Assembly: GCA_965228895.1 (NCBI GenBank) | Contig: OZ245842.1 | Coordinates: 2,240,001 to 2,304,000, forward strand | Reading direction: 5' to 3' | Length of the DNA stretch: 64,000 nucleotides | Source of the DNA: Alphaproteobacteria bacterium | GTDB taxonomy: Bacteria > Pseudomonadota > Alphaproteobacteria > SP197 | Program-made: the position numbers and the translations under genes | Shown: one piece after another, positions 1 to 64,000 of the stretch | Position numbering within the stretch: the stretch's first letter is position 1 | How the letters are laid out: the number at the start of each line of letters is the position of its first letter | Notes under the pieces: model-generated | The model's database searches: none | What the model was told of the DNA's origin: nothing | The model's input: the letters and a program-made list of their open reading frames with translations, nothing else

Positions 1-330
1 CTGCATGTGTGTTTTGCCATTGCGATCGTTGCCTTGGTGCTGCTTCAGCGCAGCGAGGGCGGCGGTTTGGGTCTTGGCGGCGGTGGTGGTGGCGGCGGTG
101 GCGCCGGTTCCATGGGCGGCCTTATGTCCTCGCGTGGCACGGCCAATCTTCTGACCCGCGCGACGGCGATCGTCGCGGCGTTGTTCTTCGCCACCAGCAT
201 GGCGCTCAGCATCTGGGTCGCCAACACCAGCGGACCGAGATCGATTGTCGACGACATCCCCGCATCGACCGCGACAACGGCGCCGGCGGATGACGACACC
301 GGTATGCCGAGCGTGCCCGTCGGCGAATGA
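1..330 (+). CDS. secG: Preprotein translocase subunit SecG (5'-partial)
   Basis: 'VLLQRSEGGGLG...RGTANLLTRATAIVAALFFATS' is the SecG signature with two TM segments. The frame is open from window position 1 and the gene lies upstream of pyrG, as is usual. Confidence 0.92.
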   Translation: MHVCFAIAIVALVLLQRSEGGGLGLGGGGGGGGGAGSMGGLMSSRGTANLLTRATAIVAALFFATSMALSIWVANTSGPRSIVDDIPASTATTAPADDDTGMPSVPVGE

Positions 331-425
331 TTTCGCTGGGCGCCTCTAAATCATCCACACATCATAGTCGACTTGCCTCCGAAGGCCTCTTGGGCATCGG
401 CATGCTTGTGGTAGGCTGATCGCCC

Positions 426-2054
426 ATGGCGCGGTACATATTTGTCACCGGCGGCGTGGTCTCTTCCCTTGGTAAGGGCCTGACAACGGCCGCATTAGGC
501 GCGTTGCTGCAAGCACGGGGTTACCGTGTGCGGCTGCGCAAGTTCGATCCCTATTTGAATGTCGATCCCGGCACCATGAGCCCGTATCAGCATGGTGAGG
601 TCTATGTGACCGACGATGGTGCGGAGACCGATCTGGACCTCGGCCATTACGAACGGTTCACCGGCGTGCCGGCGCGTCAGAGCGACACGGTGACCAGCGG
701 CAAGGTCTATTCCGACGTCATCATGCACGAGCGACGCGGCGACTATCTTGGCGGTACGGTCCAGGTCATCCCCCACGTCACCGACGCCATCAAGGATTAC
801 ATCGGCGCCCAGACCGATGACGCGGACTTCGTGCTGTGCGAGATCGGCGGCACCATCGGCGACATCGAAAGCCTGCCGTTTCTGGAAGCGATCCGGCAGT
901 TGGCACAGGAGTTGCCGCATCGCCATGCGATCTTCATTCACCACACCCTGGTGCCGTATTTGAAGGCAGCCGGCGAGCTGAAAACCAAACCGACCCAGCA
1001 TTCGGTCAAGGAAATGCGCTCGATCGGTCTGCAGCCGGATATCCTGGTTTGCCGCAGCGAGCATCCGATTCCCGACAGCGAGCGGCGCAAGATCGCGCGC
1101 TTTTGCAACGTCGCGGTTTCCGCCGTTATTCCGGCGCTCGACGTCGACACGATCTATCAGGTGCCGATCAGTTATCACGATGCCGGTCTGGATCGTGAAG
1201 TGCTGCAGGCCTTCGGCATCACCGACCAGCGCGGACCCGACCTTTCGTCATGGCGCCGTATTGTCAGCGACGTCCGCCAACCGGACGGCGAGGTCTCGAT
1301 CGCCGTGGTCGGCAAGTACACCGGTTTGAAGGATGCCTATAAGTCGCTCTCCGAAGCCTTGACCCATGGCGGCATCGCCAACCGGGTCTCGGTCAAGCTG
1401 ACCTGGATCGATTCGGAGATTTTCGAACAGGAAGACGCGGTTAGCCGGCTGGATGATGTCGACGGCATTTTGGTGCCCGGCGGTTTCGGCGAACGCGGCG
1501 CGGAAGGCAAGATCGCCGCCGCGACTTTCGCGCGTCAGCACAAGGTACCGTATTTCGGCATTTGTTTCGGCATGCAGATGGCGGTGATCGAGGCCGCGCG
1601 CAGCCTGGTTGGTTTGCCGGGCGCATCATCGACGGAGTTCGGGCCGTGCGAAGATGCGGTTGTCGGCCTGCTGACCGAGTGGTCGCGCGGCAATACAGTC
1701 GAGCGCCGTGAGGCCGATGGCGATATGGGCGGCACCATGCGGTTGGGCGCCTATGACTGCGACCTTGTTGCTGACACAAAGGTTGCCGATATCTACGGCC
1801 AAGGCCACATCTCCGAACGTCACCGGCACCGCTACGAGGTCAACATCAACTACCGCGACCGCCTGGAAAAAGCCGGCATGGTGTTCTCCGGCCTGTCGCC
1901 CGACGGGGCGCTGCCGGAAATCATCGAACTTGCGGATCATCCCTGGTTTGTCGGTGTCCAATTCCACCCGGAACTGAAATCCAAGCCGTTTGAGCCGCAT
2001 CCGCTGTTTGCCTCGTTCATCCAGGCCGCGGTCGAGCAATCAAGGCTGGTTTGA
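426..2054 (+). CDS. pyrG: CTP synthase
   Basis: '[15 protein letters not shown]', '[13 protein letters not shown]', 'KTKPTQHSV'; glutamine amidotransferase motifs 'GICFGMQ' and 'QFHPE'. Confidence 0.99.
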
Positions 2055-2056
2055 TC

Positions 2057-2896
2057 ATGACATCCAAACACGTCCAGATCGGCCCGGTCACCGTCGGCAA
2101 CGATCTCAGTCTCACCGTGATTGCCGGACCGTGCGCGATAGAAGGCCGCGACCATGCGCTCAAGACCGCGGAGCGGCTGGTCAGGATCACCGAACAGGCG
2201 GGTGTCGGTTTCATCTACAAAAGTTCGTTCGACAAGGCGAACCGCACGAGTATCGAAAGCGGACGCGGTATCGGTATCGAGGAGGGGCTCCGGATCCTGA
2301 CCGACGTGCGTGACACTCATGGCTGCCCGGTCTTGACGGATGTGCACGAGCGCGAGCAATGCACGGCCGTGGGCGAGGCGGTCGACGTCCTTCAGATCCC
2401 GGCGTTCTTGTGCCGCCAGACTGACCTTCTGGTCGCCGCCGGCAAAACCGGCAAGGCGGTCAATGTAAAGAAGGGCCAGTTCCTGGCGCCATGGGACATG
2501 AAACATGTGGCCGCCAAGGTCGCGGCGACTGGCAACGACAACATTATGTTGACCGAGCGTGGGGCGACGTTTGGTTACAACCTTCTGGTCTCCGACATGC
2601 GTTCGCTGCCGATCATGGCCGAGGAAGGTTATCCCGTTGTGTTCGATGCCACCCACTCGGTGATGCAGCCCGGTGGCCAGGGCGGCAAGAGCGGCGGCCA
2701 GCGTGAGTTTGTCCCGGTTCTGGCCCGTGCTGCGGTGGCGGTCGGTACCGCGGCGGTCTTCATGGAAACCCATGAAGATCCGGACAGCGCGCCCAGCGAT
2801 GGCCCCAACATGGTGCCGCTGGACGACATGCCGGAACTCTTGGCGACGCTTGTCGCCCTTGACGGCTTGGTGAAGAAACGGGCAAACACCGCCTGA
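2057..2896 (+). CDS. kdsA: 3-deoxy-8-phosphooctulonate (KDO8P) synthase
   Basis: 'IAGPCAIE', 'FDKANRTS', '[12 protein letters not shown]', 'KKGQF', 'DATHSV', 'SDGPN'. ATG at 2057, just after the pyrG stop. Confidence 0.98.
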
Positions 2897-4228
<1,332 letters not shown>

Positions 4229-4326
4229 CCGCTATTGCTGCCTTCCGGCATTCGGAAATCAGGCCAAATTGCTGATTTATAGCGTTTTTTCTTGACCTCT
4301 TCAGGTGCTGGTGATTCACTGCGCTC

Positions 4327-4644
4327 ATGGTTCGACTTCGCGAACGTTTGCGCCGCTCCGCTAAGCACCTGCCGGGTCTGGTTGGCATGTGCGCTGTCGT
4401 GTATTTCGGCTATCACGCGATCCAGGGCGATCGCGGCCTCCTGACCCTGATCAAGCTGGACAATCGGGTTGCCTCGGTGAGCCACCAGGTTGACGTTGTG
4501 AGGGACGAGCAAATGGGCCTGGCGCAGCGAGTTTCGCTGATGCGCCCGGCCAGTCTGGACCGCGACATGCTGGAAGAGCAGGTTCGTCTGGTCCTGAACT
4601 ATACCCATCCCAACGACGTCGTGATCCAGATCGACGAACGCTAA
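4327..4644 (+). CDS. ftsB: Septum formation initiator FtsB/DivIC family protein
   Basis: Single TM followed by 'YFGYHAIQGDRGL', a coiled coil and 'SLDRDMLEEQVR..L'; conserved position between eno and pdhA. Confidence 0.88.
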   Translation: MVRLRERLRRSAKHLPGLVGMCAVVYFGYHAIQGDRGLLTLIKLDNRVASVSHQVDVVRDEQMGLAQRVSLMRPASLDRDMLEEQVRLVLNYTHPNDVVIQIDER

Positions 4645-4799
4645 GCGGTGTTGGGAAAACCCCCTCGCGGGGGAAAAATCCTACCAGTTTCATGTTTTTG
4701 TGACGGTGCGGCGCTTGCAAGCGGGCAAACGGGTCCCTAATTTGCGTGCAAGCGATCGGCGCGTTTGATCGCGCCAGGCGCATTCATCTAGGGGGACGC

Positions 4800-5843
4800 A
4801 TGGCCCGCACGACAGCGAGCAAGAGCCGAGCCGGTGGACGCAAGGCCGCACCGGCTAAAGCAGCAGCCAGCCAGATTGCCGGTGAGGAGCTCCTGAACTG
4901 CTATCAGCAGATGTTGCTGGTGCGCCGTTTCGAGGAAAAAGTCGGCCAGATGTACGGCATGGGCCTGATCGGCGGCTTTTGCCATCTCTATATCGGCCAG
5001 GAAGCCGTCGTCGTCGGCATGGACCACGCCTGCCGGCCCGATGACGCTGTGATTACCAGTTACCGTTGCCACGCCCACGCGCTGATCCGCGGTGTCCCAG
5101 CCAAGGCCGTGATGGCCGAATTGACAGGCCGCGCCGCCGGTATCTCGAAAGGCAAGGGCGGTTCCATGCACATGTTCGACCGCGAACTCGGCTTTTATGG
5201 TGGCCACGGCATCGTCGCCGCCCAAGTGCCGATTGGTGCTGGCATCGCGTTTGCGATGAAGTATCGCGAACAGGATACGGTCTCACTCGACTATTTCGGC
5301 GAAGGCGCCGCCAACCAGGGACAGGTCTATGAGACCTTCAACATGGCGAGCCTTTGGAAACTGCCGGTCGTTTTTGTTGTCGAGAACAACCAATACGCCA
5401 TGGGCACGTCGATCGAACGATCGAAGGCCGGCACCGAACTCTACCGTCGCGGCGAGGCGTTCGGCATTCCCGGTATCGAAGTCGACGGCATGGATGTCGA
5501 GGCGGTGTGCCAGGCCGGTGCCGAGGCGATCGCCCATTGCCGTGCCGGCGAAGGGCCGATCCTGGTCGAGATGAAGACCTATCGCTACCGCGGCCATTCC
5601 ATGTCCGATCCGGCGAAGTACCGGTCCAAGGACGAGGTCAAGAAGATGCGTGCCGAGCACGATCCGATCGACCACATCCGCGCGGTCTTGATCGAACGTG
5701 GCGAAGCCGATGACGACAAGCTGAAAGAGATTGACCGCGAGGTGAAGTCGCAGGTCGCCGAGGCCGCCGAATTCGCCCAGAACGCGCCAGAGCCCGAACT
5801 CGAAGAACTCTACACCGACGTTTACGCCGGCGAAGCGGCCTAA
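4800..5843 (+). CDS. pdhA: Pyruvate dehydrogenase E1 alpha subunit
   Basis: 'GFCHLYIGQEA', 'GKGGSMHM', TPP-binding 'FGEGAANQGQ...ENN', 'TYRYRGHSMSDP'. ATG at 4800 follows a GGGGGA SD. Confidence 0.98.
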   Translation: MARTTASKSRAGGRKAAPAKAAASQIAGEELLNCYQQMLLVRRFEEKVGQMYGMGLIGGFCHLYIGQEAVVVGMDHACRPDDAVITSYRCHAHALIRGVPAKAVMAELTGRAAGISKGKGGSMHMFDRELGFYGGHGIVAAQVPIGAGIAFAMKYREQDTVSLDYFGEGAANQGQVYETFNMASLWKLPVVFVVENNQYAMGTSIERSKAGTELYRRGEAFGIPGIEVDGMDVEAVCQAGAEAIAHCRAGEGPILVEMKTYRYRGHSMSDPAKYRSKDEVKKMRAEHDPIDHIRAVLIERGEADDDKLKEIDREVKSQVAEAAEFAQNAPEPELEELYTDVYAGEAA

Positions 5844-5855
5844 GGGGGCAAGCAG

Positions 5856-6842
5856 ATGGTCGAGATTACCGTACGCGACGCCTTGCGCGATGCTATGGCT
5901 GAAGAGATGCGCCGCGATCCCGATGTCTTCCTGATCGGCGAGGAGGTTGCGGAGTATCAGGGCGCCTACAAGGTGAGCCAGGGTCTGCTCGAAGAGTTCG
6001 GCGCCCGCCGGGTTGTCGACACACCGATCACCGAGCACGGCTTTGCCGGCCTCAGCGTCGGCGCCGCGTTCGCCGGGCTCAGACCCATTACCGAGTTCAT
6101 GACCTTCAACTTCGCCATGCAGGCGATGGACCATCTGATCAACTCGGCGGCCAAGACGCTCTACATGTCGGCCGGCCAGATCAATGTGCCCATCGTGTTT
6201 CGCGGCCCCAACGGTGCTGCCGCGCGTGTCGCCGCACAGCATTCCCAGAATTACGCGAGTTGGTACAGCCATGTCCCCGGCTTGAAGGTTGTCGCGCCTT
6301 ACTCGGCAGAGGATGCCAAGGGCCTTTTGAAGTCGGCGATCCGTGACCCCAATCCTGTGGTCGTCCTTGAGAACGAATTGCTCTATGGCGAGACCTTCAC
6401 GCTGCCCGACGATGACGACTTTCTGGTGCCGATCGGCAAGGCCAAGATCGAGCGCGAAGGCAGCGACGTCACCATTGTCTCGTTCTCGATTGTTCTTGGA
6501 CGGGCGTTGCAGGCTGCCGAGGTTTTGGCTGGCGAAGGGATCGAGGCGGAGGTGATTAACCTCAGGAGCCTGCGCCCGATGGACACAGAGACGATCCTGA
6601 CGTCGCTCGCCAAGACCAACCGACTGGTGTGCGCCGAGGAGGGCTGGCCGCAATCCGGTGTCGGCGCGGAGGTCGCCGCGGTGTGTATGGAGCAGGGGTT
6701 CGACCTGTTGGATGCGCCGGTCAAGCGGGTCTGCGGCGTCGACGTGCCGTTGCCCTATGCCGCCAATCTCGAACATGCGGCGCAGCCGCAGGTCGAGACG
6801 ATTGTCGAGGCGGTCAAGGCCGTCTGTTACACCGATGCCTGA
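5856..6842 (+). CDS. pdhB: Pyruvate dehydrogenase E1 beta subunit (no lipoyl domain)
   Basis: '[13 protein letters not shown]', '[11 protein letters not shown]', '[11 protein letters not shown]', 'VAAQHSQ'. Confidence 0.98.
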
Positions 6843-6862
6843 GCGATGAAGGGGAAACCGAG

Positions 6863-8140
6863 ATGACCATCAACATCACCATGCCCCAGTTGTCGCCGAC
6901 CATGACCGACGGCACGCTCTCCAAGTGGCTCGTGAAGGAAGGCGATAGCGTCACATCCGGCGACGTGCTGGCGGAGATCGAAACCGACAAGGCGACGATG
7001 GAGGTCGAATCCATCGACGAAGGCACGGTCGGCAAGATCCTGGTTGCCGAAGGCACCGACAATGTGCCGGTCAACAACGTCATCGCGGTGTTGCTGGAAG
7101 AGGGCGAGGACGCCTCGGCGCTCGACGGTGTCGATACGGCAGCCGCCGCGCCGGCAGCGGTGCCGGCGGCTGAACCGGAAGCCGCGCCAGCCGAACCCAG
7201 CCAAGCCGAGGAGCCGGCCGCCGCTGCGCCTCAACCGATGGCGGCACCTGCGTCGGAAGATGGCGATCGGGTCAAGGCAAGTCCGTTGGCGCGCAGCATG
7301 GCCAAGCAGGCTGGTGTTGATCTGAGCCAGGTTACTGGCAGCGGCCCGCACGGCCGCATCGTCAAGCGCGATATCGAGGCCGCCTCCGCCGGCGGTGTCG
7401 CGGCCGCTGCGGCACCGGCCGCCGCGCCGATGGCAGCACCGATCATGGCGCCGGGTGCGGCTTATGAGGACGTCAAGCTCTCCAACATGCGCCGCGTCAT
7501 TGCCGAGCGCCTCCAGGAAGCCAAACAGACGATCCCGCATTTCTATCTGACGGTCGATTGTGAGCTCGACCGTCTGCTGGAACTGCGCAAGGAGCTGAAC
7601 AGTCGCTCCGACGACTACAAGCTCAGCGTCAACGACTTCGTCATCAAGGCGCTCGCTGTCGCGCTGCGCAAGGTGCCCGACGCCAACGCGGCGTGGGGCG
7701 GCGATGTGCTGCGCCGGTTCACCACCGTCGACGTTTCGGTTGCCGTGGCGATCGACGGCGGCCTGATCACGCCGATCATCCGTAACGCCGACGCGAAAGG
7801 GCTGGTCGATATCTCCGAGGAGATGAAGGAACTGGCCGGGCGGGCGCGCGAAGGCAAGCTGATGCCCGAGGAGTACCAGGGCGGTACCTTCAGCCTGTCC
7901 AATCTCGGCATGTACGGCATCAAGCAGTTCGATGCGGTGATCAACCCGCCGCAGGCCGGCATCATCGCGGTCGGCGCGGGCGAGCAACGGCCGGTCGTGA
8001 AAGACGGCGCGCTCAGCGTCGCGACCGTCATGAGCTGCACGCTGAGCTGCGATCACCGCGTCATCGACGGCGCGATCGGCGCGCGCTTGCTGACCGCGTT
8101 CAAGGGGTTGATCGAAGAACCGCTGACCATGCTTCTCTAA
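6863..8140 (+). CDS. pdhC: Dihydrolipoamide acetyltransferase (PDH E2)
   Basis: Lipoyl domain 'EIETDKATMEVE', E3-binding domain 'KASPLAR...GSGPHGRI', catalytic 'DHRVIDG'. ATG at 6863 follows an SD. Confidence 0.98.
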   Translation: MTINITMPQLSPTMTDGTLSKWLVKEGDSVTSGDVLAEIETDKATMEVESIDEGTVGKILVAEGTDNVPVNNVIAVLLEEGEDASALDGVDTAAAAPAAVPAAEPEAAPAEPSQAEEPAAAAPQPMAAPASEDGDRVKASPLARSMAKQAGVDLSQVTGSGPHGRIVKRDIEAASAGGVAAAAAPAAAPMAAPIMAPGAAYEDVKLSNMRRVIAERLQEAKQTIPHFYLTVDCELDRLLELRKELNSRSDDYKLSVNDFVIKALAVALRKVPDANAAWGGDVLRRFTTVDVSVAVAIDGGLITPIIRNADAKGLVDISEEMKELAGRAREGKLMPEEYQGGTFSLSNLGMYGIKQFDAVINPPQAGIIAVGAGEQRPVVKDGALSVATVMSCTLSCDHRVIDGAIGARLLTAFKGLIEEPLTMLL

Positions 8141-8151
8141 AGGAGAAACCG

Positions 8152-9555
8152 ATGGCCGATACCTCGTTCGATCTTGTCGTCGTCGGCGGCGGCCCTGGCG
8201 GCTATGTCGCCGCCATCCGCGCAGCTCAGCTCGGCATGAAGGTGGCGTGCGTGGAACGCGAGCATCTCGGCGGGATCTGCCTCAACTGGGGCTGCATTCC
8301 GACCAAGGCGTTGCTGCGCTCATCCGAGATTTTCCATCACCTGAACAATGCCGGCGATTTCGGTCTGACGGTCGGTGATGTCGGTTACGACGCCGGCAAG
8401 ATCGTCGAGCGCAGCCGTCAGGTTGCCGGGCGTCTCTCCAAGGGCGTTGGCTTCCTTCTAAAGAAGAATAAGGTCACGGTCTTCGACGGCGAGGGCAAAC
8501 TGGCCGGCAAGGGCAAACTGGCGGTCACCAAGGACGGCAAGGATGTCGCGACACTCGACGCCAAGAACATCATCCTGGCGACCGGCGCGCGCGCGCGTGA
8601 CCTGCCGGACATCAAGGCCGACGGCAAGCTGATCTGGTCTTACAAGGAAGCCATGGTGCCCGACGCCATGCCAAAATCGGTGCTGGTGATCGGCTCCGGC
8701 GCGATCGGCATCGAGTTCGCGAGTTTCTACCATGACATGGGCGCCGAGGTGACCGTGGTCGAGGTTGTCGACCGCATCCTGCCGGCTGAGGACGAGGAGA
8801 TTTCCGATCTCGCGCTGAAGGCCTTCCAGAAACAGGGGTTGACCATCCATACCGGCACCAAGGTCAAGGCCGCCAAGCCCGCCCAGAAATCCGTCGCCGT
8901 GACGTTCGAGACCAAGGACGGCAAGGAGCAAAAGCTCACCGTTGACCGTGTCGTGCTCGCCGTCGGCATCACCGGCAATGTCGAGGATATCGGTCTTGAA
9001 GGCACCAAGGTCGAGGTCGACCGCGGCCACATCGTCGTCGATGAGTGGCTGGCAACGGGCGAGCCCGGCGTCTACGCCATCGGCGACGTGGTCGGGCCGC
9101 CCTGGCTGGCGCACAAGGCGAGCCATGAGGGCGTCATCTGCGTCGAGAAGATCGCCGGCGTCGAGCACGTCCAGCCGATGATCAAGACCAACATCCCCGG
9201 CTGCACCTATTGCCGGCCCCAGGTCGCCAGTGTCGGCCTGACGGAAGCCGTGGCCAAGGAGCAGGGCCACAAACTGAAGGTCGGCCGCTTCCCGTTCATC
9301 GGTAACGGCAAGGCGATCGCGCTCGGTGACGACCAGGGTCTGGTCAAGACGATCTTCGATGCCGACACCGGCGAATTGCTGGGTGCCCATATGATCGGCG
9401 CCGAGGTGACCGAGCTGATCCAGGGGTTCTGCATCGCCAAAACGCTCGAAACGACCGAGGTGGAGCTGATGGAGACCATTTTCCCCCATCCCACGCTCTC
9501 GGAGATGATGCATGAGTCGGTCCTTGCGGCCTATGACCGGGTCATCCACATATAG
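8152..9555 (+). CDS. lpdA: Dihydrolipoyl dehydrogenase (E3)
   Basis: 'GGGPGGYVAA', redox disulfide 'GGICLNWGCIPTK', C-terminal 'HPTLSE'. Confidence 0.99.
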   Translation: MADTSFDLVVVGGGPGGYVAAIRAAQLGMKVACVEREHLGGICLNWGCIPTKALLRSSEIFHHLNNAGDFGLTVGDVGYDAGKIVERSRQVAGRLSKGVGFLLKKNKVTVFDGEGKLAGKGKLAVTKDGKDVATLDAKNIILATGARARDLPDIKADGKLIWSYKEAMVPDAMPKSVLVIGSGAIGIEFASFYHDMGAEVTVVEVVDRILPAEDEEISDLALKAFQKQGLTIHTGTKVKAAKPAQKSVAVTFETKDGKEQKLTVDRVVLAVGITGNVEDIGLEGTKVEVDRGHIVVDEWLATGEPGVYAIGDVVGPPWLAHKASHEGVICVEKIAGVEHVQPMIKTNIPGCTYCRPQVASVGLTEAVAKEQGHKLKVGRFPFIGNGKAIALGDDQGLVKTIFDADTGELLGAHMIGAEVTELIQGFCIAKTLETTEVELMETIFPHPTLSEMMHESVLAAYDRVIHI

Positions 9556-9594
9556 GCCCAGAGATTGCGTGCTCCGTAGAGAGGGAGCCGAACC

Positions 9595-10560
9595 ATGACC
9601 AAGATCGACCTTGTCGACCGCCCGGCGGAGGAAACGCCGCGTCCGCGTCATCCGGAAAAGGCCTGGAAACCGGCCAACCCGGTGCCGCGCAAGCCGTCAT
9701 GGATCCGGGTCAAGGCACCGACGTCGCCGGCCTTTAACGAGACCCGCAAGCTTATCCGCGAGAACGGCCTGACGACCGTGTGCGAGGAGGCGGCCTGCCC
9801 GAACATCGGCGAATGTTGGGCTAACCAGCATGCGACCGTGATGATCCTGGGCGACACCTGCACGCGCGCCTGCGCCTTCTGTAACGTCACCACCGGCAAA
9901 CCCTCGGCTGTCGACCAGGAAGAGCCGGCCAAGCTTGCCCGGGCGGTACAAGGGCTGGGTCTCAAACACGTCGTCATCACCTCGGTCGACCGTGACGACC
10001 TGGCTGATGGCGGCGCCGACCAGTTTGTCCGTTGCATCCAGGCACTGCGGGAGGCGACGCCCGAGACGACGATTGAAATCCTGACGCCGGATTTCCTCCG
10101 CAAGGAAGGCGCGATCGAGGCGGTCGTGGCGGCACGCCCCGATGTCTACAACCACAATCTGGAGACGGTGCCGCGTCTCTATCACGACGTCAGACCGGGC
10201 TCGCGCTACTTCACCTCGCTCAACCTGCTGTGGCGAGTCAAGCAGAGTGACCCCACGATCTTCACCAAATCGGGCCTGATGGTGGGACTGGGCGAAAGCA
10301 AGGACGAGGTGCAGCAAGTCATGGACGATCTGCGCGAGGCCGATGTCGACTTCCTGACCATCGGCCAATATCTGCAACCGACGCCGCATCATCACGCGAT
10401 CGATCGCTTCTGGACGCCCGAGGAATTTGCCGAGCTTGAGAAGATCGCCTATGCAAAAGGCTTCCTCATGGTGTCGGCAAGCCCGTTGACCCGCTCGTCC
10501 TATCATGCCGATGCTGACTTCGCGCAAATGCGCGACAATCGGATGAAAGCGCACGCCTGA
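9595..10560 (+). CDS. lipA: Lipoyl synthase
   Basis: CX4CX5C '[12 protein letters not shown]', radical-SAM motif 'CTRACAFC', C-terminal 'RSSYHA'. Confidence 0.99.
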
Positions 10561-11045
10561 TGCCGACGCATGCCGAACAGCGGCCGCTGCCTTACACGCC
10601 CGAGCAAATGTTCGAACTGGTTGGTGCCGTCGAGCGCTATCCGGAGTTCTTGCCCTGGTGCACGGCAACCCGCATCAAGCGGCGCGAAGAGAACATCTTG
10701 TGGGCCGATCTCGCGGTCGGCTTCAAGGTGTTCCGCGAGACCTTCACGTCGAAGGTGACCTTGGAGCGTCCGGATAGCATCCATGTCGAATACCTCGATG
10801 GACCATTTCGATATCTGAACAACCACTGGAAGTTTCTGCGCCAACCCGACGGATCGACCGTTGTCGACTTCTATGTCGACTTTGAATTCCGTTCGCGGAT
10901 CCTGCGAAAAGCGATCGGGGTTTTGTTCGAGGAGGCGGTCAGGCGTATGGTCGCGGCCTTCGAGAACCGTGCGGAGCAGCTTTACGGCACCGATACCGCG
11001 GCAAACCAGGCCGTCGCCGAAACGCTGCAATCCAGTTCAAGTTGA
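10560..11045 (+). CDS. ratA: RatA/Coq10-like START (SRPBCC) domain protein
   Basis: 'LPYTPEQMFELV..VERYPEFLPWC', 'GPFRYLNNHWKF', 'FEFRSRIL', 'MVAAFENRA'; usual position after lipA. Confidence 0.9.
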   Translation: MPTHAEQRPLPYTPEQMFELVGAVERYPEFLPWCTATRIKRREENILWADLAVGFKVFRETFTSKVTLERPDSIHVEYLDGPFRYLNNHWKFLRQPDGSTVVDFYVDFEFRSRILRKAIGVLFEEAVRRMVAAFENRAEQLYGTDTAANQAVAETLQSSSS

Positions 11046-11059
11046 TCATGGGGTCGTCG

Positions 11060-11650
11060 ATGCCGAAACGAACCGTTGATGTGCCCGCCTATGCGGGCGC
11101 ATGGATCAATGTCGCGGAAGGCGAGGTCGTTCGCCTGATCGATATCGAAGGATGCCAGATCGGCGATCTCTTCGCCGTCGCGACCGCTGATCACAACGAG
11201 TTTTTGAGTCCCTCAGTCACGCGCCTTAACAACGGCAACATCTTTCCCCGGCTCGGAGAGTCGTTCTTTTCATCCGCCGACCGGCCGATCCTGACATTTC
11301 TGGAGGATACGTCGCCCGGTCAGCACGACATGCTCTACGCGTCTTGTAATGACGCGTGGTACCGAAGCCGGGGCATGCCGGACCATAGGAACTGCCGCGA
11401 CAACTATTTCGCCGCGGCGCGCGATGCCGGCATCAACCACGCGATCCAACCCGATCCCGTCAACATCTTCCAGAACACGCCGCCGAAACCGGACGGTTCG
11501 TTCTTTGTCGGCGTAACGCTGAGCGGGCCCGGCGACCATGTAACACTGCGGGCCGAACTCGACTGCATTGTCATTGTCACGGCCTGCTCGTCGGACCGGA
11601 TCCTCGGCGGCAAATCGACGCCGATGCGCCTTGAGGTCTACGACAGTTAG
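11060..11650 (+). CDS. DUF1989 / urea-carboxylase-associated family protein
   Basis: 'RLIDIEGCQIGDLFA', 'HDMLYASC', 'HRNCRDN', 'PDPVNIFQN', 'TLRAELDCIVIVTACS'. Start could be 11048 or 11060. Confidence 0.85.
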   Translation: MPKRTVDVPAYAGAWINVAEGEVVRLIDIEGCQIGDLFAVATADHNEFLSPSVTRLNNGNIFPRLGESFFSSADRPILTFLEDTSPGQHDMLYASCNDAWYRSRGMPDHRNCRDNYFAAARDAGINHAIQPDPVNIFQNTPPKPDGSFFVGVTLSGPGDHVTLRAELDCIVIVTACSSDRILGGKSTPMRLEVYDS

Positions 11651-12135
11651 GTATCGGTTGTGTCGAGCGCCAGCTTGAGCGCCTCGATAACAGAGCGCCG
11701 CCGAACCTCCGTGCGGCCGATGTCACCGAAATGATGAACCCTGTGTGTCACACCGCCGTCCCGCGCGGCAGCCATGTGCACCAAGCCGGCGGGTTTGGTC
11801 TGGCTGTCGCTACCCGGTCCAGCGACGCCGGTGACGGCGAGGCCAAGGTGTTCGGGCGAGAGCAGGGCGCCCTCGGCCATCGCCCGCGCGACCGGTTCGC
11901 TGACCGCGCCGTGCTCCGTGATCATCGTTTGGGGCACACCGAGCAGCGCCGTCTTGGCAGCGTAGGAATAGGTCACGAAGCCTCGGTCGACGACGTCGGA
12001 CGACCCGGCAATGGCGGTCAGCGCACCGGCGACAAGACCACCGGTACACGATTCCGCGGTTACGATCATCAAACCGCGTTCCCGGCAGCGCTCCAGCGTC
12101 TGGCGCGCGAGATCCAGAATCTCCTGATCAAACAT
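11647..12135 (-). CDS. cinA: CinA C-terminal domain protein (nicotinamide-nucleotide amidase family)
   Basis: 'TAESCTGGLVAGALT.IAGSS', 'GAVSEPVARAMAEG', 'AVTGVAGPG'. Confidence 0.93.
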   Translation of the reverse strand: MFDQEILDLARQTLERCRERGLMIVTAESCTGGLVAGALTAIAGSSDVVDRGFVTYSYAAKTALLGVPQTMITEHGAVSEPVARAMAEGALLSPEHLGLAVTGVAGPGSDSQTKPAGLVHMAAARDGGVTHRVHHFGDIGRTEVRRRSVIEALKLALDTTDT

Positions 12136-12652
12136 AGGTCCGCATTAAGTATGCCACGATCCAGACCGAAACGGCTGCGAACAGACCAGCCAAGATATCG
12201 TCAGCCATAACGCCCCAGGCGCCCGGCGTCCGCCGTTCGACCCAGCTAATCGGCCATGGCTTGAAGATGTCGAACACACGGAAGAAGGCAAAGCCAAGGA
12301 CAAACAGAAAAGGGCTGACCGCTGCTGTCGTCAGGGCCAAGAGCTGGCCCGCGACCTCATCAATGACGATGGACGGCTGGTCGTCGGTTTCCGCATCGTC
12401 CGACATCTGTTTGATCATGCGATGGCTGGCCCAAAGCCCGGCGACAAACGCCACCACCGCACCGGCAAAGACCAGGTAAGTGCCGCCGACAACGGCGAGC
12501 ACGAACCCGATCGGCACCGCCGCCATCGAACCCCATGTTCCCGGCGCCGGCCGGATCAGTCCGACATGAAACCATGTCGCGATATGCGTCGACAGCGCAT
12601 TGCGATCGACACCGGCGGGCAGCGTGGCGCGGCGCTTCGGCTTTTCGGTCAT
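12128..12652 (-). CDS. pgpA: Phosphatidylglycerophosphatase A
   Basis: 'PAPGTWGS', 'IVIDEVAGQ', 'FRVFDIFKPWPI', 'GVMADDILAG'. ATG at 12652 overlaps the ispDF stop. Confidence 0.95.
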   Translation of the reverse strand: MTEKPKRRATLPAGVDRNALSTHIATWFHVGLIRPAPGTWGSMAAVPIGFVLAVVGGTYLVFAGAVVAFVAGLWASHRMIKQMSDDAETDDQPSIVIDEVAGQLLALTTAAVSPFLFVLGFAFFRVFDIFKPWPISWVERRTPGAWGVMADDILAGLFAAVSVWIVAYLMRTYV

Positions 12653-13800
12653 GGCGCCGGCATGTCCAGCGTAACGACGGCGTTGCCGGCGATGCCTTCG
12701 CCGCGCCCGGCAAAGCCAAGCCCGTCTGTTGAGGTCACCTTCACGTTGATGCGTGCCGGCGCGGATTCCAACAGGCTGGCGACCCGGTCGCGCATGGCCG
12801 GCTGATGGCGTGCCAGACGTGGCCGTTCGCAGATTAAGGTGATGTCGACGTTGATCAGGCGAGCGTTGCGCTCCTTCATCATCGCAACCGCGACGGCTAC
12901 CAGATCGCTCGACGGACGGCCATGCCATGTGGTGTCACTCGGCGGAAAGTGCGTGCCGAGATCGCCGGTGCCGAGCGCGCCGAAGATCGCATCGACAAGC
13001 ACATGCAGGCCGACATCGGCGTCCGTGTTGCCGGCGAGCCCGCGGTCGTGGGGCACCTCGATGCCGCATAGCGTGACATGGTCGCCGTCCGTGAAGGCAT
13101 GAACATCAAAACCTTGGCCGGTTCTCGTTTCGCGTCGCCCAAGTGCCGCGCGGGCGCGTTCAAGGTCGCTCGGCGTAGTGATTTTTGCGTTTTCTACAGC
13201 GCCCTCGACCATGCGTACGGTCATGCCGGCGGCCTCGGCAACCGCCGCATCGTCGGTCAGTGCTTTTCCTTGCGCTTGGCGGTGCGCCTGCAGGATGGCG
13301 TCGAAATGGAATCCCTGTGGCGTCTGGGCAGCCCAAAGCCCGTCTCGCGGTTCTGTCGTGACGACAAGACCGCCTTCACACCGTTTCAGCGTGTCGGACA
13401 CCGCGAGGCCGGGCAGGACGGCTTGATCGCTTGCAAGGCGATCGACAACCCGCTGAATCAGGTCTCCCGGCACAAACGGGCGGGCGGCGTCATGAATCAG
13501 GACGTTATCGGGTGCGTCATCGACAAGCGCTTCAAGGCCGGCCGCGACGGATGCTTGGCGGCTATCACCCCCGTGGATGGGTGGCGCAAGGTCGAAACCC
13601 TTGATCGCATCGTCGTAGTGGCTGCGCCGGTCGGGATCGATCACGATGCGAACGCCGTCGATCGCGGGATGCTGGTGGAAGGCGCCCAGCGTCCAGGCGA
13701 GAAGCGGCCGGCCGGCGACGTCGGCGTACTGTTTCGGCAAATCGGATCCCACCCGTTCGCCACGGCCGGCGGCGACGATCAGGGCAACGGTAGACGGCAT
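12649..13800 (-). CDS. ispDF: Bifunctional IspD/IspF (MEP pathway)
   Basis: IspD motifs 'AAGRGER...PKQY', 'LIHDAARPF', 'AQTPQGF', 'TDDA'; IspF motifs 'GQGFDVHAF', 'DADVGLH', 'GRGEGIA'. Confidence 0.96.
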   Translation of the reverse strand: MPSTVALIVAAGRGERVGSDLPKQYADVAGRPLLAWTLGAFHQHPAIDGVRIVIDPDRRSHYDDAIKGFDLAPPIHGGDSRQASVAAGLEALVDDAPDNVLIHDAARPFVPGDLIQRVVDRLASDQAVLPGLAVSDTLKRCEGGLVVTTEPRDGLWAAQTPQGFHFDAILQAHRQAQGKALTDDAAVAEAAGMTVRMVEGAVENAKITTPSDLERARAALGRRETRTGQGFDVHAFTDGDHVTLCGIEVPHDRGLAGNTDADVGLHVLVDAIFGALGTGDLGTHFPPSDTTWHGRPSSDLVAVAVAMMKERNARLINVDITLICERPRLARHQPAMRDRVASLLESAPARINVKVTSTDGLGFAGRGEGIAGNAVVTLDMPAP

Positions 13801-13930
13801 GGCGGCGCTATGGCGATTGATGAACGGAGCCCGGAGACTTTAGGCCAAGGTCCAGATGGCGTCGATGGAAACGCATCCACGGAACGGCTAAGCGGTTCAC
13901 CCCCGCCACGATCCGCTCTAGGTTGCCGCC

Positions 13931-14731
13931 ATGACAACGTTCACCGTCTATAACCTCGTGGCGCTGGCGTCGCTGCTGTCGGCCGCGTTGGTGCCATGGC
14001 GCCGCAGCGCCGGGCCGGATATCTGCTTTTGGTCGGCGCTTGGCCTGGCCTTGCTGGTCTGTGCGGCCTGGGCCGTCTTCCAGGTCGAACCGGCCTGGAG
14101 CGCGGGGTTTGCCACGGCGCTGTGGCTGACCATCGCGGCGACGTTGTTTGCGTTCGTGATCCTGGTTCTGCTGGTCCATGAAGCCTGGCGTCTGGCGCCG
14201 CTCCTGATGCCCTATCTCTTGCTGTTGGGGCTGTTGGCGACCTTGTGGAGCCAGACGGCTTCCGCCTCAGTGCCATCGGAGACGCCATTTGGCTGGTTTG
14301 CCGTCCATGTCGCGGTTTCGCTGGCGACCTATGTGTTGGTGACCTTGGCGGCAGTCGCAGGCGCGGCGGTTCTGGTCCAGGAACGGGCGCTCAAACGCCG
14401 GGCGCCCGGCCGTGTCAGCCGCAGTTTGCCGTCGATTGCCGATGCCGAACGCCTGGAGCATCGTCTGCTGGTCGCCGCAGAGATCATTTTGGGCCTGGGG
14501 ATCGTGACGGGCATGGCCGCCCAGTTCGCCGCCGATGGCAGCCTGATCAATATCGACCACAAGACCACCTTTGCGCTTGCCGCCTTTGTGGTGTTGGGCG
14601 GTCTTTTGATCGCCCAGCGGCTTTGGGGGCTCAGAGGACGCCGGGCGGCGCGGTACGTGCTGGTCGTCTATCTGCTGCTCACTTTGGCCTATCCGGGCGT
14701 GAAGTTTGTGACCGACGTCGTCATGGCCTAG
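13931..14731 (+). CDS. Cytochrome c assembly family (CcsA/YpjD-like) inner-membrane protein
   Basis: About 8 TM segments, His-containing motifs 'WFAVHVAVSL' and 'IDHKTTFA', C-terminal 'GLRGRRAA...LLLTLAYPGVKFV'. Confidence 0.8.
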   Translation: MTTFTVYNLVALASLLSAALVPWRRSAGPDICFWSALGLALLVCAAWAVFQVEPAWSAGFATALWLTIAATLFAFVILVLLVHEAWRLAPLLMPYLLLLGLLATLWSQTASASVPSETPFGWFAVHVAVSLATYVLVTLAAVAGAAVLVQERALKRRAPGRVSRSLPSIADAERLEHRLLVAAEIILGLGIVTGMAAQFAADGSLINIDHKTTFALAAFVVLGGLLIAQRLWGLRGRRAARYVLVVYLLLTLAYPGVKFVTDVVMA

Positions 14732-14769
14732 CGGTCGCCCGTGTCCGGCCCGGGCACGGTGTAGGACAT

Positions 14770-14798
14770 TTGCCATACCGCTGGTCGACCGCTATAAC
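14770..14798 (+). promoter_or_regulatory. Sigma70-type promoter of the dusB-ntrBC operon
   Basis: TTGCCA (14770-14775), 17-nt spacer, TATAAC (14793-14798), about 40 nt upstream of the dusB ATG. Confidence 0.7.
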
Positions 14799-14799
14799 C

Positions 14800-14844
14800 T
14801 GCCCAAGTTTTAGGCAGGCAACCGTCTTGCACGAAAAATGAGCA
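14800..14844. promoter_or_regulatory. Two NtrC-type binding sites (autoregulation of dusB-ntrBC)
   Basis: TGCCCAAGTTTTAGGCA (14800-14816) and TGCACGAAAAATGAGCA (14828-14844) both fit TGC-N11-GCA with an AT-rich core. They overlap the predicted transcription start and the ATG. Confidence 0.75.
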
Positions 14845-15827
14845 TTCGCATTGGTTCGTTGACGCTGGATAACCCGGTCCTGCTGGCACCCATGTCAGGG
14901 ATCACGGACAAGCCGTTTCGCCGCCTGGCCCGTCGTTTGGGTGCCGGTTTGGTGGTATCGGAAATGGTCGTGAGCCATGAGCTGATTAGCGGCTCGCGGG
15001 AAGGTCTGCGGCGCATCGATCACGATGGCGAGGCCGAAGCGCCGGTCGTCATCCAGCTTGCGGGCAACGACGCCGGGCTGATGGCTGAAGGCGCGCGGAT
15101 TGCGGCCGACAAAGGCGCTGCGGTCATCGATATCAACATGGGCTGTCCGGCCAAGAAGGTATGCGGTGGTTTCGCTGGTTCAGCACTCATGAAAGACATG
15201 AAAAAGGCGACGGATATCATTGAAAAGACTGTAGAAGCCGTCGATGTTCCTGTGACTCTCAAGATGCGTGCAGGCTGGGATGACAGCAACCGCAACGCGC
15301 CCAACCTGGCGCGCGCCGCCGAAGATCTGGGGGTCGCCATGGTGACGGTTCATGGCCGCACACGCTGTCAGTTTTACAAAGGGCGCGCGGACTGGCGTTT
15401 TATCGGCGAGGTCAAGGATGCCGTTCGTGTTCCGGTCGTGGCAAATGGCGACGTGACAGGCTTTGCTGCGGCAGGCGCCATCAAGGCCCAGTCTGGCGCC
15501 GATGGCATCATGGTCGGGCGTGCGTGCTATGGCCGGCCCTGGCTGCCGGGCCTTTTGGCGGCTTTTCTGGCAACCGGCGAAAAGCCCGCCGAACCGGATC
15601 TCGACGAGCGCCGGGCCATCGTACTGGAGCACTTTGACGGCATGATCGCCCATCACGGGCCGCTCTATGGGGTCCGTTGTTTTCGCAAACACTTTGCCTG
15701 GTATGCCGACGACCTGCCCGATGGCGCGATGTGGCGCGCGAAGGTCAATCGCCAGGACGACGAACATGCTGTCCGGCAGACCATTGCCGAGATCTTCGAT
15801 ACGGCGCAAGAGCGCCTGGCCGCATGA
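14838..15827 (+). CDS. dusB: tRNA-dihydrouridine synthase DusB (NifR3)
   Basis: 'LAPMSGITD.PFR', 'IDINMGCPAKKV', 'VHGRTRCQ', 'ANGDV', 'GRACYGRPW'. Confidence 0.97.
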   Translation: MSIRIGSLTLDNPVLLAPMSGITDKPFRRLARRLGAGLVVSEMVVSHELISGSREGLRRIDHDGEAEAPVVIQLAGNDAGLMAEGARIAADKGAAVIDINMGCPAKKVCGGFAGSALMKDMKKATDIIEKTVEAVDVPVTLKMRAGWDDSNRNAPNLARAAEDLGVAMVTVHGRTRCQFYKGRADWRFIGEVKDAVRVPVVANGDVTGFAAAGAIKAQSGADGIMVGRACYGRPWLPGLLAAFLATGEKPAEPDLDERRAIVLEHFDGMIAHHGPLYGVRCFRKHFAWYADDLPDGAMWRAKVNRQDDEHAVRQTIAEIFDTAQERLAA

Positions 15828-16930
15828 ACATCCTGCAGGCACGCCTTCAGTCACGGACGGAGCCGCATGTCGGCCACGACGCGCTTTTGGAACTGGTGCC
15901 TGACGCGCTGGTGGCGGTCGACGGCACGGATGTCATCTGTTTTGCGAATAGCGCCGCAGAACAGTTCTTCGGCGTCAGCCGGCGCCAGCTCCATGGTGCG
16001 ACGCTGGCCGGGATCTTGGACTCCGACGCACCGGTTCTTCTGATGGCAGCGACGGCGCGCGAGCAGCGCGGCATTGTCAGCGAGCGCGAAATGCGGGTAA
16101 CCGCGCGTAACGGCAAGCTCCGTGAGGTCTGCGATGTCCAATGCGCAGCCGATCCCCACGGCAGCGGCCTTGTACTGATCACCTTCAGGCCACGGCTTCT
16201 TTCCGATCAACTGCGCCGGCACAGCCACACACGGGGCGCCGTACGGTCCGTCGCTGGCCTGGCGGCATCCCTGGCGCATGAGGTCAAGAACCCGTTGTCA
16301 GGCATTCGCGGCGCCGCGCAGCTCCTGGAGCGCAATGTCGACGAGGCCGACCAAAGCCTGACGCGTTTGATTGCCGAGGAAGTGGATCGGATCTGCGGCC
16401 TGCTCGACCGCATGGAGGTGTTTTCGGAGAAACACCCGATGCCGCGGCGCGCGGTGAACATGCACGAGGTTCTCGATCATGTCGCTCAGCTTGCGCGCGC
16501 TGGCTTCGCCCAAAATTGCACTATCGTCGAAGACTATGACCCGTCGTTGCCTGCCGTCATGGCCAACCGTGACGCCATGATCCAGGTCGTTTTGAATCTG
16601 GTGAAGAACGCCGTTGATGCCGGTGCAGACACCGTTCGTCTGCAGACGGCGTATGGCACAAGTCTGCGCGCGGGCGAGGGCGCGGCCAGCGGCGGCGCAC
16701 TGCTGCCGTTCACCCTGAATGTCGAGGATGACGGGCCGGGCATCGCCAAAGATGTCGCCGAACACGTTTTCGAGCCTTTTGTCACCAGCCGCGTCGATGG
16801 CTCCGGGCTGGGGTTGGCGCTGGTCGCCAAGATCGTTGACGATCACGGCGGTCTGGTCACATTCGAGTCCGAACCTGGAGATACCTGCTTCACGATCGCT
16901 TTGCCGCTGGCGCCGGCGGAGGAGGCCTGA
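15824..16930 (+). CDS. ntrB: Nitrogen regulation sensor histidine kinase NtrB
   Basis: PAS domain, H-box '[19 protein letters not shown]', 'DYDPSLP', G-boxes 'DDGPGI' and 'GSGLGL'; ATGA overlap with dusB. Confidence 0.95.
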
Positions 16931-18375
16931 TGGCCGAGAGCACCACCATCCTGGTGGCTGACGATGATCGGGCGATGCGTGCGGTCCTGGTCCATGCGCT
17001 CGAACGCGAAGGTCATAACGTGCGGGCAACCGACAAGGCCGAGACCCTGTCGGACTGGGTCGCCGCCGGCGACGGCGATCTCGTGATTACCGATGTGGTG
17101 ATGCCGGACGGCAATGGGCTCGACTTGCTGCCGCGTATGCGCCAGCGCCGGCCCGAGCTGCCGGTGATCGTCATGAGCGCCCACGCGACACTTTTGACGG
17201 CGGTCAAGGCAGCGCGTAGCGGTGCTTATGACTATCTGGCCAAGCCGTTCGACCTAGACAAGCTGATGACGCTGGTCGGGCGCGCCCTGACGGCCTCGGA
17301 GCCGTCGGGTGCGGATGTCGTCGAGGACGGTGATGCGCCGCTTCTGGTCGGCAACTCGCCGGCGATGCAGGAGATCTATCGCGCTATCGGTCGTCTGGCG
17401 ATGACCGACCTGACCGTCACCATCGTCGGCGAGTCCGGTTCGGGCAAGGAACTGGTCGCCCGCGCGCTGCACGAATACGGCAACCGCCGCGATGGACCAT
17501 TCGTTGCCGTCAATGTGGCGGCGATCCCGCGCGATCTGATCGAAAGCGAGTTGTTCGGGCATGCGCGTGGTGCGTTCACCGGCGCCCATACCCGCCGCCA
17601 GGGCCGGTTTGAGCAGGCACAGGGCGGGACCCTGTTTTTGGACGAGATCGGCGATATGCCGGCCGATGCCCAGACCCGGCTGCTGCGGGTGCTTCAGGAA
17701 GGCGAGTTTAGCGCTGTCGGCAGCCAGACGCCGGTTCATAGCGATGTCCGGGTCATCGCGGCAACCCATCGGGACCTGAGGCAACTGATCGATCAGGGCC
17801 TGTTTCGTGAGGATCTTTACTACCGTCTGAACGTTGTCCCGTTGCGTTTGCCGCCACTGCGTGAGCGCCGCCAGGACATTCCGGTTCTGGCGCGCCACTT
17901 CCTGAAGACGGCCATGGACAGCGGTTTGCCGCGCAAGACATTCGACGAAGACGCCATCGACGCTCTGGTCGCCCATAGCTGGCCCGGCAATGTCCGCGAG
18001 CTCGAAAACGTCATTCGTCGTCTCGCCGTTCTGGTCGCCGACGACACCATCGGCGCGCCGGACATACAGGCCCAGTTGGAGGACGCGTCGGCGCCGAAGT
18101 CGGCAGCGTCGGCCAACGGCCTCTCAGAGAGTGTCGAACAGCATTTGCAGACCTATTTCGATGCCCATGGCGACGGCCTGCCGACCGCCGGTCTTTATGA
18201 CCGGATCCTGCGGGAGGTCGAGCGGCCGCTGATCATGCTGACCTTGGCAGCGACAAACGGCAACCAACTGCGCGCCGCCGATGTTCTCGGCATCAACCGC
18301 AACACGCTGCGCAAGAAGATCCGCGACCTCGACATCACGGTGGCGCGCGGGCACGGGGGCCAGGATGGCCGATAG
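16930..18375 (+). CDS. ntrC: Nitrogen regulation response regulator NtrC (sigma54 activator)
   Basis: Receiver domain 'DVVMPD', Walker A 'GESGSGKE', 'GAFTGA', Walker B 'FLDEIGDM', Fis-type HTH '[20 protein letters not shown]'. Confidence 0.97.
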
Positions 18376-20662
18376 CGCGGCGCGGGAGCCAAGGCGGTCG
18401 TTCCTGGTGACACCCTGGCTGTGGGTTCGCCGTCAGGCACTGACCGGGCGTCTGGCTTTTGCCTTGGTCATCGCCGCGGTCATCTCCGGTTTTGCGACCT
18501 ATGGCGCTTTGACCCAATCGGGACCGTTCGGGCCCGACATCGAGACCGTCATCATCCTGCTGAACATCGATCTGGTCATCCTGCTGTTGCTGGGTGTGGT
18601 CGTGGCGCGCCGACTGGTCGCGCTGTGGGCGGAGCGGCGGCGCGGCAGCGCTGGCTCGAAACTTCATTCGCGTCTGGTCGCGATGTTTTCGATCGCCGCC
18701 ATCACACCGGCGATCCTGGTCGGTGTCTTCTCCGCGCTGTTCTTCACCTTGGGGCTGGAGGCGTGGTTCAGCGAGCGGGTCAAAACGGCGCTGGACGATT
18801 CCCTTGAGGTCGCGGAGGCCTATTCCGAAGAGCATCGCGGCAACATCCGTGCGCATGTGCTTGCCATGGCTCGTGACCTCGACCTGGCCGGTCCCAATGT
18901 CTTGTGGGATCAGCGCCAACTCAGCTTCTTTCTCGATGCGCAGGCGGCGCTCCGGGAACTCTCCGAAGCGGTTGTCGTGCGTGGCGATGGTCGGGTCCTC
19001 GGGCAAACCCGGCTTAGTTTTTCGCTGGCACTTCAGCCACTCGACAGCGAACTGGTCGACCTCGTTTCGCCGAACGAGGTCGTGATCATGACCAGCGACA
19101 GTGGTGACCGGGTGCGCGCCCTAACCGAACTGGACGCCCTGCCGGATACGTACCTGGTCGTTGGGCGGCTCGTCGATCCACGTGTGACCCGTCACATCGA
19201 CGAGGTTATTCAGGCGGTCGGTGAGTTTCAGGTGCTGGAGGGGCGCCGGTCTGATCTGCAGATCGTGTTTGCCCTGGTCTATGTCGTGTCAGCGCTGCTG
19301 CTGCTGTTTGCGGCGATATGGTTCGCGCTTAACTTCGCGACCCGTCTGGTTCGCCCGGTCATCGCCTTGGTCGCGGCTGCCGAGCGGGTGCGTGCCGGCG
19401 ATTTGACCGCGCGGGTCCCGGATGCCGGCGCGTCCGACGAGTTGGGGACCCTGAGCCGTGCCTTCAACCGTATGACCGGACAGTTATCGGCCCAGCGGCG
19501 CGATCTAATCGAGGCCAACCGCCAAATTGATTCCAGGCGGCGGTTCACCGAATCCGTGCTGTCAGGCGTTAGTGCCGGCGTCATTGGCCTGGATGCAGAC
19601 GGCAACATCGAACTCCCCAACCGGTCGTCGATAGACCTTCTGGGCCTCTCTCCCGACGACATAATCGGACGTCCGCTACAGGAGGAACTGCCCGAGGTGG
19701 CCGGCCTGCTTGACGCGGTCATGCGCGATCATCTCTCGCGCGTGGATGGCGATGTCGAAATCGAGCGCCACGGCATGACGCGCAATCTGACTGTCCGGAT
19801 CACGGCGGAATCGACCATCGACCAGGCCGGAGAGCGGGGCACACAAGAAGTCGAACGGATGGGTTACGTCGTCACCTTCGACGATATCACCCCGTTGATC
19901 GCCGCGCAGCGTAAGGCAGCGTGGGCCGATGTCGCGCGCCGGATCGCGCATGAGATCAAAAACCCGCTTACGCCCATCCAGTTGTCGGCTGAACGGCTGA
20001 AGCGCAAGTACATGAGCGAGGTTCGCACCGACCCCGATGTCTTCGCCGCTTGCACCGATACCATCGTTCGCCAGGTCGGCGATCTCCGGCACATCGTCAA
20101 CGAGTTCTCGAACTTTGCGCGCATGCCGGCGCCGGAGTTCGCGTCGGAAGACATGGTTCAACTGATTGACCGTGCTGTGACGCTGCAGGAAGTCGGTGAC
20201 ACCGGCATCACGTTTGTGAGACAGCTGCCGGACGAACCGGTTGCAGTGCAATGCGATGCCCGCCAATTTGGTCAGGTCTTCAACAACTTGATCCAGAATG
20301 CGATCGACGCGATCGACTCGCGTCAGGCAAAAGATCCGGCTGCGCCGGCTGGTAAGATCAGGGTCAAGGTTGCCGAAGACAACGACCACTGTATCATCGA
20401 GGTCCACGACAACGGTCGGGGTTTGCCTGCCGGGTCGCGCGACAAACTGTTTGAGCCTTATGTGACACACCGAGACAAAGGTACCGGACTGGGATTGGCG
20501 ATCGCCCAACGCATTGTTGCCGAACATGGCGGCACGTTGACGCTTGGCGACAGTCCCGATGGTGGTGCGTGCGCGCGAATCAGTCTCTTGCTCCAGCGCG
20601 GCGACGCTCAGTCATCGACCCATGGCAATGCGCCACGAAAGGTAGCCGGTCATGGCGCATGA
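18365..20662 (+). CDS. ntrY: Sensor histidine kinase NtrY
   Basis: TM segments, HAMP, PAS, '[27 protein letters not shown]', 'GTGLGLAI'. Confidence 0.96.
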
Positions 20663-22064
20663 CATTTTGATCGTCGACGACGAGGCCGACATCCGCACTG
20701 CGCTGGGCGGCCTGTTGGATGACGAGGGATTGGTCACGCGCGGCGCTGCCGACAGCACGTCGGCGCTGGAGGCCCTTGCGGCCCGACGCCCTTCGCTGCT
20801 GATCCTCGACATCTGGCTGCAAGGCAGCGAGATGGACGGGCTGGAGTTGCTCGACGTCGTGGTCGAGGAGTATCCGGGTCTGCCGGTCATCATGATCAGC
20901 GGTCATGGCAATATCGAAACGGCTGTCTCGGCTATCAAAAAGGGTGCCTATGACTTCATCGAGAAACCGTTTCAGGTCGACCGGCTACTGTTGGTGGTCG
21001 AGCGGGCCATTGAAGCGGCCAGGCTGAAGCGGGAAGTCGCCGAGCTGCGCCAGCGCGCGGGTACCGAGTACGAACTGGTTGGCGATTCCGGTGAACTCAA
21101 TCAGGTGCGCGCGGCTGTTAAACGTGTTGCGCCGACCGGCAGCCGGGTCTTGATCACCGGGCCAGCCGGGTCCGGCAAAGAAGTGGTCGCGCGGCTGTTG
21201 CACCGCCAATCGACCCGTTGCGATGGTCCATTCGTTGTCATCAATGCGGCGACCATGGCACCGGACCGCATGGAGATGGAGCTGTTCGGGGTCGAGCAGG
21301 GCGCCCTTGGCGCGGATTCGCCGAGCACGACCGGCACCTTCGAAACGGCCCATGGCGGGACCTTGTTCCTGGATCAAGTGTCCGACATGCCGTTGGAGAC
21401 CCAGGGCAAAATCCTTCGTGTCCTCCAGGAGCAGACCTTCGTGCGGGTCGGCGGCAGCGCGCCAGTCGAGGTTGATGTCCGCGTCATCGCCGCATCCAAT
21501 CGGGACCTGACGGCTGAGATCACGGCCGGGACGTTTCGCGAGGACCTCTACTACCGCCTTAACGTCGTGCCTCTTCGTGTGCCGGCCTTGACCGAACGGC
21601 GCGAGGATATCCCCCACCTTGCCCGCTACTTTCTCGAACGCGCGGCCGAAAGCCACGGGTTGCCGGTGCGTGAGATTTCCGAAGACGCGATGGCCGCTTT
21701 GCGGGCTGCGGATTGGCCAGGCAATGTGCGGCAATTGCGCAATGTGATGGATTGGCTCTTGATCATGGCGCCGGAAGACGAGCGCGGCCGAATCACCGCC
21801 GACATGCTGCCGCCGGAAATCGCTGCCGGATCGCCATTGCCGGTGCGCACCGAAGAAGACGCCGAATTGATGACCATGCCGCTGCGCGAGGCGCGTGAGG
21901 TGTTTGAGCGGCAATACCTGAACGCTCAGCTTGTACGCTTTGGCGGCAATATCTCGCGGACCGCGACCTTTGTCGGCATGGAGCGGTCGGCTTTGCACCG
22001 GAAACTCAAGGCGCTTGGCGTCGGTGAGGAGCCGCGTGCCGTGGCTCAGTCGAACCGCGCCTGA
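20652..22064 (+). CDS. ntrX: Response regulator NtrX
   Basis: 'LDIWLQGSEMDGL', 'SGHGNIETAV', AAA+ domain without GAFTGA, C-terminal 'GNISRTATFVGMERSALHRKLK'. Confidence 0.96.
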   Translation: MAHDILIVDDEADIRTALGGLLDDEGLVTRGAADSTSALEALAARRPSLLILDIWLQGSEMDGLELLDVVVEEYPGLPVIMISGHGNIETAVSAIKKGAYDFIEKPFQVDRLLLVVERAIEAARLKREVAELRQRAGTEYELVGDSGELNQVRAAVKRVAPTGSRVLITGPAGSGKEVVARLLHRQSTRCDGPFVVINAATMAPDRMEMELFGVEQGALGADSPSTTGTFETAHGGTLFLDQVSDMPLETQGKILRVLQEQTFVRVGGSAPVEVDVRVIAASNRDLTAEITAGTFREDLYYRLNVVPLRVPALTERREDIPHLARYFLERAAESHGLPVREISEDAMAALRAADWPGNVRQLRNVMDWLLIMAPEDERGRITADMLPPEIAAGSPLPVRTEEDAELMTMPLREAREVFERQYLNAQLVRFGGNISRTATFVGMERSALHRKLKALGVGEEPRAVAQSNRA

Positions 22065-22079
22065 GAGTAGGCAACGACC

Positions 22080-23456
22080 ATGCAAGTTATCGTTTGTGGC
22101 GCTGGCCAGGTCGGCTTCAATATCGCGCGTTACCTGGCGAGCGAGGCTAATGATGTCACGGTCATCGACATGGACGCCGGCCGGGTCAAGAGCGTAACCG
22201 ATACGATTGACGTCAAGGGATTGGTCGGTTTTGCGTCACATCCGCCGGTGCTGCAGGAGGCTGGTGCCGACGACGCCGACATGCTGATCGCCGTCACCCA
22301 TGCCGATGAGGTCAACATGGTGGCCTGTCAGGTCGCCCATTCGCAGTTCAACGTGCCGACCAAGATCGCCCGGGTGCGCCATCAGTCCTATCTGGACCCG
22401 GCGTGGCGCAACATGTTCAGCCGCGACCACATGCCGATCGACGTCATCATCTCGCCCGAGGTCGAGGTCGCTCGCGCCATTATTCGGCGCCTTGAGGTTC
22501 CCGGCGCGCTCGATGTCATCCCGATGGCCGGCGACAAGGTGCGCGCCATCGCGGTGCGTTGCATGCCCGACTGTCCGGTGGTCGACACGCCGCTTTATGA
22601 ACTTACGGAACTGTTTCCCGACCTGCATATCTTTGTCGTCGGCATCATCCGCGATGACGAGCTAATCGTGCCGCGTCCGGAGATGGAGATGCGCGAGGGC
22701 GACGAGGTCTATTTCGTGGCCGATACCGAGCACGTGCGGCGCGGCATGGTCGCGTTCGGCCATGACGAGCCGGAGGCACGGCGGATCATCATTGTCGGTG
22801 GCGGCAATATCGGTTTGTTCGTCGCCCGTGAGCTCGAGGCAGGCCAGGGCGACGTCCGCGCGAAGCTCATCGAGGTCGATGAAGATCGGGCCAGAAGCGT
22901 GGCCGATTCGCTGAACCGCACGACGGTCCTTTTGGGCGATGCCCTGGAGCAGGAAATCCTCAACGAGGCGAATGTCAGCCAGTCCGAGGCCGTGGTCGCC
23001 GTCTCGAACGACGACGAGGTGAACATCCTGTCATCGCTGTTGGCCAAACGGCTTGGCGCCGGCTGGGCGATCACGCTGGTCAACAGCATGAGTTACGGGC
23101 CACTGGTCGGCAATCTGGGTATCGATGTGGTGGTCAACCCGCGCGGCTCGACGGTCTCGACCATCCTGCAGCACGTGCGCCGAGGCCGTATCCGCGGCGT
23201 GCACAGCGTCCGCGAGGGCGCCGGCGAGTTCATCGAGGCCGAGGCGTTGGACACGTCGAGCATTGCCGGAAAGCGCATCCGGGATATCAAGCTGCCCAAA
23301 GGTATTCTGATTGGCTCTATCGTGCGCGGTAACGAGGTTATCATTCCGCGCGGCGACACCACTATCATGGCCAAGGACCGCGTTGTGCTGTTCACCAACG
23401 CCGATCTCGTCCGTAAGGTGGAAAAGCTCTTCTCGGTAGGCCTGGAGTTCTTCTGA
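22080..23456 (+). CDS. trkA: Trk potassium uptake system NAD-binding subunit TrkA
   Basis: Two RCK units, 'CGAGQVG' and 'VGGGNIG', plus 'DEVNMVACQVA'; 458 aa. Confidence 0.96.
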   Translation: MQVIVCGAGQVGFNIARYLASEANDVTVIDMDAGRVKSVTDTIDVKGLVGFASHPPVLQEAGADDADMLIAVTHADEVNMVACQVAHSQFNVPTKIARVRHQSYLDPAWRNMFSRDHMPIDVIISPEVEVARAIIRRLEVPGALDVIPMAGDKVRAIAVRCMPDCPVVDTPLYELTELFPDLHIFVVGIIRDDELIVPRPEMEMREGDEVYFVADTEHVRRGMVAFGHDEPEARRIIIVGGGNIGLFVARELEAGQGDVRAKLIEVDEDRARSVADSLNRTTVLLGDALEQEILNEANVSQSEAVVAVSNDDEVNILSSLLAKRLGAGWAITLVNSMSYGPLVGNLGIDVVVNPRGSTVSTILQHVRRGRIRGVHSVREGAGEFIEAEALDTSSIAGKRIRDIKLPKGILIGSIVRGNEVIIPRGDTTIMAKDRVVLFTNADLVRKVEKLFSVGLEFF

Positions 23457-23537
23457 TCCCGTCCGACCTCGGGTATAAGGGGGCAGGGTGAGGCTCAGCC
23501 AAAACCAAAATCAAGACGCGTAGATTGCGAGGACACG

Positions 23538-24407
23538 ATGTCACGTGTTGCTTATGTGAACGGGCGCTATGTGCCGCACGCCAAGGCGCAGGTCAGTATC
23601 GACGACCGCGGCCACGTGTTTGCCGATGGCGTCTATGAGGTGACGCTGGTCGTTGGCGGTCGGATGATCGATCTGGAGGGCCATGTCGTGCGGCTGGAAC
23701 GATCGCTGCGTGAACTGGATATGCCGCAGCCGATGTCAAGCCGCGCGCTGATTCACATCATGAATCAGACCATCAAGCGCAACCGTGTGAAAGACGGCAT
23801 GGTCTATCTGCAGGTGAACCGCGGGACGGCGCCGCGCAACCACGTCTACGAGAACGATGACTTGCAGCCTTCCGTCGTGTGTACGGCCAAGTCCGTTGCG
23901 CTGCCAAGCGATGCCGACAAGGTTGATGGGGTGAAGGTGATTTCCCAGCCCGATATCCGCTGGGGACGGGTCGATATCAAGACTGTGTCGCTGTTGCCCA
24001 ACGCGCTCGCCAAGACAGCCGCCGCCAAGGAAGGCGCTTATGAGGCTTTTCTGGTCGACGATGACGGCTATGTCACGGAGTGCAGCGCCTCGAACGCCTG
24101 GATTGTCGACAAGGACGGCCGTGTCGTTACCCGCCCGCTGAGCCATGAGATTCTGCCGGGCATCACCCGCGACAGAGTGATTAAGCTGGCGAAAGAGAAT
24201 GGTATCGAAGTGGTCGAGCGCCCCTTCACATTGGCCGAGGCCAAGAGTGCGCGCGAAGCGTTTTTGACCAGCACCACGTCGTTCGTAAAACCGGTAACCC
24301 AGATCGACGATGTCACGATTGGCAACGGTCATCCGGGCACGGTGACCAGGACATTGCTGGGTGCGTATCTTGATTTCATTCGGGAAATCAAACAGCCGGC
24401 TACTTAG
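23538..24407 (+). CDS. dat: D-amino-acid transaminase (class IV PLP)
   Basis: 'DRGHVFADGVYEV', 'RWGRVDIKTVSLL', 'ILPGITR', 'EAFLTSTT'. Confidence 0.92.
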   Translation: MSRVAYVNGRYVPHAKAQVSIDDRGHVFADGVYEVTLVVGGRMIDLEGHVVRLERSLRELDMPQPMSSRALIHIMNQTIKRNRVKDGMVYLQVNRGTAPRNHVYENDDLQPSVVCTAKSVALPSDADKVDGVKVISQPDIRWGRVDIKTVSLLPNALAKTAAAKEGAYEAFLVDDDGYVTECSASNAWIVDKDGRVVTRPLSHEILPGITRDRVIKLAKENGIEVVERPFTLAEAKSAREAFLTSTTSFVKPVTQIDDVTIGNGHPGTVTRTLLGAYLDFIREIKQPAT

Positions 24408-24567
24408 GCGTTGGATTCCTGCTTAATCGCAACCATGTGTTTTGGGGGGTTGTACGGATCGGGTTCCCCGGCCTAGGCTAGCCCGCCAAACGATAGATCG
24501 GACCGACGGCAACGCAGCCAACAAAAAAACCGGTACCGACAAAAATAAAAGGGGGAGGAGGCACGGC

Positions 24568-24825
24568 ATGTCAAATGACAAGCCACAGAATTTGCAGGAC
24601 ACGTTTCTCAACAACGTACGCAAGAACAAGCTGCCGGTGACGATCTTTCTCGTCAACGGAGTCAAACTGCAGGGCGTGATTACCTGGTTCGATAACTTCT
24701 GCATGCTGCTGCGCCGCGACGGCCATTCGCAGCTGGTCTATAAACACGCGGTCTCTACCGTCATGCCTTCGGCACCGGTACGCCTGTTCGATCAGGAAGA
24801 GACCGAGGAGACCGCCAACGCCTGA
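24568..24825 (+). CDS. hfq: RNA chaperone Hfq
   Basis: '[12 protein letters not shown]', '[11 protein letters not shown]', '[13 protein letters not shown]'; strong SD GGAGGAG. Confidence 0.98.
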
Positions 24826-26119
24826 GCCCAACCAGCCGAAGCAAGCGGCCACCCGCACGCTGATCCTTTGCCCTTTGCTGCCGGGAAACCAGCGCAGCGA
24901 AACCCAGCGATTGGAAGAGGCGGCCGGACTTGCGCGCGCCATCGACCTTGAGGTGGTCGAGGCGCGGGCCGTTGCCGTGCGAGTGCCCAAACCCGGCACC
25001 TTGCTCGGCAAGGGTCAGGTCGAAGGTCTGGCGGGCGAAATCGCCGCCGACGAGGTCGGGTTGGTCGTTGTCGACTGGACGCTATCGCCGGTCCAGCAGC
25101 GCAATCTGGAAAAGGCTTGGAATACCAAGGTCATTGACCGCACCGGGTTGATCTTGGACATCTTCGGCGAGCGCGCGCGCACCAAGGAAGGCGTGCTGCA
25201 GGTCGAAATGGCGGCGTTGAGTTACCAGCGCAGCCGCTTGGTGCGGTCGTGGACCCATCTTGAACGCCAGCGCGGCGCGCTTGGATTTGTCGGCGGGCCC
25301 GGCGAGTCACAGCTTGAGGTCGACCGGCGTCTGATCGACGAGCGCCTGGCGCGCATCCGCCGCGAACTCGAGACCGTCGTGCGCACCCGTGAGCAGCACC
25401 GTCAGGCGCGCCGCAAGGTGCCGTATCCGATCGTCGCCCTGGTCGGCTACACCAACGCCGGCAAGTCGACACTGTTCAACCGGCTGACCGGTGCGGCCGT
25501 CTACGCGGACGACCAGGTCTTCGCGACCTTGGACCCGACCATGCGCGGCATCACGCTGCCGTCGGGCCGCAAGGTCATCGCGTCGGACACGGTCGGCTTC
25601 ATCTCCGATCTGCCGACCATGCTGGTCGCCGCGTTCCGCGCGACGTTAGAGGAGGTCATCGAGGCCGATGTCATCGTCCATGTGCGCGACATCAGCGATC
25701 CCGATACGGAAGCTCAGAAACAGGACGTGCTGGACGTCATGTCCCAACTGGGTCTTGACGAAAAGATCCAGGCCGACGGTGTTATCGAAGTACAGAACAA
25801 GATTGACCTGTTAGATCCCGAAGCGCGGGAGCGCGTCGATGCCGTGGTCCGGCGCCGGTCAGATACCGTCGCGATCTCGGCGGTGACGGGCGAGGGGATC
25901 GACCACCTGCTGGCGGTCCTTGATGAGCGGCTGATCGATGGTCGCCGTGTCGTTGACGTGGTCGTACCGGTCGAAGACGGCCGCGCCGTAGCGTTCCTCT
26001 ATAGCCACGGTGAGGTGTTGGAGCGGCACGACGACGACGCTGCGATCCGCATGAAGGTCGGCCTCGACCCGAAAGATCTGGCCCGCTACGAGCGTTTGGT
26101 CGCCGGCCGCGACGTCTGA
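24818..26119 (+). CDS. hflX: GTPase HflX (start uncertain: ACG 24818 or TTG 24875)
   Basis: '[10 protein letters not shown]', '[10 protein letters not shown]', 'GPGESQLE', G1 'GYTNAGKST', 'FATLDPT', 'DTVGFI', 'NKID'. Confidence 0.96.
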
Positions 26120-26132
26120 CGCGATATCACCA

Positions 26133-26945
26133 TCACTCCGCCGCGTGGTGCTCGGCTTCCTTGGCCTCGTGCCACAGGCGGTCCATTTCCTCCAGCGTGC
26201 TGGCTTCGGGGCTGCGCCCATCGGCCTCCAACTGCGCCTCCACATGACGGAAGCGGCGCTGAAACTTGGCGTTGGTGCGCCTGAGCGCCGCCTCGGCATC
26301 GACATCCAGATGGCGCGCCAAGTTGACGATCGTGAACATAAGGTCGCCCAGTTCGTCCTCCAGCCGGTCATGAGCCGCGGCGGCAGTCATCTCGGCCTTC
26401 AACTCGTCGAGCTCCTCGTCGACATCGTCCAAAACGCGTACCGCGTCCGGCCAGTCGAACCCGACCCGCGCGACCCGTTTCTGGATCTTTTCGGCGCGGG
26501 TCAGGGCGGGCAGGGCGGCACTGACGCCGTCGAGCACGCTGGCTTGTCGCCCATCCCGTGAGGCGACCTCGGCCCGCTCGGCGGCCTTCATGTCTTCCCA
26601 CGCGACGGTCTGTTGTTCCGCGCCGTCGATGCCCGCTTTATCACCAAACACGTGCGGGTGGCGCCGTACCATCTTGTCGCTGATACCCCCGACGACGTCG
26701 CCAAAATCGAAATGGCCGGCTTCTTCGGCCATGCGGGCGTGAAACACGACCTGAAACAGCAGATCGCCCAATTCGCCCCTGAGTGCTGGCCAATCCTCGT
26801 TCTCGATGGCCTCGGCGACCTCATAGGCTTCTTCGATCGTATAGGGCGCAATGGATCGGAAGTCTTGCGCCACGTCCCAAGGACATCCGCCATCGGGGTT
26901 GCGCAGGCTTGCCATGATGTCGAGAAGGCGTTTGATGTCAGTCAT
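26133..26945 (-). CDS. mazG: Nucleoside triphosphate pyrophosphohydrolase MazG
   Basis: 'GCPWD..Q...SIAPYTIEEAYEV', 'ELGDLLFQVVFH', 'RRHPHVF', second domain 'ELGDLMF'. Confidence 0.96.
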   Translation of the reverse strand: MTDIKRLLDIMASLRNPDGGCPWDVAQDFRSIAPYTIEEAYEVAEAIENEDWPALRGELGDLLFQVVFHARMAEEAGHFDFGDVVGGISDKMVRRHPHVFGDKAGIDGAEQQTVAWEDMKAAERAEVASRDGRQASVLDGVSAALPALTRAEKIQKRVARVGFDWPDAVRVLDDVDEELDELKAEMTAAAAHDRLEDELGDLMFTIVNLARHLDVDAEAALRRTNAKFQRRFRHVEAQLEADGRSPEASTLEEMDRLWHEAKEAEHHAAE

Positions 26946-27214
26946 ACCGTGATGCTGCCGTCGTATGGGGAAAGGCGGGTTCGCAATGCTTTTGCTACAG
27001 CGATGTCCGCGCTATGACCAGTCCAGGTGCCATCGAAGTCTTCCCGGGGATTTGAACCGTGGCATCATTCACCACGTATAGGGACCGGTCAGCCGGCGAT
27101 TCTGTGTGATTTCTTCCGAAAAAGGGCATTCTCATCAAACTGCGTAGTCAAGCCCAAGCGGCCGCTCTAGCGCCGACGGCGGGCAGAAATCTGCGGCTTT
27201 GGGCCGAACTGCTG

Positions 27215-27820
27215 GTGTTGTTCATCGCCGCGCCGGTGATCATGGCGACGGACCTTCCCAGCAGCTTCATGTGGCCCGCTCTGGCCGGCATTGCGGTCGT
27301 CGGCGTGGTGCTGCTGAGCGTTACGCCGGGATTTCGCTGGCGCGACCTGGTGTCGCGGCAGGCGCTGCGGATCGATTGGCCCGTGGTCGCGATCTTTGTC
27401 GTCATCGCGGTCGCAGTCTGTGTCGCACTCACGGTCTGGCTGGTGCCGGAGCGGCTGTTCGGCTTTCCGCAAGGCCGGACCAAGATGTGGCTGGTTGTCA
27501 TGGTCGCTTATCCGCTGGTCTCGGCTGTTCCCCAAGAGCTCGTCTTTCGGGTGCTGTATTTTGAGCGCTACGGCGCGCTCTTTCCCAGCACCACGGTGGC
27601 GATCGCCGCCAACGCGGGAATCTTTGGTTTGGCGCATCTGTTCTATTGGAACTGGCCGGCCGTCGTCTTGACGACCGCGGCGGGTGCGCTGTTCGCCTGG
27701 GCCTATGCCAGCCGGCGGTCATTCGGCCAAGCCTGTCTGCTGCACGCGCTGGGCGGTCAGATTGTCTTTACGGTCGGCATGGGCGTTTACTTCTTCCACG
27801 GCGCCATTGGGCGCGTTTAG
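27215..27820 (+). CDS. CPBP (CAAX/Abi) family intramembrane glutamic endopeptidase
   Basis: 'PQELVFR', 'FGLAHL', 'LLHALGG' motifs in a multi-TM protein. The frame is open upstream to 27110, so the true start may be earlier. Confidence 0.85.
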   Translation: MLFIAAPVIMATDLPSSFMWPALAGIAVVGVVLLSVTPGFRWRDLVSRQALRIDWPVVAIFVVIAVAVCVALTVWLVPERLFGFPQGRTKMWLVVMVAYPLVSAVPQELVFRVLYFERYGALFPSTTVAIAANAGIFGLAHLFYWNWPAVVLTTAAGALFAWAYASRRSFGQACLLHALGGQIVFTVGMGVYFFHGAIGRV

Positions 27821-27854
27821 CGCGGCAAGGGCAGGGAACGGACACTTCTTCGCC

Positions 27855-28538
27855 ATGGACAACAAGATCTTTGCCTATTGCGAGCGTGGCCTGGACCCGG
27901 GCTTTTGGGCCGAACCGATCAACGCGGTCACCAACGCGGCCTTTATCATCGCCGGGCTCGCGGCCTTTTACTTGCTGGCGCGCCAGCCGGCCGGCAGCCG
28001 GCGCCTGGTCGATTACTGGCTGGCGGCACTCGTCTGCCTCATCGGGATCGGCAGTTTCCTGTTTCATACCCTGGCGACGCCATGGGCTGGCCTGGCGGAC
28101 GTTCTGCCGATCGCGATCATGATGCTGAGCTATCTGACGGTCGCGCTGCGCCGCTATCTCGGCGCCACTTGGCTGTGGACCGCCGCCGGGCTCGTCGTCT
28201 TTGTCGTGGCCTATGTCCTGGCGGGCCAGATCCCGTGCGATGGCGGGCGCTGCCTGAACGGCTCGCTCGGCTATGTTCCGGCGTTCATCGCGTTGATGCT
28301 GATCGGCGGCTGGCTGGTCGCGCGCGGCGACAAGCCGACAGGCTGGAGCTTGCTCGCGGGTGCGGCCGTGTTCGCGGCCTCGCTGGCGTTCCGCAGCATC
28401 GACTTCCACGTCTGCGACCACACCCATATCGGCCACGGACCGCTGGGCACGCATTTCATGTGGCACACGCTGAACGCCGTCATGCTGTTCATCCTGGTCC
28501 GCGCCGCCATCCGGTTTAAACGGCCAGATCGGGCCTGA
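27855..28538 (+). CDS. Ceramidase-domain (CREST superfamily) membrane hydrolase
   Basis: 'YCER...FWAEPINAVTNAAF', SxxxH 'GSFLFHT', 'ADVLPI', HxxxH 'THFMWHTLN'; about 7 TM segments. Confidence 0.85.
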   Translation: MDNKIFAYCERGLDPGFWAEPINAVTNAAFIIAGLAAFYLLARQPAGSRRLVDYWLAALVCLIGIGSFLFHTLATPWAGLADVLPIAIMMLSYLTVALRRYLGATWLWTAAGLVVFVVAYVLAGQIPCDGGRCLNGSLGYVPAFIALMLIGGWLVARGDKPTGWSLLAGAAVFAASLAFRSIDFHVCDHTHIGHGPLGTHFMWHTLNAVMLFILVRAAIRFKRPDRA

Positions 28539-28575
28539 GGGGACGGCTTATTGAAGCGTCGGCGTCCACACACCA

Positions 28576-28603
28576 AAGTCGCATAATATATATTATGGAA
28601 AAT
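28576..28603. other. dif: Chromosomal dif site (XerCD dimer resolution site)
   Basis: AAGTCGCATAA-TATATA-TTATGGAAAAT has the 11-6-11 layout and closely matches E. coli dif (GGTGCGCATAA-TGTATA-TTATGTTAAAT). It is intergenic and AT-rich between convergent genes, and KOPS motifs point toward it from both sides. Confidence 0.88.
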
Positions 28604-28629
28604 ACGAACCCTGTTAAGGCCAGCCTGGC

Positions 28630-29406
28630 TTAGAGGCTGATCTCCAGTCCGTCATAGCCCGGTTCGACGTGGTCCGGCGTCAGGCCGTCGATCGTCGCGT
28701 AATCGATGTCGTCGGACATGTGGCTCAACACCGCGTGGCCCGGCTTGGCGCGCTCGATCCAGGCAAGCGTGCGCTTGAGGTCGGAATGGATCGGGTTCTC
28801 TTCCATGTTCTGACAGTCGACGACCCACAGATCGACGCCGCCGATGACGTCAAACGCCGCATCGTCTAAGTGTTTCAGGTCGATGGAATACGCCGCGCTT
28901 CTGCCGCCGGCATCGAAGCGGAATCCCAGGGTTTCCATGACAACGTGGTCTTGGGCGAACGGCGTGACGCGGATCGGCCCGATGTCGAACGATTCGGCCG
29001 CGACGTTTGCCAGCAAATGCGGCTTGTACCAGCCGAATTTGGGATTCATGGGCTCAAAGATGTAGCTGAAACGGCTCTTCAGTTCGTCTATGGCCCGCTG
29101 ATTGCCATAAGCCGGCAAGGCTTTGTCGGCCTCGCGGCACAGGCGTCTTAGGTCGTCGATGCCATGGCAATGATCGGCATGGGCATGGGTGAACAGCACC
29201 GCATCCAGGCGTGTGATGGCGTGGCGAAACAGCTGTTGGCGCAGATCCGGCGATGTGTCGACGAGGATCCGCGTTTCCTCGTGTTCGATCAGGATTGACG
29301 ACCGCGTCCGGTGATTGCGTCGATCGGCCAAAAAGGCGCTGTCATACACCGCACCGATCTGCGGCACGCCCGCCGATGGTCCGCAACCCAAGATTATTGC
29401 TTTCAT
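28630..29406 (-). CDS. MBL-fold metallo-hydrolase (PhnP/YycJ-like)
   Basis: 'ILGCGPSAGVP', 'RTRSSIL', 'DTSPDLRQQ', 'THAHADHCHGIDDLR', 'LSHMS'. Confidence 0.92.
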   Translation of the reverse strand: MKAIILGCGPSAGVPQIGAVYDSAFLADRRNHRTRSSILIEHEETRILVDTSPDLRQQLFRHAITRLDAVLFTHAHADHCHGIDDLRRLCREADKALPAYGNQRAIDELKSRFSYIFEPMNPKFGWYKPHLLANVAAESFDIGPIRVTPFAQDHVVMETLGFRFDAGGRSAAYSIDLKHLDDAAFDVIGGVDLWVVDCQNMEENPIHSDLKRTLAWIERAKPGHAVLSHMSDDIDYATIDGLTPDHVEPGYDGLEISL

Positions 29407-29407
29407 A

Positions 29408-30193
29408 TCAAAGGCGTGGGTCGGTCGCTTTAGAGAACAGCTTAAAGAAATTGTCGGTAGTCACCCCAGCCACCTGATCTTCCGGTATGTCTTTCAGTTC
29501 CGCCAGTACCGCTGCGGTTTTATTGACAAAAGACGGTTCGTTGCGTTTGCCGCGATAAGGCATCGGCGCCAGATACGGCGCGTCGGTTTCAACCAGCAGC
29601 CGGTCGAGCGGAATGGCCTGGGCGGTCTCGCGCAATTCCTCGGCCTTCTTGAAGGTCAGGATTCCCGACAGCGAGATCGAAAAACCGATGGCAAGGCTGC
29701 GCTCGGCGAGCTCCCGCGATGTGCTGAAGCAGTGGATGAGGCCGCTGAACGCGCCCTTGCCCATCTCGTCTTCCAGGATCGCCATGGTGTCGGCGTCGGC
29801 GTCGCGCGTGTGCACGATCAGAGGCAAGCCCGTCTCGCGCGCCGCGGTGATATGGGCGCGAAAACTGGCGCGCTGATCATCGCGCGGGCTGTGGTCGTAG
29901 AAGAAGTCGAGGCCCGTTTCGCCAATGCCAATGACCTTGGGATGGGCGGCCAGGGCAATGATCGCCTCGGGATCGGCAATGCCCTCGCTTTCGACGTTGT
30001 GCGGATGGACGCCGACCGAGCACCACATGTTGTCGAAGCGCTCGGCGATGGCGCGCACCTGGTCGAACTTGGTCAGCCGCGTGCAGATCGTCTGCATCAC
30101 GCCGACGCCTGTTTCGTGAGCCCGCGCCACGACATCGTCGAGTTCGTCGGCGAAATCAGGGAAGTCCAGGTGGCAATGGCTGTCGACCAGCAT
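29408..30193 (-). CDS. tatD: TatD family DNase
   Basis: 'MLVDSHCHL', 'GVHPH', 'IGETGLD', 'IVHTRDA', 'LIHCFS', 'VETDAPYLAP'. Confidence 0.95.
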   Translation of the reverse strand: MLVDSHCHLDFPDFADELDDVVARAHETGVGVMQTICTRLTKFDQVRAIAERFDNMWCSVGVHPHNVESEGIADPEAIIALAAHPKVIGIGETGLDFFYDHSPRDDQRASFRAHITAARETGLPLIVHTRDADADTMAILEDEMGKGAFSGLIHCFSTSRELAERSLAIGFSISLSGILTFKKAEELRETAQAIPLDRLLVETDAPYLAPMPYRGKRNEPSFVNKTAAVLAELKDIPEDQVAGVTTDNFFKLFSKATDPRL

Positions 30194-31752
30194 CAGGCGG
30201 CCCCCTCCTCCGGCTCCACATAGCGCGGGAAGACGGGCTCGGGCTTGGGCAATACCGTGCCCGGCACCAGGCGATGGTCGGCGCTGAGCGCGACAAAACC
30301 GCGTTTGTCGTCCGACACGCCCAACTGGTCGAGCATGCGTGACGCAGAATCCGGGACGAAAGGCTGGGTCAAAAGCGCCAGGTGCCGGATCGTCTCGCAG
30401 AGCACATAAAGCACGGTCGCCATGCGTTCGGGATCGGTCTTGCGCAGGGCCCACGGCGCCTGTTCGTCGACATAGCGGTTGGCGTCGGCGACCACTTTCC
30501 AGATCGCCGTCAGCGCCAGATGGAAGGCCTGGACGTCCAGGTGCGCCCTGACGTCGTCCAGCAGACCGTCGACCGCGCCCAACAGCGCCCCGTCGTCATC
30601 GGTGTATTCGCCGGGATCCGGCACCGCGCCACCGCAGTTTTTGGCGACCATAGAAAGCACGCGCTGGGCGAGATTGCCGAAGTCGTTGGCCAGATCGCCG
30701 TTGGCCCGGTGGACCATGGCGGCATGGGAAAAGTCGCCGTCATTGCCGAACGGCACCTCGCGCAGCAGAAAGTAGCGCACCTGGTCGAGGCCGTATTCCT
30801 CGACGATCTGATGCGGGTCGATGATGTTGCCCAGTGACTTCGAGATCTTCTGGCCTTCATTCGTCCACCAGCCGTGGGCGTAAACACGCTTGGGCGGCGC
30901 GATCCCGGCGGCCATCAGAAACGCCGGCCAATAGACCGCGTGAAAGCGCAGGATGTCTTTGCCGACCATGTGCACGTCGGCCGGCCAGAACTGTTGAAAC
31001 AGCTCACTGTTCTCGTCGGGAAATCCAACCGCCGTAATGTAGTTGGTCAAAGCGTCGAGCCAGACATACATCACGTGGTCGTCGTCGCCGGGCACGGGAA
31101 TGCCCCACTTGAAGCTGGTCCGGCTGACCGAAAGGTCCTGCAGGCCGCCTTTGACGAAGCTGACGACTTCGTTACGCCGGGTGGCCGGCAGGATCATGTC
31201 TGGGTGGGCGTCGTAGAGCTCGAGCAGCCGATCCTGCCACTGCGACAGCCGAAAGAAGTAGCTGGGTTCTTCGACCCACTCGACCGGCGCGCCGGACGGC
31301 GCGATCTTGCCGCCGTCAGGACCCTCGACAAGCTCGCCTTCGGTGTAGAACGCCTCGTCGCGCACCGAATACCAGCCGGCATACTTGCCCAGATAGATTT
31401 CGCCGGCATCGAACAAACGGGTCCACAGCGCCTGGACCGAGGCCTTGTGGCGCGGTTCGGTGGTGCGGATAAAGTCGTCGTTGGTGTAACCGAACAGGTG
31501 CTCGAGATCGCGGAAGCGTTGGGACACGCGGTCACAGAAAGCCTGCGGCTCGATCCCGGCGTCGTGGGCCGACTTTTCGACCTTCTGGCCGTGCTCGTCG
31601 GTGCCTGTCAGGAACATCACGTCATAGCCGTCCAGGCGCTTGAAGCGCGCCATCACATCGCAGGCCAGCGTCGTATAGGCGTGGCCGATATGCGGGTTGT
31701 CGTTGACGTAGTAAATCGGCGTCGTGATGTAGTAGCTGCGGTCCCCGGTCAT
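30193..31752 (-). CDS. metG: Methionine--tRNA ligase (short form)
   Basis: 'YITTPIYYVN..PHIGH', 'GTDEHGQK', 'YVWLDAL', 'GKDILRFH', KMSKS-like 'KISKSLGN'. Confidence 0.98.
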   Translation of the reverse strand: MTGDRSYYITTPIYYVNDNPHIGHAYTTLACDVMARFKRLDGYDVMFLTGTDEHGQKVEKSAHDAGIEPQAFCDRVSQRFRDLEHLFGYTNDDFIRTTEPRHKASVQALWTRLFDAGEIYLGKYAGWYSVRDEAFYTEGELVEGPDGGKIAPSGAPVEWVEEPSYFFRLSQWQDRLLELYDAHPDMILPATRRNEVVSFVKGGLQDLSVSRTSFKWGIPVPGDDDHVMYVWLDALTNYITAVGFPDENSELFQQFWPADVHMVGKDILRFHAVYWPAFLMAAGIAPPKRVYAHGWWTNEGQKISKSLGNIIDPHQIVEEYGLDQVRYFLLREVPFGNDGDFSHAAMVHRANGDLANDFGNLAQRVLSMVAKNCGGAVPDPGEYTDDDGALLGAVDGLLDDVRAHLDVQAFHLALTAIWKVVADANRYVDEQAPWALRKTDPERMATVLYVLCETIRHLALLTQPFVPDSASRMLDQLGVSDDKRGFVALSADHRLVPGTVLPKPEPVFPRYVEPEEGAA

Positions 31753-31785
31753 CCGAGACTCCCGTGCTGGCGTTTGTTCTTCGGG

Positions 31786-31850
31786 CTAGAGCGGATCGTG
31801 GTTCGATTGAACCGTCAAGCGGTTCCATCGAACCACGTGAATCCGCTCTC
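31786..31850. repeat. Long intergenic palindromic element (RIME/CIR-like)
   Basis: AGAGCGGAT-CGTGGTTCGAT-T-GAACCG, loop TCAAG, then CGGTTC-C-ATCGAACCACG-TGA-ATCCGCTCT: about 26 paired bases, CTAGAGC start, and a GAATC site near the right end. Confidence 0.7.
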
Positions 31851-31893
31851 TATCTGCTCTATTGGTGGGCGCTATCGTTGCCCCGTATGCCGG

Positions 31894-32994
31894 TCAAGAG
31901 CGGGCGGCGTGTTCCATCGCATCAAACGTGCTCAAAACCACCTGTTTGCGGTCCAGATTGACGCTGATGGCCCGTTCCTGGAGCCGGCCCACCTTTTCCC
32001 ACACGTCTATCCAGCGTTCAAGGCCATGCGGCACGGTCAATCTGACCATCAGTTCGCGTTCGTTATCGGGCACGGCGGGTCCAGTTTCGCCGGCGGCACC
32101 GAAACGCACGAGATTGGCGAGCCACCAGCGCAAGAGGTCGAGGGTGGTGCGGAACGCCTGATCGTTGGTCGGGCGGCCGAGGCGGTCCGCCAGGCTGTGC
32201 ACGTCCAGGGCGCGCGGCTTCGGCAACTGGGCGAGCAGGCCCAACAAGTCGCGATAGAGGCCAAGGCCACCTAGGTCGGCCAAGCGCAGCGCCCTGCCCG
32301 GACTGCCGTCCGCCAGCCGCGCCAGCGGTTCCAGGTCAGCCGCATCGAGGTCGGGCCGGTAGCGTTCAAGCAACAAGACGACCTGCTCGGTCTTCAACGG
32401 TGTCAGCGGCACGGTGCGGCACCGCGACCTGATGGTCGGCAGCAACCGCGCGGGCGCGTGGCTGACCAAAAGCACCAGCGACTGGGCGGGCGGTTCCTCG
32501 ATCATTTTGAGGGCCGCGTTGGCGGCGCTCGGGTTCATCAGTTCGGCGCCGTCGATGACGGCGATACGCCAGCCCCCCTCGCCCGCCGACGTCCGGAAGA
32601 ACGGCGTCAAGCGGCGGACGTCGTCGACCACGATCTCGCTGCGCATCCTGCCGGTCTTCGGGTTGGGCACACGTTCGATGGTCAGGAGGTCACTGTGACC
32701 TTCGGCGGCGATGCGTTGGAAGACCGCATCGGCTTCGTCGACGTTCAGGCTCTCTGGGGCGCCGAACAGGTCCTGGCCGGCACCGCCAGCCATCAGAAAG
32801 CGGGCGAGCCGGTAGGCCAGGGTCGCCTTGCCGATACCCTCCGGGCCGGTTAGCAGCCAGGCCCCGGCAAGCCGGTTTGCCATGACAGCATCCAAAAAAA
32901 CGCGTTCGGTATCCTGATGACCGATCAGCTCTGGGTTGGCCCTGGGTGCCGGCGCCAGGTCGTCATCGGTGTCGGTTTCGGTCGTCTTGCTCAT
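31894..32994 (-). CDS. holB: DNA polymerase III subunit delta'
   Basis: 'GPEGIGKATLA', 'IVVDDVR', 'AANAALKMIEEPP', 'LLPTIRSRC'; located between tmk and metG. Confidence 0.95.
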   Translation of the reverse strand: MSKTTETDTDDDLAPAPRANPELIGHQDTERVFLDAVMANRLAGAWLLTGPEGIGKATLAYRLARFLMAGGAGQDLFGAPESLNVDEADAVFQRIAAEGHSDLLTIERVPNPKTGRMRSEIVVDDVRRLTPFFRTSAGEGGWRIAVIDGAELMNPSAANAALKMIEEPPAQSLVLLVSHAPARLLPTIRSRCRTVPLTPLKTEQVVLLLERYRPDLDAADLEPLARLADGSPGRALRLADLGGLGLYRDLLGLLAQLPKPRALDVHSLADRLGRPTNDQAFRTTLDLLRWWLANLVRFGAAGETGPAVPDNERELMVRLTVPHGLERWIDVWEKVGRLQERAISVNLDRKQVVLSTFDAMEHAARS

Positions 32995-33620
32995 GACAGA
33001 CCGAACTTGGCGGCGACGTCGGCGAAGATCAACGCCGCCACATCATCCTCGCTGCCCGTCGCGTCGATCAGGCGGCAGCGCTCGGGATGGTCGGCGACGA
33101 TGTCCTGGAACGCCTGGCGCAGGCGTTCGTGATAGGCCGGCCCCATGCGCTCGTAGCGATCGGCGCCGCCACGCTCGGCCGCACGCGCCAAGCCGATCTC
33201 GACGGGCAGGTCCAAAACCAGGGTCAGGTCTGGTTTCAGGTCGCCGACAGCGATGGCGTAGAGCCGGTCAACCACGTCGCGCCCGGCACCTTGAACGATG
33301 CCCTGGTAGGCCATGGTTGAATCGGCGAAGCGGTCGCATATGACACAGGCGCCGCGCTCAAGAGCGGGCCGGATCGTCACCTCCAGGTGATCGCGCCGTG
33401 CCGCAAAATGAAGCAGTGTTTCGGTGATCGCATCCCAGCGATCGACGTCGCCATCGACCAGAATGGCGCGGATGGCTTCGGCGCCCGGCGCGCCGCCGGG
33501 CTCGCGTGTCGTGACAATTTCGTCGGTCTGGCCGCTCAGCGCCTCGGCGAGCCGGCGCACTTGTGTCGACTTGCCAGCCCCCTCGCCGCCCTCAAGCGTG
33601 ATAAAGCGGCCGGCAATCAC
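32991..33620 (-). CDS. tmk: Thymidylate kinase
   Basis: 'FITLEGGEGAGKSTQ', 'TREPGG', 'CDRFADSTMAYQG'. Confidence 0.98.
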   Translation of the reverse strand: MIAGRFITLEGGEGAGKSTQVRRLAEALSGQTDEIVTTREPGGAPGAEAIRAILVDGDVDRWDAITETLLHFAARRDHLEVTIRPALERGACVICDRFADSTMAYQGIVQGAGRDVVDRLYAIAVGDLKPDLTLVLDLPVEIGLARAAERGGADRYERMGPAYHERLRQAFQDIVADHPERCRLIDATGSEDDVAALIFADVAAKFGLS

Positions 33621-34756
33621 GTTCCCGACGGGCCAAACACCAGATAGCTGATCGCCGCGCCCAGGCGGCTGAACATGGAGAGTTCGCCGACATCGGCGCC
33701 GGCGACAAGCGGCACCTCAACCGTCTCCATGTTGGGGGCTTCCAGCACCAGCATGGCAACCGGCGTTCCCTTGACGATGGGTGCCGGGATCGGACCTTCG
33801 AAGACGGCCTTGACGGTCATCTCGCGGCGCGCCTCGCGCGACATCGTGATGACCAGATCCTCTTCGATGACCAGTGGCACGGTGTCTTCGTCGCCCAGCC
33901 AAACCTCGGCATCTGTCACCGTTTCACCGGCCCCCAGAAGCGCATAGGCATCGAACTCACGAAAACCCCATTCGATCAGGCGTTCGGCCTCGCGGGCGCG
34001 CTCTTGGGAACTGTCGACGCCGTTGATCACAAGCACCAGGCGGCGACCATCACGCTCTGCGGAGGCCGTCAGCCCATAGCCCGCGGCTTCCGTATGACCG
34101 GTCTTCAGACCATCGGCGCCGGAGGCCGTATAGAGCAGCGGGTTGCGGTTGCTCTGTTCGATATCGCTGAACGTGAACGTCGTCTCGGCGTAGTACGGAT
34201 AGTACTCGGGAAAGTCCTCGATCGTCCTGATGGCCAGCGTGGCGAGGTCGCGCACCGTCGTGACGTGCTCTGGGTCCGGCCAGCCCGACGCGTTGCGGAA
34301 GTTGGAGTTCGTCATGCCCATTGCGTGGGCCTGATCGGTCATGTCGATGGCGAACGCTTCTTCCGATCCCGAGATGCCTTCGGCCAGAACGATGGTGGCG
34401 TCGTTGCCGGACTGGACGACGACGCCGCGGACCAGATCCTCGACCATGACGCGGGTATCGACCTCGACGAACATCTTTGAACCGCCCATGCGCCAAGCCT
34501 TCTCGCTGACCGGCAAGGTCGCGTCCAGGCTCAGGCCGCCCTCGGCGAGTTTTTTGAAGACCAGATACATCGTCATCATCTTGGTCATCGATGACGGATA
34601 GGTCGTTTCGTCCGCATTCTTCTGAAACAGCACCGTCCCGGTCGACATGTCGATCAGGATTGCCTCGCGGGCCGAGGTTTCGTTAGCGCGCGCCGGTAGA
34701 CCGGCAGCAAGGGCCGTAAGGACGACAATCAGGGTGGCAAGGACACGACGGGACAT
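33617..34756 (-). CDS. dacA: D-alanyl-D-alanine carboxypeptidase (PBP5/6 family)
   Basis: Signal peptide, SxxK 'PSSMTK', SxN 'QSGNDA', KTG 'GLKTGHT'. Confidence 0.95.
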   Translation of the reverse strand: MSRRVLATLIVVLTALAAGLPARANETSAREAILIDMSTGTVLFQKNADETTYPSSMTKMMTMYLVFKKLAEGGLSLDATLPVSEKAWRMGGSKMFVEVDTRVMVEDLVRGVVVQSGNDATIVLAEGISGSEEAFAIDMTDQAHAMGMTNSNFRNASGWPDPEHVTTVRDLATLAIRTIEDFPEYYPYYAETTFTFSDIEQSNRNPLLYTASGADGLKTGHTEAAGYGLTASAERDGRRLVLVINGVDSSQERAREAERLIEWGFREFDAYALLGAGETVTDAEVWLGDEDTVPLVIEEDLVITMSREARREMTVKAVFEGPIPAPIVKGTPVAMLVLEAPNMETVEVPLVAGADVGELSMFSRLGAAISYLVFGPSGT

Positions 34757-34828
34757 GGCGGGGTCACTATCCGTGGACGATGAAAGCTGCCGACGCTTAG
34801 CGGCCCAGTTGGGCAGAATTGCGCCAGT

Positions 34829-35644
34829 TTAGTCGATGACGATACGCGCCTCTTGATAGCCGGCGGCCATGACACGGTAGCGCATGTCGCCCGCTTGATC
34901 GAGATCGGCATAGGGTCCCAGCCGCACGCGGTAGAACGGTAGGCCGTTGGCGACCACACGGTAGATCTGAACGTGGTCCAGCATAGCGAGCTGCCGGCCG
35001 ACCTTTTGGGCGTTATCGGCTTCGGTGAAGGCGCCGATCTGGACGTAGATGGCGCGGTCAGGCTCCTCGGAGATGAGGTCGATTGCGGCGGTTGTCACCT
35101 CAGGTTCAGGCGGCGCTTCCGGGTCCTGTGCCGCAAAGGCAGTGCCGGTATCCGGGTCGACGACCTGGACCCTCACCTGGGCCGTCCCCGCGCGCTCAAA
35201 GCCCAAGAGCTGGGCCGATCGGCGCGAGACGTCGATGATCCGGCCATAAGCGAAAGGCCCACGGTCGTTCACCTTCAGCACCAGCGAGCGGCCGTTATCC
35301 AGATTGGTGACCCGGACATAGACCGGCATCGGCAAGGTCTTGTGGGCCGCCGTCAACAGGTTCATGTCGTAGACCTCGCCGTTGGCCGTGCGCCTGCCGT
35401 GGAACGGCTCGCCATACCAGGAGGCTATGCCGACCTCGTCGTAGTACGGGTCTTCGGCGGGGTAGTACCAAGCGCCGTTGATCTGATAGGGATTGCCGAC
35501 CTTGTAGCTGCCGCCGGTATCGCTGTCGCGCTGCGCTTCCTTGCTCAGCGTCGCCAAAAGCTCTGTTTCGGCACATCCCGCAACGATCGCGGCGACAAGA
35601 AACGACGAGAAAACAAGGACAAAACCGCGATATACGCCAAACAC
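34829..35644 (-). CDS. rlpA: Septal ring lytic transglycosylase RlpA (lipoprotein with SPOR domain)
   Basis: Lipobox 'VAGC', 'GIASWYG..FHG..TANGE', 'AAHKTLP', 'VNDRGPF', C-terminal SPOR 'YVQIGAF...YRVRLGP'. Confidence 0.95.
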   Translation of the reverse strand: MFGVYRGFVLVFSSFLVAAIVAGCAETELLATLSKEAQRDSDTGGSYKVGNPYQINGAWYYPAEDPYYDEVGIASWYGEPFHGRRTANGEVYDMNLLTAAHKTLPMPVYVRVTNLDNGRSLVLKVNDRGPFAYGRIIDVSRRSAQLLGFERAGTAQVRVQVVDPDTGTAFAAQDPEAPPEPEVTTAAIDLISEEPDRAIYVQIGAFTEADNAQKVGRQLAMLDHVQIYRVVANGLPFYRVRLGPYADLDQAGDMRYRVMAAGYQEARIVID

Positions 35645-35680
35645 GCCAAGCCTGCCCGCTAGATATAGTGGTGGCGAACT

Positions 35681-36661
35681 CTAACGGCTGACGATCTCAT
35701 CGGCAAGACGCACGACTGACATGGCAAAATAGTCCGACCGGTTCCAGCGCAAGATGACCCGATAATTGCTGAAAACCAGATAGGCCGGACCGCCGTCGCC
35801 GGCCGGCATGGCAAGCGTTGTCGGTTCGTCGGCCGCGACAGCCGGTGGCGCTGCGATAAAGGTCACGCCCTCGTCCAGCCAGGCCTGCAGGGGACGTGGC
35901 GAATCGTGGCCCGAACGAGAGGCATCCATGCCGGCGGGCAACGTTACCGCTGCACCCCAAGGCTCATCCAACTCCCAGCCGTAGCTCGAGAGATAATTGG
36001 ATGCGGACGCAAACACGTCACCGCGGGTGGTCCAAATGTCGCGCCTGCCGTCCTTATCCCAGTCGACGGCGTAACCCATGAAACTGGATGGCATAAACTG
36101 GCTTTGGCCCATGGCGCCAGCCCATGAGCCAACCATTTTGTCTTTTGTTATATGGCCTTCGTCCAAAATCTTGAGAGCATGCATCAGCTCACGCCGAAAG
36201 AAGTCGCTGCGCCTTGGATCCCAGGCCAGGGTCGCAAGCGCGGCGATCACGTCGAAACCGCCGGTATAGGTGCCGAACCGAGTTTCATGCCCCCACAGCG
36301 CGATGACGGCTTCGGGATCAACGCCATAGACGTCGCTTACCGAGATGAGCAGCGGCAGATGTTCGTCGTAGTTACGCCGCGCCTCGGCAATCAGTGCCGA
36401 CGGCATGCGGCTCGCCATGTATTCGGCGAACGTGACCGTGCCTTCCGGCTGGCGCCGATCCAGCTCGATCACCCGATCGATGGGCTGAATGTCGTTGAGG
36501 GCCGCGTCGAGCGTTGCCTGGCTGACACCTTGGGCGGACGCTTCAGCGCGAACACCGTCCACGAATGTTGTCCAGTCCGGTTGCGTCTGAGCCTCTACCG
36601 GCACGACGAACAACAGCAGGACGGTTAACTGAATGAGGACGCTTTGGGCTTTTGGGCGCAT
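35681..36661 (-). CDS. mltB: Lytic murein transglycosylase (MltB family)
   Basis: 'ALWGHETRFG', 'GSWAGAMGQSQFMPSS', EF-hand-like 'DWDKDGRRD', 'NYRVILRWNRS'. ATG at 36661. Confidence 0.92.
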   Translation of the reverse strand: MRPKAQSVLIQLTVLLLFVVPVEAQTQPDWTTFVDGVRAEASAQGVSQATLDAALNDIQPIDRVIELDRRQPEGTVTFAEYMASRMPSALIAEARRNYDEHLPLLISVSDVYGVDPEAVIALWGHETRFGTYTGGFDVIAALATLAWDPRRSDFFRRELMHALKILDEGHITKDKMVGSWAGAMGQSQFMPSSFMGYAVDWDKDGRRDIWTTRGDVFASASNYLSSYGWELDEPWGAAVTLPAGMDASRSGHDSPRPLQAWLDEGVTFIAAPPAVAADEPTTLAMPAGDGGPAYLVFSNYRVILRWNRSDYFAMSVVRLADEIVSR

Positions 36662-36755
36662 GGATGGACACCGTCTCCCTTTTGTTCGTGTGTGTGGCAC
36701 AGCCCGGCCAATCGTGCAATGGTCGCAGCAGCCAAAACGGCCGCGGCCGAAAGCC

Positions 36756-37019
36756 ATGCGCATCGATAAAAAGGACGTCAAACGTTTCGTCGTTGTTGCG
36801 GCGGGGCTCTATGTGGCCGTTGGCCTCGTCGCGCTGATTGCGCCGGCTGTTGCCTTTCCGCTCGTGATTGCGTTGACGGCGTTGCTGGCACTGGTGGTGG
36901 TGCTCGTGCTGTTCCTACGTGCCTGGCATTGGTTCATCAGCGAAAGCTTCAGCCTGATTGAAGATCGCTCGCGCGAATTGCGAGAACGGCCGCATCAACA
37001 ACGCGCCAAGCGGCGATAG
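36756..37019 (+). CDS. Hypothetical small membrane protein (2 TM)
   Basis: ORF 'MRIDKKDVKRF...' with two long hydrophobic segments; fills the gap between mltB and the next gene. Confidence 0.55.
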   Translation: MRIDKKDVKRFVVVAAGLYVAVGLVALIAPAVAFPLVIALTALLALVVVLVLFLRAWHWFISESFSLIEDRSRELRERPHQQRAKRR

Positions 37020-37057
37020 AACGGTTCCGCTCGTCTCGGTTTTGCGTAGCGTCGCGA

Positions 37058-37315
37058 CTATCCCTTTGGCTCGTCGTCCTCGCCTGTGTCCATGCCGCCA
37101 CCGGCACGATCGTCGTGGCCATGGTGGTGGCTGTAATAGGAGAGCCGCATCAGGCCAACGCCCAGGCCGGTGACGAAAATGACGCACAGAATAATCGCGA
37201 TCACACCGTGGATGCCCATCTCTACATCGTCGAGCGCGAGCCAGACATCGATGGCGTAGATCAAGGTCCCGCTGAGGATGATCACAAGCGCGAGAGCGAC
37301 AAGAGCGGTCTTCAT
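37058..37315 (-). CDS. Small two-TM membrane protein with His/Asp-rich tail
   Basis: Two hydrophobic helices ('MGIHGVIAIILCVIF..GLGVGLMRLSYYS') followed by 'HHHGHDD'. Confidence 0.7.
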   Translation of the reverse strand: MKTALVALALVIILSGTLIYAIDVWLALDDVEMGIHGVIAIILCVIFVTGLGVGLMRLSYYSHHHGHDDRAGGGMDTGEDDEPKG

Positions 37316-37402
37316 TCGTCTGCCATTCCGGTTCGGCCAGGATGGGTCGTGACGGGTTCACCAGAATCGTAGTGAGGACCGTCACAGATCGCGCGGGTGC
37401 GC

Positions 37403-37430
37403 TTGATTCCTGTGGGCAAGGTCTTAACAT
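37403..37430 (+). promoter_or_regulatory. Candidate sigma70 promoter for the riboswitch-parA transcript
   Basis: TTGATT (37403-37408), 16-nt spacer, TAACAT (37425-37430). A GANTC site overlaps the -35 element. Confidence 0.4.
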
Positions 37431-37475
37431 TGCTTTCGTCGGCTGGAAACGCCGATATGGGCAGCCACTAACGGC

Positions 37476-37571
37476 TCCCAGATAAAGGCAAACCGGTGGA
37501 AACATCGGGACGCAAAGCCACCGGCCTTCACCTCGGTCAACGAGGGCAAGGTAGCGGGGTTACCAAAGGGA
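37476..37571 (+). ncRNA. Cyclic di-GMP-I (GEMM-I) riboswitch
   Basis: GGCAAACCGGTG-GAAA-CATCGGGACGCAAAGCCACCGGCCT...AGGTAGCGGGGTTACC matches the Vc2-type core. P2 has a GNRA loop, P3 a distal hairpin CCTCG/CGAGG, and P1 is TCCC (37476-79) pairing with GGGA (37568-71). Confidence 0.95.
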
Positions 37572-37580
37572 AGTCGTACT

Positions 37581-37733
37581 ATGTGTTGTGACAAGACAAA
37601 GCCGTCTGCTGCCATCTGGAAGACCTCCGGTCTCCCCACAACCGATTTCGCCTCCCCTTGTGCCGCCGTCTTGGCGACACCGGGTTTTCTGCGCTGTCAA
37701 TCCGCTGTCGCCACGCGGGGTACTTCATGCTGA
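37581..37733 (+). CDS. Putative 50-aa leader uORF downstream of the riboswitch
   Basis: ATG 37581 follows AAAGGGAAG and reads MCCDKTKPSAAIWKTSGLPTTDFASPCAAVLATPGFLRCQSAVATRGTSC. Its TGA (37731-33) lies between the two parA ATGs (37727, 37739). Not in the ORF track (too short). Confidence 0.45.
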   Translation: MCCDKTKPSAAIWKTSGLPTTDFASPCAAVLATPGFLRCQSAVATRGTSC

Positions 37734-38497
37734 GCTCGATGCGTGTCCTCGTTGTCGCCTCGCAAAAAGGCGGCTCCGGCAAGACGACCTTGTCCGGTCA
37801 TCTTGGTGTCGAGGCCGAGCGCGCGGGCCACGGTCCGGTCGCGCTGATCGATACGGATCCGCAGGGCAGCCTGGCTCAGTGGTGGAACGCTCGTGAAGCG
37901 GAGACCCCGGCCTTCGTCCAGTCGAGCGGCCAGACCCTGCGCGACGATTTGATGGCCCTTAGAGAACAGGGTTTCAAACTGGTCGTCATCGACACGCCGC
38001 CCGCCGCGACGCGCGAGATTTCCGAGGTCGCCGCGTTCGCCGATCTGGTCATTCTGCCGACGCGCCCGAGCCCTCACGACTTGCGCGCCGTCGCCTCGAC
38101 GATCGAGATTTTGGAGCAGCGCGGCAAGGCCATGGTCTTCGTGCTGAACTCCGCAACGGCACGTGCGCGCATCACTGGCGAGGCCGCCATTGCGCTGTCG
38201 CAGCACGGCACGGTCGCGCCGGTCACAGTTCACCATCGCGTCAATTTCGCCTCCAGCATGATCGACGGCCGGACGGTCGCCGAGATCGACGAGGAGAGCG
38301 CGTCCGCCAAGGAGGTCTCCGAACTCTGGAGTTATCTGGCTGATCGCATCAGCCGCAAACACATGGTCGCCCTGCCCGGCGGCGTCGAGAAGGTCGAACA
38401 GCCGACACCGGCGGTCGCCCATCCTGTCGCGCCGGAAGGCCTGAGGCCGAGCCAGCCTTTTGGCCGGCGCGGACGCGACGAAATCCATCTGACTTGA
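37727..38497 (+). CDS. ParA/Soj/MinD-family ATPase (no N-terminal HTH; type Ib-like)
   Basis: Deviant Walker A 'QKGGSGKTT', 'IDTDPQGSL', Walker B 'VIDTPP', 'PTRPSPHDL'. Start is 37727 or 37739. Confidence 0.92.
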   Translation: MLSSMRVLVVASQKGGSGKTTLSGHLGVEAERAGHGPVALIDTDPQGSLAQWWNAREAETPAFVQSSGQTLRDDLMALREQGFKLVVIDTPPAATREISEVAAFADLVILPTRPSPHDLRAVASTIEILEQRGKAMVFVLNSATARARITGEAAIALSQHGTVAPVTVHHRVNFASSMIDGRTVAEIDEESASAKEVSELWSYLADRISRKHMVALPGGVEKVEQPTPAVAHPVAPEGLRPSQPFGRRGRDEIHLT

Positions 38498-38516
38498 TCA
38501 AGGACGATCGGGCGTC

Positions 38517-38963
38517 ATGAGCAAAGGCAAGGTAGCGGTTCTCCATAGCGGCCTGTTGGCACGCAAGGGTGAAGCACGTCCGATGGCGGTCTACGCCGCG
38601 CCGCCGGTCACAGCGCCCGAGCCGGTCGCGCCGCCGCCTGCCCCCGCGCCTGCCGCAGCTTATCCACAGCCCGCCAAGTCCGGCCACAGCACGGACACAA
38701 TAGCGCCGCAGGTTGCCGCGTCATGTCCGAACATCAAGCTGCCGCCTGAGTTCGCGCGCGATGGCAAGAAAGCCAAATCAGGCCCGCGCACCGAACTCCA
38801 CGCGCGGCTGGCAAACACGTCGCATAAGCGATTGAAGATTGCATCGGCCCGCCTTGGCCGGTCGCAGCAGGAGATTGTCTCCGCCGCGATCGACGCCTAC
38901 CTCGATTACATCGAGGGCGATGTGCTGAACGGTTGCCGATGCATGAGGAACGCCCGGGGCTAG
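38517..38963 (+). CDS. ParA partner protein: flexible N-terminus, Pro/Ala linker, C-terminal ribbon-helix-helix-like domain
   Basis: N-terminal 'SGLLARKGEARPM'; C-terminal 'RTELHARLANTSHKRLKIASARLGRSQQEIVSAAIDAYL' has a beta-helix-helix pattern; 19 nt downstream of parA. Confidence 0.75.
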   Translation: MSKGKVAVLHSGLLARKGEARPMAVYAAPPVTAPEPVAPPPAPAPAAAYPQPAKSGHSTDTIAPQVAASCPNIKLPPEFARDGKKAKSGPRTELHARLANTSHKRLKIASARLGRSQQEIVSAAIDAYLDYIEGDVLNGCRCMRNARG

Positions 38964-38996
38964 GGACTTACGCGCTCGACCCCTTGCCCTGGCGTC

Positions 38997-39041
38997 GCGG
39001 GCCGGTGAGATTCCAAGCATCTCATCGGCCCGCAACTTTTT
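38997..39041 (+). terminator. Rho-independent terminator of the parA operon
   Basis: Stem GCGGGCCGGTGAGA / TCTCATCGGCCCGC followed by AACTTTTT, between convergent genes. Confidence 0.7.
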
Positions 39042-39053
39042 CGGACCGATGAA

Positions 39054-39944
39054 CTAGGCCGCGTGCTCCACGATGAACGCGCCGGCGCGCGCCAATGCCG
39101 CGTTGGCTTCCGGCACTTCTGGCGCCAGATGATGCCAGACATGCGGGGCGCCCTCTTCGATCTCCAGAACCGCTGTGCTGCCGGCCGCTGTCATTCCGTC
39201 GGCGAGTGAGCGCGCATCGTCCAGCAGCAGTTCGGTATCGCCGACCTGGATTAGGATCGGCGGTAAGCCTGAAAGATCGCCGTGATGGGGCGCCACATAG
39301 GGATGGCGAAGGTTGTCGCCGTTCAGATACGTCTCAACAAAAACCTCGAGTTCGCCGACGCTCAGGAAGGCGTCACGGTCGGGATCGCCGGCGCGCCACG
39401 TGCCCTCGCCTTCCATGTCGCACCACGGCGATATCGCGACACCACATGCGGGCAAAGGCAGTCCTTCGTCGCGCAAGCGCAGCATGACGGCGAACACCAG
39501 CCCGCCGCCCGCCGAATCGCCGGCAAAGGCGATCCGGCGGCTGTCGCCCATCTCCTGCACCAGGGCACGATAGGCTTCGACACAGTCATCGATGGCGGCG
39601 GGAAACAGATGCTCCGGCGCCAGCCGATACTCCGGAAAGAAGAGCCGGCAACCCGCCGCCTTTGCAAGTCTCGTGACGATCATGATGTGGCTCTTCGTCG
39701 ATCCCATCGCGTAGCCGCCACCATGAAAATAGAGGATGGCGCGATCGGGGTCGGCGTTCGGCGGGTCGAATTGCCATCCCGGCACGCCGCCCAGCGCCGT
39801 CCGGTTTGCGGTCACGCTGTCGTCGCCGGGAAACTCATCGCCCAGCTCGTCGTAGGACACCCGGCGCTCGGCCATGGTGGCGTCTTCAGGTAGCACAGCC
39901 TCGGCCAGAATCTTCTTGTAACGCTCAAGCTCAGGGCTGGGCAT
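39054..39944 (-). CDS. HSL-family (abhydrolase_3) esterase/lipase
   Basis: 'YFHGGGY', 'YRLAPEH.FPAA', 'GDSAGGGL', 'PHVWH'. Confidence 0.93.
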   Translation of the reverse strand: MPSPELERYKKILAEAVLPEDATMAERRVSYDELGDEFPGDDSVTANRTALGGVPGWQFDPPNADPDRAILYFHGGGYAMGSTKSHIMIVTRLAKAAGCRLFFPEYRLAPEHLFPAAIDDCVEAYRALVQEMGDSRRIAFAGDSAGGGLVFAVMLRLRDEGLPLPACGVAISPWCDMEGEGTWRAGDPDRDAFLSVGELEVFVETYLNGDNLRHPYVAPHHGDLSGLPPILIQVGDTELLLDDARSLADGMTAAGSTAVLEIEEGAPHVWHHLAPEVPEANAALARAGAFIVEHAA

Positions 39945-39946
39945 GG

Positions 39947-40846
39947 CTAGGCTCCCGTGTGTCGTTGAACAAAGATACCAATGCGGTCGATGGCCGCCAT
40001 GGCTTCCGGCAGCAACGGCACCGCGTGATGCCAGACGTGAAAGGCGCCCTCTTCGATCTCCAGCGTCGCGTCGACACCGGCGGCCTCGGCGTGATCGGCA
40101 AGCCTCGTGGCGTCACTGAGCAGGACTTCCAGGGTGCCGACTTGGATCAGGAGCGGCGGCAGGCCAGTAAGGTCGCCGAAGATGGGTGATGCCAGAGGAT
40201 CGCGCTGGTCAGCGCCGTTCATGTAGTCGGTGGCGAAGCTGATAAGTGCGGGCGCGTCACAAATGGGATCCGAAGCCGGATCGGCGTCACGCCAGGCGCC
40301 CCGTCCATCGAGATCGGTCCACGGAGAAATTGGAATGGCACAGGCCGGCTGTGGCAAACCTTCGTCGCGCAAGGCGAGTAGCAGGGCGACGGTCAGCCCG
40401 CCGCCGGCGGAATCGCCGGATACGGCAGTGCTCTTGGCGTCATACCCTTCATCGAGCAGCCAACGGTAGGCCGCGACCGCATCCTCGACGGCCGTCGGAA
40501 AGGGATGTTCGGGAGCAAGACGATAATCGAGGGCAAGCACCTTTGCCTTTGCTGCGCCGGACAGACGCGACGTCAGGCCGATGTGGGTCGATACGGAGCC
40601 AGAGACGTAGCCGCCGCCGTGCAGGTAGAGGAGCACACTGTCATCCCGGGCGGTGCTGGCGGTCTGCCATTGTGCGGGTACGCCGCCGGCCACCGTGTCC
40701 ACCGTTCTGACGCCTTTGGCGATGGGGAACATCCGGCCGAACTCTTCGTATTGGTCCCGGATCTCCGCTAGTGGCCGATCGGGCGGCGCCTTGGCCTGCT
40801 CATCGTAGAGCGCCGCGATGAACCGTTCCATCTGCTTGCTGACCAA
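39947..40846 (-). CDS. HSL-family (abhydrolase_3) esterase/lipase, tandem paralog
   Basis: 'YLHGGGY', 'DYRLAPEHPFP', 'GDSAGGGL', 'FHVWH'. Confidence 0.93.
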   Translation of the reverse strand: MVSKQMERFIAALYDEQAKAPPDRPLAEIRDQYEEFGRMFPIAKGVRTVDTVAGGVPAQWQTASTARDDSVLLYLHGGGYVSGSVSTHIGLTSRLSGAAKAKVLALDYRLAPEHPFPTAVEDAVAAYRWLLDEGYDAKSTAVSGDSAGGGLTVALLLALRDEGLPQPACAIPISPWTDLDGRGAWRDADPASDPICDAPALISFATDYMNGADQRDPLASPIFGDLTGLPPLLIQVGTLEVLLSDATRLADHAEAAGVDATLEIEEGAFHVWHHAVPLLPEAMAAIDRIGIFVQRHTGA

Positions 40847-40859
40847 GAATGTCCTCCTG

Positions 40860-41516
40860 CTATGCAGTGGCGCGCACCGCCATCATGGCAATGCCGGTCG
40901 CCGCATGAACGGGGTCGATCACCCTCACCCCAACGGCGCGTTCTAACATCGATCCATACGGCACCATGCCGGCGCAGCCAAGAATCACGACATCGGCGCC
41001 GCGATCCTTCAACCGCTGGGCAGCGGCGCCAAGTTCCTTTGCGGCGCGCCTTGTATCATCAAGTCCGGTTACGGCAATTCCGCACGCCTCAATACCGGCA
41101 AGTCGTGCGTCGAGGCCGAGTCCTCGAATCTGACGCAGGCCGGACCCAATGTCGTCTGCCATGTTGGTCAAAATGCCGTAGTGCTCGCCGAAATTGAGCG
41201 CCGTTGTCACACCGCCCTCACAGATCCCAATGACCGGCTTACGTGTGGTCTCGCGTGCAGAGGCCAGGCCCGGGTCGCCGAAACAGGCGATGACAAAGGC
41301 GTCGGCGCGTCTGTCTTCGCGTGCGATAAGATCGCATAGCGGACCGACAACCTGATCGGCGTGGCGCGCCGTTTCGATACCACGCGGTGCGTCATCCAGG
41401 GTTTCACAGCGAATTTCGGGTCCACCTGTGAATCGCAGGGTTTCCAGGTTGCGGTCCATGGCCGCGGTGACGGCGCGGTCACTGTTGGGGTTGATGACGA
41501 CAATCCGTCCGTGCAT
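40860..41516 (-). CDS. Hydantoin racemase (Asp/Glu/hydantoin racemase family)
   Basis: 'IVVINPNS', two catalytic Cys in 'IACFGDPGL' and 'ILGCAGM', 'VIDPV'. ATG at 41516. Confidence 0.9.
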   Translation of the reverse strand: MHGRIVVINPNSDRAVTAAMDRNLETLRFTGGPEIRCETLDDAPRGIETARHADQVVGPLCDLIAREDRRADAFVIACFGDPGLASARETTRKPVIGICEGGVTTALNFGEHYGILTNMADDIGSGLRQIRGLGLDARLAGIEACGIAVTGLDDTRRAAKELGAAAQRLKDRGADVVILGCAGMVPYGSMLERAVGVRVIDPVHAATGIAMMAVRATA

Positions 41517-41603
41517 GGCGGCCTCCCCGTCCCCGGCCTTCTCGACGCGTGCCGGAGTATGCCACGATGCCCGGGCGGGAACAGCCAGGCCGAGGAGAAT
41601 GAC

Positions 41604-42545
41604 ATGGCGCGGATGATGAAGGTGGCGGCGGCACAAATGGGGCCGGTTGCGCGTGAGGATACGCGCCAGCAGGTCGTTGCCCGTCTTCTTGAGATGATGC
41701 GCGAAGCCGCCGGCTGGGGCGCCGATGTGGTCGTGTTCTCGGAACTGGCGCTGACCACGTTCTTCCCGCGTTGGGTGATCGAGGACGAGGACGAAACCGA
41801 TCGTTGGTATGAACGCGATATGCCGAGCGCGGCGACCCAGCCGCTGTTTGATGAAGCAGCCAAGCTGGGCATTGGCTTTCACCTTGGCTTCGCCGAACTG
41901 GCCTTTGACGACGACGGCACCAAACATCGTTTCAACACGTCGATCCTGGTCGACAAGGCCGGTGCCATCGTTGGCAAATTCCGCAAGGTCCACATTCCCG
42001 GACATGCCGAGGCCAAAGACCGGCCGGGTCAGCATCTGGAGAAACGCTACTTCGAGGTCGGCGACCTCGGCTTTCCGGTCTACCGCGCCTTCGGCGGCAT
42101 CATTGGCATGTGCATATGCAACGACCGGCGCTGGCCCGAGACCTGGAGGGTCATGGGATTGCAAGGCGTCGAAATGGTGTTCTGCGGCTACAACTCCCCG
42201 GTCGGCCTGGGCGACACCTTTGATCTCGACGCGCTCGAGCCGTTCCACAACCACCTGGTCTTCCAGTCAGGCTGTTATCAGAACGCGACCTGGGCGGTCG
42301 GCGTCGCCAAGTGCGGCAACGAAGAAGGTTTCAACATGATCGGCCAGAGTTGCATCGTCGCCCCGTCGGGCGAAATCGTGGCGCAATGCGGGTCGATCGA
42401 GGACGAGGTGATCGTGCACAAATGCGACCTGGATGCGGCCCGCGCCTACAAGGACGACATCTTCAATTTCGCACGGCACCGCCAGCCGCAGCACTATCGC
42501 CTGATCGTCGAACGCACCGGCGCGGAGCCGCCGCCGGAGACTTAG
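41604..42545 (+). CDS. N-carbamoyl-D-amino-acid amidohydrolase (D-carbamoylase, nitrilase fold)
   Basis: 'FSELALTTFFPRW' (Glu), 'FRKVHIPGH' (Lys), 'QHLEKRYF', 'MCICNDRRWPE' (Cys), 'FNFARHRQP': the Agrobacterium-type D-carbamoylase signatures. Confidence 0.93.
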   Translation: MARMMKVAAAQMGPVAREDTRQQVVARLLEMMREAAGWGADVVVFSELALTTFFPRWVIEDEDETDRWYERDMPSAATQPLFDEAAKLGIGFHLGFAELAFDDDGTKHRFNTSILVDKAGAIVGKFRKVHIPGHAEAKDRPGQHLEKRYFEVGDLGFPVYRAFGGIIGMCICNDRRWPETWRVMGLQGVEMVFCGYNSPVGLGDTFDLDALEPFHNHLVFQSGCYQNATWAVGVAKCGNEEGFNMIGQSCIVAPSGEIVAQCGSIEDEVIVHKCDLDAARAYKDDIFNFARHRQPQHYRLIVERTGAEPPPET

Positions 42546-43978
42546 TCCTCCTCACCCCGCCACAGGTCTGCCGGCGTCTCGGCGCGGCGGATGGTCTTGA
42601 CCGAACCGTTTTCGCAAACCATCACCGCGCCCGGACGCGGGCGCCCGCAATAATGGTTGGCGAGCTCCAGTTGATAAGCGCCGGTATCGAGGATGGCGAC
42701 GAGGTCGCCGCTGGTCGTCGCGGCCGGCAGTTCGCGGTAGCCCGGCATGTGAACGAGCTTGTTTTCGAGCAAGTCGCGGTCTTCCGCCCAACCCGGCCGT
42801 GCGTCGACCAGAGCCTGGACCTTGGCCTCGCCCTCCATGTCGAAATAGACATCAATGGAGTCACAAAGAGGTCCGACGACGCGGAATTGGTCGGTCTCCG
42901 TATCGTCGGTCCGGTTGGCCGTTACCATGTGGAAGTACCAGCCGAAGGCCGATTCCGGGATGATGTTGTAGCCGGCGTCCAGGTAGAGCCACGTTGTGCC
43001 GTCGCGCCGCTTCAGGCCCTCGACCCGCGTCAACAGCAGCGCGCTGTCGCTGGTCATGGCGCGTCCCGGCTCGGTCAGGATTTCGATGCCGGAACCGAGC
43101 TTGTCTTCCAGGACCGGCACGACCTTCGCCGCCACATCGCTTGGCTCGAGGGCGCTGTGGAAGTAGCCGATGTCCGGCGACTGGTCGTTGTACTTGACGT
43201 AGCTGATCGGAAAACCGCCGCCGACGTTGACGTGCCGGAAATCGTCGCCGAAGCGTGCCTTGATAGCCGCCGCCTTCTCAGCCACCACCTCGGCTGCAGC
43301 GACGTAGAGGCCGAGATCGGTCATCTGGGATCCGATATGGACGTGCAGGCCGGCAAGCGCGATCTCGCCTGGTTGCGCCTCGGCGATTTCCAGGCAACGC
43401 GCGATCTCGTCTTCGACCATGCCGAATTTGGAGCGCGTCGAGCCGGTCTCGATACCCGCCGTCGAGCCGCCTTCGACATGGGGCACGGCGCGTAGCGCGA
43501 TGTTCGCACGCACGCCCCGCGCACGTGCGACATCGACGATACGCTCGAGTTCGTGGACTGAATCCACGTTGATCGCTTTGATCGGTGGGTCGAGGGCGTC
43601 CTCGATCTCTTGTTTCGATTTGGCAACGCCGTTGAACACCATGCGGTCGGCGCCCAGGCCGGCGTGTTTGGCCTTGGCGATTTCACCGCCGGAATTGACC
43701 TCTATCGCCACCCCCTCCTCGGCCATCAGCCGGAGCACGGTCAGATTGGCGCAGGCTTTGCTCGCGAAACACACGCTCGCGTTTTCGTGGTGGTCGCGGA
43801 AGGCCGCGGTCAGCCGTCTGGCGTTCCGGCGCAACCGTTGTTCGGAATAGGCAAACACCGGCGAGCCCTGTTCCTCTGCGATCCCCACAAGATCGACGCC
43901 GTCCATATGAAGGTGACCGTCACGATCCTCCAAAAAGCCCGGTTCCGACCACGGGTTCAGGTGGAATGCGTCTTTCAT
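42542..43978 (-). CDS. Fold-III PLP-dependent amino-acid decarboxylase (diaminopimelate / D-ornithine decarboxylase-like)
   Basis: 'FASKAC' (PLP Lys), 'HVHIGSQ', 'NVGGGF', 'EPGR', 'GPLCDSID', 'DTGAY'. SD AGGGAGG precedes ATG 43978. Confidence 0.88.
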   Translation of the reverse strand: MKDAFHLNPWSEPGFLEDRDGHLHMDGVDLVGIAEEQGSPVFAYSEQRLRRNARRLTAAFRDHHENASVCFASKACANLTVLRLMAEEGVAIEVNSGGEIAKAKHAGLGADRMVFNGVAKSKQEIEDALDPPIKAINVDSVHELERIVDVARARGVRANIALRAVPHVEGGSTAGIETGSTRSKFGMVEDEIARCLEIAEAQPGEIALAGLHVHIGSQMTDLGLYVAAAEVVAEKAAAIKARFGDDFRHVNVGGGFPISYVKYNDQSPDIGYFHSALEPSDVAAKVVPVLEDKLGSGIEILTEPGRAMTSDSALLLTRVEGLKRRDGTTWLYLDAGYNIIPESAFGWYFHMVTANRTDDTETDQFRVVGPLCDSIDVYFDMEGEAKVQALVDARPGWAEDRDLLENKLVHMPGYRELPAATTSGDLVAILDTGAYQLELANHYCGRPRPGAVMVCENGSVKTIRRAETPADLWRGEED

Positions 43979-44040
43979 CGTCGGCCTCCCTTCGGCGTCT
44001 ACACCGGACATGGTAGGTATGGCATGGCGGGAGGAGCCGG

Positions 44041-45473
44041 ATGGCTGATTTTGATCTGATCGTCAAGGACGGGACCGTGGTGACGGCCAGCGACACCTAT
44101 GCCGGCGATATCGGCGTGCGTGACGGTCGCATCGTCGCGCTGGCCGAAAACCTTCCCTCATCACGGGCCGAGACGGTGGTCGATGCGTCAGGCAAACTCG
44201 TTCTGCCCGGCGGTATCGAGGCACATTGCCATATCGACGAGCCCAGTTTTGGCGGCGCTGTGCTGGCTGACGACTTTGCTTCGGGTTCCGTGGCTGCAGC
44301 CTGTGGTGGGACGACGACCTTCATTCCCTTCGCGACCCAGGTGCCGGGCCAGACGTTGCGTCAGGCTGTCGACGACTATCACGCCAAGGCCGAAGGCCAA
44401 TCGCTGATCGACTATAGCTTCCACATGATCGTCTCGGACCCAACGGATCAGGTCCTGGGTCAAGAACTTCCCGGTCTGCTGCATGACGGCTACACCTCCT
44501 TCAAGGTCTTCATGACCTATGATGACTTTTGCCTGGATGACGGCGAAATCCTGAATGTCCTGGCAACCGCGAAGCGTCACGATGGTTTTGTCATGGTGCA
44601 TGCGGAAAACGATCACTGCATACGTTGGCTCGCCGAGCAGCTTGAGCGGGCCGGTCAGACGGAGCCGGCATCGTTTTCCATCGCCCACGGACCGGTCGCC
44701 GAGCGCGAAGCGACGCACCGCGCCATCAGCTTGGCGGAGATCGTCGATACACCTGTCTTCATCGTTCATGTCTCGTCAGCTCAAGCGATGGAGCAGATCG
44801 CCTGGGCGCAGGCGCGCGGTTTGCCCGTCTACGCGGAGACCTGTCCGCAATACTTTTTCTGTCCGACCAGGACTTCAAGCGGGAGGGCTGGGAAGGTGCG
44901 AAGTATCTATGTGCGCCGCCGCCGCGCGATCCCGGTAATCCCGATCGGCTATGGCGGGGTTTGAAAAACGGCACCTTCCAATTGATTTCGTCGGACCATT
45001 GCCCCTACCGGATGGAAGGACCGGGCGGCCGCATCGAGTCCGCGGGCGAACTCCATTTCCACAAGATCAGTCCGGGCGTTCCGGGCATCGAACTGCGTCT
45101 GCCACTGATGTTTTCCGAAGGCGTGACCAAAGGCCGCATCGATCTCAACCGCTTCGTTGCGCTGACCGCGACCGATGCCGCCAAACTCTATGGGCTCTAT
45201 CCCCAGAAGGGCACCATTGCCGTCGGCAGCGACGCCGATCTGGTGCTTTGGGACCCCGAGCGGCGCACCACCATTCGCCACGAGATGCTCCATGAAGGCG
45301 CGGACTATACGCCCTATGAGGGTTTTGAGCTGACGGGATGGCCGGTTCTGACGCTGTCGCGCGGCGAGACCGTATGGCAGGACGGGCAGGTCCATGGCAA
45401 ACGTGGTCGCGGTCGGTTTCTAAGGCGCGGCAGGTCGGCCGCAATCGGGCGGAGTCAGCCCTGCTCGACCTGA
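44041..45473 (+). pseudogene. hydA: Dihydropyrimidinase/D-hydantoinase split by a 1-nt frameshift at about 44854-44858
   Basis: N-terminal part has 'PGGIEAHCH', 'SFKVFMTY', 'MVHAEN', 'IVHVSS', 'AETCPQY'. The -1 frame continues 'LSDQDF..EGAKYLCAPPPR...SSDHCPY...PGIELRLPL...KGTIAVGSDADLV...DYTPYEG'. Confidence 0.9.
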
Positions 45474-45530
45474 CGTCCCAAACTGCTAGCATGTCGCCGG
45501 GCGCAGACGGGGAACAGTTGGAGTTTTGAC

Positions 45531-46268
45531 GTGAGGATGGCGTTTAAGCGGTTGTTACCGCTAGGTGCGTGTCTGGCGTTGGCGGGAACCGCACAGGCAC
45601 AAGGGCTTGAAGGTATTGGCAACGTTGATCTGGTGGAGGTCTGGGCCTACGGCACGCCGCCGGGCGGCGAGCGCGATTCCATCTTTCGCGGTCATCAAGT
45701 CTATACCGACCAAACCATCGAAACGGTGTCGAGGGCTTATGTGCACATGACCTTTGTCGATGGTACGACGCTGGCGATTGGCGAGAGCACGATCTTGGTT
45801 CTCGATGATTTCGTCTACGATCCCAATGCTCCCGATAGCTTGGTCGCTGATTTCACCGGCGGTCTCTATCACCTGATTTCCGGCGACATCGACAAACAGG
45901 CGGTCCTGATCCGAACACCTGGGCTCGCGATCGGCTTGCGCGGGACGGACATCGTCGTGCAAGTCGGCGAAGACGGCACGACCGATCTGGCGGTCCTGGA
46001 CGGCACGGCCACGGCGACACCGACTGCCGGCGGCGACACGGTCGAGGTCAATGCCGGCCAGACGGCGACGGGCAAACCCGGCGATCCTACGGTTGTTCTG
46101 ACCAACGGCTTGCCGGCCTTCGCCACCACCGACTTACCGACCGGCACAAGAGGCACCCGAAATCTGGGCGGCGCTGCTGGCGATGGGCGTACCGGCGTTG
46201 GTGGCGATGGAGACAGCAGCAGTGGCGGCGACTCGAGCAGCGGGTCCAGCAGTGGAGGCATAAACTGA
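45531..46268 (+). CDS. Secreted FecR-domain protein with Gly/Ser-rich tail
   Basis: Signal peptide 'LALAGTAQA'; 'FVDGTTLAIGESTILVLDDFVYDP', 'IRTPGLAIGLRGT', 'VLDG'. Confidence 0.82.
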   Translation: MRMAFKRLLPLGACLALAGTAQAQGLEGIGNVDLVEVWAYGTPPGGERDSIFRGHQVYTDQTIETVSRAYVHMTFVDGTTLAIGESTILVLDDFVYDPNAPDSLVADFTGGLYHLISGDIDKQAVLIRTPGLAIGLRGTDIVVQVGEDGTTDLAVLDGTATATPTAGGDTVEVNAGQTATGKPGDPTVVLTNGLPAFATTDLPTGTRGTRNLGGAAGDGRTGVGGDGDSSSGGDSSSGSSSGGIN

Positions 46269-46299
46269 GACGTTTGCTCTTGATGCGCGGACGTTACCC

Positions 46300-47094
46300 A
46301 TGGCGATGACCATCACCCGGTGGGTCGACATGGCGACGATCGACTTCGCGACGCTTGACCCCGCGCGCACGATAGCCTTGTTGCCCGTCGGCGCTGTTGA
46401 GCAGCACGGCCCTCACCTGCCGCTTGGAACCGACACCATGATCGCCGACGGTATCGTGGCGCGGACGCTTGATGTCGTTGACGGCGACATCACCGTCCTG
46501 GTCCTGCCGACACAATCCATTGGCGATAGCCTGGAGCACGCCGACTTCCCGGGTACGCTGAGCCATATGGCGGAGACCTTGATCGCATCGTGGCTGGAAC
46601 TAGGTCGCTCGGTCCATGCTGCGGGTTTGCGCAAGATGATGATCTTCAACGCGCATGGCGGCCAACCTCAGATCGTTGATATCGTCGCCAAGCGCCTGCG
46701 TGTCGAACTGGACATGCTGGTCGGGCGTGCGACGTATTTCTCGTTCGGTTGCCCAGACGGTCTGATCGACCCGGACGAGTTCGCCTTCGGGATTCATGGC
46801 GGTGATCTCGAAACGTCCATGATGCTTCATCTGCACCCGGACTTGGTGCGGCGAGACAACATGGCTGACTTCGAGAACCGCATGCGCACCATCGCCCCCA
46901 CGATGCACCGCATGGGGCGCGGCGGACGCACCGGTATTGGCTGGAAGGCGAGCGATCTCAATCAGGCGGGTGCCGTCGGCAATGCCGACGCCGCGACGGC
47001 GGAGAAAGGCCGGGCCTTGGTCGAGCACTTTGCTGATGAATTGGCGCTTCGGCTTGCCGATCTCGCAGCTTTCGATTTGGCAGACCTGCGGTGA
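46300..47094 (+). CDS. Creatininase / creatinine amidohydrolase family protein
   Basis: 'LPVGAVEQHGPHLPLGTD', 'SLEHADFPGTLS', 'NAHGGQ', 'HGGDLETS', 'ATAEKG'. Confidence 0.92.
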   Translation: MAMTITRWVDMATIDFATLDPARTIALLPVGAVEQHGPHLPLGTDTMIADGIVARTLDVVDGDITVLVLPTQSIGDSLEHADFPGTLSHMAETLIASWLELGRSVHAAGLRKMMIFNAHGGQPQIVDIVAKRLRVELDMLVGRATYFSFGCPDGLIDPDEFAFGIHGGDLETSMMLHLHPDLVRRDNMADFENRMRTIAPTMHRMGRGGRTGIGWKASDLNQAGAVGNADAATAEKGRALVEHFADELALRLADLAAFDLADLR

Positions 47095-47101
47095 CTGGCA
47101 G

Positions 47102-48403
47102 ATGTCATACGGCCAGCGTGGTGAGCTGGGTGTGAAGATCGCGATCATCGGCGGCGGTATTGGCGGGCTGACGGCGGCGTTGGCCCTGCACAAGGCTGGT
47201 TTTCGCCCGACCGTTTATGAGTCGGTGGGCGATATCCGCGCGTTGGGCGTCGGTATCAACCTGCTGCCCCATGCCGTTCGGGTGTTGAGCGATCTTGGTC
47301 TTCAGCGCGACCTCGCGGCGACCGGCATCGCGACGCGAGAACTGCTCTATTTCAACAAGTTCGGCCAGAAGATCTGGCAGGAGGATCGCGGCCTTGATGC
47401 CGGTTATCCGTGGCCGCAATACTCGATCCTGCGCGGTGCCGTGCAGTACCTGTTGCTGGAGGCCGTGACGATCCGTCTTGGCGCCGACTGCTTGAAGACG
47501 GCTCACCATTTGGTGGGCCTCGACAACACCGGCGACACCGTCAAACTCAGTTTTACGGACGGGCGCGGCGGGTCGTTGGTTACCGGGGAGACCGCCGATC
47601 TCGTGATCGGCGCCGACGGTATTCACTCCGAGGTACGGCGGCACTTCTATCCCGGCGAGGGACCACCGATTTGGAACGGCGCGATTCTGTGGCGTGGCGT
47701 GACGGAGAGCGCGCCGTTTCTGACCGGCCGCTCTCTGTTCATGGCCGGTCACGTGAATCAGAAGTTCGTCTGCTATCCTGTCTCGCGGGATCATTACGAT
47801 CGCGGGCGGTCGCTGACAAACTGGGTCGCGGAGCTGCGTGTCGATCCTGGCGCGGGTTACAGGCGCGAAGACTGGAACCGGGAAGCCGATTGGGACGATT
47901 TCCTGCCGGCGTTTGAAGGCTGGCGCTTTGATTGGCTGGATATCCCGCATTTGATTTCAAGCGCCCAGACCGTCTACGAATATCCGATGGTCGACCGCGA
48001 CCCCGTTGAACGCTGGACGTTTGGGCGGGTGACGCTGCTGGGGGACGCGGCGCATCCCATGTATCCTATCGGCTCCAATGGTGCGTCCCAGGCCATTCTC
48101 GATGCGGAGACTCTGGCCCATGCGTTGCGGGACAAGCCTGACCCGGCGGAGGCGCTGGCGCACTACGAAGAGACACGCCTGGAGGCGACCGCTGAGATCG
48201 TTCGAAGCAATCGCCAGAACGGACCCGATCAGGTCATGCAGATTGTTGAAGAGCGCGCGCCCAACGGATTCGACAATCTGGTTGACGTGATCAGCCAGCG
48301 CGAGCTGCAGGAGATCGCCGATCGTTACAAGCAGGTCGCAGGTTTTGACAAGGCGCGCATGATCGAGGCCGCGCTAAAACCGGACACGTCCGCCGAAGCG
48401 TGA
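47102..48403 (+). CDS. Group A flavin-dependent monooxygenase (salicylate hydroxylase / PhzS-like)
   Basis: 'IGGGIGGL', 'LGVGINLLPHAVR', 'IGADGIHS', 'LLGDAAHPMYPIGSNGASQAILDA'. Start is 47102 or GTG 47132. Confidence 0.9.
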   Translation: MSYGQRGELGVKIAIIGGGIGGLTAALALHKAGFRPTVYESVGDIRALGVGINLLPHAVRVLSDLGLQRDLAATGIATRELLYFNKFGQKIWQEDRGLDAGYPWPQYSILRGAVQYLLLEAVTIRLGADCLKTAHHLVGLDNTGDTVKLSFTDGRGGSLVTGETADLVIGADGIHSEVRRHFYPGEGPPIWNGAILWRGVTESAPFLTGRSLFMAGHVNQKFVCYPVSRDHYDRGRSLTNWVAELRVDPGAGYRREDWNREADWDDFLPAFEGWRFDWLDIPHLISSAQTVYEYPMVDRDPVERWTFGRVTLLGDAAHPMYPIGSNGASQAILDAETLAHALRDKPDPAEALAHYEETRLEATAEIVRSNRQNGPDQVMQIVEERAPNGFDNLVDVISQRELQEIADRYKQVAGFDKARMIEAALKPDTSAEA

Positions 48404-48427
48404 GGACAGGTCGATGACCAACGGAGC

Positions 48428-49339
48428 TTGCGCGTGAATCGGGGCCTAGCGGAGTCATCCGTTGCGCATGTGATCGCTGCCGACGACGGTGCGGAGCTGA
48501 TCGCACGCCGTCTGGGCAATCCGGATGGACCGCGCGTTCTTGTCAGCCATGGCGTTGGTTTTGCCGTCGATGGTTTTGCGCCCATGTGGTGCCACCTGGA
48601 ATCGGACTGTGACCTGATTCTGGTGGATCTGCGCGGTCACGGTCGCAATCCCCCAGTGGCGCCGGAGAGCGTCAGGGGACCGCAGATCATCAGTGACATG
48701 AAGGCGGCTCTTCGTGGCATCCAGAACGAATGGGGTGAAAAATCCCTATGGGGCTTGCTTCATTCCTATTCAGGCCTGACGGCGCTGCGCCTTGAATCGA
48801 CCGAGCCCGGTTGGTTCGCCGGTCTCATCTTGATGGAGCCACCGGCCATGCCGCCGCCGGACCATCCAGCGTTTCCCGGTTTCGACAAAGGACGTCTGGC
48901 CCTCGCCGAACGTAGTCTGAAACGTCAGGCCGTGTTCACGTCAATCGACGACTTGGTGGCGAAGTACACCAGCCGCGACCAGTTCTCACGCTTTGCGCCC
49001 GGGGCAGCGCGGGCTTTGGCCGAATCGCTTCTGGTGCCTGATGACGACGGCTGGCGTCTTGCCTGTTCGCCTGAGGTCGAGGCGCGCTTCTACGCAACCA
49101 ACGAAGACGACGGTCTGTGGCAGCGTCTGCATCACGTCACATGTCCGGTCATGGTGCTGGCTGGTGGTGACGACATGCGCGATGGCGTACCGCCTGCCCT
49201 CACCGCCCGCGATCTGGCTCGGATCGGTGGCTTCGACCTCGTCGAAGTCGCCGGCACGACGCACATGATGGTGCTTGAGCGGCCGCGCTTCGTGGCCAAG
49301 CTGGCACGCACGTTCATCTCGGCCGATCAACCTGGTTGA
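48428..49339 (+). CDS. Alpha/beta-fold hydrolase
   Basis: 'SHGVGF', 'DLRGHG', nucleophile elbow 'HSYSG', C-terminal 'THMMVLERP'. Confidence 0.85.
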   Translation: MRVNRGLAESSVAHVIAADDGAELIARRLGNPDGPRVLVSHGVGFAVDGFAPMWCHLESDCDLILVDLRGHGRNPPVAPESVRGPQIISDMKAALRGIQNEWGEKSLWGLLHSYSGLTALRLESTEPGWFAGLILMEPPAMPPPDHPAFPGFDKGRLALAERSLKRQAVFTSIDDLVAKYTSRDQFSRFAPGAARALAESLLVPDDDGWRLACSPEVEARFYATNEDDGLWQRLHHVTCPVMVLAGGDDMRDGVPPALTARDLARIGGFDLVEVAGTTHMMVLERPRFVAKLARTFISADQPG

Positions 49340-49920
49340 ACGAGAATCTTGTCGAGATAGGCGTTGAGGTGCGCGACCTGACGCTCGGCAGGCCACTCCT
49401 TGGCATCGAGCACCGCGCGCAGGCCGATGCCATTGACCAGGGCGACGATCGTCTCGGCCTCGAACGCGATATCGACATCCGGTGCCAGGAGACCGGCGTC
49501 CGCCACCAGGTTCAACCGCTCAACAAGCGTGTTGAACCAGCGCACATGCATGTCGCGCTGGCGGCGGTTCAAAGCGGCGCTTGAGAATGTCCTCGTCCAG
49601 AAACTGTACCAAACTTTGATACCCTCTCGACTCTCCCGGTGGAGCGGCAAGGTTTCGGCAAGGAACCCTCTGAGGTCGACGGGATCTTCCTCGACCGCGC
49701 GCGCCATACGCCGGTTGAGCCGTTGAATGACAAGGTCGAGAGCCGCCAGCATCACCGCATCCTTGTCGGCGAAGTAATGGGTGATGGCGCCGGTCGTGCA
49801 AGCGGCCTGGGCGCCGATATCACCCAGGGTCACGGCGTCGATGCCTTGGCGCGCGATCACTTTACAGGCCGCCGCCGCGATAACTTCTCGTCGCTCGTCG
49901 TGATCAACAACTCGGGGCAT
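49327..49920 (-). CDS. TetR/BetI-family transcriptional regulator
   Basis: 'MPRVVDHDERR', HTH 'VTLGDIGAQAACTTGAITHYFADK'; divergent from the acyl-CoA dehydrogenase operon. Confidence 0.93.
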   Translation of the reverse strand: MPRVVDHDERREVIAAAACKVIARQGIDAVTLGDIGAQAACTTGAITHYFADKDAVMLAALDLVIQRLNRRMARAVEEDPVDLRGFLAETLPLHRESREGIKVWYSFWTRTFSSAALNRRQRDMHVRWFNTLVERLNLVADAGLLAPDVDIAFEAETIVALVNGIGLRAVLDAKEWPAERQVAHLNAYLDKILVQPG

Positions 49921-49937
49921 AGATTTTTACAAAACCA

Positions 49938-49965
49938 AGGTTACATAATAAGGATTATATTATAG
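49938..49965. promoter_or_regulatory. Candidate TetR operator (imperfect AT-rich palindrome)
   Basis: TTACATAAT-AAGG-ATTATATTA inverted repeat in the AT-rich divergent promoter region. Confidence 0.5.
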
Positions 49966-50012
49966 ATTTTGTGGCCGAATCGCAATGTCGGCATCGCAAG
50001 GGAGGCTCAATC

Positions 50013-51182
50013 ATGGACATGGCTCTCAGCAAAGATGATCTGGATGTCCGGGACCGCGCCCGCGAACTTGCCCGGAAGTTCCTGTTTCCGGTCGAAGAGG
50101 AACTTGATGAGAACGACTACTTGCCGCCGGAAAAAGAGCAGGTCATTCACGACGCGGTTCTCGACTATCGCCTGAACGCGATCAATCACAGCCCCAAACA
50201 CGGCGGCCAGGGCATGACGATCGTGCAGCAGTGTATCGTCAACGAGGAGGTCGGTGCCTCAACCGGCGCGTTGTGGGGCCGTGTCTGGCAACCGCCCATG
50301 TGTCTGAAGGACGGTAGCCCGGAGCAGATCGAAAAGTATCTGCTTCCGGCCTGCGCAGGCGACCTGAAGACCGCCTTCTGCACGTCGGAACCGACCGCGG
50401 GTTCGGATGCCGGTGGGGTTCGCACGAACGCGGTCCTGGATGGCAACCAGTACGTCATCAACGGCGAGAAGTGTTTTGCGAGCGGTGCGGAGTATGCCGA
50501 TCTGTCGCTCCTGACCACGATTGTCGACGGCGACTCAGCAAAACCGACCTTGTTCTTGATCGACAAAGGCACGGAAGGTTTCAACATCAGGCGCCTGCCG
50601 CGCTTCTCCCAACGCTCCGGCCATGGCCATCCCGAAGTCGATATCGAGGATATGCGGGTGCCAGCGAGTCAGATCCTCGGCGAGGTTGGTCAGGGTTTCG
50701 AACTGACCAAAGATTGGTTCGTCGAGGCCCGCCTGGCGATCGCCGCCCGCAGCATCGGCATGGCCGTCCGCGCGACCGAGTTGGCCAACGCATGGGCCAA
50801 CGAACGTCAGCAGTTCGGCCAGAAGATCATCGCGTTTCAGGCGGTCGAGTTCATGATCGCCGAGATGGCGACCGACATCATGGCCGGCAAGAGCATGCTC
50901 TATCGCGTCGCCGCCGAGATCGATGCCGGTCTGGACCGCAAGCAGGCCCATGCTAAGGCAAGCGCCATCAAATTGTTCTGCTCGGAAGTCGGATGGCGTG
51001 TGGTCGACAAGGCGGTTCAGATCTTCGGCGGGCGCGGCACCATGTGCGAAAACCCGGTCGAACGGCTCTACCGCGACGTCCGCGTGGAACGCATCTGGGA
51101 GGGCACGTCGGAGATCCAGAAGGTCGTCATCGGCGGCCAAGTCGCCAAGCGCGGGCTGGATATGTATGTCGGCTGGAACTGA
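50013..51182 (+). CDS. Acyl-CoA dehydrogenase
   Basis: 'FCTSEPTAGSDA', 'INGEKCF', 'ERQQFGQKI', 'QIFGGRG', 'RIWEGTSEIQK'. Confidence 0.94.
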   Translation: MDMALSKDDLDVRDRARELARKFLFPVEEELDENDYLPPEKEQVIHDAVLDYRLNAINHSPKHGGQGMTIVQQCIVNEEVGASTGALWGRVWQPPMCLKDGSPEQIEKYLLPACAGDLKTAFCTSEPTAGSDAGGVRTNAVLDGNQYVINGEKCFASGAEYADLSLLTTIVDGDSAKPTLFLIDKGTEGFNIRRLPRFSQRSGHGHPEVDIEDMRVPASQILGEVGQGFELTKDWFVEARLAIAARSIGMAVRATELANAWANERQQFGQKIIAFQAVEFMIAEMATDIMAGKSMLYRVAAEIDAGLDRKQAHAKASAIKLFCSEVGWRVVDKAVQIFGGRGTMCENPVERLYRDVRVERIWEGTSEIQKVVIGGQVAKRGLDMYVGWN

Positions 51183-51270
51183 TGCCCCGCCCTCGCTTCT
51201 TTGATTGACGGCGGGCCACCCCTGCTCTCCCATACTTCCGACATTTACGTTGCCTAGGGCCACGCACTCT

Positions 51271-52443
51271 ATGGACGATCGCTTTACCGATACCGACCGT
51301 GACATCCGCCGTCGCGCGGCTGAGTTCACGGACACGTACCTTATTCCCCTGGAGGAGCCGACCGAGGAACGCGGCGGTCACTGGAGTTGGGCGGAGACCC
51401 AGCACGTGCGCGATGCGGCTGTCGAATACGGCCTCTCCGCCATCAACATCAAGAAGGAGTACGGCGGTCAGGAGTTCACGGTCCTGCAACAAATCCTGGT
51501 GCACGAGGAGATCGGCCGGGCGACTAACGGTCTCTTCGCCCTGCTCCCCTTCCCCCATGTGCCCCTGCAGCACGGCACCAAAGAACAAATCGACGGTTAT
51601 CTACGGCCGATGTGCGCGGGCAAGATTCGCTCGGCGTTTCTGGTGACCGAAGAAGGCGCGGGCTCCGATCCGCGTCAGGTCAAGACGAAAGCGATGCGCA
51701 AGGGCAACGGGTTCGTGGTGACCGGCGAGAAGTGGTTCGCGACATCAGCCGACGTTTCCCAGGTGCAGATCGTCCACGCCCATGTCGACGATGACCCCGG
51801 TCAGCCGACCCTGTTCTTGATCCCGACCGCCCGCGATGGCGTCACCATCAAGGAACTGCCCACCTTCACCCACAACTATGTCTTTGGCCATCCGGTGATG
51901 GCCTTCGACGAGGTCGAGGTCGGCGCCGATGAAATCCTCGGTGAAGTCGGCCAAGGTTACGAGCTGACCAAGGATTGGTTTGTCGAGGCACGGCTTGAGA
52001 TCTGCGCCCACTGCATCGGCCAATCCCGGCGCGCGGCCCTGGTCGCCAACGCCTGGGCCGGTGAGCGTGAGCAGTTCGGTCAGAAGATCCAGGACTTCCA
52101 GGCGATCCGTTTCATGATCGCCGACATGGCCGTCGCCATTTATGCCATGCAGAGCATGGTCTATCGCCTGGCCGGTGACATTGACCGCGGAATCGACCGC
52201 AAGACCGCACATGCCCAGGCGAGCGCCGCCAAGCTGTTTTGTTCCGAACAAGCCGGCAAGGTCGTCGACGGCGCCGTCCAGATCCTGGGCGGACGCGGCT
52301 ACATGCGCAAGAATCCGGTCGAACGCCTTTATCGCGATGTGCGTGTCGAGCGCATTTGGGAGGGCACCTCCGAGGTGCAGCGCGATGTTATCGGCCGCAT
52401 GGTCGCCAAGCGCGGCCTGGGCCGTTACAGCCTGTGGGACTGA
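51271..52443 (+). CDS. Acyl-CoA dehydrogenase (tandem paralog)
   Basis: 'VTEEGAGSDP', 'TGEKWF', 'EREQFGQKI', 'QILGGRGY', 'RIWEGTSEVQR'. Confidence 0.94.
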   Translation: MDDRFTDTDRDIRRRAAEFTDTYLIPLEEPTEERGGHWSWAETQHVRDAAVEYGLSAINIKKEYGGQEFTVLQQILVHEEIGRATNGLFALLPFPHVPLQHGTKEQIDGYLRPMCAGKIRSAFLVTEEGAGSDPRQVKTKAMRKGNGFVVTGEKWFATSADVSQVQIVHAHVDDDPGQPTLFLIPTARDGVTIKELPTFTHNYVFGHPVMAFDEVEVGADEILGEVGQGYELTKDWFVEARLEICAHCIGQSRRAALVANAWAGEREQFGQKIQDFQAIRFMIADMAVAIYAMQSMVYRLAGDIDRGIDRKTAHAQASAAKLFCSEQAGKVVDGAVQILGGRGYMRKNPVERLYRDVRVERIWEGTSEVQRDVIGRMVAKRGLGRYSLWD

Positions 52444-52445
52444 CC

Positions 52446-53696
52446 ATGAAACATCCGGAGTCGCTCAAGGAGATCGTCGAAAACGGCCTTTGCGTCGGCT
52501 GTGGTCTCTGCCAGTCGATCGCCGGGACCGACCGCGTCGAGATGACCATGGTCGACCCGCCGGGCCGGTTGCGGCCGCGTATCAAGGCGCCTCTCGACGA
52601 CGAGACGGAAAAGACCATCCTGGCGGCCTGCCCGGGTGCGTTGATCGACGAGCCCGTCGAAACCGATCGCCATGGCGCCGACGTAAAGGTCGACGCTTCC
52701 TTCGGTCCGTGGCGCCGCGTTTGGAAGGGCCATGCGAGCGAGCCCGAAATTCATCACATGGCATCGTCAGGAGGCTCGCTGACCGCGCTCGGTATCTTCC
52801 TTTTGGAGACCGGCAAGGTCGACTTCGTGCTGCACGTCGCCGCGTCAAAAGAAAAGCCCATGCGGACTGAACGACACTTGTCGTTCGATCGTGCTCAGGT
52901 TCTTGAAGGCGCGGGATCGCGTTATGGCCCTTCGTCGCCCTTGATCGATTTCACCGATCAGCTCGACAAGGGCAAACCCTTCGCGGTGATCGGCAAACCC
53001 TGCGACATCTCCGGCGTCCACAACATGCGCAAGGTCGATCCGCGCGTCGACGAGCTCGTCAAGTACACGATGGCGTTTTCCTGCGGCACGTTTGCCGATC
53101 TGCAGTGTTCACGCTGGATGCTGGATCGCCAGGGCGTCCCTGGCGGTGAGGAGAACCTCTCGCTGTTCCGTTACCGTGGTTATGGCTGTCCCGGGCCGAC
53201 GCGCGCGGTGACGAAGGACGGCCAGGTCTTCGACGAACCCTATCTGGATTTCTGGTATGGCCCGCACGGCTGGACCCACCAGTTCCGCTGCAAGATCTGC
53301 CCCGACCCGACCGGTGAAATGACGGATATCTCAATCTCCGATGCCTGGCCGGGCGGCGGACCGACCGAAGAAGAATGGGGTGGTTACAGCCTCTTCATCA
53401 GCCGCACGCTGAGGGGCGATGCGCTGATGCAAGAGGCGATCGATGCAGGCGCGATAACCGTCGAACCAAGCGACATGACGGCGCTCCATGATTGCCAGCC
53501 ACACCAGGCGGTCAAGAAAGACGGTATGAACGCGCGTCTTCAAGCCATCGAGGACGAAGGCGGCGTTGGCCCAGTCTATCGCCATGTCCGATTGGACGAA
53601 GCGGCGGCCCAACGGGACGGCGTGTTCTATGAGGAGAACCGGGCGGGCACGCGCGAGCGGATTCGAAAAGGTGTCAACCGTGAATCACTCCCCTGA
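52446..53696 (+). CDS. FrhB/FdhB-family Fe-S flavoprotein (F420 hydrogenase beta-subunit-like) with N-terminal ferredoxin motif
   Basis: 'LCVGCGLC...CPG', 'SSGGSLTAL', 'AGSRYGP', 'GKPCD', 'RCKICPD.TGEMTDISISDAW'. Confidence 0.88.
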   Translation: MKHPESLKEIVENGLCVGCGLCQSIAGTDRVEMTMVDPPGRLRPRIKAPLDDETEKTILAACPGALIDEPVETDRHGADVKVDASFGPWRRVWKGHASEPEIHHMASSGGSLTALGIFLLETGKVDFVLHVAASKEKPMRTERHLSFDRAQVLEGAGSRYGPSSPLIDFTDQLDKGKPFAVIGKPCDISGVHNMRKVDPRVDELVKYTMAFSCGTFADLQCSRWMLDRQGVPGGEENLSLFRYRGYGCPGPTRAVTKDGQVFDEPYLDFWYGPHGWTHQFRCKICPDPTGEMTDISISDAWPGGGPTEEEWGGYSLFISRTLRGDALMQEAIDAGAITVEPSDMTALHDCQPHQAVKKDGMNARLQAIEDEGGVGPVYRHVRLDEAAAQRDGVFYEENRAGTRERIRKGVNRESLP

Positions 53697-55800
53697 CCTC
53701 CCCATCCCTGATGCCCGCACCGTCCGGCGCGGCAACCTCAATCGCCTGCTCAAAGCACGAAGCCTTGTCTTCATTGGCGGCTCGGCGATGCGCGGCGGCG
53801 TCGCCTATTGTCGGGAGATGGGGTTTGACGGCGACGTATGGGTCGTCAATCCGACCTATGACGAGATCGGCGGCGTTGACTGTGTGCCATCGCTGCAGGA
53901 TCTTCCCGCTACACCGGATGCAGCGTTTCTTGCCGTCAACACGGAGCGTGCGATTGCCGTCACAGCGGAGCTCGCCGCCATGGGCGTGCCCGCGACTGTC
54001 TGCTACACCGCTGGTTTCGCCGAAGTCGATGAAGGGCGATTGCAAGCAGACCTGATTGAAGCGGCTGGCGATACCATGGCTGTCGTCGGTCCGAACTGCA
54101 TCGGAATCGTCAACTACTTCGACCGTGTGCCCGTGGCGATCGGCAATCACGGTATCGAACAGGCGGAGCGTGGCATCGCGGTGATCGCGCAAAGCGGCAC
54201 GATCACCATCAACATCGTCGGCAGCGACCGCTCGTTGCCGATCGGATACCTGCTCAGCATCGGCAATCAGGCCGTCATGGATATGGCTGACTATATCGAC
54301 GTGGTCGCCGATGACCCCCGTGTCTCTGCCATCGTGCTCTATGTCGAGGCGATCACGGATGTCCGCGCCTTTGCTGCGGCGGCCGCGAAAGCGTTTCACA
54401 AGGGCATCCCCATAGTCGCCCTGAAGGCTGGCATGTCGGAAACCGGCCGACGCATTGCCCTGAGCCACACCGGCTCCATGGCCGGCGCGCCGGAGCTTTA
54501 TCGGGCGTTGTTCGATCGTTTGGGCATCATCAGCGTCGCGTCGTTCTCCGAATTGCTGGAGGCCGTTAAGATTCTGGCCATGGATGCCGAGCCAGCCGGC
54601 AACCGACTGACGATCGAAACGTGCTCGGGAACCGATTCAGGCTATTGCGCCGATCTCGCCGAACGATACGGCATCGATTTGCCGCAGCCGGAAGGTGCGG
54701 TGAAGGAGGCGTTGCGCGCGGTGATTCCACCGATTGCCACGCCGATGAACCCGGTTGACGTAACGATGGTGCAGTGGACCGACCGTGAGGCACAGGCAAC
54801 GTCGTTGCTGACGCTTCTGCAGCAACCGAGCGACGCGGCGGCCTTGATCATCAACTTCCCGCGGGCTGTCTGGAAAGACACCTACATGCCCGCGATCAAC
54901 GCGATGATTGACGTCAAAGCCAAGACGTCCTTGCCCTGTTTTGTCATTTCGAACCTGGCCGAAGGTTTGCCGCAAGATGTGCGCGAGCATCTGATCGCCG
55001 ATGGCGTGGTACCGCTTCAAGGCATCGAAGACGGCCTTGCCGCGTTTGGCCGTATTGCCAATCACGTTCCACGCTGGAATGCGTTGCGCGAACACGGAGG
55101 CCCTGACGCAAGACTGCTGGATGGGCCGCCCGATGGCGGCGCCATGACGGCCCACGATGAATGGGCCAGTAAGGCCTGGCTGAAAAACGCCGGTATCGAA
55201 ACACCCGACGGACGGTTTGTCGCCGATGCGCGTGCAGCGGCCGCCGCGGCTGCCGACATCGGTTTCCCGGTTGCGCTTAAGGCGGCAGGCTCCACGTTGC
55301 AGCACAAGTCCGATGTCGGTGCTGTCGCCCTGGGTCTCGCTGATTCCGCGACCGTCGCAAACGTCGCGCAGGCGATGGCCGATGACGTTCCGGGTGTTGA
55401 GGGGTTCCTTGTCGAATCGATGGTTGGTGATGCGGTCGTTGAACTCATCGTCGGTCTGCGCCGTGATCCGCTGTTCGGCATGTCGCTGCTGATTGGCGCC
55501 GGCGGTATCTTCACCGAACTGATGCGCGACGTCGGCCATCTGCTGCTGCCGGTATCGCGCCAGGACATCCGCGCCGCCATCGAGGGTCTGAAAATCGCCC
55601 CCCTGTTGCATGGCTTTCGCGGGCGGCCGCCAGGTGACATCAACGCGCTGGTCGAGAGTATTCTCGGGTTGGTGTCTCATGTCGAAGCACACGGCCAGCA
55701 TGTCCTCGAGCTGGACATCAATCCGCTGCTGGTCCGCGCAGCCGGTCACGGGGTTGTTGCTGTCGATGCCTTGCTGATAACCCAGGACCCCGAACCATGA
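53680..55800 (+). CDS. ADP-forming acetate/acyl-CoA ligase (fused alpha-beta)
   Basis: CoA-binding region 'GPNCIG', 'AQSGT', 'GNQA', phospho-His 'SHTGSMAG', ATP-grasp 'HKSDVGAV...ELDINPL'. Start uncertain (GTG 53671 or 53680). Confidence 0.9.
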   Translation: MNHSPDLPIPDARTVRRGNLNRLLKARSLVFIGGSAMRGGVAYCREMGFDGDVWVVNPTYDEIGGVDCVPSLQDLPATPDAAFLAVNTERAIAVTAELAAMGVPATVCYTAGFAEVDEGRLQADLIEAAGDTMAVVGPNCIGIVNYFDRVPVAIGNHGIEQAERGIAVIAQSGTITINIVGSDRSLPIGYLLSIGNQAVMDMADYIDVVADDPRVSAIVLYVEAITDVRAFAAAAAKAFHKGIPIVALKAGMSETGRRIALSHTGSMAGAPELYRALFDRLGIISVASFSELLEAVKILAMDAEPAGNRLTIETCSGTDSGYCADLAERYGIDLPQPEGAVKEALRAVIPPIATPMNPVDVTMVQWTDREAQATSLLTLLQQPSDAAALIINFPRAVWKDTYMPAINAMIDVKAKTSLPCFVISNLAEGLPQDVREHLIADGVVPLQGIEDGLAAFGRIANHVPRWNALREHGGPDARLLDGPPDGGAMTAHDEWASKAWLKNAGIETPDGRFVADARAAAAAAADIGFPVALKAAGSTLQHKSDVGAVALGLADSATVANVAQAMADDVPGVEGFLVESMVGDAVVELIVGLRRDPLFGMSLLIGAGGIFTELMRDVGHLLLPVSRQDIRAAIEGLKIAPLLHGFRGRPPGDINALVESILGLVSHVEAHGQHVLELDINPLLVRAAGHGVVAVDALLITQDPEP

Positions 55801-56588
55801 CCGTTCCTGAGATCTTTGCGCCAGGCCTCTTCACCGGCCGGCATGCCGTGGTGACCGGTGGCGGCACCGGCATCGGCCTGGCCATTGCGCATGAGCTCGG
55901 TCGGCTGGGCGCGCGCGTCACGCTTGCCGCGCGGGACGAAACGCGCCTTGCCCGCGCCGCTGACGAACTGCGGCAAGACGGCATCGACGCCGCTTGGTAC
56001 GGCCTGAACATTCGCGACGGCGACGCGGTCAAGGCCTTTTGGACGCGTGTGCGCGACGAACGCGGTCTCCCAGACTTTCTGGTCAACAACGCCGGTGGCC
56101 AGTTTGGTGCGAAGGCCATCGATATCTCGCCCAACGGCTTCCGCGCCGTCATGGATCTTAACGTCCAGGGCACGTGGCAGATGTGCCATGCCTTTGCCTC
56201 TGATCTGATCGAAGCCGGCAAACCCGGCCGTATCGTCAACATCGTTTTTGCCCATACCCAGGCGATGCCCTATTTCGTCCACGCCGCCGCGGCGCGTGCC
56301 GCCGTCGTCAACATGACGCAGACCCTGGCGCTGGAGTGGGGTGAGCACGGCATTCTGGTGAACGCGGTCGGACCCGGCCCGGTCAAGACCGAGGCGGTCG
56401 AACAATATACCGACGCCATGAGCGGTGATCGCGTCATAGCGAAGATGCCCGTGCCACGCTGGGGTGAACCCCACGAGACCGCTTATGCCGTCGCGTTTCT
56501 GCTGTCGCCCGCCGGTGACTGGATTACCGGGATCCTGCTGCCCGTTGATGGTGGCGGCCAGCTTGCGGGTCGACGTTTCGACGGATGA
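55797..56588 (+). CDS. SDR oxidoreductase (2,4-dienoyl-CoA / trans-2-enoyl-CoA reductase-like)
   Basis: 'VTGGGTGIG', 'VNNAGGQF..KAIDISPNGF', 'HAAAARAAVVNMTQTLALEW'. Confidence 0.88.
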   Translation: MTVPEIFAPGLFTGRHAVVTGGGTGIGLAIAHELGRLGARVTLAARDETRLARAADELRQDGIDAAWYGLNIRDGDAVKAFWTRVRDERGLPDFLVNNAGGQFGAKAIDISPNGFRAVMDLNVQGTWQMCHAFASDLIEAGKPGRIVNIVFAHTQAMPYFVHAAAARAAVVNMTQTLALEWGEHGILVNAVGPGPVKTEAVEQYTDAMSGDRVIAKMPVPRWGEPHETAYAVAFLLSPAGDWITGILLPVDGGGQLAGRRFDG

Positions 56589-56742
56589 TGCAGCCGTTCA
56601 GGCTCTGTGGTGCCACGAGCGCTTGGCGATCCCGCAGAGCCCACCCGCCATCAGCACGTGAGGCATTTGGGTTGACGAATCCTGGTGTGGCTGCAATGCA
56701 GAGGCCGAGGGTTGTTGACGCTACCAAGGGGCCGTGACGTCG

Positions 56743-56934
56743 ATGAAACAGGTGGTCTTCGTGGTTTCGCTGGCTTTGTTGGCTGGTGCGTGCAGTTTTC
56801 CCAACGCATTTTCGGCAGCCGACCGCAAGTACTACCGGGCCAATGTGTGCACGCAATACCTGTCGCCTGAATCGACCACACCCAATCTTGCGGGACGCGG
56901 CAGATCCTGTGTCGTGAACTCCCGCAATCAATGA
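56743..56934 (+). CDS. Small predicted lipoprotein
   Basis: 'MKQVVFVVSLALLAGAC' signal and lipobox, followed by about 46 residues containing two more Cys; SD AAGGGG upstream. Confidence 0.6.
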   Translation: MKQVVFVVSLALLAGACSFPNAFSAADRKYYRANVCTQYLSPESTTPNLAGRGRSCVVNSRNQ

Positions 56935-56935
56935 T

Positions 56936-58354
56936 ATGGGCGCACCTCGCGGTGGCCCTCAGTCCGAAGCGCGATCAAGCGTCTGGCTCAATGACGCTTT
57001 GGCGACCGAGAATGGCGGGCATGTAACGCCGCTGGACGGTTCGGTGCGCGCCGACATTTGCATTGTCGGCGGTGGCTACACCGGATTGTGGACGGCTCTG
57101 GAGCTCAAGGCGCGGGATCCCGCTCTCGACATCGTGGTTCTGGAAAAGGACCTTTGTGGATCCGGCGGCAGTGGCGCCAATGCCGGTTATGCGCTGTCGA
57201 TCTGGCTGCAGTTTCCCCTGCTCGACAAAATGTATGGCACCGAGGAGGCGCTGCGCTTATGCCGCGCCAGCGACGATGAACTATCTGCTATCGGGTCATT
57301 TAGCCAAGAGCACGGCATCGATACGCAGTTCAACCGGCAGGGCGCGATCTGGGGCGCGACGTGCGAGGCCCAGTCAGGCCACTGGAACCCCATGCTGGAG
57401 AGCCTGGAACGTCATCAGGTCCGCCACTACAAACGCGTTGATCGCGATGAGATCGCGGCGATGACAGGCACCACCGCCCATGTTGCCGGCGTGCTTGATC
57501 GCTCGGCCGCGATGATCCAGCCGGCGATGCTGGCGCGCGGGCTCCGTCGCGTTGCGCTTGAGCAAGGCGTCAGGGTCCATGAAAACTCGCCGATGGTCAG
57601 GCTTGAGAGGAAGCGCCCACCTGAGGTGGTGACGCCGCGCGGTACCGTCACCGCCGACAAGGTCATCCTGGCGCTTTATGCCTGGTCCCTGGGTGTGCGC
57701 GAGTTACGCTCAAGCATCATGGTGATTTGCACCGATGCGGCGATGACGGCGCCGGTACCAGACGCCTTGGACGACCTGGGATGGCGCAGCGGACCGGCTT
57801 TGATGGACTCGCGGACCTTTGTCGAAGCCTATCGCACCACGGAGAACGGACGGGTCATGTGGACCAAGTCCGGCGGTGCGATGCCCTATGGCGACCGGGT
57901 CGATCCCTGCCTGAAGGATATCTCGCGCCCGCTCGATGATCTGCGCCAGGTTCTCCACGCACCCTACCCTGGCCTGTCGGGTCGTCCGGTAACGGGCACC
58001 TGGGCGGGACCCATCGACCGAACGCGCGACGGTCTTCCCATGTTCGGTGCCTTATCGTCAGCGCCCGATATTCTCTATGGCTACGGCTATTCCGGCGCCG
58101 GGATCGTGTTCTCCAAGCTGGGTAGCCACATTCTGGCGTCCCTGGCACTGGAGACTGAGGACGCCTGGTCGCGTGGCGGTCTGGTCAGGCCGGTTCAGGG
58201 CGGTTTTCCCCGCGAACCCGCGCGTTACGTGGGCGCCCACATGGTCCGCGCCGCAATCGCCCGCAAGGATCGCCTGGACCATGAAGGCCGTGAGGTCGGC
58301 CCGATCACCCGAGGACTGCTCAAGTTCAAGCCGCAGAGCTACAAGCCGACTTAG
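56936..58354 (+). CDS. FAD-dependent oxidoreductase, DAO/glycine-oxidase family (PuuB-like)
   Basis: 'IVGGGYTGLWTA', 'GGSGANAG', 'QPAMLARGL', 'WAGPIDRT', 'GYSGAG'. Confidence 0.88.
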   Translation: MGAPRGGPQSEARSSVWLNDALATENGGHVTPLDGSVRADICIVGGGYTGLWTALELKARDPALDIVVLEKDLCGSGGSGANAGYALSIWLQFPLLDKMYGTEEALRLCRASDDELSAIGSFSQEHGIDTQFNRQGAIWGATCEAQSGHWNPMLESLERHQVRHYKRVDRDEIAAMTGTTAHVAGVLDRSAAMIQPAMLARGLRRVALEQGVRVHENSPMVRLERKRPPEVVTPRGTVTADKVILALYAWSLGVRELRSSIMVICTDAAMTAPVPDALDDLGWRSGPALMDSRTFVEAYRTTENGRVMWTKSGGAMPYGDRVDPCLKDISRPLDDLRQVLHAPYPGLSGRPVTGTWAGPIDRTRDGLPMFGALSSAPDILYGYGYSGAGIVFSKLGSHILASLALETEDAWSRGGLVRPVQGGFPREPARYVGAHMVRAAIARKDRLDHEGREVGPITRGLLKFKPQSYKPT

Positions 58355-58493
58355 AGCGTCGGGGTGCATGTTCGTCACGCCCCTTCTTTGGAGCGTGTGC
58401 CAATGCTTAGCTTTGATTGGACATCACGGGTTCGTGAGACTATGTTGAACCTCAAGAACAGGGCCTAACCATCGGGCCGAACAGAGGTTTTCG

Positions 58494-59180
58494 ATGCTAG
58501 TCAACTTCTTCCCACTGACTGTCTACAAAGAAAAAGTCGGCCTGGACGACAAGACGCGCAAGCTCTTTGCGTCAATTATTGCCGACCAGCAGAAGGCGAC
58601 AGGCAAGGATGAGGACAACCCCAATGAAACGTGGGTTGGCGGACTGCATGGCGAGCTATCGCTCCATCTCGCCGACGAGTTTCAGCCGCTCACCCGAGAG
58701 TACTCCAAGCACCTTAAGGCCTACCTGTCGCATCTCGGCTTTGTCGACAATGACCTCGATGTCTTTATCACCCGCAGTTGGGGCACCTATGGCCTAGCCA
58801 ATGAAGCAATCTCCCAGCATAGGCATACAAGCTCAGCTCTCTCGATCGCCTATTATGTTTCGTTGCCGGAAGGCAGTGCCAACATTACTTTCAGTACTGA
58901 TTATCACCAAAACGAACCTATCCCGGGTTTGTTCCGCGAGGGACTGGTCAATCGGAAGATCGACCCCAGGAATCCGCTGTCGGCGATTAATGCGATGATC
59001 GAGGTGGAGGAAGACGACATGGTGATCTTTCCGTCGCATATGATGCACGGCGTCCGCCCGGGCCAGCAGAATGCGCCGCGCATCTCGATAGCATGCGACA
59101 CGGTTTTCCTGACCAAGACTGTCACGAATTCCGAGAAGATTCTGCCGCCGGTAACGAACTGGAAGAACGTTAGCTGGTGA
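58494..59180 (+). CDS. 2OG-Fe(II) oxygenase-like protein (TIGR02466-type)
   Basis: 'RSWG', HxH 'HRHTSSALSIAYYV', 'IFPSHMMHGV', 'RISIA'. Confidence 0.8.
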   Translation: MLVNFFPLTVYKEKVGLDDKTRKLFASIIADQQKATGKDEDNPNETWVGGLHGELSLHLADEFQPLTREYSKHLKAYLSHLGFVDNDLDVFITRSWGTYGLANEAISQHRHTSSALSIAYYVSLPEGSANITFSTDYHQNEPIPGLFREGLVNRKIDPRNPLSAINAMIEVEEDDMVIFPSHMMHGVRPGQQNAPRISIACDTVFLTKTVTNSEKILPPVTNWKNVSW

Positions 59181-59238
59181 CGCCTGCCGCATGCAGCGAG
59201 TACAAAGCCCTCGCCCGCAAACGGGCCGGCGGCATGCT

Positions 59239-60282
59239 CTAGAATTTCAGGACGATGACCACGAGAACCGCGAACATGAGCGGAAACCCGACCCGACAAA
59301 TCTGGTCAATCCGGCCGGCCAGCGCCACACGTTCCTTCGCGACCAGGTAGGTTGTCGTCAGTGACTGGATCAGAGCCAGAAACACGACGATCGTACAGAC
59401 GTTGATCAACCGATCCAGAATGGTGAAATAGCCGAGCTTCGGCACGACGTTCGACGTGGCGAAGATGAAGGCGATCAATGTCAGCATGGCCGTTGCCGAC
59501 AAGCCGATTTGCGTGCCGAAGTGCGCGGGATTGATCCAGAAGACAGACCATGACATCGCGACGATCAGCGCCAAAGGAAGCAGTACTTTCCAGACGTAGT
59601 AGTCCGAGATGCGCTGGGTCGAGATCGTCAGGTCGTAGCGCGCGTGGTAGCGGTCATAGGCGTCAACAAACTGGCTGTTGACGCTCCCTGTGGCGCTGTT
59701 GACCGTCCAGTCGGAAATGTTCAGGCGATCGGCCACGCCGGACAACCGTTCATCGACCAACAACATGACCTCATCCTCTGAAGCCTCAATGGGCAGCAGC
59801 GAAACGACAATCTCTTGCCGGTCGAACGGGAACTCCCGCAGGCTGTGGTAGCTCGCCATGGTGCCGAAGTACCGTTGAACGTACCTCACCTGCCCATCGG
59901 GCCCGACACTCACTTCCATCGGTCGGCTGGTGAACAGACGTCCCGAATTGCTGAACACCAGGCCCGGGGTCCACACGTCGTCAAGCGGGATCTCACATCC
60001 TTCAAGATCCGCGAGCCGCGGATCGATCCATGACACCACGACAACATAGTCGCCGGTTAGAGTCTGCGCGACATCGTTGATTTCGTGGAGGTCGGCCAGG
60101 CGAATGCCGACCGTGACCGACTCGGGCGCCCCGCCGTCGTTGGGGCGGACATGGGTGGCGAGGTGCGGTGTGGCGCAGGTTTCGTCAACTGTCGCCGCAT
60201 CCGATTGACCGTAGGACGGTTCCATCGAAAGAACGGCGCACAGTGCCACGACGAGAAGCGCAAGCGCCATTTCGACCCTCAT
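59239..60282 (-). CDS. Prokaryotic pentameric ligand-gated ion channel (GLIC/ELIC family)
   Basis: Signal peptide; extracellular-domain motifs 'WIDPRL', 'VWTPGLVFSN', Pro-loop 'LREFPFDRQ'; pre-M1 'RISDYYVWKVLLP'; four TM helices with M2-M3 loop 'PKLGYFTILD'. Confidence 0.92.
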   Translation of the reverse strand: MRVEMALALLVVALCAVLSMEPSYGQSDAATVDETCATPHLATHVRPNDGGAPESVTVGIRLADLHEINDVAQTLTGDYVVVVSWIDPRLADLEGCEIPLDDVWTPGLVFSNSGRLFTSRPMEVSVGPDGQVRYVQRYFGTMASYHSLREFPFDRQEIVVSLLPIEASEDEVMLLVDERLSGVADRLNISDWTVNSATGSVNSQFVDAYDRYHARYDLTISTQRISDYYVWKVLLPLALIVAMSWSVFWINPAHFGTQIGLSATAMLTLIAFIFATSNVVPKLGYFTILDRLINVCTIVVFLALIQSLTTTYLVAKERVALAGRIDQICRVGFPLMFAVLVVIVLKF

Positions 60283-60504
60283 GGGACAAGTCCCGGATCG
60301 TACACAAGAGGCGCGGCTGGCGTTTTGTGAAACGCGGTCGCGTTAGATGGATGCACGGCTGACGACACGCCCTGAATGTTCCCCGTAGAAAGGGTCCCAC
60401 GAAATCGCGATTCGGCCAAGCGCTTAGCCGCTGCGCGCATTACGGGTGGCAAGTTTCGACTTTTCGCGGTCGATGTGCGCTGCTAGGTATCCGTTGCAGG
60501 CGCA

Positions 60505-60594
60505 GGACGGGTGGCCGAGTGGTTGAAGGCAGCGGTCTTGAAAACCGCCAGGCGTGCAAGCGTCTCGTGGGTTCGAATCCCACCCCGTCCGCCA
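60505..60594 (+). tRNA. tRNA-Ser (anticodon TGA)
   Basis: Acceptor stem GGACGGG/CCCGTCC plus GCCA, D-loop AGTGGTTGAA, anticodon arm GCGGT-CTTGAAA-ACCGC, long variable arm, T-loop GTTCGAATC; 90 nt. Confidence 0.98.
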
Positions 60595-60632
60595 TGCTGC
60601 AGCTTCTGCGTGCGAAGCGGGGGGTGTACATT

Positions 60633-61484
60633 TTGGTCGAGTTAGACTGGGGTGCCCGATGCGCCCCGACAACTGATGCCGTTGACGCCTATCTGAGCGG
60701 GCAGAACAGGCGCCATAGAGAGCGGTTGGTGCATGCCACGATCGATGGCCGTGCGGTCTGGATCAAGCGCTACGATGTGGAACGCCGAGCCGTTGGCCGG
60801 CTGCTGCATGCCGCGATCAGCCCTTTGATGCCATCGCCGGTCTTTAAGGCATCGCGATTTGCCAAGCCGTCGGAACTTGCCAAACGCGAGGAACGGAAGA
60901 TCGCGGCGTTTGCCGCCGCCGGCTTCTATGTCCCGCACGTGCTGTTGCGCAAGGACGCAACACTTGTCTTGTCCCACGAGGGGCCATCGCTACAGGTCCA
61001 ACTGGCGGAGCTTCGCAGGGACGATACCGACGCAGCCGCTGCGATCCACGATGATCTGCTCTGTCGGACCCCACAGATCTTAGGCGACGTTCATACCGCA
61101 GGTCTGTGTCATGGGCGCCCACATACGCGCGACATGTCAATGCAGAACGACCGCTGGTGCTTCTTCGACTTTGAAGAAGAGCCAGAGGCGGTTATGCCGT
61201 TGTCCATGGCACAGGCACGCGACGTGTGGCTGATGTTTTTTCCGATCACCCATGCAGCTCTGGCGCCGGACACGCCTGCGCGCGCATTTGACGCTTATCG
61301 AACGGCCGCCCCGCCTGAAGTCCTGGATAACCTGAGGACCCTCGTCGGTTCGTTCGTGGGGGTGCTGCCCATTCTACGAGCCATCCTGCGCGTGCGTCCC
61401 GGTGGCGATCTCGGCCGCCTCAGAAAGGTGACGGAATTGATGATGCGCGAGCTGGGTTTGCGCGACGACGTGACGAACCGTTGA
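60633..61484 (+). CDS. Protein-kinase-like fold protein (InaA/Kdo-kinase/RIO-like)
   Basis: 'VWIKR' (Lys), 'KREERKI' (helix-C Glu), 'VPHVL', 'CHGRPHTRDM', 'FFDFEE', 'AQARD'. Start uncertain (60594, 60624 or 60633). Confidence 0.7.
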   Translation: MVELDWGARCAPTTDAVDAYLSGQNRRHRERLVHATIDGRAVWIKRYDVERRAVGRLLHAAISPLMPSPVFKASRFAKPSELAKREERKIAAFAAAGFYVPHVLLRKDATLVLSHEGPSLQVQLAELRRDDTDAAAAIHDDLLCRTPQILGDVHTAGLCHGRPHTRDMSMQNDRWCFFDFEEEPEAVMPLSMAQARDVWLMFFPITHAALAPDTPARAFDAYRTAAPPEVLDNLRTLVGSFVGVLPILRAILRVRPGGDLGRLRKVTELMMRELGLRDDVTNR

Positions 61485-61488
61485 CGTC

Positions 61489-62313
61489 GTGAACGAGGAC
61501 GTGTCCAAGGCTCGGGTCAGGGCCTTCTATGATGGCGATCCCCAGCGGGAGTGGAACAGGCTATCGGAGTCCTGGCTGGAGTATCAGGTCACGCGAGAGA
61601 TGATCGATCGGGTGTTGTCTGAGCCGTCGCGAGTCCTCGACATCGGCGGCGGTCCCGGTGTGTATGCTCTTGATCTCGCGGCAAGCGGTCATTGCGTTGA
61701 TTTGGTCGACCTGTCCGACGCCAACATTGCGTTCGCGCAAGCCAGAGCGGAAGAGCGGGATGTGGCGCTTCATCGTGCCGAGGTGGGTGATGCGACCTGT
61801 CTCGCGGACTATGAGACCGGAACCTACGACCTCGTGCTCTGCCTGGGACCGCTCTACCATTTGCCTGAGAGCGATGATCGGGAGCGTGCTGTTCGCGAGG
61901 CCGTCCGCGTGCTCAAGCCGGGTGGTGTTGGGTTCTTCGCCTACCTGTCGCGTTACGCGCCCATTTACTACCAGCTCAAGACGGAGCGCGAGACGATCGC
62001 GAGCATGCAGGCGACCATCCATTCGGTTCTCGAGACCGGCGTTCATCGCGTCAGTTCGGATGACGGTGCATTCTTCACTGACGCCTACTTCACTGACCCC
62101 CGAACGATCGCGTCGGACATGAATGATGTTGGTCTGGAAGAACTCAGTGTATTCGGCGCCGAAGGTGGTATGGCGCAGAGCGAAACGGCGCTTCTTGCCC
62201 TGGACGATGACGCTAAGGCTGCCTGGCAGCGTATCGCATCGTACTTGGCAACGAGCCCGGCCGGTCTCTATGGGTCCGAGCACCTGGTCTACGTCGGACG
62301 CAAGACGCGGTAG
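61489..62313 (+). CDS. Class I SAM-dependent methyltransferase
   Basis: 'VLDIGGGPG', 'VDLS', 'GDA', 'YDLVLCLGPLYHL', 'RVLKPGG'. Confidence 0.92.
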   Translation: MNEDVSKARVRAFYDGDPQREWNRLSESWLEYQVTREMIDRVLSEPSRVLDIGGGPGVYALDLAASGHCVDLVDLSDANIAFAQARAEERDVALHRAEVGDATCLADYETGTYDLVLCLGPLYHLPESDDRERAVREAVRVLKPGGVGFFAYLSRYAPIYYQLKTERETIASMQATIHSVLETGVHRVSSDDGAFFTDAYFTDPRTIASDMNDVGLEELSVFGAEGGMAQSETALLALDDDAKAAWQRIASYLATSPAGLYGSEHLVYVGRKTR

Positions 62314-63047
62314 CGATAGCCGTAGACAGTGTTAAATCCGAACGAAGCATAGAGCGCGTGGGCCGGAGCGTTGGCCTCGACAACCTGAAGCGCGCCCTGT
62401 GTGGCGCCCTCGTCTCTGCCCCAGGCCATCAGGCTTTCCATGATCTTGCGCCCATGACCGCGCCGTCTGTGGTCACGACGCGTGAGCATGTCGTAGAAAC
62501 TGACATAACCGCGCTCAGCGACGGCCATGCCGAAGGCGACGGCCTCGCCATGTTGCTCGACACGGGCGAGCTTGGCGTTTGGCACAATGGCGGCCAGCAT
62601 CGCGCGCAGGGTTGTTTGCTGTGCTGCGTTCAAGTCGTCGGCCTGCGCGAACGCTCGAAGCCACGTGGCGTCGTCGAGGTCGCTCAGCGTGACATCCGGT
62701 GCGTACGACCAGTCGGATTGCATGTCGGCCACCTGCACCAGACTGGATTCGACGAGGTCGTAGCCGCGCGCTGCGAGTGCATCCTCCAACGCTTCGGGCG
62801 ACAATGGCGTCAGGCGGAAAGTCACCGCCAGGCCGGCGCGGGCATAACACGTCTCGGCCCAGGCAATTATGTCGTCCAGTGGCAGGCTACCCGGCAAAAG
62901 CGCATGGACGGAGTTGGCGCGTTTGGTGTGCCCGCGCGCCTGGCGCAGAACCCAGCCGTCGCGTTCGGTCTGGCGTAGTGCCGGCCAGGCGTTGCGCGAG
63001 ATTTCTTCGAGCTTGGTAACCAACTCCGGTGCAGCCACTCTCTCCAT
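62289..63047 (-). CDS. GNAT family N-acetyltransferase
   Basis: 'LEEISRNAWPA', 'GHTKRANS', acetyl-CoA motif 'HRRRGHG', 'LQVVEANAPA..LY'. ATG at 63047. Confidence 0.88.
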   Translation of the reverse strand: MERVAAPELVTKLEEISRNAWPALRQTERDGWVLRQARGHTKRANSVHALLPGSLPLDDIIAWAETCYARAGLAVTFRLTPLSPEALEDALAARGYDLVESSLVQVADMQSDWSYAPDVTLSDLDDATWLRAFAQADDLNAAQQTTLRAMLAAIVPNAKLARVEQHGEAVAFGMAVAERGYVSFYDMLTRRDHRRRGHGRKIMESLMAWGRDEGATQGALQVVEANAPAHALYASFGFNTVYGYRYRVLRPT

Positions 63048-63186
63048 GATATCTCTCAGCAACGAAAGGCCGTGAGACATGCCCCAGACCGGCACGCCAA
63101 TCAAGAAAAGCCGTATGGCCTCATCTGGATTGACGGGAGAACCCCTTGCCCTGAAGCTAGCTCTTCCTGAAGCGAGAGAGTGCACC

Positions 63187-63789
63187 ATGACGACAATGAC
63201 AGTCCCCGCGGCCGAGGGCCGCGCGGTTGACGTGACCGCCGGCCAGACTATTCGCGTGACGACGCCCCACGGTCACCAGGCAGCGGATTTCTTTGCCTAT
63301 AGTGCCGAAGATTTGTCGGAATGGCTGTCGCCCATGCACACGTGGGTCACGACGCGCAGCGTGAAACCACGTCCAGGCGACCAGTTTCTATCGCGTTTTC
63401 GCCGGCCCATGCTGACGCTGACCGGCGATACGGCGGAAGGCTGCCACGACATGCTGATCGCTGCCTGCGACCAAAAACGCTACGAGCATTTCGGCTTTGA
63501 GGGTCATCACCGCAGTTGCTCGGAGAACCTGGCGATCGCCATGAACGAGCGCGGCCATGCGGTGGCCGTGACGCCGCAACCCGTCAATTTCTTCACCAAC
63601 ACGCTGGTCGATCCCGATGGCGCCCTGCTCTCGCCGCCGAACCCGGTCGCGCCCGGCGCCTATGTTGAGATGGAAGCACTGATGGATCTGATCTGCATCG
63701 TCTCGTCCTGCCCGTTCGACCTGAAGATCGAAGGCTGGACGATCAATGCGGCGGGCGGGCCGAGTGAACTGGAGATCGCGATCCGCTGA
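63187..63789 (+). CDS. DUF1989 / urea-carboxylase-associated family protein (second copy)
   Basis: 'GHQAADFFA', 'HDMLIAACD', 'HRSCSEN', 'PQPVNFFTN', 'MDLICIVSSCP'. Confidence 0.87.
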   Translation: MTTMTVPAAEGRAVDVTAGQTIRVTTPHGHQAADFFAYSAEDLSEWLSPMHTWVTTRSVKPRPGDQFLSRFRRPMLTLTGDTAEGCHDMLIAACDQKRYEHFGFEGHHRSCSENLAIAMNERGHAVAVTPQPVNFFTNTLVDPDGALLSPPNPVAPGAYVEMEALMDLICIVSSCPFDLKIEGWTINAAGGPSELEIAIR

Positions 63790-64000
63790 TCAGCCGCCCT
63801 TGATAGGCGGAAAGACGGTGAGTTCGTCGCCGTCGGTCAGAACCGCCTCGTCCTGTACTGAGGGACGTACGACCGCGTCGTTGACCAGCGTCATGTACAT
63901 CTCTGCGGCCGCCACATCGAGATGATCCAGCGCATCGGCGACCGTTGCGCCGTCCGGTAACTCGATCTCGCCTTCACCGTTGTCATCGATGTTCGGAATG
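63790..64000 (-). CDS. MoaD/ThiS-family sulfur carrier (5'-partial, runs off the window)
   Basis: The reverse strand reads ...ELPDGATVADALDHLDV...LVND...LTDGDELTVFPPIKGG-stop, a ubiquitin-like sequence with C-terminal GG. Not in the ORF track. Confidence 0.85.
   Translation of the reverse strand, partial: IPNIDDNGEGEIELPDGATVADALDHLDVAAAEMYMTLVNDAVVRPSVQDEAVLTDGDELTVFPPIKGG

Follow-up and report, generated by a model that had tools for sequence, protein, structure and literature searches.

A c-di-GMP-I riboswitch ahead of a chromosomal ParA/ribbon-helix-helix operon in an alphaproteobacterium: a candidate translational OFF switch relayed through a leader ORF

The DNA analyzed here, referred to as the window, is a stretch of 64,000 nucleotides from an alphaproteobacterial genome (contig OZ245842.1, positions 2,240,001 to 2,304,000). 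On its plus strand, an aptamer of the c-di-GMP-I class (37477-37568) is followed by a leader ORF of 50 codons (37581-37733), by parA (37727-38497), by a gene for a partner protein of 148 amino acids (38517-38963), and by an intrinsic terminator (38997-39041), for which a terminator scan gives a 15-bp stem (38997-39033) and a T-run. A divergent gene on the minus strand (37058-37315), taken as context, encodes an 85-aa membrane protein and shares the control region with the operon; it is found upstream of the riboswitch and parA in three genera. The strand, order and coordinates of the aptamer, parA, the partner gene and the terminator agree with those of an earlier sequence-only reading, which had also described the operon as closed by an intrinsic terminator and its genes as a ParA ATPase followed by a ribbon-helix-helix (RHH) partner. 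Both descriptions are confirmed, the latter by Pfam, by the similarity to ParF and by the profile, AlphaFold2 (AF2) and Foldseek results for the partner.

The aptamer covers the RF01051 model over its full length (37477-37567, model positions 1-87) and scores 77.8 bits against a gathering score of 35 (E 2.9e-15). The sequence-only reading had placed a near-canonical GEMM-I aptamer at 37476-37571 and had proposed a cmscan comparison with RF01051; the match is significant and well over the cut-off, and the element is a canonical c-di-GMP-I aptamer of the G20/A47/C92 type, assigned from the covariance-model match and covariation. The fold is supported by covariation among related sequences: in an alignment of 36 aptamers, compensatory changes occur at 14 pairs and 89.9% of the cells are paired. 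None of 500 shuffles equalled this covariation, and slid controls were 31-49% paired.

In the model alignment, read with the Vc2 numbering, the window has G, A and C at the respective places of G20, A47 and C92. The motifs GGCAAAC, GACGCAAAGCC and UUACC are in place in the window and are kept in the 36 relatives. All 36 have G at the G20 place, and the three contacts are the same throughout the alignment except in one aptamer with GTAAAG around A47. The prediction of contact nucleotides of the c-di-GMP type, made from the sequence alone, is thereby upheld. Contacts of the c-di-GMP-I riboswitch are named in PMC4744006. A second member of the c-di-GMP-I clan, RF03167, also matches the window in cmscan (37478-37568, plus strand; 68.5 bits, E 4.3e-14, cut-off 59). 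Its consensus reads GACGCGAA where the window reads GACGCAAA, and the match line is blank at the mismatch column. At this column, after GACGC, the window has A and not G, and G is found there in 0/36 relatives. The name 'GGC' of this family presumably refers to the contact nucleotides, with G replacing A47. The window exceeds the gathering score of RF03167 (68.5 vs 59), but its intercalating A47 is not replaced by G; because A stands at the place of the RF03167 consensus G, the aptamer is assigned to the canonical c-di-GMP-I type.

A ribosome-binding site appears to be built into the 3' end of the aptamer. The SD-like sequence GGGAAG (37568-37573) contributes its GGGA (37568-37571) to the 3' strand of an extended P1 helix, in which it is predicted to pair with UCCC (37476-37479); 72.7% of the cells of this extension are paired, with changes on both sides at five pairs. 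The sequence CC(G/A)AA(G/A)GGAG stands at the 3' end of 36/36 aptamers and, by our own reading of the alignment, 34 of them have, at a constant position downstream, a start codon that opens an ORF. At seven loci (L018, L029, L034, L094, L095, L097 and L102/L114) the ATG of parA itself lies at most 12 nt after the aptamer. The GGGAAG of the window is weaker than the GGGAG or AGGAG of its relatives. These patterns make it likely that control is exerted at translation initiation, through the SD held in P1. Between the aptamer and parA, the search for an intrinsic terminator returned a single weak candidate, a stem of 5 bp at 37670-37684, and a terminator platform was rejected as the main mechanism on this ground.

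Two further hairpins are predicted on the 5' side of the aptamer. The one at the predicted transcript start (37438-37456) has predicted equivalents in other type-B leaders. The other, termed P0 (37459-37479), pairs a pseudo-SD, GGGCAGCC, with GGCUCCC, and its UCCC is at once an anti-SD and the 5' strand of P1. P0 is part of the unconstrained MFE fold, and the P0 fold and the SD-in-P1 fold are isoenergetic before any ligand energy (-60.5 vs -60.4 kcal/mol), as calculated by programs that model neither ligand nor tertiary contacts. Across 10 leaders, 95.2% of the P0 cells are paired with two compensatory pairs, a level reached by 19 of 500 shuffles. Only in type-B parA leaders is P0 paired with a probability of 0.86-0.95, against 0.4-0.5 for shuffled sequences. 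As a feature of all aptamers of the family, P0 was not supported: the overall mean is 0.58 vs 0.47 (Wilcoxon p 0.026, on sequences that are related).

The leader between the aptamer and parA is 159 nt long in the window and is more than a simple UTR, as it contains an ORF with the look of a translated one. The ATG of the leader ORF lies 7 nt past GGGAAG, and its stop codon, TGA, overlaps the start of parA (ATGCTGA). At nine of the ten parA loci with long leaders, an ORF begins 8-15 nt past the aptamer end and stops at position -2 or +4 relative to the ATG of parA, and stop/start overlaps of the form ATGNTGA or TGATG are likewise kept in 9/10. A single open frame of this kind is not improbable (P(open) 0.18-0.72 each); the product for seven non-identical leaders is 0.0016, a joint figure that overstates the case since the genomes are kin. 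The encoded peptides, of 22 to 55 codons, are unrelated between genera, and all three genomes of the genus encode the same residues 1-22. Within the leader ORF, the MFE structure and the pairing probabilities indicate a long hairpin (37660-37723), which spans the inverted repeat I1 (37672-37686/37699-37713) and buries the ribosome-binding region of parA. The probability of this site being unpaired is 0.21 in the window, compared with a leader mean of 0.41, and the site is mostly paired in 7/7 type-B leaders tested (0.12-0.37). Coupling of leader-ORF translation to parA is, on these features, moderately probable. Two loci from other lineages, L020 and L139, have no leader ORF and a parA with a strong SD of its own; one mechanism therefore does not fit all loci. 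Most type-B parA genes also retain their own SD and may therefore be translated in part without the leader ORF.

The product of parA is a ParF-like (type Ib) deviant Walker-A ATPase of 256 amino acids that matches AAA_31/CbiA in Pfam. It aligns with positions 1-202 of the 203 of NF041546 (ParA_partition) with 169.2 bits, below the cut-off of 180, and among solved structures TP228 ParF is the closest (E 3.3e-15). The ATPase core encompasses residues 5 to 205, and the protein is small, without an N-terminal DNA-binding domain. The SQKGGSGKTT motif at residues 12-21 is invariant in 22 sequences, and the C-terminal tail ends in FGRR, invariant in the alignment. Among the candidates, 547 relatives were confirmed, and the module is conserved across Alphaproteobacteria. 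The assembly consists of one contig of 5.5 Mb, in which cell-wall genes surround the locus; the plasmid-borne location that goes with type Ib ParA is therefore not found here. A search of 37200-37760 for centromere-like iterated repeats gave none beyond two-copy matches at chance level.

The partner gene is present at 74 of the 80 best ParA loci. Its product consists of an N-terminal LLARKG peptide, invariant among partners, a disordered linker and a C-terminal RHH domain. Its profile matches the RHH proteins SvtR (1.3e-3), ParG (9e-3), PutA and omega. In the AF2 model, residues 90-135 have pLDDT values of 91-97, with helices at 100-113 and 117-133. The top 10 Foldseek matches are all RHH proteins, PutA with a TMt of 0.92, at E-values that are all at or above 0.07. 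A model of the ParA-partner complex scored 0.61 compared with 0.35 for the best control, a mark reached by 58/80 solved complexes and by 2/110 mismatched pairs; it places residues 12-26 of the partner on residues 41-81 of ParA. At least 82% of the contacts are shared between runs, and the pLDDT of the partner is at least 54. The pass may reflect likeness, because a complex of the ParF-ParG type has already been solved. The models suggest that the partner is an adaptor that combines a ParA-binding peptide at its N-terminus with an RHH DNA-binding domain. Pfam assigns no family to this partner, nor to the 85-aa, 99-aa, 113-aa and 89-aa proteins.

The control region upstream of the aptamer contains a putative promoter (37403-37431, plus strand) with a -35 element TTGATT (37403-37408), a spacer of 17 nt and a -10 element AACATT (37426-37431). 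A -35 TTG and a -10 resembling CAnATT align in nine leaders from three genera, and the assignment comes from this alignment; a strict sigma-70 scan of 37200-39200 found no promoter. No promoter-like site was found in the interval from the aptamer to parA. The palindrome AGTGA-N6-TCACA, of the CRP-type consensus, lies at 37371-37386, with its centre some 60 nt ahead of the point where transcription is predicted to begin. A palindrome of the form GTG-N8-YAC lies 77-106 nt upstream of 26/36 aptamers, and of 26/29 of those from the same family, whatever gene follows; it is alignable across leaders from three genera. Genome-wide enrichment of GTGA-N6-TCAC was not seen (79 sites vs about 65 expected). 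Proteins of the CRP/FNR type are encoded in the genome. The ParA loci without a riboswitch have the palindrome in 2 of 74 cases with a loose pattern and in none with a strict one. That it might be the operator of the RHH partner is unlikely, given its absence from the 74 loci under the strict pattern and its presence before unrelated riboswitch-led genes. New here is that nearly all c-di-GMP riboswitches of the family are preceded, at a constant spacing, by a palindrome resembling a CRP site.

The link between riboswitch and parA recurs. In the same genome, a second paralog, parA2, has an aptamer of its own, and among 13 genomes of the same family an aptamer lies just upstream of 16 of the 20 ParA copies. 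The 17 genomes of genus g4 that have no riboswitch also have no ParA of this kind. Elsewhere in the class, four of the ten other alphaproteobacterial families with the riboswitch have it before a ParA homolog. This recurrence in paralogs, in the family and in other families argues that the arrangement is selected and is not due to chance. The riboswitch itself was found in 12 of 151 sampled alphaproteobacterial genomes, G000 included, and is thus rare in this class. When the motif was sought upstream of homologous parA genes, as the sequence-only reading had suggested, the riboswitch preceded 5 of 80 homologous loci and was missing from 75, which marks it as a later addition to an older module. 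The claim that no such system has been described holds within our literature searches, which returned no description of a link between a c-di-GMP riboswitch and ParA; in their accessible parts, the texts that name both do not connect them.

The c-di-GMP network of the genome is very small; it comprises three GGDEF, two EAL and three PilZ matches, and the genome, given the GGDEF and EAL matches, can both make and break c-di-GMP. It has three of these riboswitches, two of them on parA paralogs, which makes the ParA module a major output of c-di-GMP in this organism. In the family, riboswitch-led genes also encode several small membrane proteins, 92-114 aa in length, that lack annotation.

That the c-di-GMP riboswitch is genuine and controls the parA operon appears, from the sequence evidence as a whole, very probable. 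For the mode of control, we moderately favor a translational OFF switch that relays c-di-GMP through the leader ORF and represses the ParA module. Transcription would begin near 37438, at a promoter with a CRP-type site, and the ribosome-binding site GGGAAG would double as the 3' strand of P1. At low c-di-GMP, P0 would hold the anti-SD UCCC, leaving the SD free and the 50-codon leader ORF translated. Its translation would unfold the hairpin that hides the ribosome site of parA, and ribosomes stopping at the TGA that overlaps the parA ATG would re-initiate, so that ParA and its partner are made. At high c-di-GMP, the ligand would lock P1 and bury the SD; the leader ORF would stay untranslated, and parA would remain closed, exposed to Rho, or both. 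The net effect would be repression of the ParA module by c-di-GMP, and we hold this OFF direction to be somewhat the better supported one.

Other accounts of the locus were weighed against this one. An aptamer that is genuine but acts mainly through Rho-dependent termination without reinitiation, or as an ON switch that raises ParA, is considered unlikely. Such an output would suit a leader with no good intrinsic terminator, the weak 5-bp stem being the only candidate, and with 159 nt left naked if untranslated, and the absence of a leader ORF at L020 and L139, whose parA has its own SD, points to other platforms on the same aptamer. The SD, however, lies within P1 in 36/36 aptamers, for which occlusion on ligand binding is the simplest meaning, and the stop/start overlaps are retained in 9/10 long leaders; moreover, Rho action and lost coupling are compatible and work in the same direction. 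Direct abutment of the aptamer on parA at seven loci, without a leader ORF, makes it improbable that the riboswitch serves the short leader ORF alone, as a micropeptide gene, with parA expressed independently from its own start and ribosome site. The recognizable SD at parA in most type-B leaders and the 22 identical N-terminal residues of the leader peptide in three genomes of the genus speak for such a gene; the lack of relation among peptides of different genera (22-55 codons), the predicted burial of the parA SD by the hairpin of the leader ORF and the failure to find a promoter-like site between aptamer and parA speak against it.

The ligand and the integrity of the aptamer offer two more alternatives. 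Binding of 3',3'-cGAMP, or of an unknown ligand of the GGC variant, is most improbable, even though clan competition in cmscan favors RF03167 (c-di-GMP-I-GGC) by E-value: the window has A at the RF03167 consensus G, RF01051 scores higher in bits with a far larger margin over its cut-off, and GGDEF and EAL genes are present in the genome. All 36 relatives have G at the G20 place, where cGAMP-selective GEMM-I RNAs are said, in work of Kellenberger and of Nelson in 2015, to have A. We give hardly any credence to the view that the aptamer is a decaying remnant that regulates nothing. Its absence from 75 of 80 homologous ParA loci, and the case of a relative, G014, in which the aptamer precedes a parA pseudogene with three stops, could be read in this way; by contrast, the model is matched over its full length, compensatory changes persist in the 36 copies, and the contact nucleotides are all preserved, as are the SD and its spacing to the start codon.

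The c-di-GMP riboswitches are known mainly before genes for motility, adhesion and secretion. Here, c-di-GMP probably governs the amount of a ParA spatial organizer that the cell produces, and the recurrent link to such an organizer would constitute a new output class for these riboswitches. Many Alphaproteobacteria possess the ParA/RHH module, and the riboswitch offers a condition, low versus high c-di-GMP, under which a phenotype can be sought. The leader would also represent a compact natural example of riboswitch control relayed through an upstream ORF. A speculative and rather doubtful extension is that a portable cassette, composed of the CRP-type promoter, the c-di-GMP-I aptamer and the built-in ribosome site, drives a small regulon, made up of the ParA/RHH pair and the small membrane proteins, and that the latter are the tethers or cargo of the ParA system. 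If so, c-di-GMP acting through RNA and a second nucleotide-type signal acting through a CRP-like factor would set where, or whether, the nucleoid-bound ParA machine meets the envelope, a spatial output of c-di-GMP that needs no protein effector.

A comparison with known systems places these features in context. The window aptamer shares with RF01051 riboswitches such as Vc2 and Vc1 of Vibrio cholerae the three-helix fold, the GAAA loop, G20/A47/C92 and a position in the 5' leader. It differs from them in its alphaproteobacterial host and its target, a ParA/RHH module, and in its predicted expression platform, in which the 3' strand of P1 incorporates the SD, the start codon comes at a constant spacing behind it, the helix that competes, P0, precedes the aptamer on its 5' side, and a coupled leader ORF is interposed. 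With RF03167 it has in common the CCGAAG 3' end, and the E-value in cmscan is better than for RF01051; the consensus G after GACGC is A in the window. The encoded proteins resemble TP228 ParF/ParG (PDB codes 4dzz, 5u1g and 1p94): in both systems a small ParA of the deviant Walker-A type is paired with an RHH protein encoded downstream, whose N-terminal tail is flexible, in the window by prediction. By contrast, the module of the window is chromosomal, is conserved across Alphaproteobacteria, scores below the NF041546 cut-off, and has a ParA with an FGRR tail and a partner with LLARKG, with no centromere-like array found in 37200-37760.

The closest parallel to the proposed relay is the B12 riboswitch of Mycobacterium tuberculosis ppe2, described as a translational OFF switch with a short upstream ORF and termination-reinitiation (Kipkorir et al. 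2024, PMC11260477). There, the downstream gene requires translation of the upstream ORF, as proposed here for parA. The ppe2 switch differs in ligand, aptamer class and phylum, and the coupling in the window is deduced from sequence. The corresponding elements are present in the window, namely an SD predicted to pair within P1 (GGGA:UCCC), an ATG at 37581 and the stop/start overlap ATGCTGA.

A scan of the whole window against Rfam returned a single riboswitch match, located at 37478-37568 on the forward strand. After clan competition, cmscan labels the match RF03167 (c-di-GMP-I-GGC; 68.5 bits, cut-off 59), and a direct genome search with RF01051, the canonical c-di-GMP-I model, recovers the same site with 77.8 bits (cut-off 35) and finds three c-di-GMP-I aptamers in this genome (G000). 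A tRNA with a long variable arm (RF00005, 61.3 bits) lies at 60505-60591 on the forward strand. The GGC in the name of RF03167 is presumably a reference to the ligand-contact positions. In the model alignment, the conserved core departs from the GGC consensus at a single base, the one following GACGC, which corresponds to the intercalating adenine A47. Because the window has an A here, where the GGC model has G, its aptamer carries the canonical G/A/C contact set, as in c-di-GMP-I. The ligand contacts described for Vc2 are G20, A47 and C92 (PMC4744006). Both the GEMM-I aptamer and the contact bases proposed by the sequence-only reading are thus borne out.

Six of the 36 aptamers from the compared loci supplied a model, to which all 36 were aligned. 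Across this alignment 89.9% of the cells are paired and 14 pairs display changes on both sides; none of 500 shuffles was as good, and sliding the partners left 31-49% paired. The contact nucleotides are kept throughout, except in one aptamer with GTAAAG around A47. All 36 end 3′ in CC(G/A)AA(G/A)GGAG, which resembles a Shine-Dalgarno (SD) sequence and whose GGGA/GGAG pairs with (U/C)CC(U/C) immediately 5′ of the core of the closing helix, P1. By our reading of the loci, 34 of the 36 have a start codon at nearly the same position, to within a few bases, and this codon opens an ORF of at least 22 codons; L020 and L101 are the two loci without it. The SD-like 3′ end, its pairing in P1 and the fixed start codon suggest that the c-di-GMP-I class is built in this lineage as a translational device.

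Two types of leader separate the aptamer from parA. In type A (loci L018, L029, L034, L094, L095, L097, L102/L114, L137 and L141), the parA ATG follows the aptamer after about 7-12 nt (CCGAAAGGAGAACACC-ATG). Type B, which includes the window, has a leader of 79-169 nt, and nine of the ten type-B loci have a leader ORF of 22-55 codons that begins at the first start codon downstream of the SD; this ORF ends on the parA start, as TGATG or ATGNTGA/ATGTTAA. The window leader ORF comprises 50 codons on the forward strand, from the ATG at 37581 to the TGA at 37731-37733. Leader peptides are unrelated between genera and show only partial likeness within genus g4 of the family. The chance of an open frame is 0.18-0.72 per leader, with a product of 0.0016 over seven non-identical leaders, an optimistic figure given their kinship. 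The parA ribosome site lies within the leader ORF and is largely sequestered there by base pairing in each of the seven type-B leaders tested (unpaired probability 0.12-0.37, versus leader means of 0.37-0.43); in several the partner strand is a CUCCU element. The type-B leader thus has the appearance of a classic translational-coupling design.

Immediately 5′ of the aptamer, the segment 37459-37479 is predicted to be able to form a competing hairpin, P0 (GGGCAGCC / GGCUCCC), whose 3′ arm contains the anti-SD UCCC required by P1. Pairing in P0 reaches 95.2% across the ten type-B leaders; its loops vary, two of its pairs are compensatory, and 19 of 500 shuffles were as good. The excess in its pairing probability (0.86-0.95 versus 0.4-0.5 in shuffles) is confined to the type-B group and was not found across all aptamers of the family. 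For the RNA 37438-37600, the P0 fold (-60.5 kcal/mol) and the SD-in-P1 fold (-60.4 kcal/mol) are isoenergetic, ligand energy excluded. Binding of c-di-GMP would tip the balance from P0 to P1, with the SD hidden. The competition between the two helices is in agreement with a c-di-GMP-driven occlusion of the SD, and we infer an OFF direction for the switch.

When the 170-nt regions preceding nine parA aptamers were aligned, a conserved palindrome emerged (AGTGAGGACCGTCACA, 37371-37386). It fits TGTGA-N6-TCACA and is followed on the forward strand by a putative -35 element with a conserved TTG (37403-37408) and a putative, CAnATT-like -10 element (37426-37431). The palindrome lies 77-106 nt upstream in 26 of the 36 aptamers, corresponding to 26 of the 29 of this family, whichever gene follows; these are the aptamer of the window, the other two aptamer loci of G000 (L002 and L003) and 23 others. 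At 74 riboswitch-less ParA loci, the strict pattern was found in none and the loose pattern in two, and the palindrome has no genome-wide enrichment in G000. Its centre is positioned about 60 nt before the predicted transcription start, and G000 encodes several CRP/FNR-type HTH proteins. The near-fixed distance of the palindrome from the aptamers, and its absence from riboswitch-less ParA loci, suggest that promoter and riboswitch form one cassette under a candidate CRP/FNR-type factor. The conservation of the promoter region also favours, short of proof, initiation of transcription upstream of the aptamer.

The parA gene (37727-38497) has an ATG start and the N-terminus MLSSMRV, as in its relatives, and is followed on the same forward strand by a partner gene of 148 aa (38517-38963) and by the terminator anticipated from the sequence, a 15-bp stem with a T-run (38997-39033). 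ParA has an AAA_31/CbiA/MipZ match in Pfam and a full-length match to NCBIfam NF041546 ('ParA family partition ATPase') of 169.2 bits, slightly below the cut-off of 180; its closest solved relative is TP228 ParF (E 3.3e-15). Throughout an alignment of 22 ParA homologs the deviant Walker A is conserved, and the variable C-terminal tail closes with an FGRR that is invariant in 22/22 (residues 245-248; 38462-38473).

The partner has no Pfam family match. The top matches of a profile of 30 partner sequences are exclusively ribbon-helix-helix (RHH) proteins (SvtR, 1.3e-3; ParG, 9e-3; then PutA and omega). AlphaFold2 models residues 90-135 as strand-helix-helix with a pLDDT of 91-97, and the best Foldseek matches of this domain are PutA (TMt 0.92), CopG and ParG, all with E-values of at least 0.07 because the domain is small. 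The description of the operon as ParA plus RHH is upheld. The partner N-terminus carries an invariant L-x2-R-K-G-x-A-x-P peptide, also present in the gene after ParA at 74 of 80 homologous loci. In a model of the ParA-partner complex, residues 12-26 of the partner sit on residues 41-81 of ParA; the score is 0.61 (best of three controls, 0.35), at least 82% of the contacts agree between runs, and the partner pLDDT is at least 54. Among 80 solved complexes 58 reach the mark that the model passes, as do 2 of 110 mismatched pairs; since a ParF-ParG type complex has already been solved, the pass may reflect likeness to it. At L095, L097 and L114, parA loci of genera g3 and g5, the partner keeps an LLARKG-type N-terminal peptide but its C-terminal RHH is replaced by a candidate HTH (GLS..TF.R.V..G.LP), assigned by eye. 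There, as in L102, the order is aptamer, 113-114-aa membrane protein, second aptamer, parA and partner.

The second aptamer of G000 precedes parA2, a 56% identical paralog with no partner gene after it, and the third precedes a 99-aa membrane protein. At the parA2 locus (L002; G000:C1:3311118-3312151), the leader ORF behind this aptamer comprises 35 codons, with an ATGTTGA overlap, and the gene next after parA2 is convergent and not a partner. Within the family, the riboswitch occurs in 16 of 33 genomes (15 of 32 without G000) and window-type ParA in 13 of 33; an aptamer lies directly upstream of 16 of the 20 ParA copies, in all five genera, and the 17 genomes of g4 without riboswitch are also without window-type ParA. 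Genome G014 retains a parA pseudogene behind its aptamer (L127, L103 region; G014:C1:999684-1000426), with one TGA and two TAG stops within the match, and G031 retains aptamer, leader and partner with ParA missing. In a class sample of one genome per family (151 alphaproteobacterial genomes, G000 included), the riboswitch is present in 12, G000 counted, and precedes a ParA homolog in four of the ten riboswitch genomes of other families (G097, G130, G153 and G166). ParA is the commonest recurring target of the c-di-GMP-I class in the sampled Alphaproteobacteria. The motif search upstream of parA-RHH homologs proposed by the sequence-only reading gave an aptamer at 5 of the best 80 ParA homolog loci of the species collection and none at the remaining 75 (cmscan on the first 20, our own model over all 80). 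As the aptamer is this sparse there, yet recurrent in family and class, the ParA/RHH module is old and usually riboswitch-free; the riboswitch has either joined it repeatedly or spread along with it.

Divergently upstream of the aptamer, on the reverse strand, lies a gene (37058-37315) for a membrane protein of 85 aa whose tail is acidic and rich in His; the gene is conserved in this position before riboswitch-parA in three genera and also stands beside the ParA-less riboswitch of L100. Further upstream, a reverse-strand cell-wall cluster (33617-36781) encodes a PBP5-type carboxypeptidase, an RlpA-like protein (DPBB + SPOR) and an MltB-like SLT_2 lytic transglycosylase; one SPOR gene is found 2 kb from the window parA locus. 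Downstream, two adjacent Abhydrolase_3 paralogs of 296 and 299 aa (39054-40846, reverse strand) are convergent to the parA operon. The third riboswitch of G000 (G000:C1:1548220-1548298, reverse strand; L003 1193-1492), outside the window, directly precedes the 99-aa membrane protein, which has no Pfam family. Homologs of this protein follow aptamers in L104, L105, L107, L110 and L112; L103 has a partial match, and L106 a membrane ORF of 92 aa that is similar but unmatched by tblastn. Further riboswitch-led ORFs of the family, all unannotated, encode membrane proteins of 113-114 aa and soluble proteins of 89-93 aa; by eye, the LLARKG peptide was not found on the riboswitch-led membrane proteins. 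For a genome of 5.5 Mb, G000 has a very small c-di-GMP network (3 GGDEF, 2 EAL and 3 PilZ matches, plus 3 riboswitches).

The observation and the earlier reading of the locus are sound, with regulation, ligand and direction at this locus being predictions. The literature searched held nothing relevant on a c-di-GMP riboswitch linked to ParA or partitioning, and supplementary gene-association tables may hold cases. In the ppe2 B12 switch of M. tuberculosis (PMC11260477), the riboswitch governs a translated leader, from which the main gene is fed by termination-reinitiation; this was shown there, whereas coupling in the window is predicted from sequence. Of the TP228 pair, ParF is the solved protein nearest to the window ParA, and ParG is among the RHH matches of its partner. 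As judged from its sequence, the locus belongs to the known c-di-GMP-I riboswitch class, from which it would be set apart by a new, recurrent target, ParA, by a distinct platform in which an SD in P1, a competing hairpin on the 5′ side and a leader ORF coupled to parA are combined, and by a common promoter cassette with a putative CRP-type site.

Follow-up and report, generated by a model that had tools for sequence, protein, structure and literature searches.

A hydantoin-gene cluster with an embedded decarboxylase related to DokD suggests a route from hydantoins to amines

Introduction

D-hydantoinase, D-carbamoylase and hydantoin racemase are the workhorses of industrial D-amino-acid production, and the hyu clusters of Agrobacterium, Arthrobacter and Pseudomonas are used in the industrial 'hydantoinase process'. 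To our knowledge, the natural substrates and the physiological role of the enzymes of this process remain unclear. Here we ask what a fold-III PLP-dependent decarboxylase does among such genes in an alphaproteobacterium. The locus lies in a 64,000-nucleotide stretch of genomic DNA (OZ245842.1:2240001-2304000 of assembly GCA_965228895.1; hereafter the window). We found no published description in the literature of a hydantoin cluster with such a decarboxylase.

Results

Genes between positions 40860 and 45473 were called from open reading frames and Pfam and NCBIfam profile matches (Table 1). The calls bear out the arrangement described in an earlier note on this DNA, in which a racemase (-), a D-carbamoylase (+), a fold-III decarboxylase (-) and a hydantoinase (+) adjoin one another. 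The decarboxylase frame is open from 42542 to 44011 on the minus strand; since the homologues are 478-480 amino acids long, the likely start was placed at 43978. The motifs that the note had quoted for this enzyme (FASKAC, EVNSGGE, FNGVAK, DAGYNIIPESAFGWYFH, AYQLELANHYCGRPR and HIGSQ) are all present in its translation. No transporter or fold-III racemase within or beside the cluster is found among the annotated genes of the window. A consensus promoter scan returned 0 promoter-like sites, and terminator-like sites occurred at chance level (7 versus 5.5 expected).

Table 1. Features of the hydantoin-gene cluster and its surroundings, in window positions
Feature	Position	Strand	Evidence
Two hormone-sensitive-lipase-type esterases	39947-40846, 39054-39944	-	PF07859, 193 and 190 bits
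Hydantoin racemase (Asp/Glu/hydantoin racemase family), 220 aa	40860..41522	-	PF01177, 162.7 bits
N-carbamoyl-D-amino-acid hydrolase (putative D-carbamoylase; CN-hydrolase), 314 aa	41601..42545	+	PF00795, 159.4 bits
DokD-related fold-III PLP decarboxylase, 478 aa	42542..43978	-	PF02784 and PF00278
D-hydantoinase/dihydropyrimidinase, split over two frames	44041..45473	+	PRK13404, TIGR02033
D-hydantoinase, N-terminal part	44041..44852	+	PRK13404 410.5 bits, TIGR02033 296.3 bits, model positions 2-272
1-base deletion site, just ahead of the T run 44854-44858	44853..44853	+	Comparison with relatives
D-hydantoinase, C-terminal part, shifted frame	44854..45473	+	PRK13404 239.4 bits, model positions 307-466
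FecR-like secreted protein	45531-46268	+	PF04773, 31.9 bits
Creatininase-family hydrolase	46300-47094	+	PF02633, 230 bits
FrhB/FdhB-family flavin/FeS protein	52239..53696	+	PF04432 and PF04422

The top PDB matches of the racemase are 3qvj (a putative hydantoin racemase, 76.8 bits), 2eq5 and 5lfd, all of them hydantoin or allantoin racemases and including the hydantoin racemase of P. horikoshii, and both of its catalytic Cys motifs, ACFGDPG and LGCAGM, align with those of solved relatives. No NCBIfam equivalog matched this protein, so its hydantoin substrate is putative. The CN-hydrolase aligns over residues 2-309 with eleven distinct solved D-carbamoylase sequences (8i99, 6le2, 1fo6, 1erz and others) at 376-385 bits, whereas N-carbamoylputrescine amidase scores 78 bits against it; 1fo6 and 1erz, at 381 and 379 bits, are Agrobacterium enzymes. 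The motifs that carry the catalytic Glu, Lys and Cys (PELA, RK.H.PG and ICNDRRW) align as well. By this likeness the protein is a D-carbamoylase (EC 3.5.1.77), its stereospecificity being putative.

The two esterase genes come immediately after the racemase, downstream and likewise on the minus strand, and the pair also adjoins the racemase at loci L022 and L119, a single copy doing so at L116; the esterase nearer the racemase scores 281 bits against NF058651, under the cut-off of 430. On the other side, the hydantoinase is followed by the FecR-like protein and then the creatininase-family hydrolase, an order kept in G002, G003, G007 and L119. The FrhB/FdhB-family protein further downstream shares 44% identity over 405 amino acids with the product of the gene directly downstream of the L162 decarboxylase. 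Homologues stand at most 1.4 kb from the decarboxylase at L027, L154, L161, L162 and L177, and a partial one about 8.6 kb from it at L119; the protein is possibly a further component of the cluster.

The D-hydantoinase lacks an intact full-length reading frame. The gene is split at 44852/44853 into frames 44041-44964, which runs out of frame to the stop at 44964, and 44961-45473, and the genome profile search gave a second hydantoinase match at 44844-45428. At the break the window reads CAA TA- CTT TTT CTG, where four relatives carry TAC/TAT CTx; the two halves are 920 nt apart in the window versus 921 nt, in frame, in the loci of four relatives, and a contig of sequencing run X2, from a 99.7% identical strain, has an extra C behind 44852. 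The split results from one missing base after 44852, a deletion absent from the earlier note. Programmed frameshifting was rejected as the main reading of the split, because the base missing here is there in both the relatives and strain X2. The orthologue in G002 is intact and scores 418 bits to the solved D-hydantoinases 1nfg and 1k1d.

Owing to this deletion the hydantoin-opening step is probably impaired in this strain. The cluster might then be a decaying relic here, the frameshift ending the flow from hydantoins and leaving the other genes either inactive or serving N-carbamoyl-D-amino acids only. Contigs of X1, possibly the source sample, and of X3 were assembled independently and share the deletion with the window, while the X2 strain keeps the base and every relative compared is in frame; all of these contigs have a depth of 3-11 and are not raw reads. 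The runs that match the window include none of RNA. The lesion is recent, however, since the remaining three cluster genes are undamaged and the two parts of the hydantoinase keep high scores (410.5 and 239.4 bits). Moreover, the genome encodes a second dihydropyrimidinase/D-hydantoinase elsewhere (555 bits), and low-level -1 slippage at the C-TTTTT-C of the break could restore the frame. Decay of the cluster in this strain is a serious but minority prospect.

The decarboxylase scores 331.7-332.5 bits against TIGR01048, the lysA model, above its cut-off of 297.9. A search of the genome for another lysA, proposed in the earlier note, found a canonical one (G000:C1:4735564-4736784; 448 bits to TIGR01048), and canonical lysA (460-535 bits) is likewise present in addition to the family member (318-323 bits) in three of three other genomes tested. 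The lysA of this genome is a different gene from the window decarboxylase. By raw identity the candidate affiliations cannot be told apart, at 35% to the genome's own LysA and 33% to DokD. The reference for the latter (DOKDC, STM2360; model NF052544; PDB 6n2h and others) is the D-ornithine/D-lysine decarboxylase of Salmonella Typhimurium.

The main tree comprises 46 rows (LG+G4; support given as ultrafast bootstrap/SH-aLRT), a subset of 89 rows of which the 43 omitted add more members to the three groups already sampled. Thirteen rows on the canonical LysA side, with the genome's own LysA among them, form one clade (98/100); the 13 rows of the decarboxylase family form another (87/93); and DokD, represented by P0148, sits in a four-row clade (100/98) that excludes the window family. 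Support for joining the family to DokD is weak (89/43). A quick LG+G4 tree of all 89 rows agrees, with 92 SH-aLRT for the canonical LysA split. Against NF052544, the model for DokD (EC 4.1.1.116), the window enzyme scores 289.7 bits with a cut-off of 700, whereas the true DokD representative P0148 scores 724.4, and the enzyme was rejected as a DokD orthologue on this score and its separate clade. Among 300 sampled gammaproteobacterial genomes (G672 left unscored), no DokD scored above the NF052544 cut-off. The best solved sequence match is nonetheless DokD (227.6 bits; the best diaminopimelate decarboxylase (DAPDC), that of M. jannaschii, reaches 198.7), and DokD chains fill the top ten fold ranks of an AF2 model (pLDDT 83), with M. 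jannaschii DAPDC nearly as close (E = 2.6e-39 versus 5.5e-41 for DokD). The likeness to DokD that the note had suggested is upheld in part, by the best solved match in sequence and predicted fold, the distal acidic residue and the equivalent of Tyr-430. The enzyme belongs to a clade of its own, so far uncharacterised, that is related to the DokD of Salmonella.

This clade differs from LysA in the distal part of the active site. The Arg of the 'RPxLY' motif, present in the genome's own LysA and nine other LysA-side rows listed, is Glu in the window decarboxylase (NIIPES), and GPVCES of the genome's LysA reads GPLCDS, so that the 'CES' Glu is Asp. CES or CET occurs in nine of ten canonical LysA-side rows listed in the alignment; E or D at the Arg position goes with CDS or CDN in the window protein and in each of the 17 family rows listed. 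A motif search found Glu or Asp at the distal Arg position in 58 of 64 family loci, the other six being three search artefacts, two truncated sequences and one with Ser. According to PMC8277567, the distal carboxylate of DAP is held in T. maritima DAPDC by Arg249 and Arg285 and the distal amine by Glu315, a position taken by Asp in ODC and ADC. From these substitutions, the distal pocket of the window enzyme seems to fit a cationic side chain that lacks a distal carboxylate. An acidic residue in place of the distal Arg of DAPDC reportedly defines the specificity of DokD, a result credited to Phillips et al. in 2019.

To see whether the association with hydantoin genes extends beyond this genome, we examined neighbourhoods of 7 kb around 64 family loci (at least 41% identity). 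Because a scan with the full-length alignment had keyed on sequence shared by LysA in general, with 3 family members among 80 loci, the C-terminal alignment was used for a family-specific scan of metagenomes. The four genes are syntenic in one genome of the same genus, and a carbamoylase and/or hydantoinase stands within 7 kb at 27 of the 64 loci (carbamoylase at 21, hydantoinase at 18), so that the co-occurrence on which the note had made its proposal depend does exist. Many of the 27 are co-directional carbamoylase-decarboxylase-hydantoinase operons, with same-strand gaps often of 12-51 nt (for example L148, L152, L155, L185, L162 and L027). The loci are not independent, several being near-identical: at 90% identity they collapse into 37 clusters, 18 of which have a hydantoinase or carbamoylase, and at 70% identity into 15, with four. 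In a sister clade of at most 40% identity, taken as a negative control, neither neighbour was found at any of 27 loci, and the distal position is Ser in 26 of the 27.

Hydantoinase and carbamoylase are absent within 7 kb at the other 37 family loci, so the family is not bound to hydantoins as such. A D-aminoacylase-like gene (226 bits to 1m7j) is a neighbour at 11 of the 64 loci and an M81/MlrC peptidase at eight, and an S12 D-peptidase-like gene adjoins the decarboxylase in L030 and L022. Six loci have a substrate-binding protein that scores 247.9 bits against the Lys/Arg/Orn subfamily TIGR01096 (cut-off 256.35). In all, 25 loci beyond the 27 have a D-aminoacylase-like gene, an M81 peptidase or a transporter of this Lys/Arg/Orn type as neighbour.

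Discussion

Gene identities, the tree position, the active-site substitutions and the linkage that recurs in other genomes are established by the above observations. We propose, with a probability of roughly 0.6, that the cluster encodes a pathway for breaking down 5-substituted hydantoins or N-carbamoyl-D-amino acids, its last step being the decarboxylation of a basic D-amino acid to an amine. The racemase would interconvert the hydantoin enantiomers, D-hydantoinase would open the ring to the N-carbamoyl-D-amino acid, D-carbamoylase would release the free D-amino acid, and the fold-III PLP enzyme would decarboxylate this product at its D-centre, giving an achiral amine and CO2. Since the amine is achiral, the last step would remove the D-stereocentre without a racemase or an oxidase. 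Given the cationic-type distal pocket without a carboxylate site, D-lysine, D-ornithine, D-arginine or similar compounds are the likeliest substrates, and cadaverine, putrescine or agmatine-type amines would be the products. The same path, from hydantoin through N-carbamoyl-D-amino acid and D-amino acid to amine, had been drawn in the earlier note, and comparative genomics lends it support through the separate lysA and the recurring linkage. The order of the reactions, the D-specificity, the basic substrate and the catabolic direction are what we infer from the genes. The literature that we found records no 5-(aminoalkyl)hydantoins or N-carbamoyl-D-basic amino acids of natural origin.

It is unlikely, though worth weighing, that the decarboxylase does work together with the carbamoylase and hydantoinase yet acts on something other than D-Lys, D-Orn or D-Arg, so that the end product is no common polyamine. 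The substrate might then be another amino acid with a D-centre, for instance a ureido or hydroxylated one or a shorter diamino acid, or else a specialised metabolite with an amino-acid end. A family-specific insert of about 35 residues follows GPLCDS (residues about 382-416) and has no counterpart in DokD, the distal residue is Glu versus Asp in DokD, and the Tyr-430 position varies between subclades. The recurrent FrhB-like flavin/FeS protein, DAO-family oxidoreductases, esterases and creatininase-family hydrolase suggest a more elaborate compound, and PotD/PotF-like binding proteins match weakly (about 80 bits versus cut-offs of 582-636). However, an acidic distal residue together with 'CD' characterises enzymes whose ligand ends in an ammonium or guanidinium group, the binding protein close to the Lys/Arg/Orn cut-off goes with one subclade, and the nearest characterised enzyme, DokD, takes D-Orn, D-Lys and, slowly, D-Arg (PMC13294871).

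A second meso-DAP decarboxylase, be it an isozyme or a LysA that breaks down DAP scavenged from peptidoglycan, with no pathway meaning in its hydantoin-gene setting, is suggested by the score above the TIGR01048 cut-off, by database names (all but one family entry is a 'diaminopimelate decarboxylase', a single JGI entry being a D-ornithine/D-lysine decarboxylase), by the LysA-dependent catabolism of exogenous DAP in marine Pseudomonadota (PMC9602339) together with the marine-metagenome labels of the runs that contain parts of the window, and by D-peptidase, D-aminoacylase and M81 neighbours that could process peptidoglycan fragments, but it is made very improbable by the Glu or Asp in place of the Arg for the DAP distal carboxylate at 58 of 64 loci, by the Asp in place of the 'CES' Glu (role as in PMC8277567), by the position outside the canonical LysA clade (98/100), by the presence of canonical lysA in addition to the family member in four of four genomes, and by tight D-carbamoylase operons across several divergent lineages.

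There is also a wider idea, to which we give somewhat less than an even chance: that this phylogenetically scattered fold-III clade consists of dedicated D-amino-acid decarboxylases, a chirality-erasing exit for basic D-amino acids behind four kinds of hydrolase that likely free them (D-hydantoinase/D-carbamoylase, D-aminoacylase, S12 D-peptidase and M81 peptidase). If so, the carbamoylase-decarboxylase-hydantoinase operons would be the long-sought natural counterpart of the hydantoinase process, a pathway from hydantoins and N-carbamoyl-D-amino acids to polyamines. The decarboxylase within the operons would give the natural pathway its end point, an amine and not a D-amino acid, and would narrow the candidate substrates to those with cationic side chains. 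The known D-amino-acid decarboxylases, now the single enterobacterial enzyme DokD, would become a broad family; because nearly every database name in the family is that of diaminopimelate decarboxylase, lysine-biosynthesis annotations would need correcting; and new enzymes would be at hand for making amines from racemic hydantoins.

With LysA, the window enzyme has in common the fold and the catalytic core (the ASKA Lys, HxHxGSQ, GGG, EPGR and the Cys loop), and LysA too decarboxylates at a D-centre. It differs in having neither the distal-carboxylate Arg nor the 'CES' Glu, in its place outside the canonical clade, and in that the family enzyme is a second copy in all four genomes checked.

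With DokD, it shares the fold-III PLP decarboxylase class and a length of about 470-480 amino acids, and each gene is an extra paralogue alongside a normal lysA-type repertoire. At the distal Arg of LysA both have an acidic residue, the window Glu aligning with the DokD Asp, and both read 'GPLCD' in place of 'CES' (DokD continuing as 'CDG'). The Cys of GPLC aligns with Cys-387 of DokD, variants of which are described in PMC13294871. The Tyr of NHYCGRPR aligns with Tyr-430 in TVYNNRPR, a residue that is F in the Y430F entry 8d2y; since the subclade richest in carbamoylase-decarboxylase-hydantoinase operons has Asn at this position (TPNNGR), D-specificity cannot be argued from it family-wide. 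The two are set apart by an identity of 33%, the Glu in place of Asp, the insert after the Cys loop, and their neighbours, which in the dokD operon are an ornithine-racemase gene and homologues of amino-acid transporters (PMC13397332) and here D-carbamoylase, D-hydantoinase and hydantoin racemase.

That trio of hydantoin racemase, D-hydantoinase and D-carbamoylase is common to the window cluster and the hyu clusters. The hyu clusters that are known to us, those in the papers found included, stop at the free amino acid and have no fold-III decarboxylase, whereas the window cluster embeds one, and in many loci of the family the decarboxylase gene comes directly after the carbamoylase gene.

Enzymes of the cluster

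The fold-III PLP decarboxylase of the window is best explained, as judged from its sequence and gene context, as an enzyme that decarboxylates basic D-amino acids. We favour this reading because its gene repeatedly comes immediately after genes for hydrolases that set D-amino acids free or have relatives that do, because the distal-carboxylate site of diaminopimelate decarboxylase (LysA) has been lost and an acidic pocket like that of ODC and DokD (the D-ornithine/D-lysine decarboxylase of Salmonella) gained, and because some loci pair the gene with uptake proteins of the basic-amino-acid or polyamine type.

The four genes on alternating strands at 40860-45473, described in the earlier note, were confirmed as ORFs with Pfam/NCBIfam matches in a window of 62% G+C, and every peptide motif cited there was found in the translation. 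The D-carbamoylase assignment is strong: the protein matched eleven distinct solved N-carbamoyl-D-amino-acid hydrolase sequences over its full length with 376-385 bits, against 78 bits for N-carbamoylputrescine amidase. The closest solved structures of the racemase are hydantoin and allantoin racemases, and both Cys motifs are retained. An intact hydantoinase orthologue from a genome of the same genus gave 418 bits to the solved D-hydantoinases 1nfg and 1k1d. The carbamoylase and decarboxylase genes overlap by 4 nt, and the decarboxylase likely starts at 43978, since its homologues are 478-480 aa long.

Features of the cluster and its surroundings
Feature	Position	Strand	Remark
Hairpin with T-rich tail	38997-39033		15 pairs, GC-rich
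Hormone-sensitive-lipase-type esterase	39054-39944	-	paralogue of the next
Hormone-sensitive-lipase-type esterase	39947-40846	-	
Asp/Glu/hydantoin racemase	40860-41522	-	PF01177, 162.7 bits
CN-hydrolase (D-carbamoylase)	41601-42545	+	family match and solved D-carbamoylases
Fold-III PLP decarboxylase	42542-44011	-	ORF
D-hydantoinase/dihydropyrimidinase	44041-45473	+	two reading frames
Frameshift site	44848-44859		TAC-TTTTT-C
FecR-domain protein	45531-46268	+	signal-peptide-like N-terminus
Creatininase-family hydrolase	46300-47094	+	127 bits to MftE, 88 to creatininase, each under its cut-off
FrhB/FdhB-family protein	52239-53696	+	behind TetR and two acyl-CoA dehydrogenase genes

Downstream of the racemase gene, on its strand, come the two esterase genes, after spacers of 13 and 2 nt; the pair also stands beside the racemase in a genome of the same genus (G002, locus L022) and in locus L119, and a single copy does so in L116. 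The hairpin, which separates the end of this esterase operon from the converging gene upstream, probably serves as a bidirectional terminator at the left border of the cluster. On the other side, the order hydantoinase, FecR-like and creatininase-family gene is common to G002, G003, G007 and L119. Because creatinine is a 2-iminohydantoin, the creatininase-family hydrolase could conceivably be linked to the cluster by its chemistry.

Hydantoinase frameshift

The hydantoinase of the window is split over two frames, a lesion that the earlier note does not mention: NCBIfam matches end at model position 272 and restart at 307. Relatives have one extra base at CAA TA[C] CTT, and the two halves are 921 nt apart in the G002, G003, G007 and G010 loci and 920 nt apart in the window. 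We compared public assemblies over 44400-45300, all of them contigs with a depth of 3-11. A contig of run X1, possibly the window's own source, was identical to the window, and a 151-nt contig of run X3, which shares its organism label and study with X1, spans the deletion site with no difference; neither run is independent of the window. A contig of run X2, from another organism label and study, differs from the window by 2 substitutions in 901 nt and carries an additional C behind 44852, restoring ...QYLFLSDQD.... The deletion is thus genuine, a recent frameshift at strain level rather than a family trait, since the relatives and X2 have the base that the window, X1 and X3 lack. A second dihydropyrimidinase (555 bits) is encoded elsewhere in the genome. 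If a -1 slip occurred on the T run at the frameshift site, it would restore the frame, and a leaky full-length hydantoinase is therefore conceivable.

Distribution and gene neighbourhoods

The decarboxylase family, by which we mean the clade of the window enzyme, has a patchy distribution. Full-length relatives with 49-91% identity were found in 6 of 40 related genomes, and a class-wide sample of another 400 genomes added three, which belong to a single genus. The named members are alpha- and gammaproteobacterial, apart from one in a Chloroflexota MAG.

Gene neighbourhoods are the main evidence for our reading of the decarboxylase. Co-occurrence of the four genes outside the window, on which the claim of the earlier note depended, was found in G002, which retains racemase, carbamoylase, decarboxylase, hydantoinase, both esterases and the FecR-like and creatininase genes, with an additional beta-lactamase/S12-family gene (6699-8528, minus strand, in L022) between carbamoylase and decarboxylase. 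G003, G007 and G010 retain the divergent decarboxylase-hydantoinase pair; in G011 the decarboxylase and carbamoylase genes diverge and are accompanied by PotD-like binding proteins. In a Hypericibacter MAG flagged as unpublished (G424, locus L027), a single strand encodes binding protein, carbamoylase, decarboxylase, hydantoinase and an FrhB-like protein, and the spacers on either side of the decarboxylase measure 0-12 nt; the same operon was seen again in metagenome loci that are public.

Scanning metagenome contigs specifically for this family yielded 80 loci; together with the genomic loci, 64 were at least 41% identical to the window decarboxylase. Within 7 kb of the decarboxylase, 27 of the 64 had a carbamoylase and/or hydantoinase gene (21 carbamoylase, 18 hydantoinase), 11 a D-aminoacylase-like amidohydrolase (226 bits to 1m7j), 8 an M81/MlrC-family peptidase and 6 a polar-amino-acid ABC system, whose binding protein scored 247.9 bits to the Lys/Arg/Orn subfamily TIGR01096, slightly below the cut-off of 256.35; 12 loci, mostly short contigs, had none of these. 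The carbamoylase typically lies directly upstream of the decarboxylase on the same strand, at 12-51 nt (for example L148, L152, L155, L185, L147 and L162). An S12 serine-hydrolase gene adjoins the decarboxylase in two loci, Microbulbifer L030 and G002 L022, and the best matches of the Microbulbifer copy are R61 DD-peptidase, alkaline D-peptidase and D-aminopeptidase. The 64 loci are not independent: clustering at 90% identity left 37 clusters (18 with carbamoylase/hydantoinase, 4 D-aminoacylase-like, 6 M81, 2 ABC and 7 none), and at 70% identity 15 (4, 2, 4, 1 and 4, respectively). The control consisted of 27 loci from the same scan that belong to a neighbouring clade and are at most 40% identical; Ser occupies the distal position in 26 of them. 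No gene for a carbamoylase, a hydantoinase, a D-aminoacylase-like protein or an M81 peptidase was seen near the decarboxylase in any of the 27, although many had 9-10 kb flanks.

Several other features of these loci deserve mention. Among the metagenome loci L163-L194 are fold-III decarboxylases of a sister clade that share 36-40% identity with the window protein; they have 'DAGYSLxxS', 'GPLCDS', 'QYNGR' and a distal Ser, and lack all of the D-hydrolase neighbours. In L027 (11968-13206), L162 (8852-10141), L154, L161 and L177, the gene that comes directly after the decarboxylase or hydantoinase encodes an FrhB/FdhB-family flavin/FeS protein. The window copy, 44% identical to that of L162, lies 8 kb off. 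This protein may provide the pathway with a redox step that has gone unrecognised. In six carbamoylase-decarboxylase loci, namely L150, L151, L158, L159, L166 (10456-11013) and L168, the decarboxylase is directly followed by a conserved protein of 117-185 aa without a Pfam match; L168 encodes another fold-III decarboxylase as well, at 5147-6430.

The proposed route would lead from hydantoin through N-carbamoyl-D-amino acid and D-amino acid to amine, with the decarboxylase completing it in the window. Decarboxylation would abolish the stereocentre, so that the cell would need neither a racemase nor an oxidase for the D-product. This interpretation, put forward in the earlier note, is supported by comparative genomics, as distinct from biochemical proof. 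Natural aminoalkyl-hydantoins were not documented in the literature consulted. The genes for carbamoylase and decarboxylase form the tightest unit, so some lineages may in fact enter the route at the N-carbamoyl-D-amino acids. Titles and abstract openings, in a search with most subscription journals outside its coverage, yielded no published hydantoinase/carbamoylase/decarboxylase cluster; under the same coverage, all matches for 'DOKDC' concern the Salmonella enzyme.

Relation to LysA and DokD

The possibility that the window gene is simply the genome's only lysA was dismissed by a canonical lysA at G000:C1:4735564-4736784, with 448 bits to the lysA profile TIGR01048 against 331.7 for the window gene. 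The same holds for the three other genomes tested that carry a family member (G422, G423 and G424, which are those of P. guineae, Microbulbifer magnicolonia and the Hypericibacter MAG): each has a separate, canonical lysA (460-535 bits) in addition to the family member (318-323 bits). Measured against profile cut-offs, the window decarboxylase is over that of lysA (332.5 versus 297.9) and under that of DokD (289.7 versus 700), and nearly all database names seen for its clade are diaminopimelate decarboxylase. Sequence identity, at 33% with DokD and 35% with the LysA of the same genome, does not decide between the two. The best solved sequence match is DokD (227.6 bits; M. jannaschii DAPDC, 198.7). 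With an AF2 model (mean pLDDT 83), DokD chains took all top 10 ranks by fold (E about 5e-41, TM 0.78-0.83) and M. jannaschii DAPDC came next (E 2.6e-39). This is a modest margin.

We built a careful tree of 46 rows (LG+G4; supports are ultrafast bootstrap/SH-aLRT). A third fold-III decarboxylase of the genome served as tree outgroup; that protein (G000:C1:2131329-2132363, locus L003) has 146 bits to lysA and ODC-like motifs. The canonical LysA side, including the genome's own LysA, formed a single clade of 13 rows (98/100), the window family another of 13 rows (87/93), and P0148, a true DokD representative with 724.4 bits to the DokD profile NF052544, fell in a separate 4-row clade (100/98). 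Grouping of the family with DokD and other intermediates was weakly supported (89/43). A quick 89-row tree gave the same picture. These comparisons place the window decarboxylase in a distinct clade; it is not the housekeeping LysA, and it is not orthologous to DokD.

PMC8277567 describes, for T. maritima DAPDC, binding of the distal carboxylate of DAP by Arg249 (EPGR) and Arg285 and of its distal amine by Glu315 of the partner subunit, a position occupied by Asp in ODC and ADC. In our alignment, Arg at the '..MND..RP.LY' position is present in all ten LysA-side rows shown (the genome's own LysA and 9 others), and 'CES/CET' in nine of them. The window decarboxylase has Glu at this Arg position ('YNIIPES') and 'GPLCDS'; Glu or Asp occupies it in 17/17 family rows shown. 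A motif search found Glu or Asp at the distal position in 58 of the 64 family loci, the other six being 3 search artefacts, 2 truncated sequences and 1 Ser.

DokD likewise has Asp at the LysA Arg position, with 'GPLCDG'. The Arg-to-Asp change and Tyr-430 are said, by Phillips et al. in 2019, to explain the substrate specificity and D-specificity of DokD. We located Tyr-430 through the Y430F entry 8d2y, which has Phe at the same place; the aligned Tyr is present in the window decarboxylase (NHYCGRPR) and is Asn in a Hypericibacter-like subclade (TPNNGR). The family differs from DokD in an insert of roughly 35 residues after the Cys loop, which DokD lacks.
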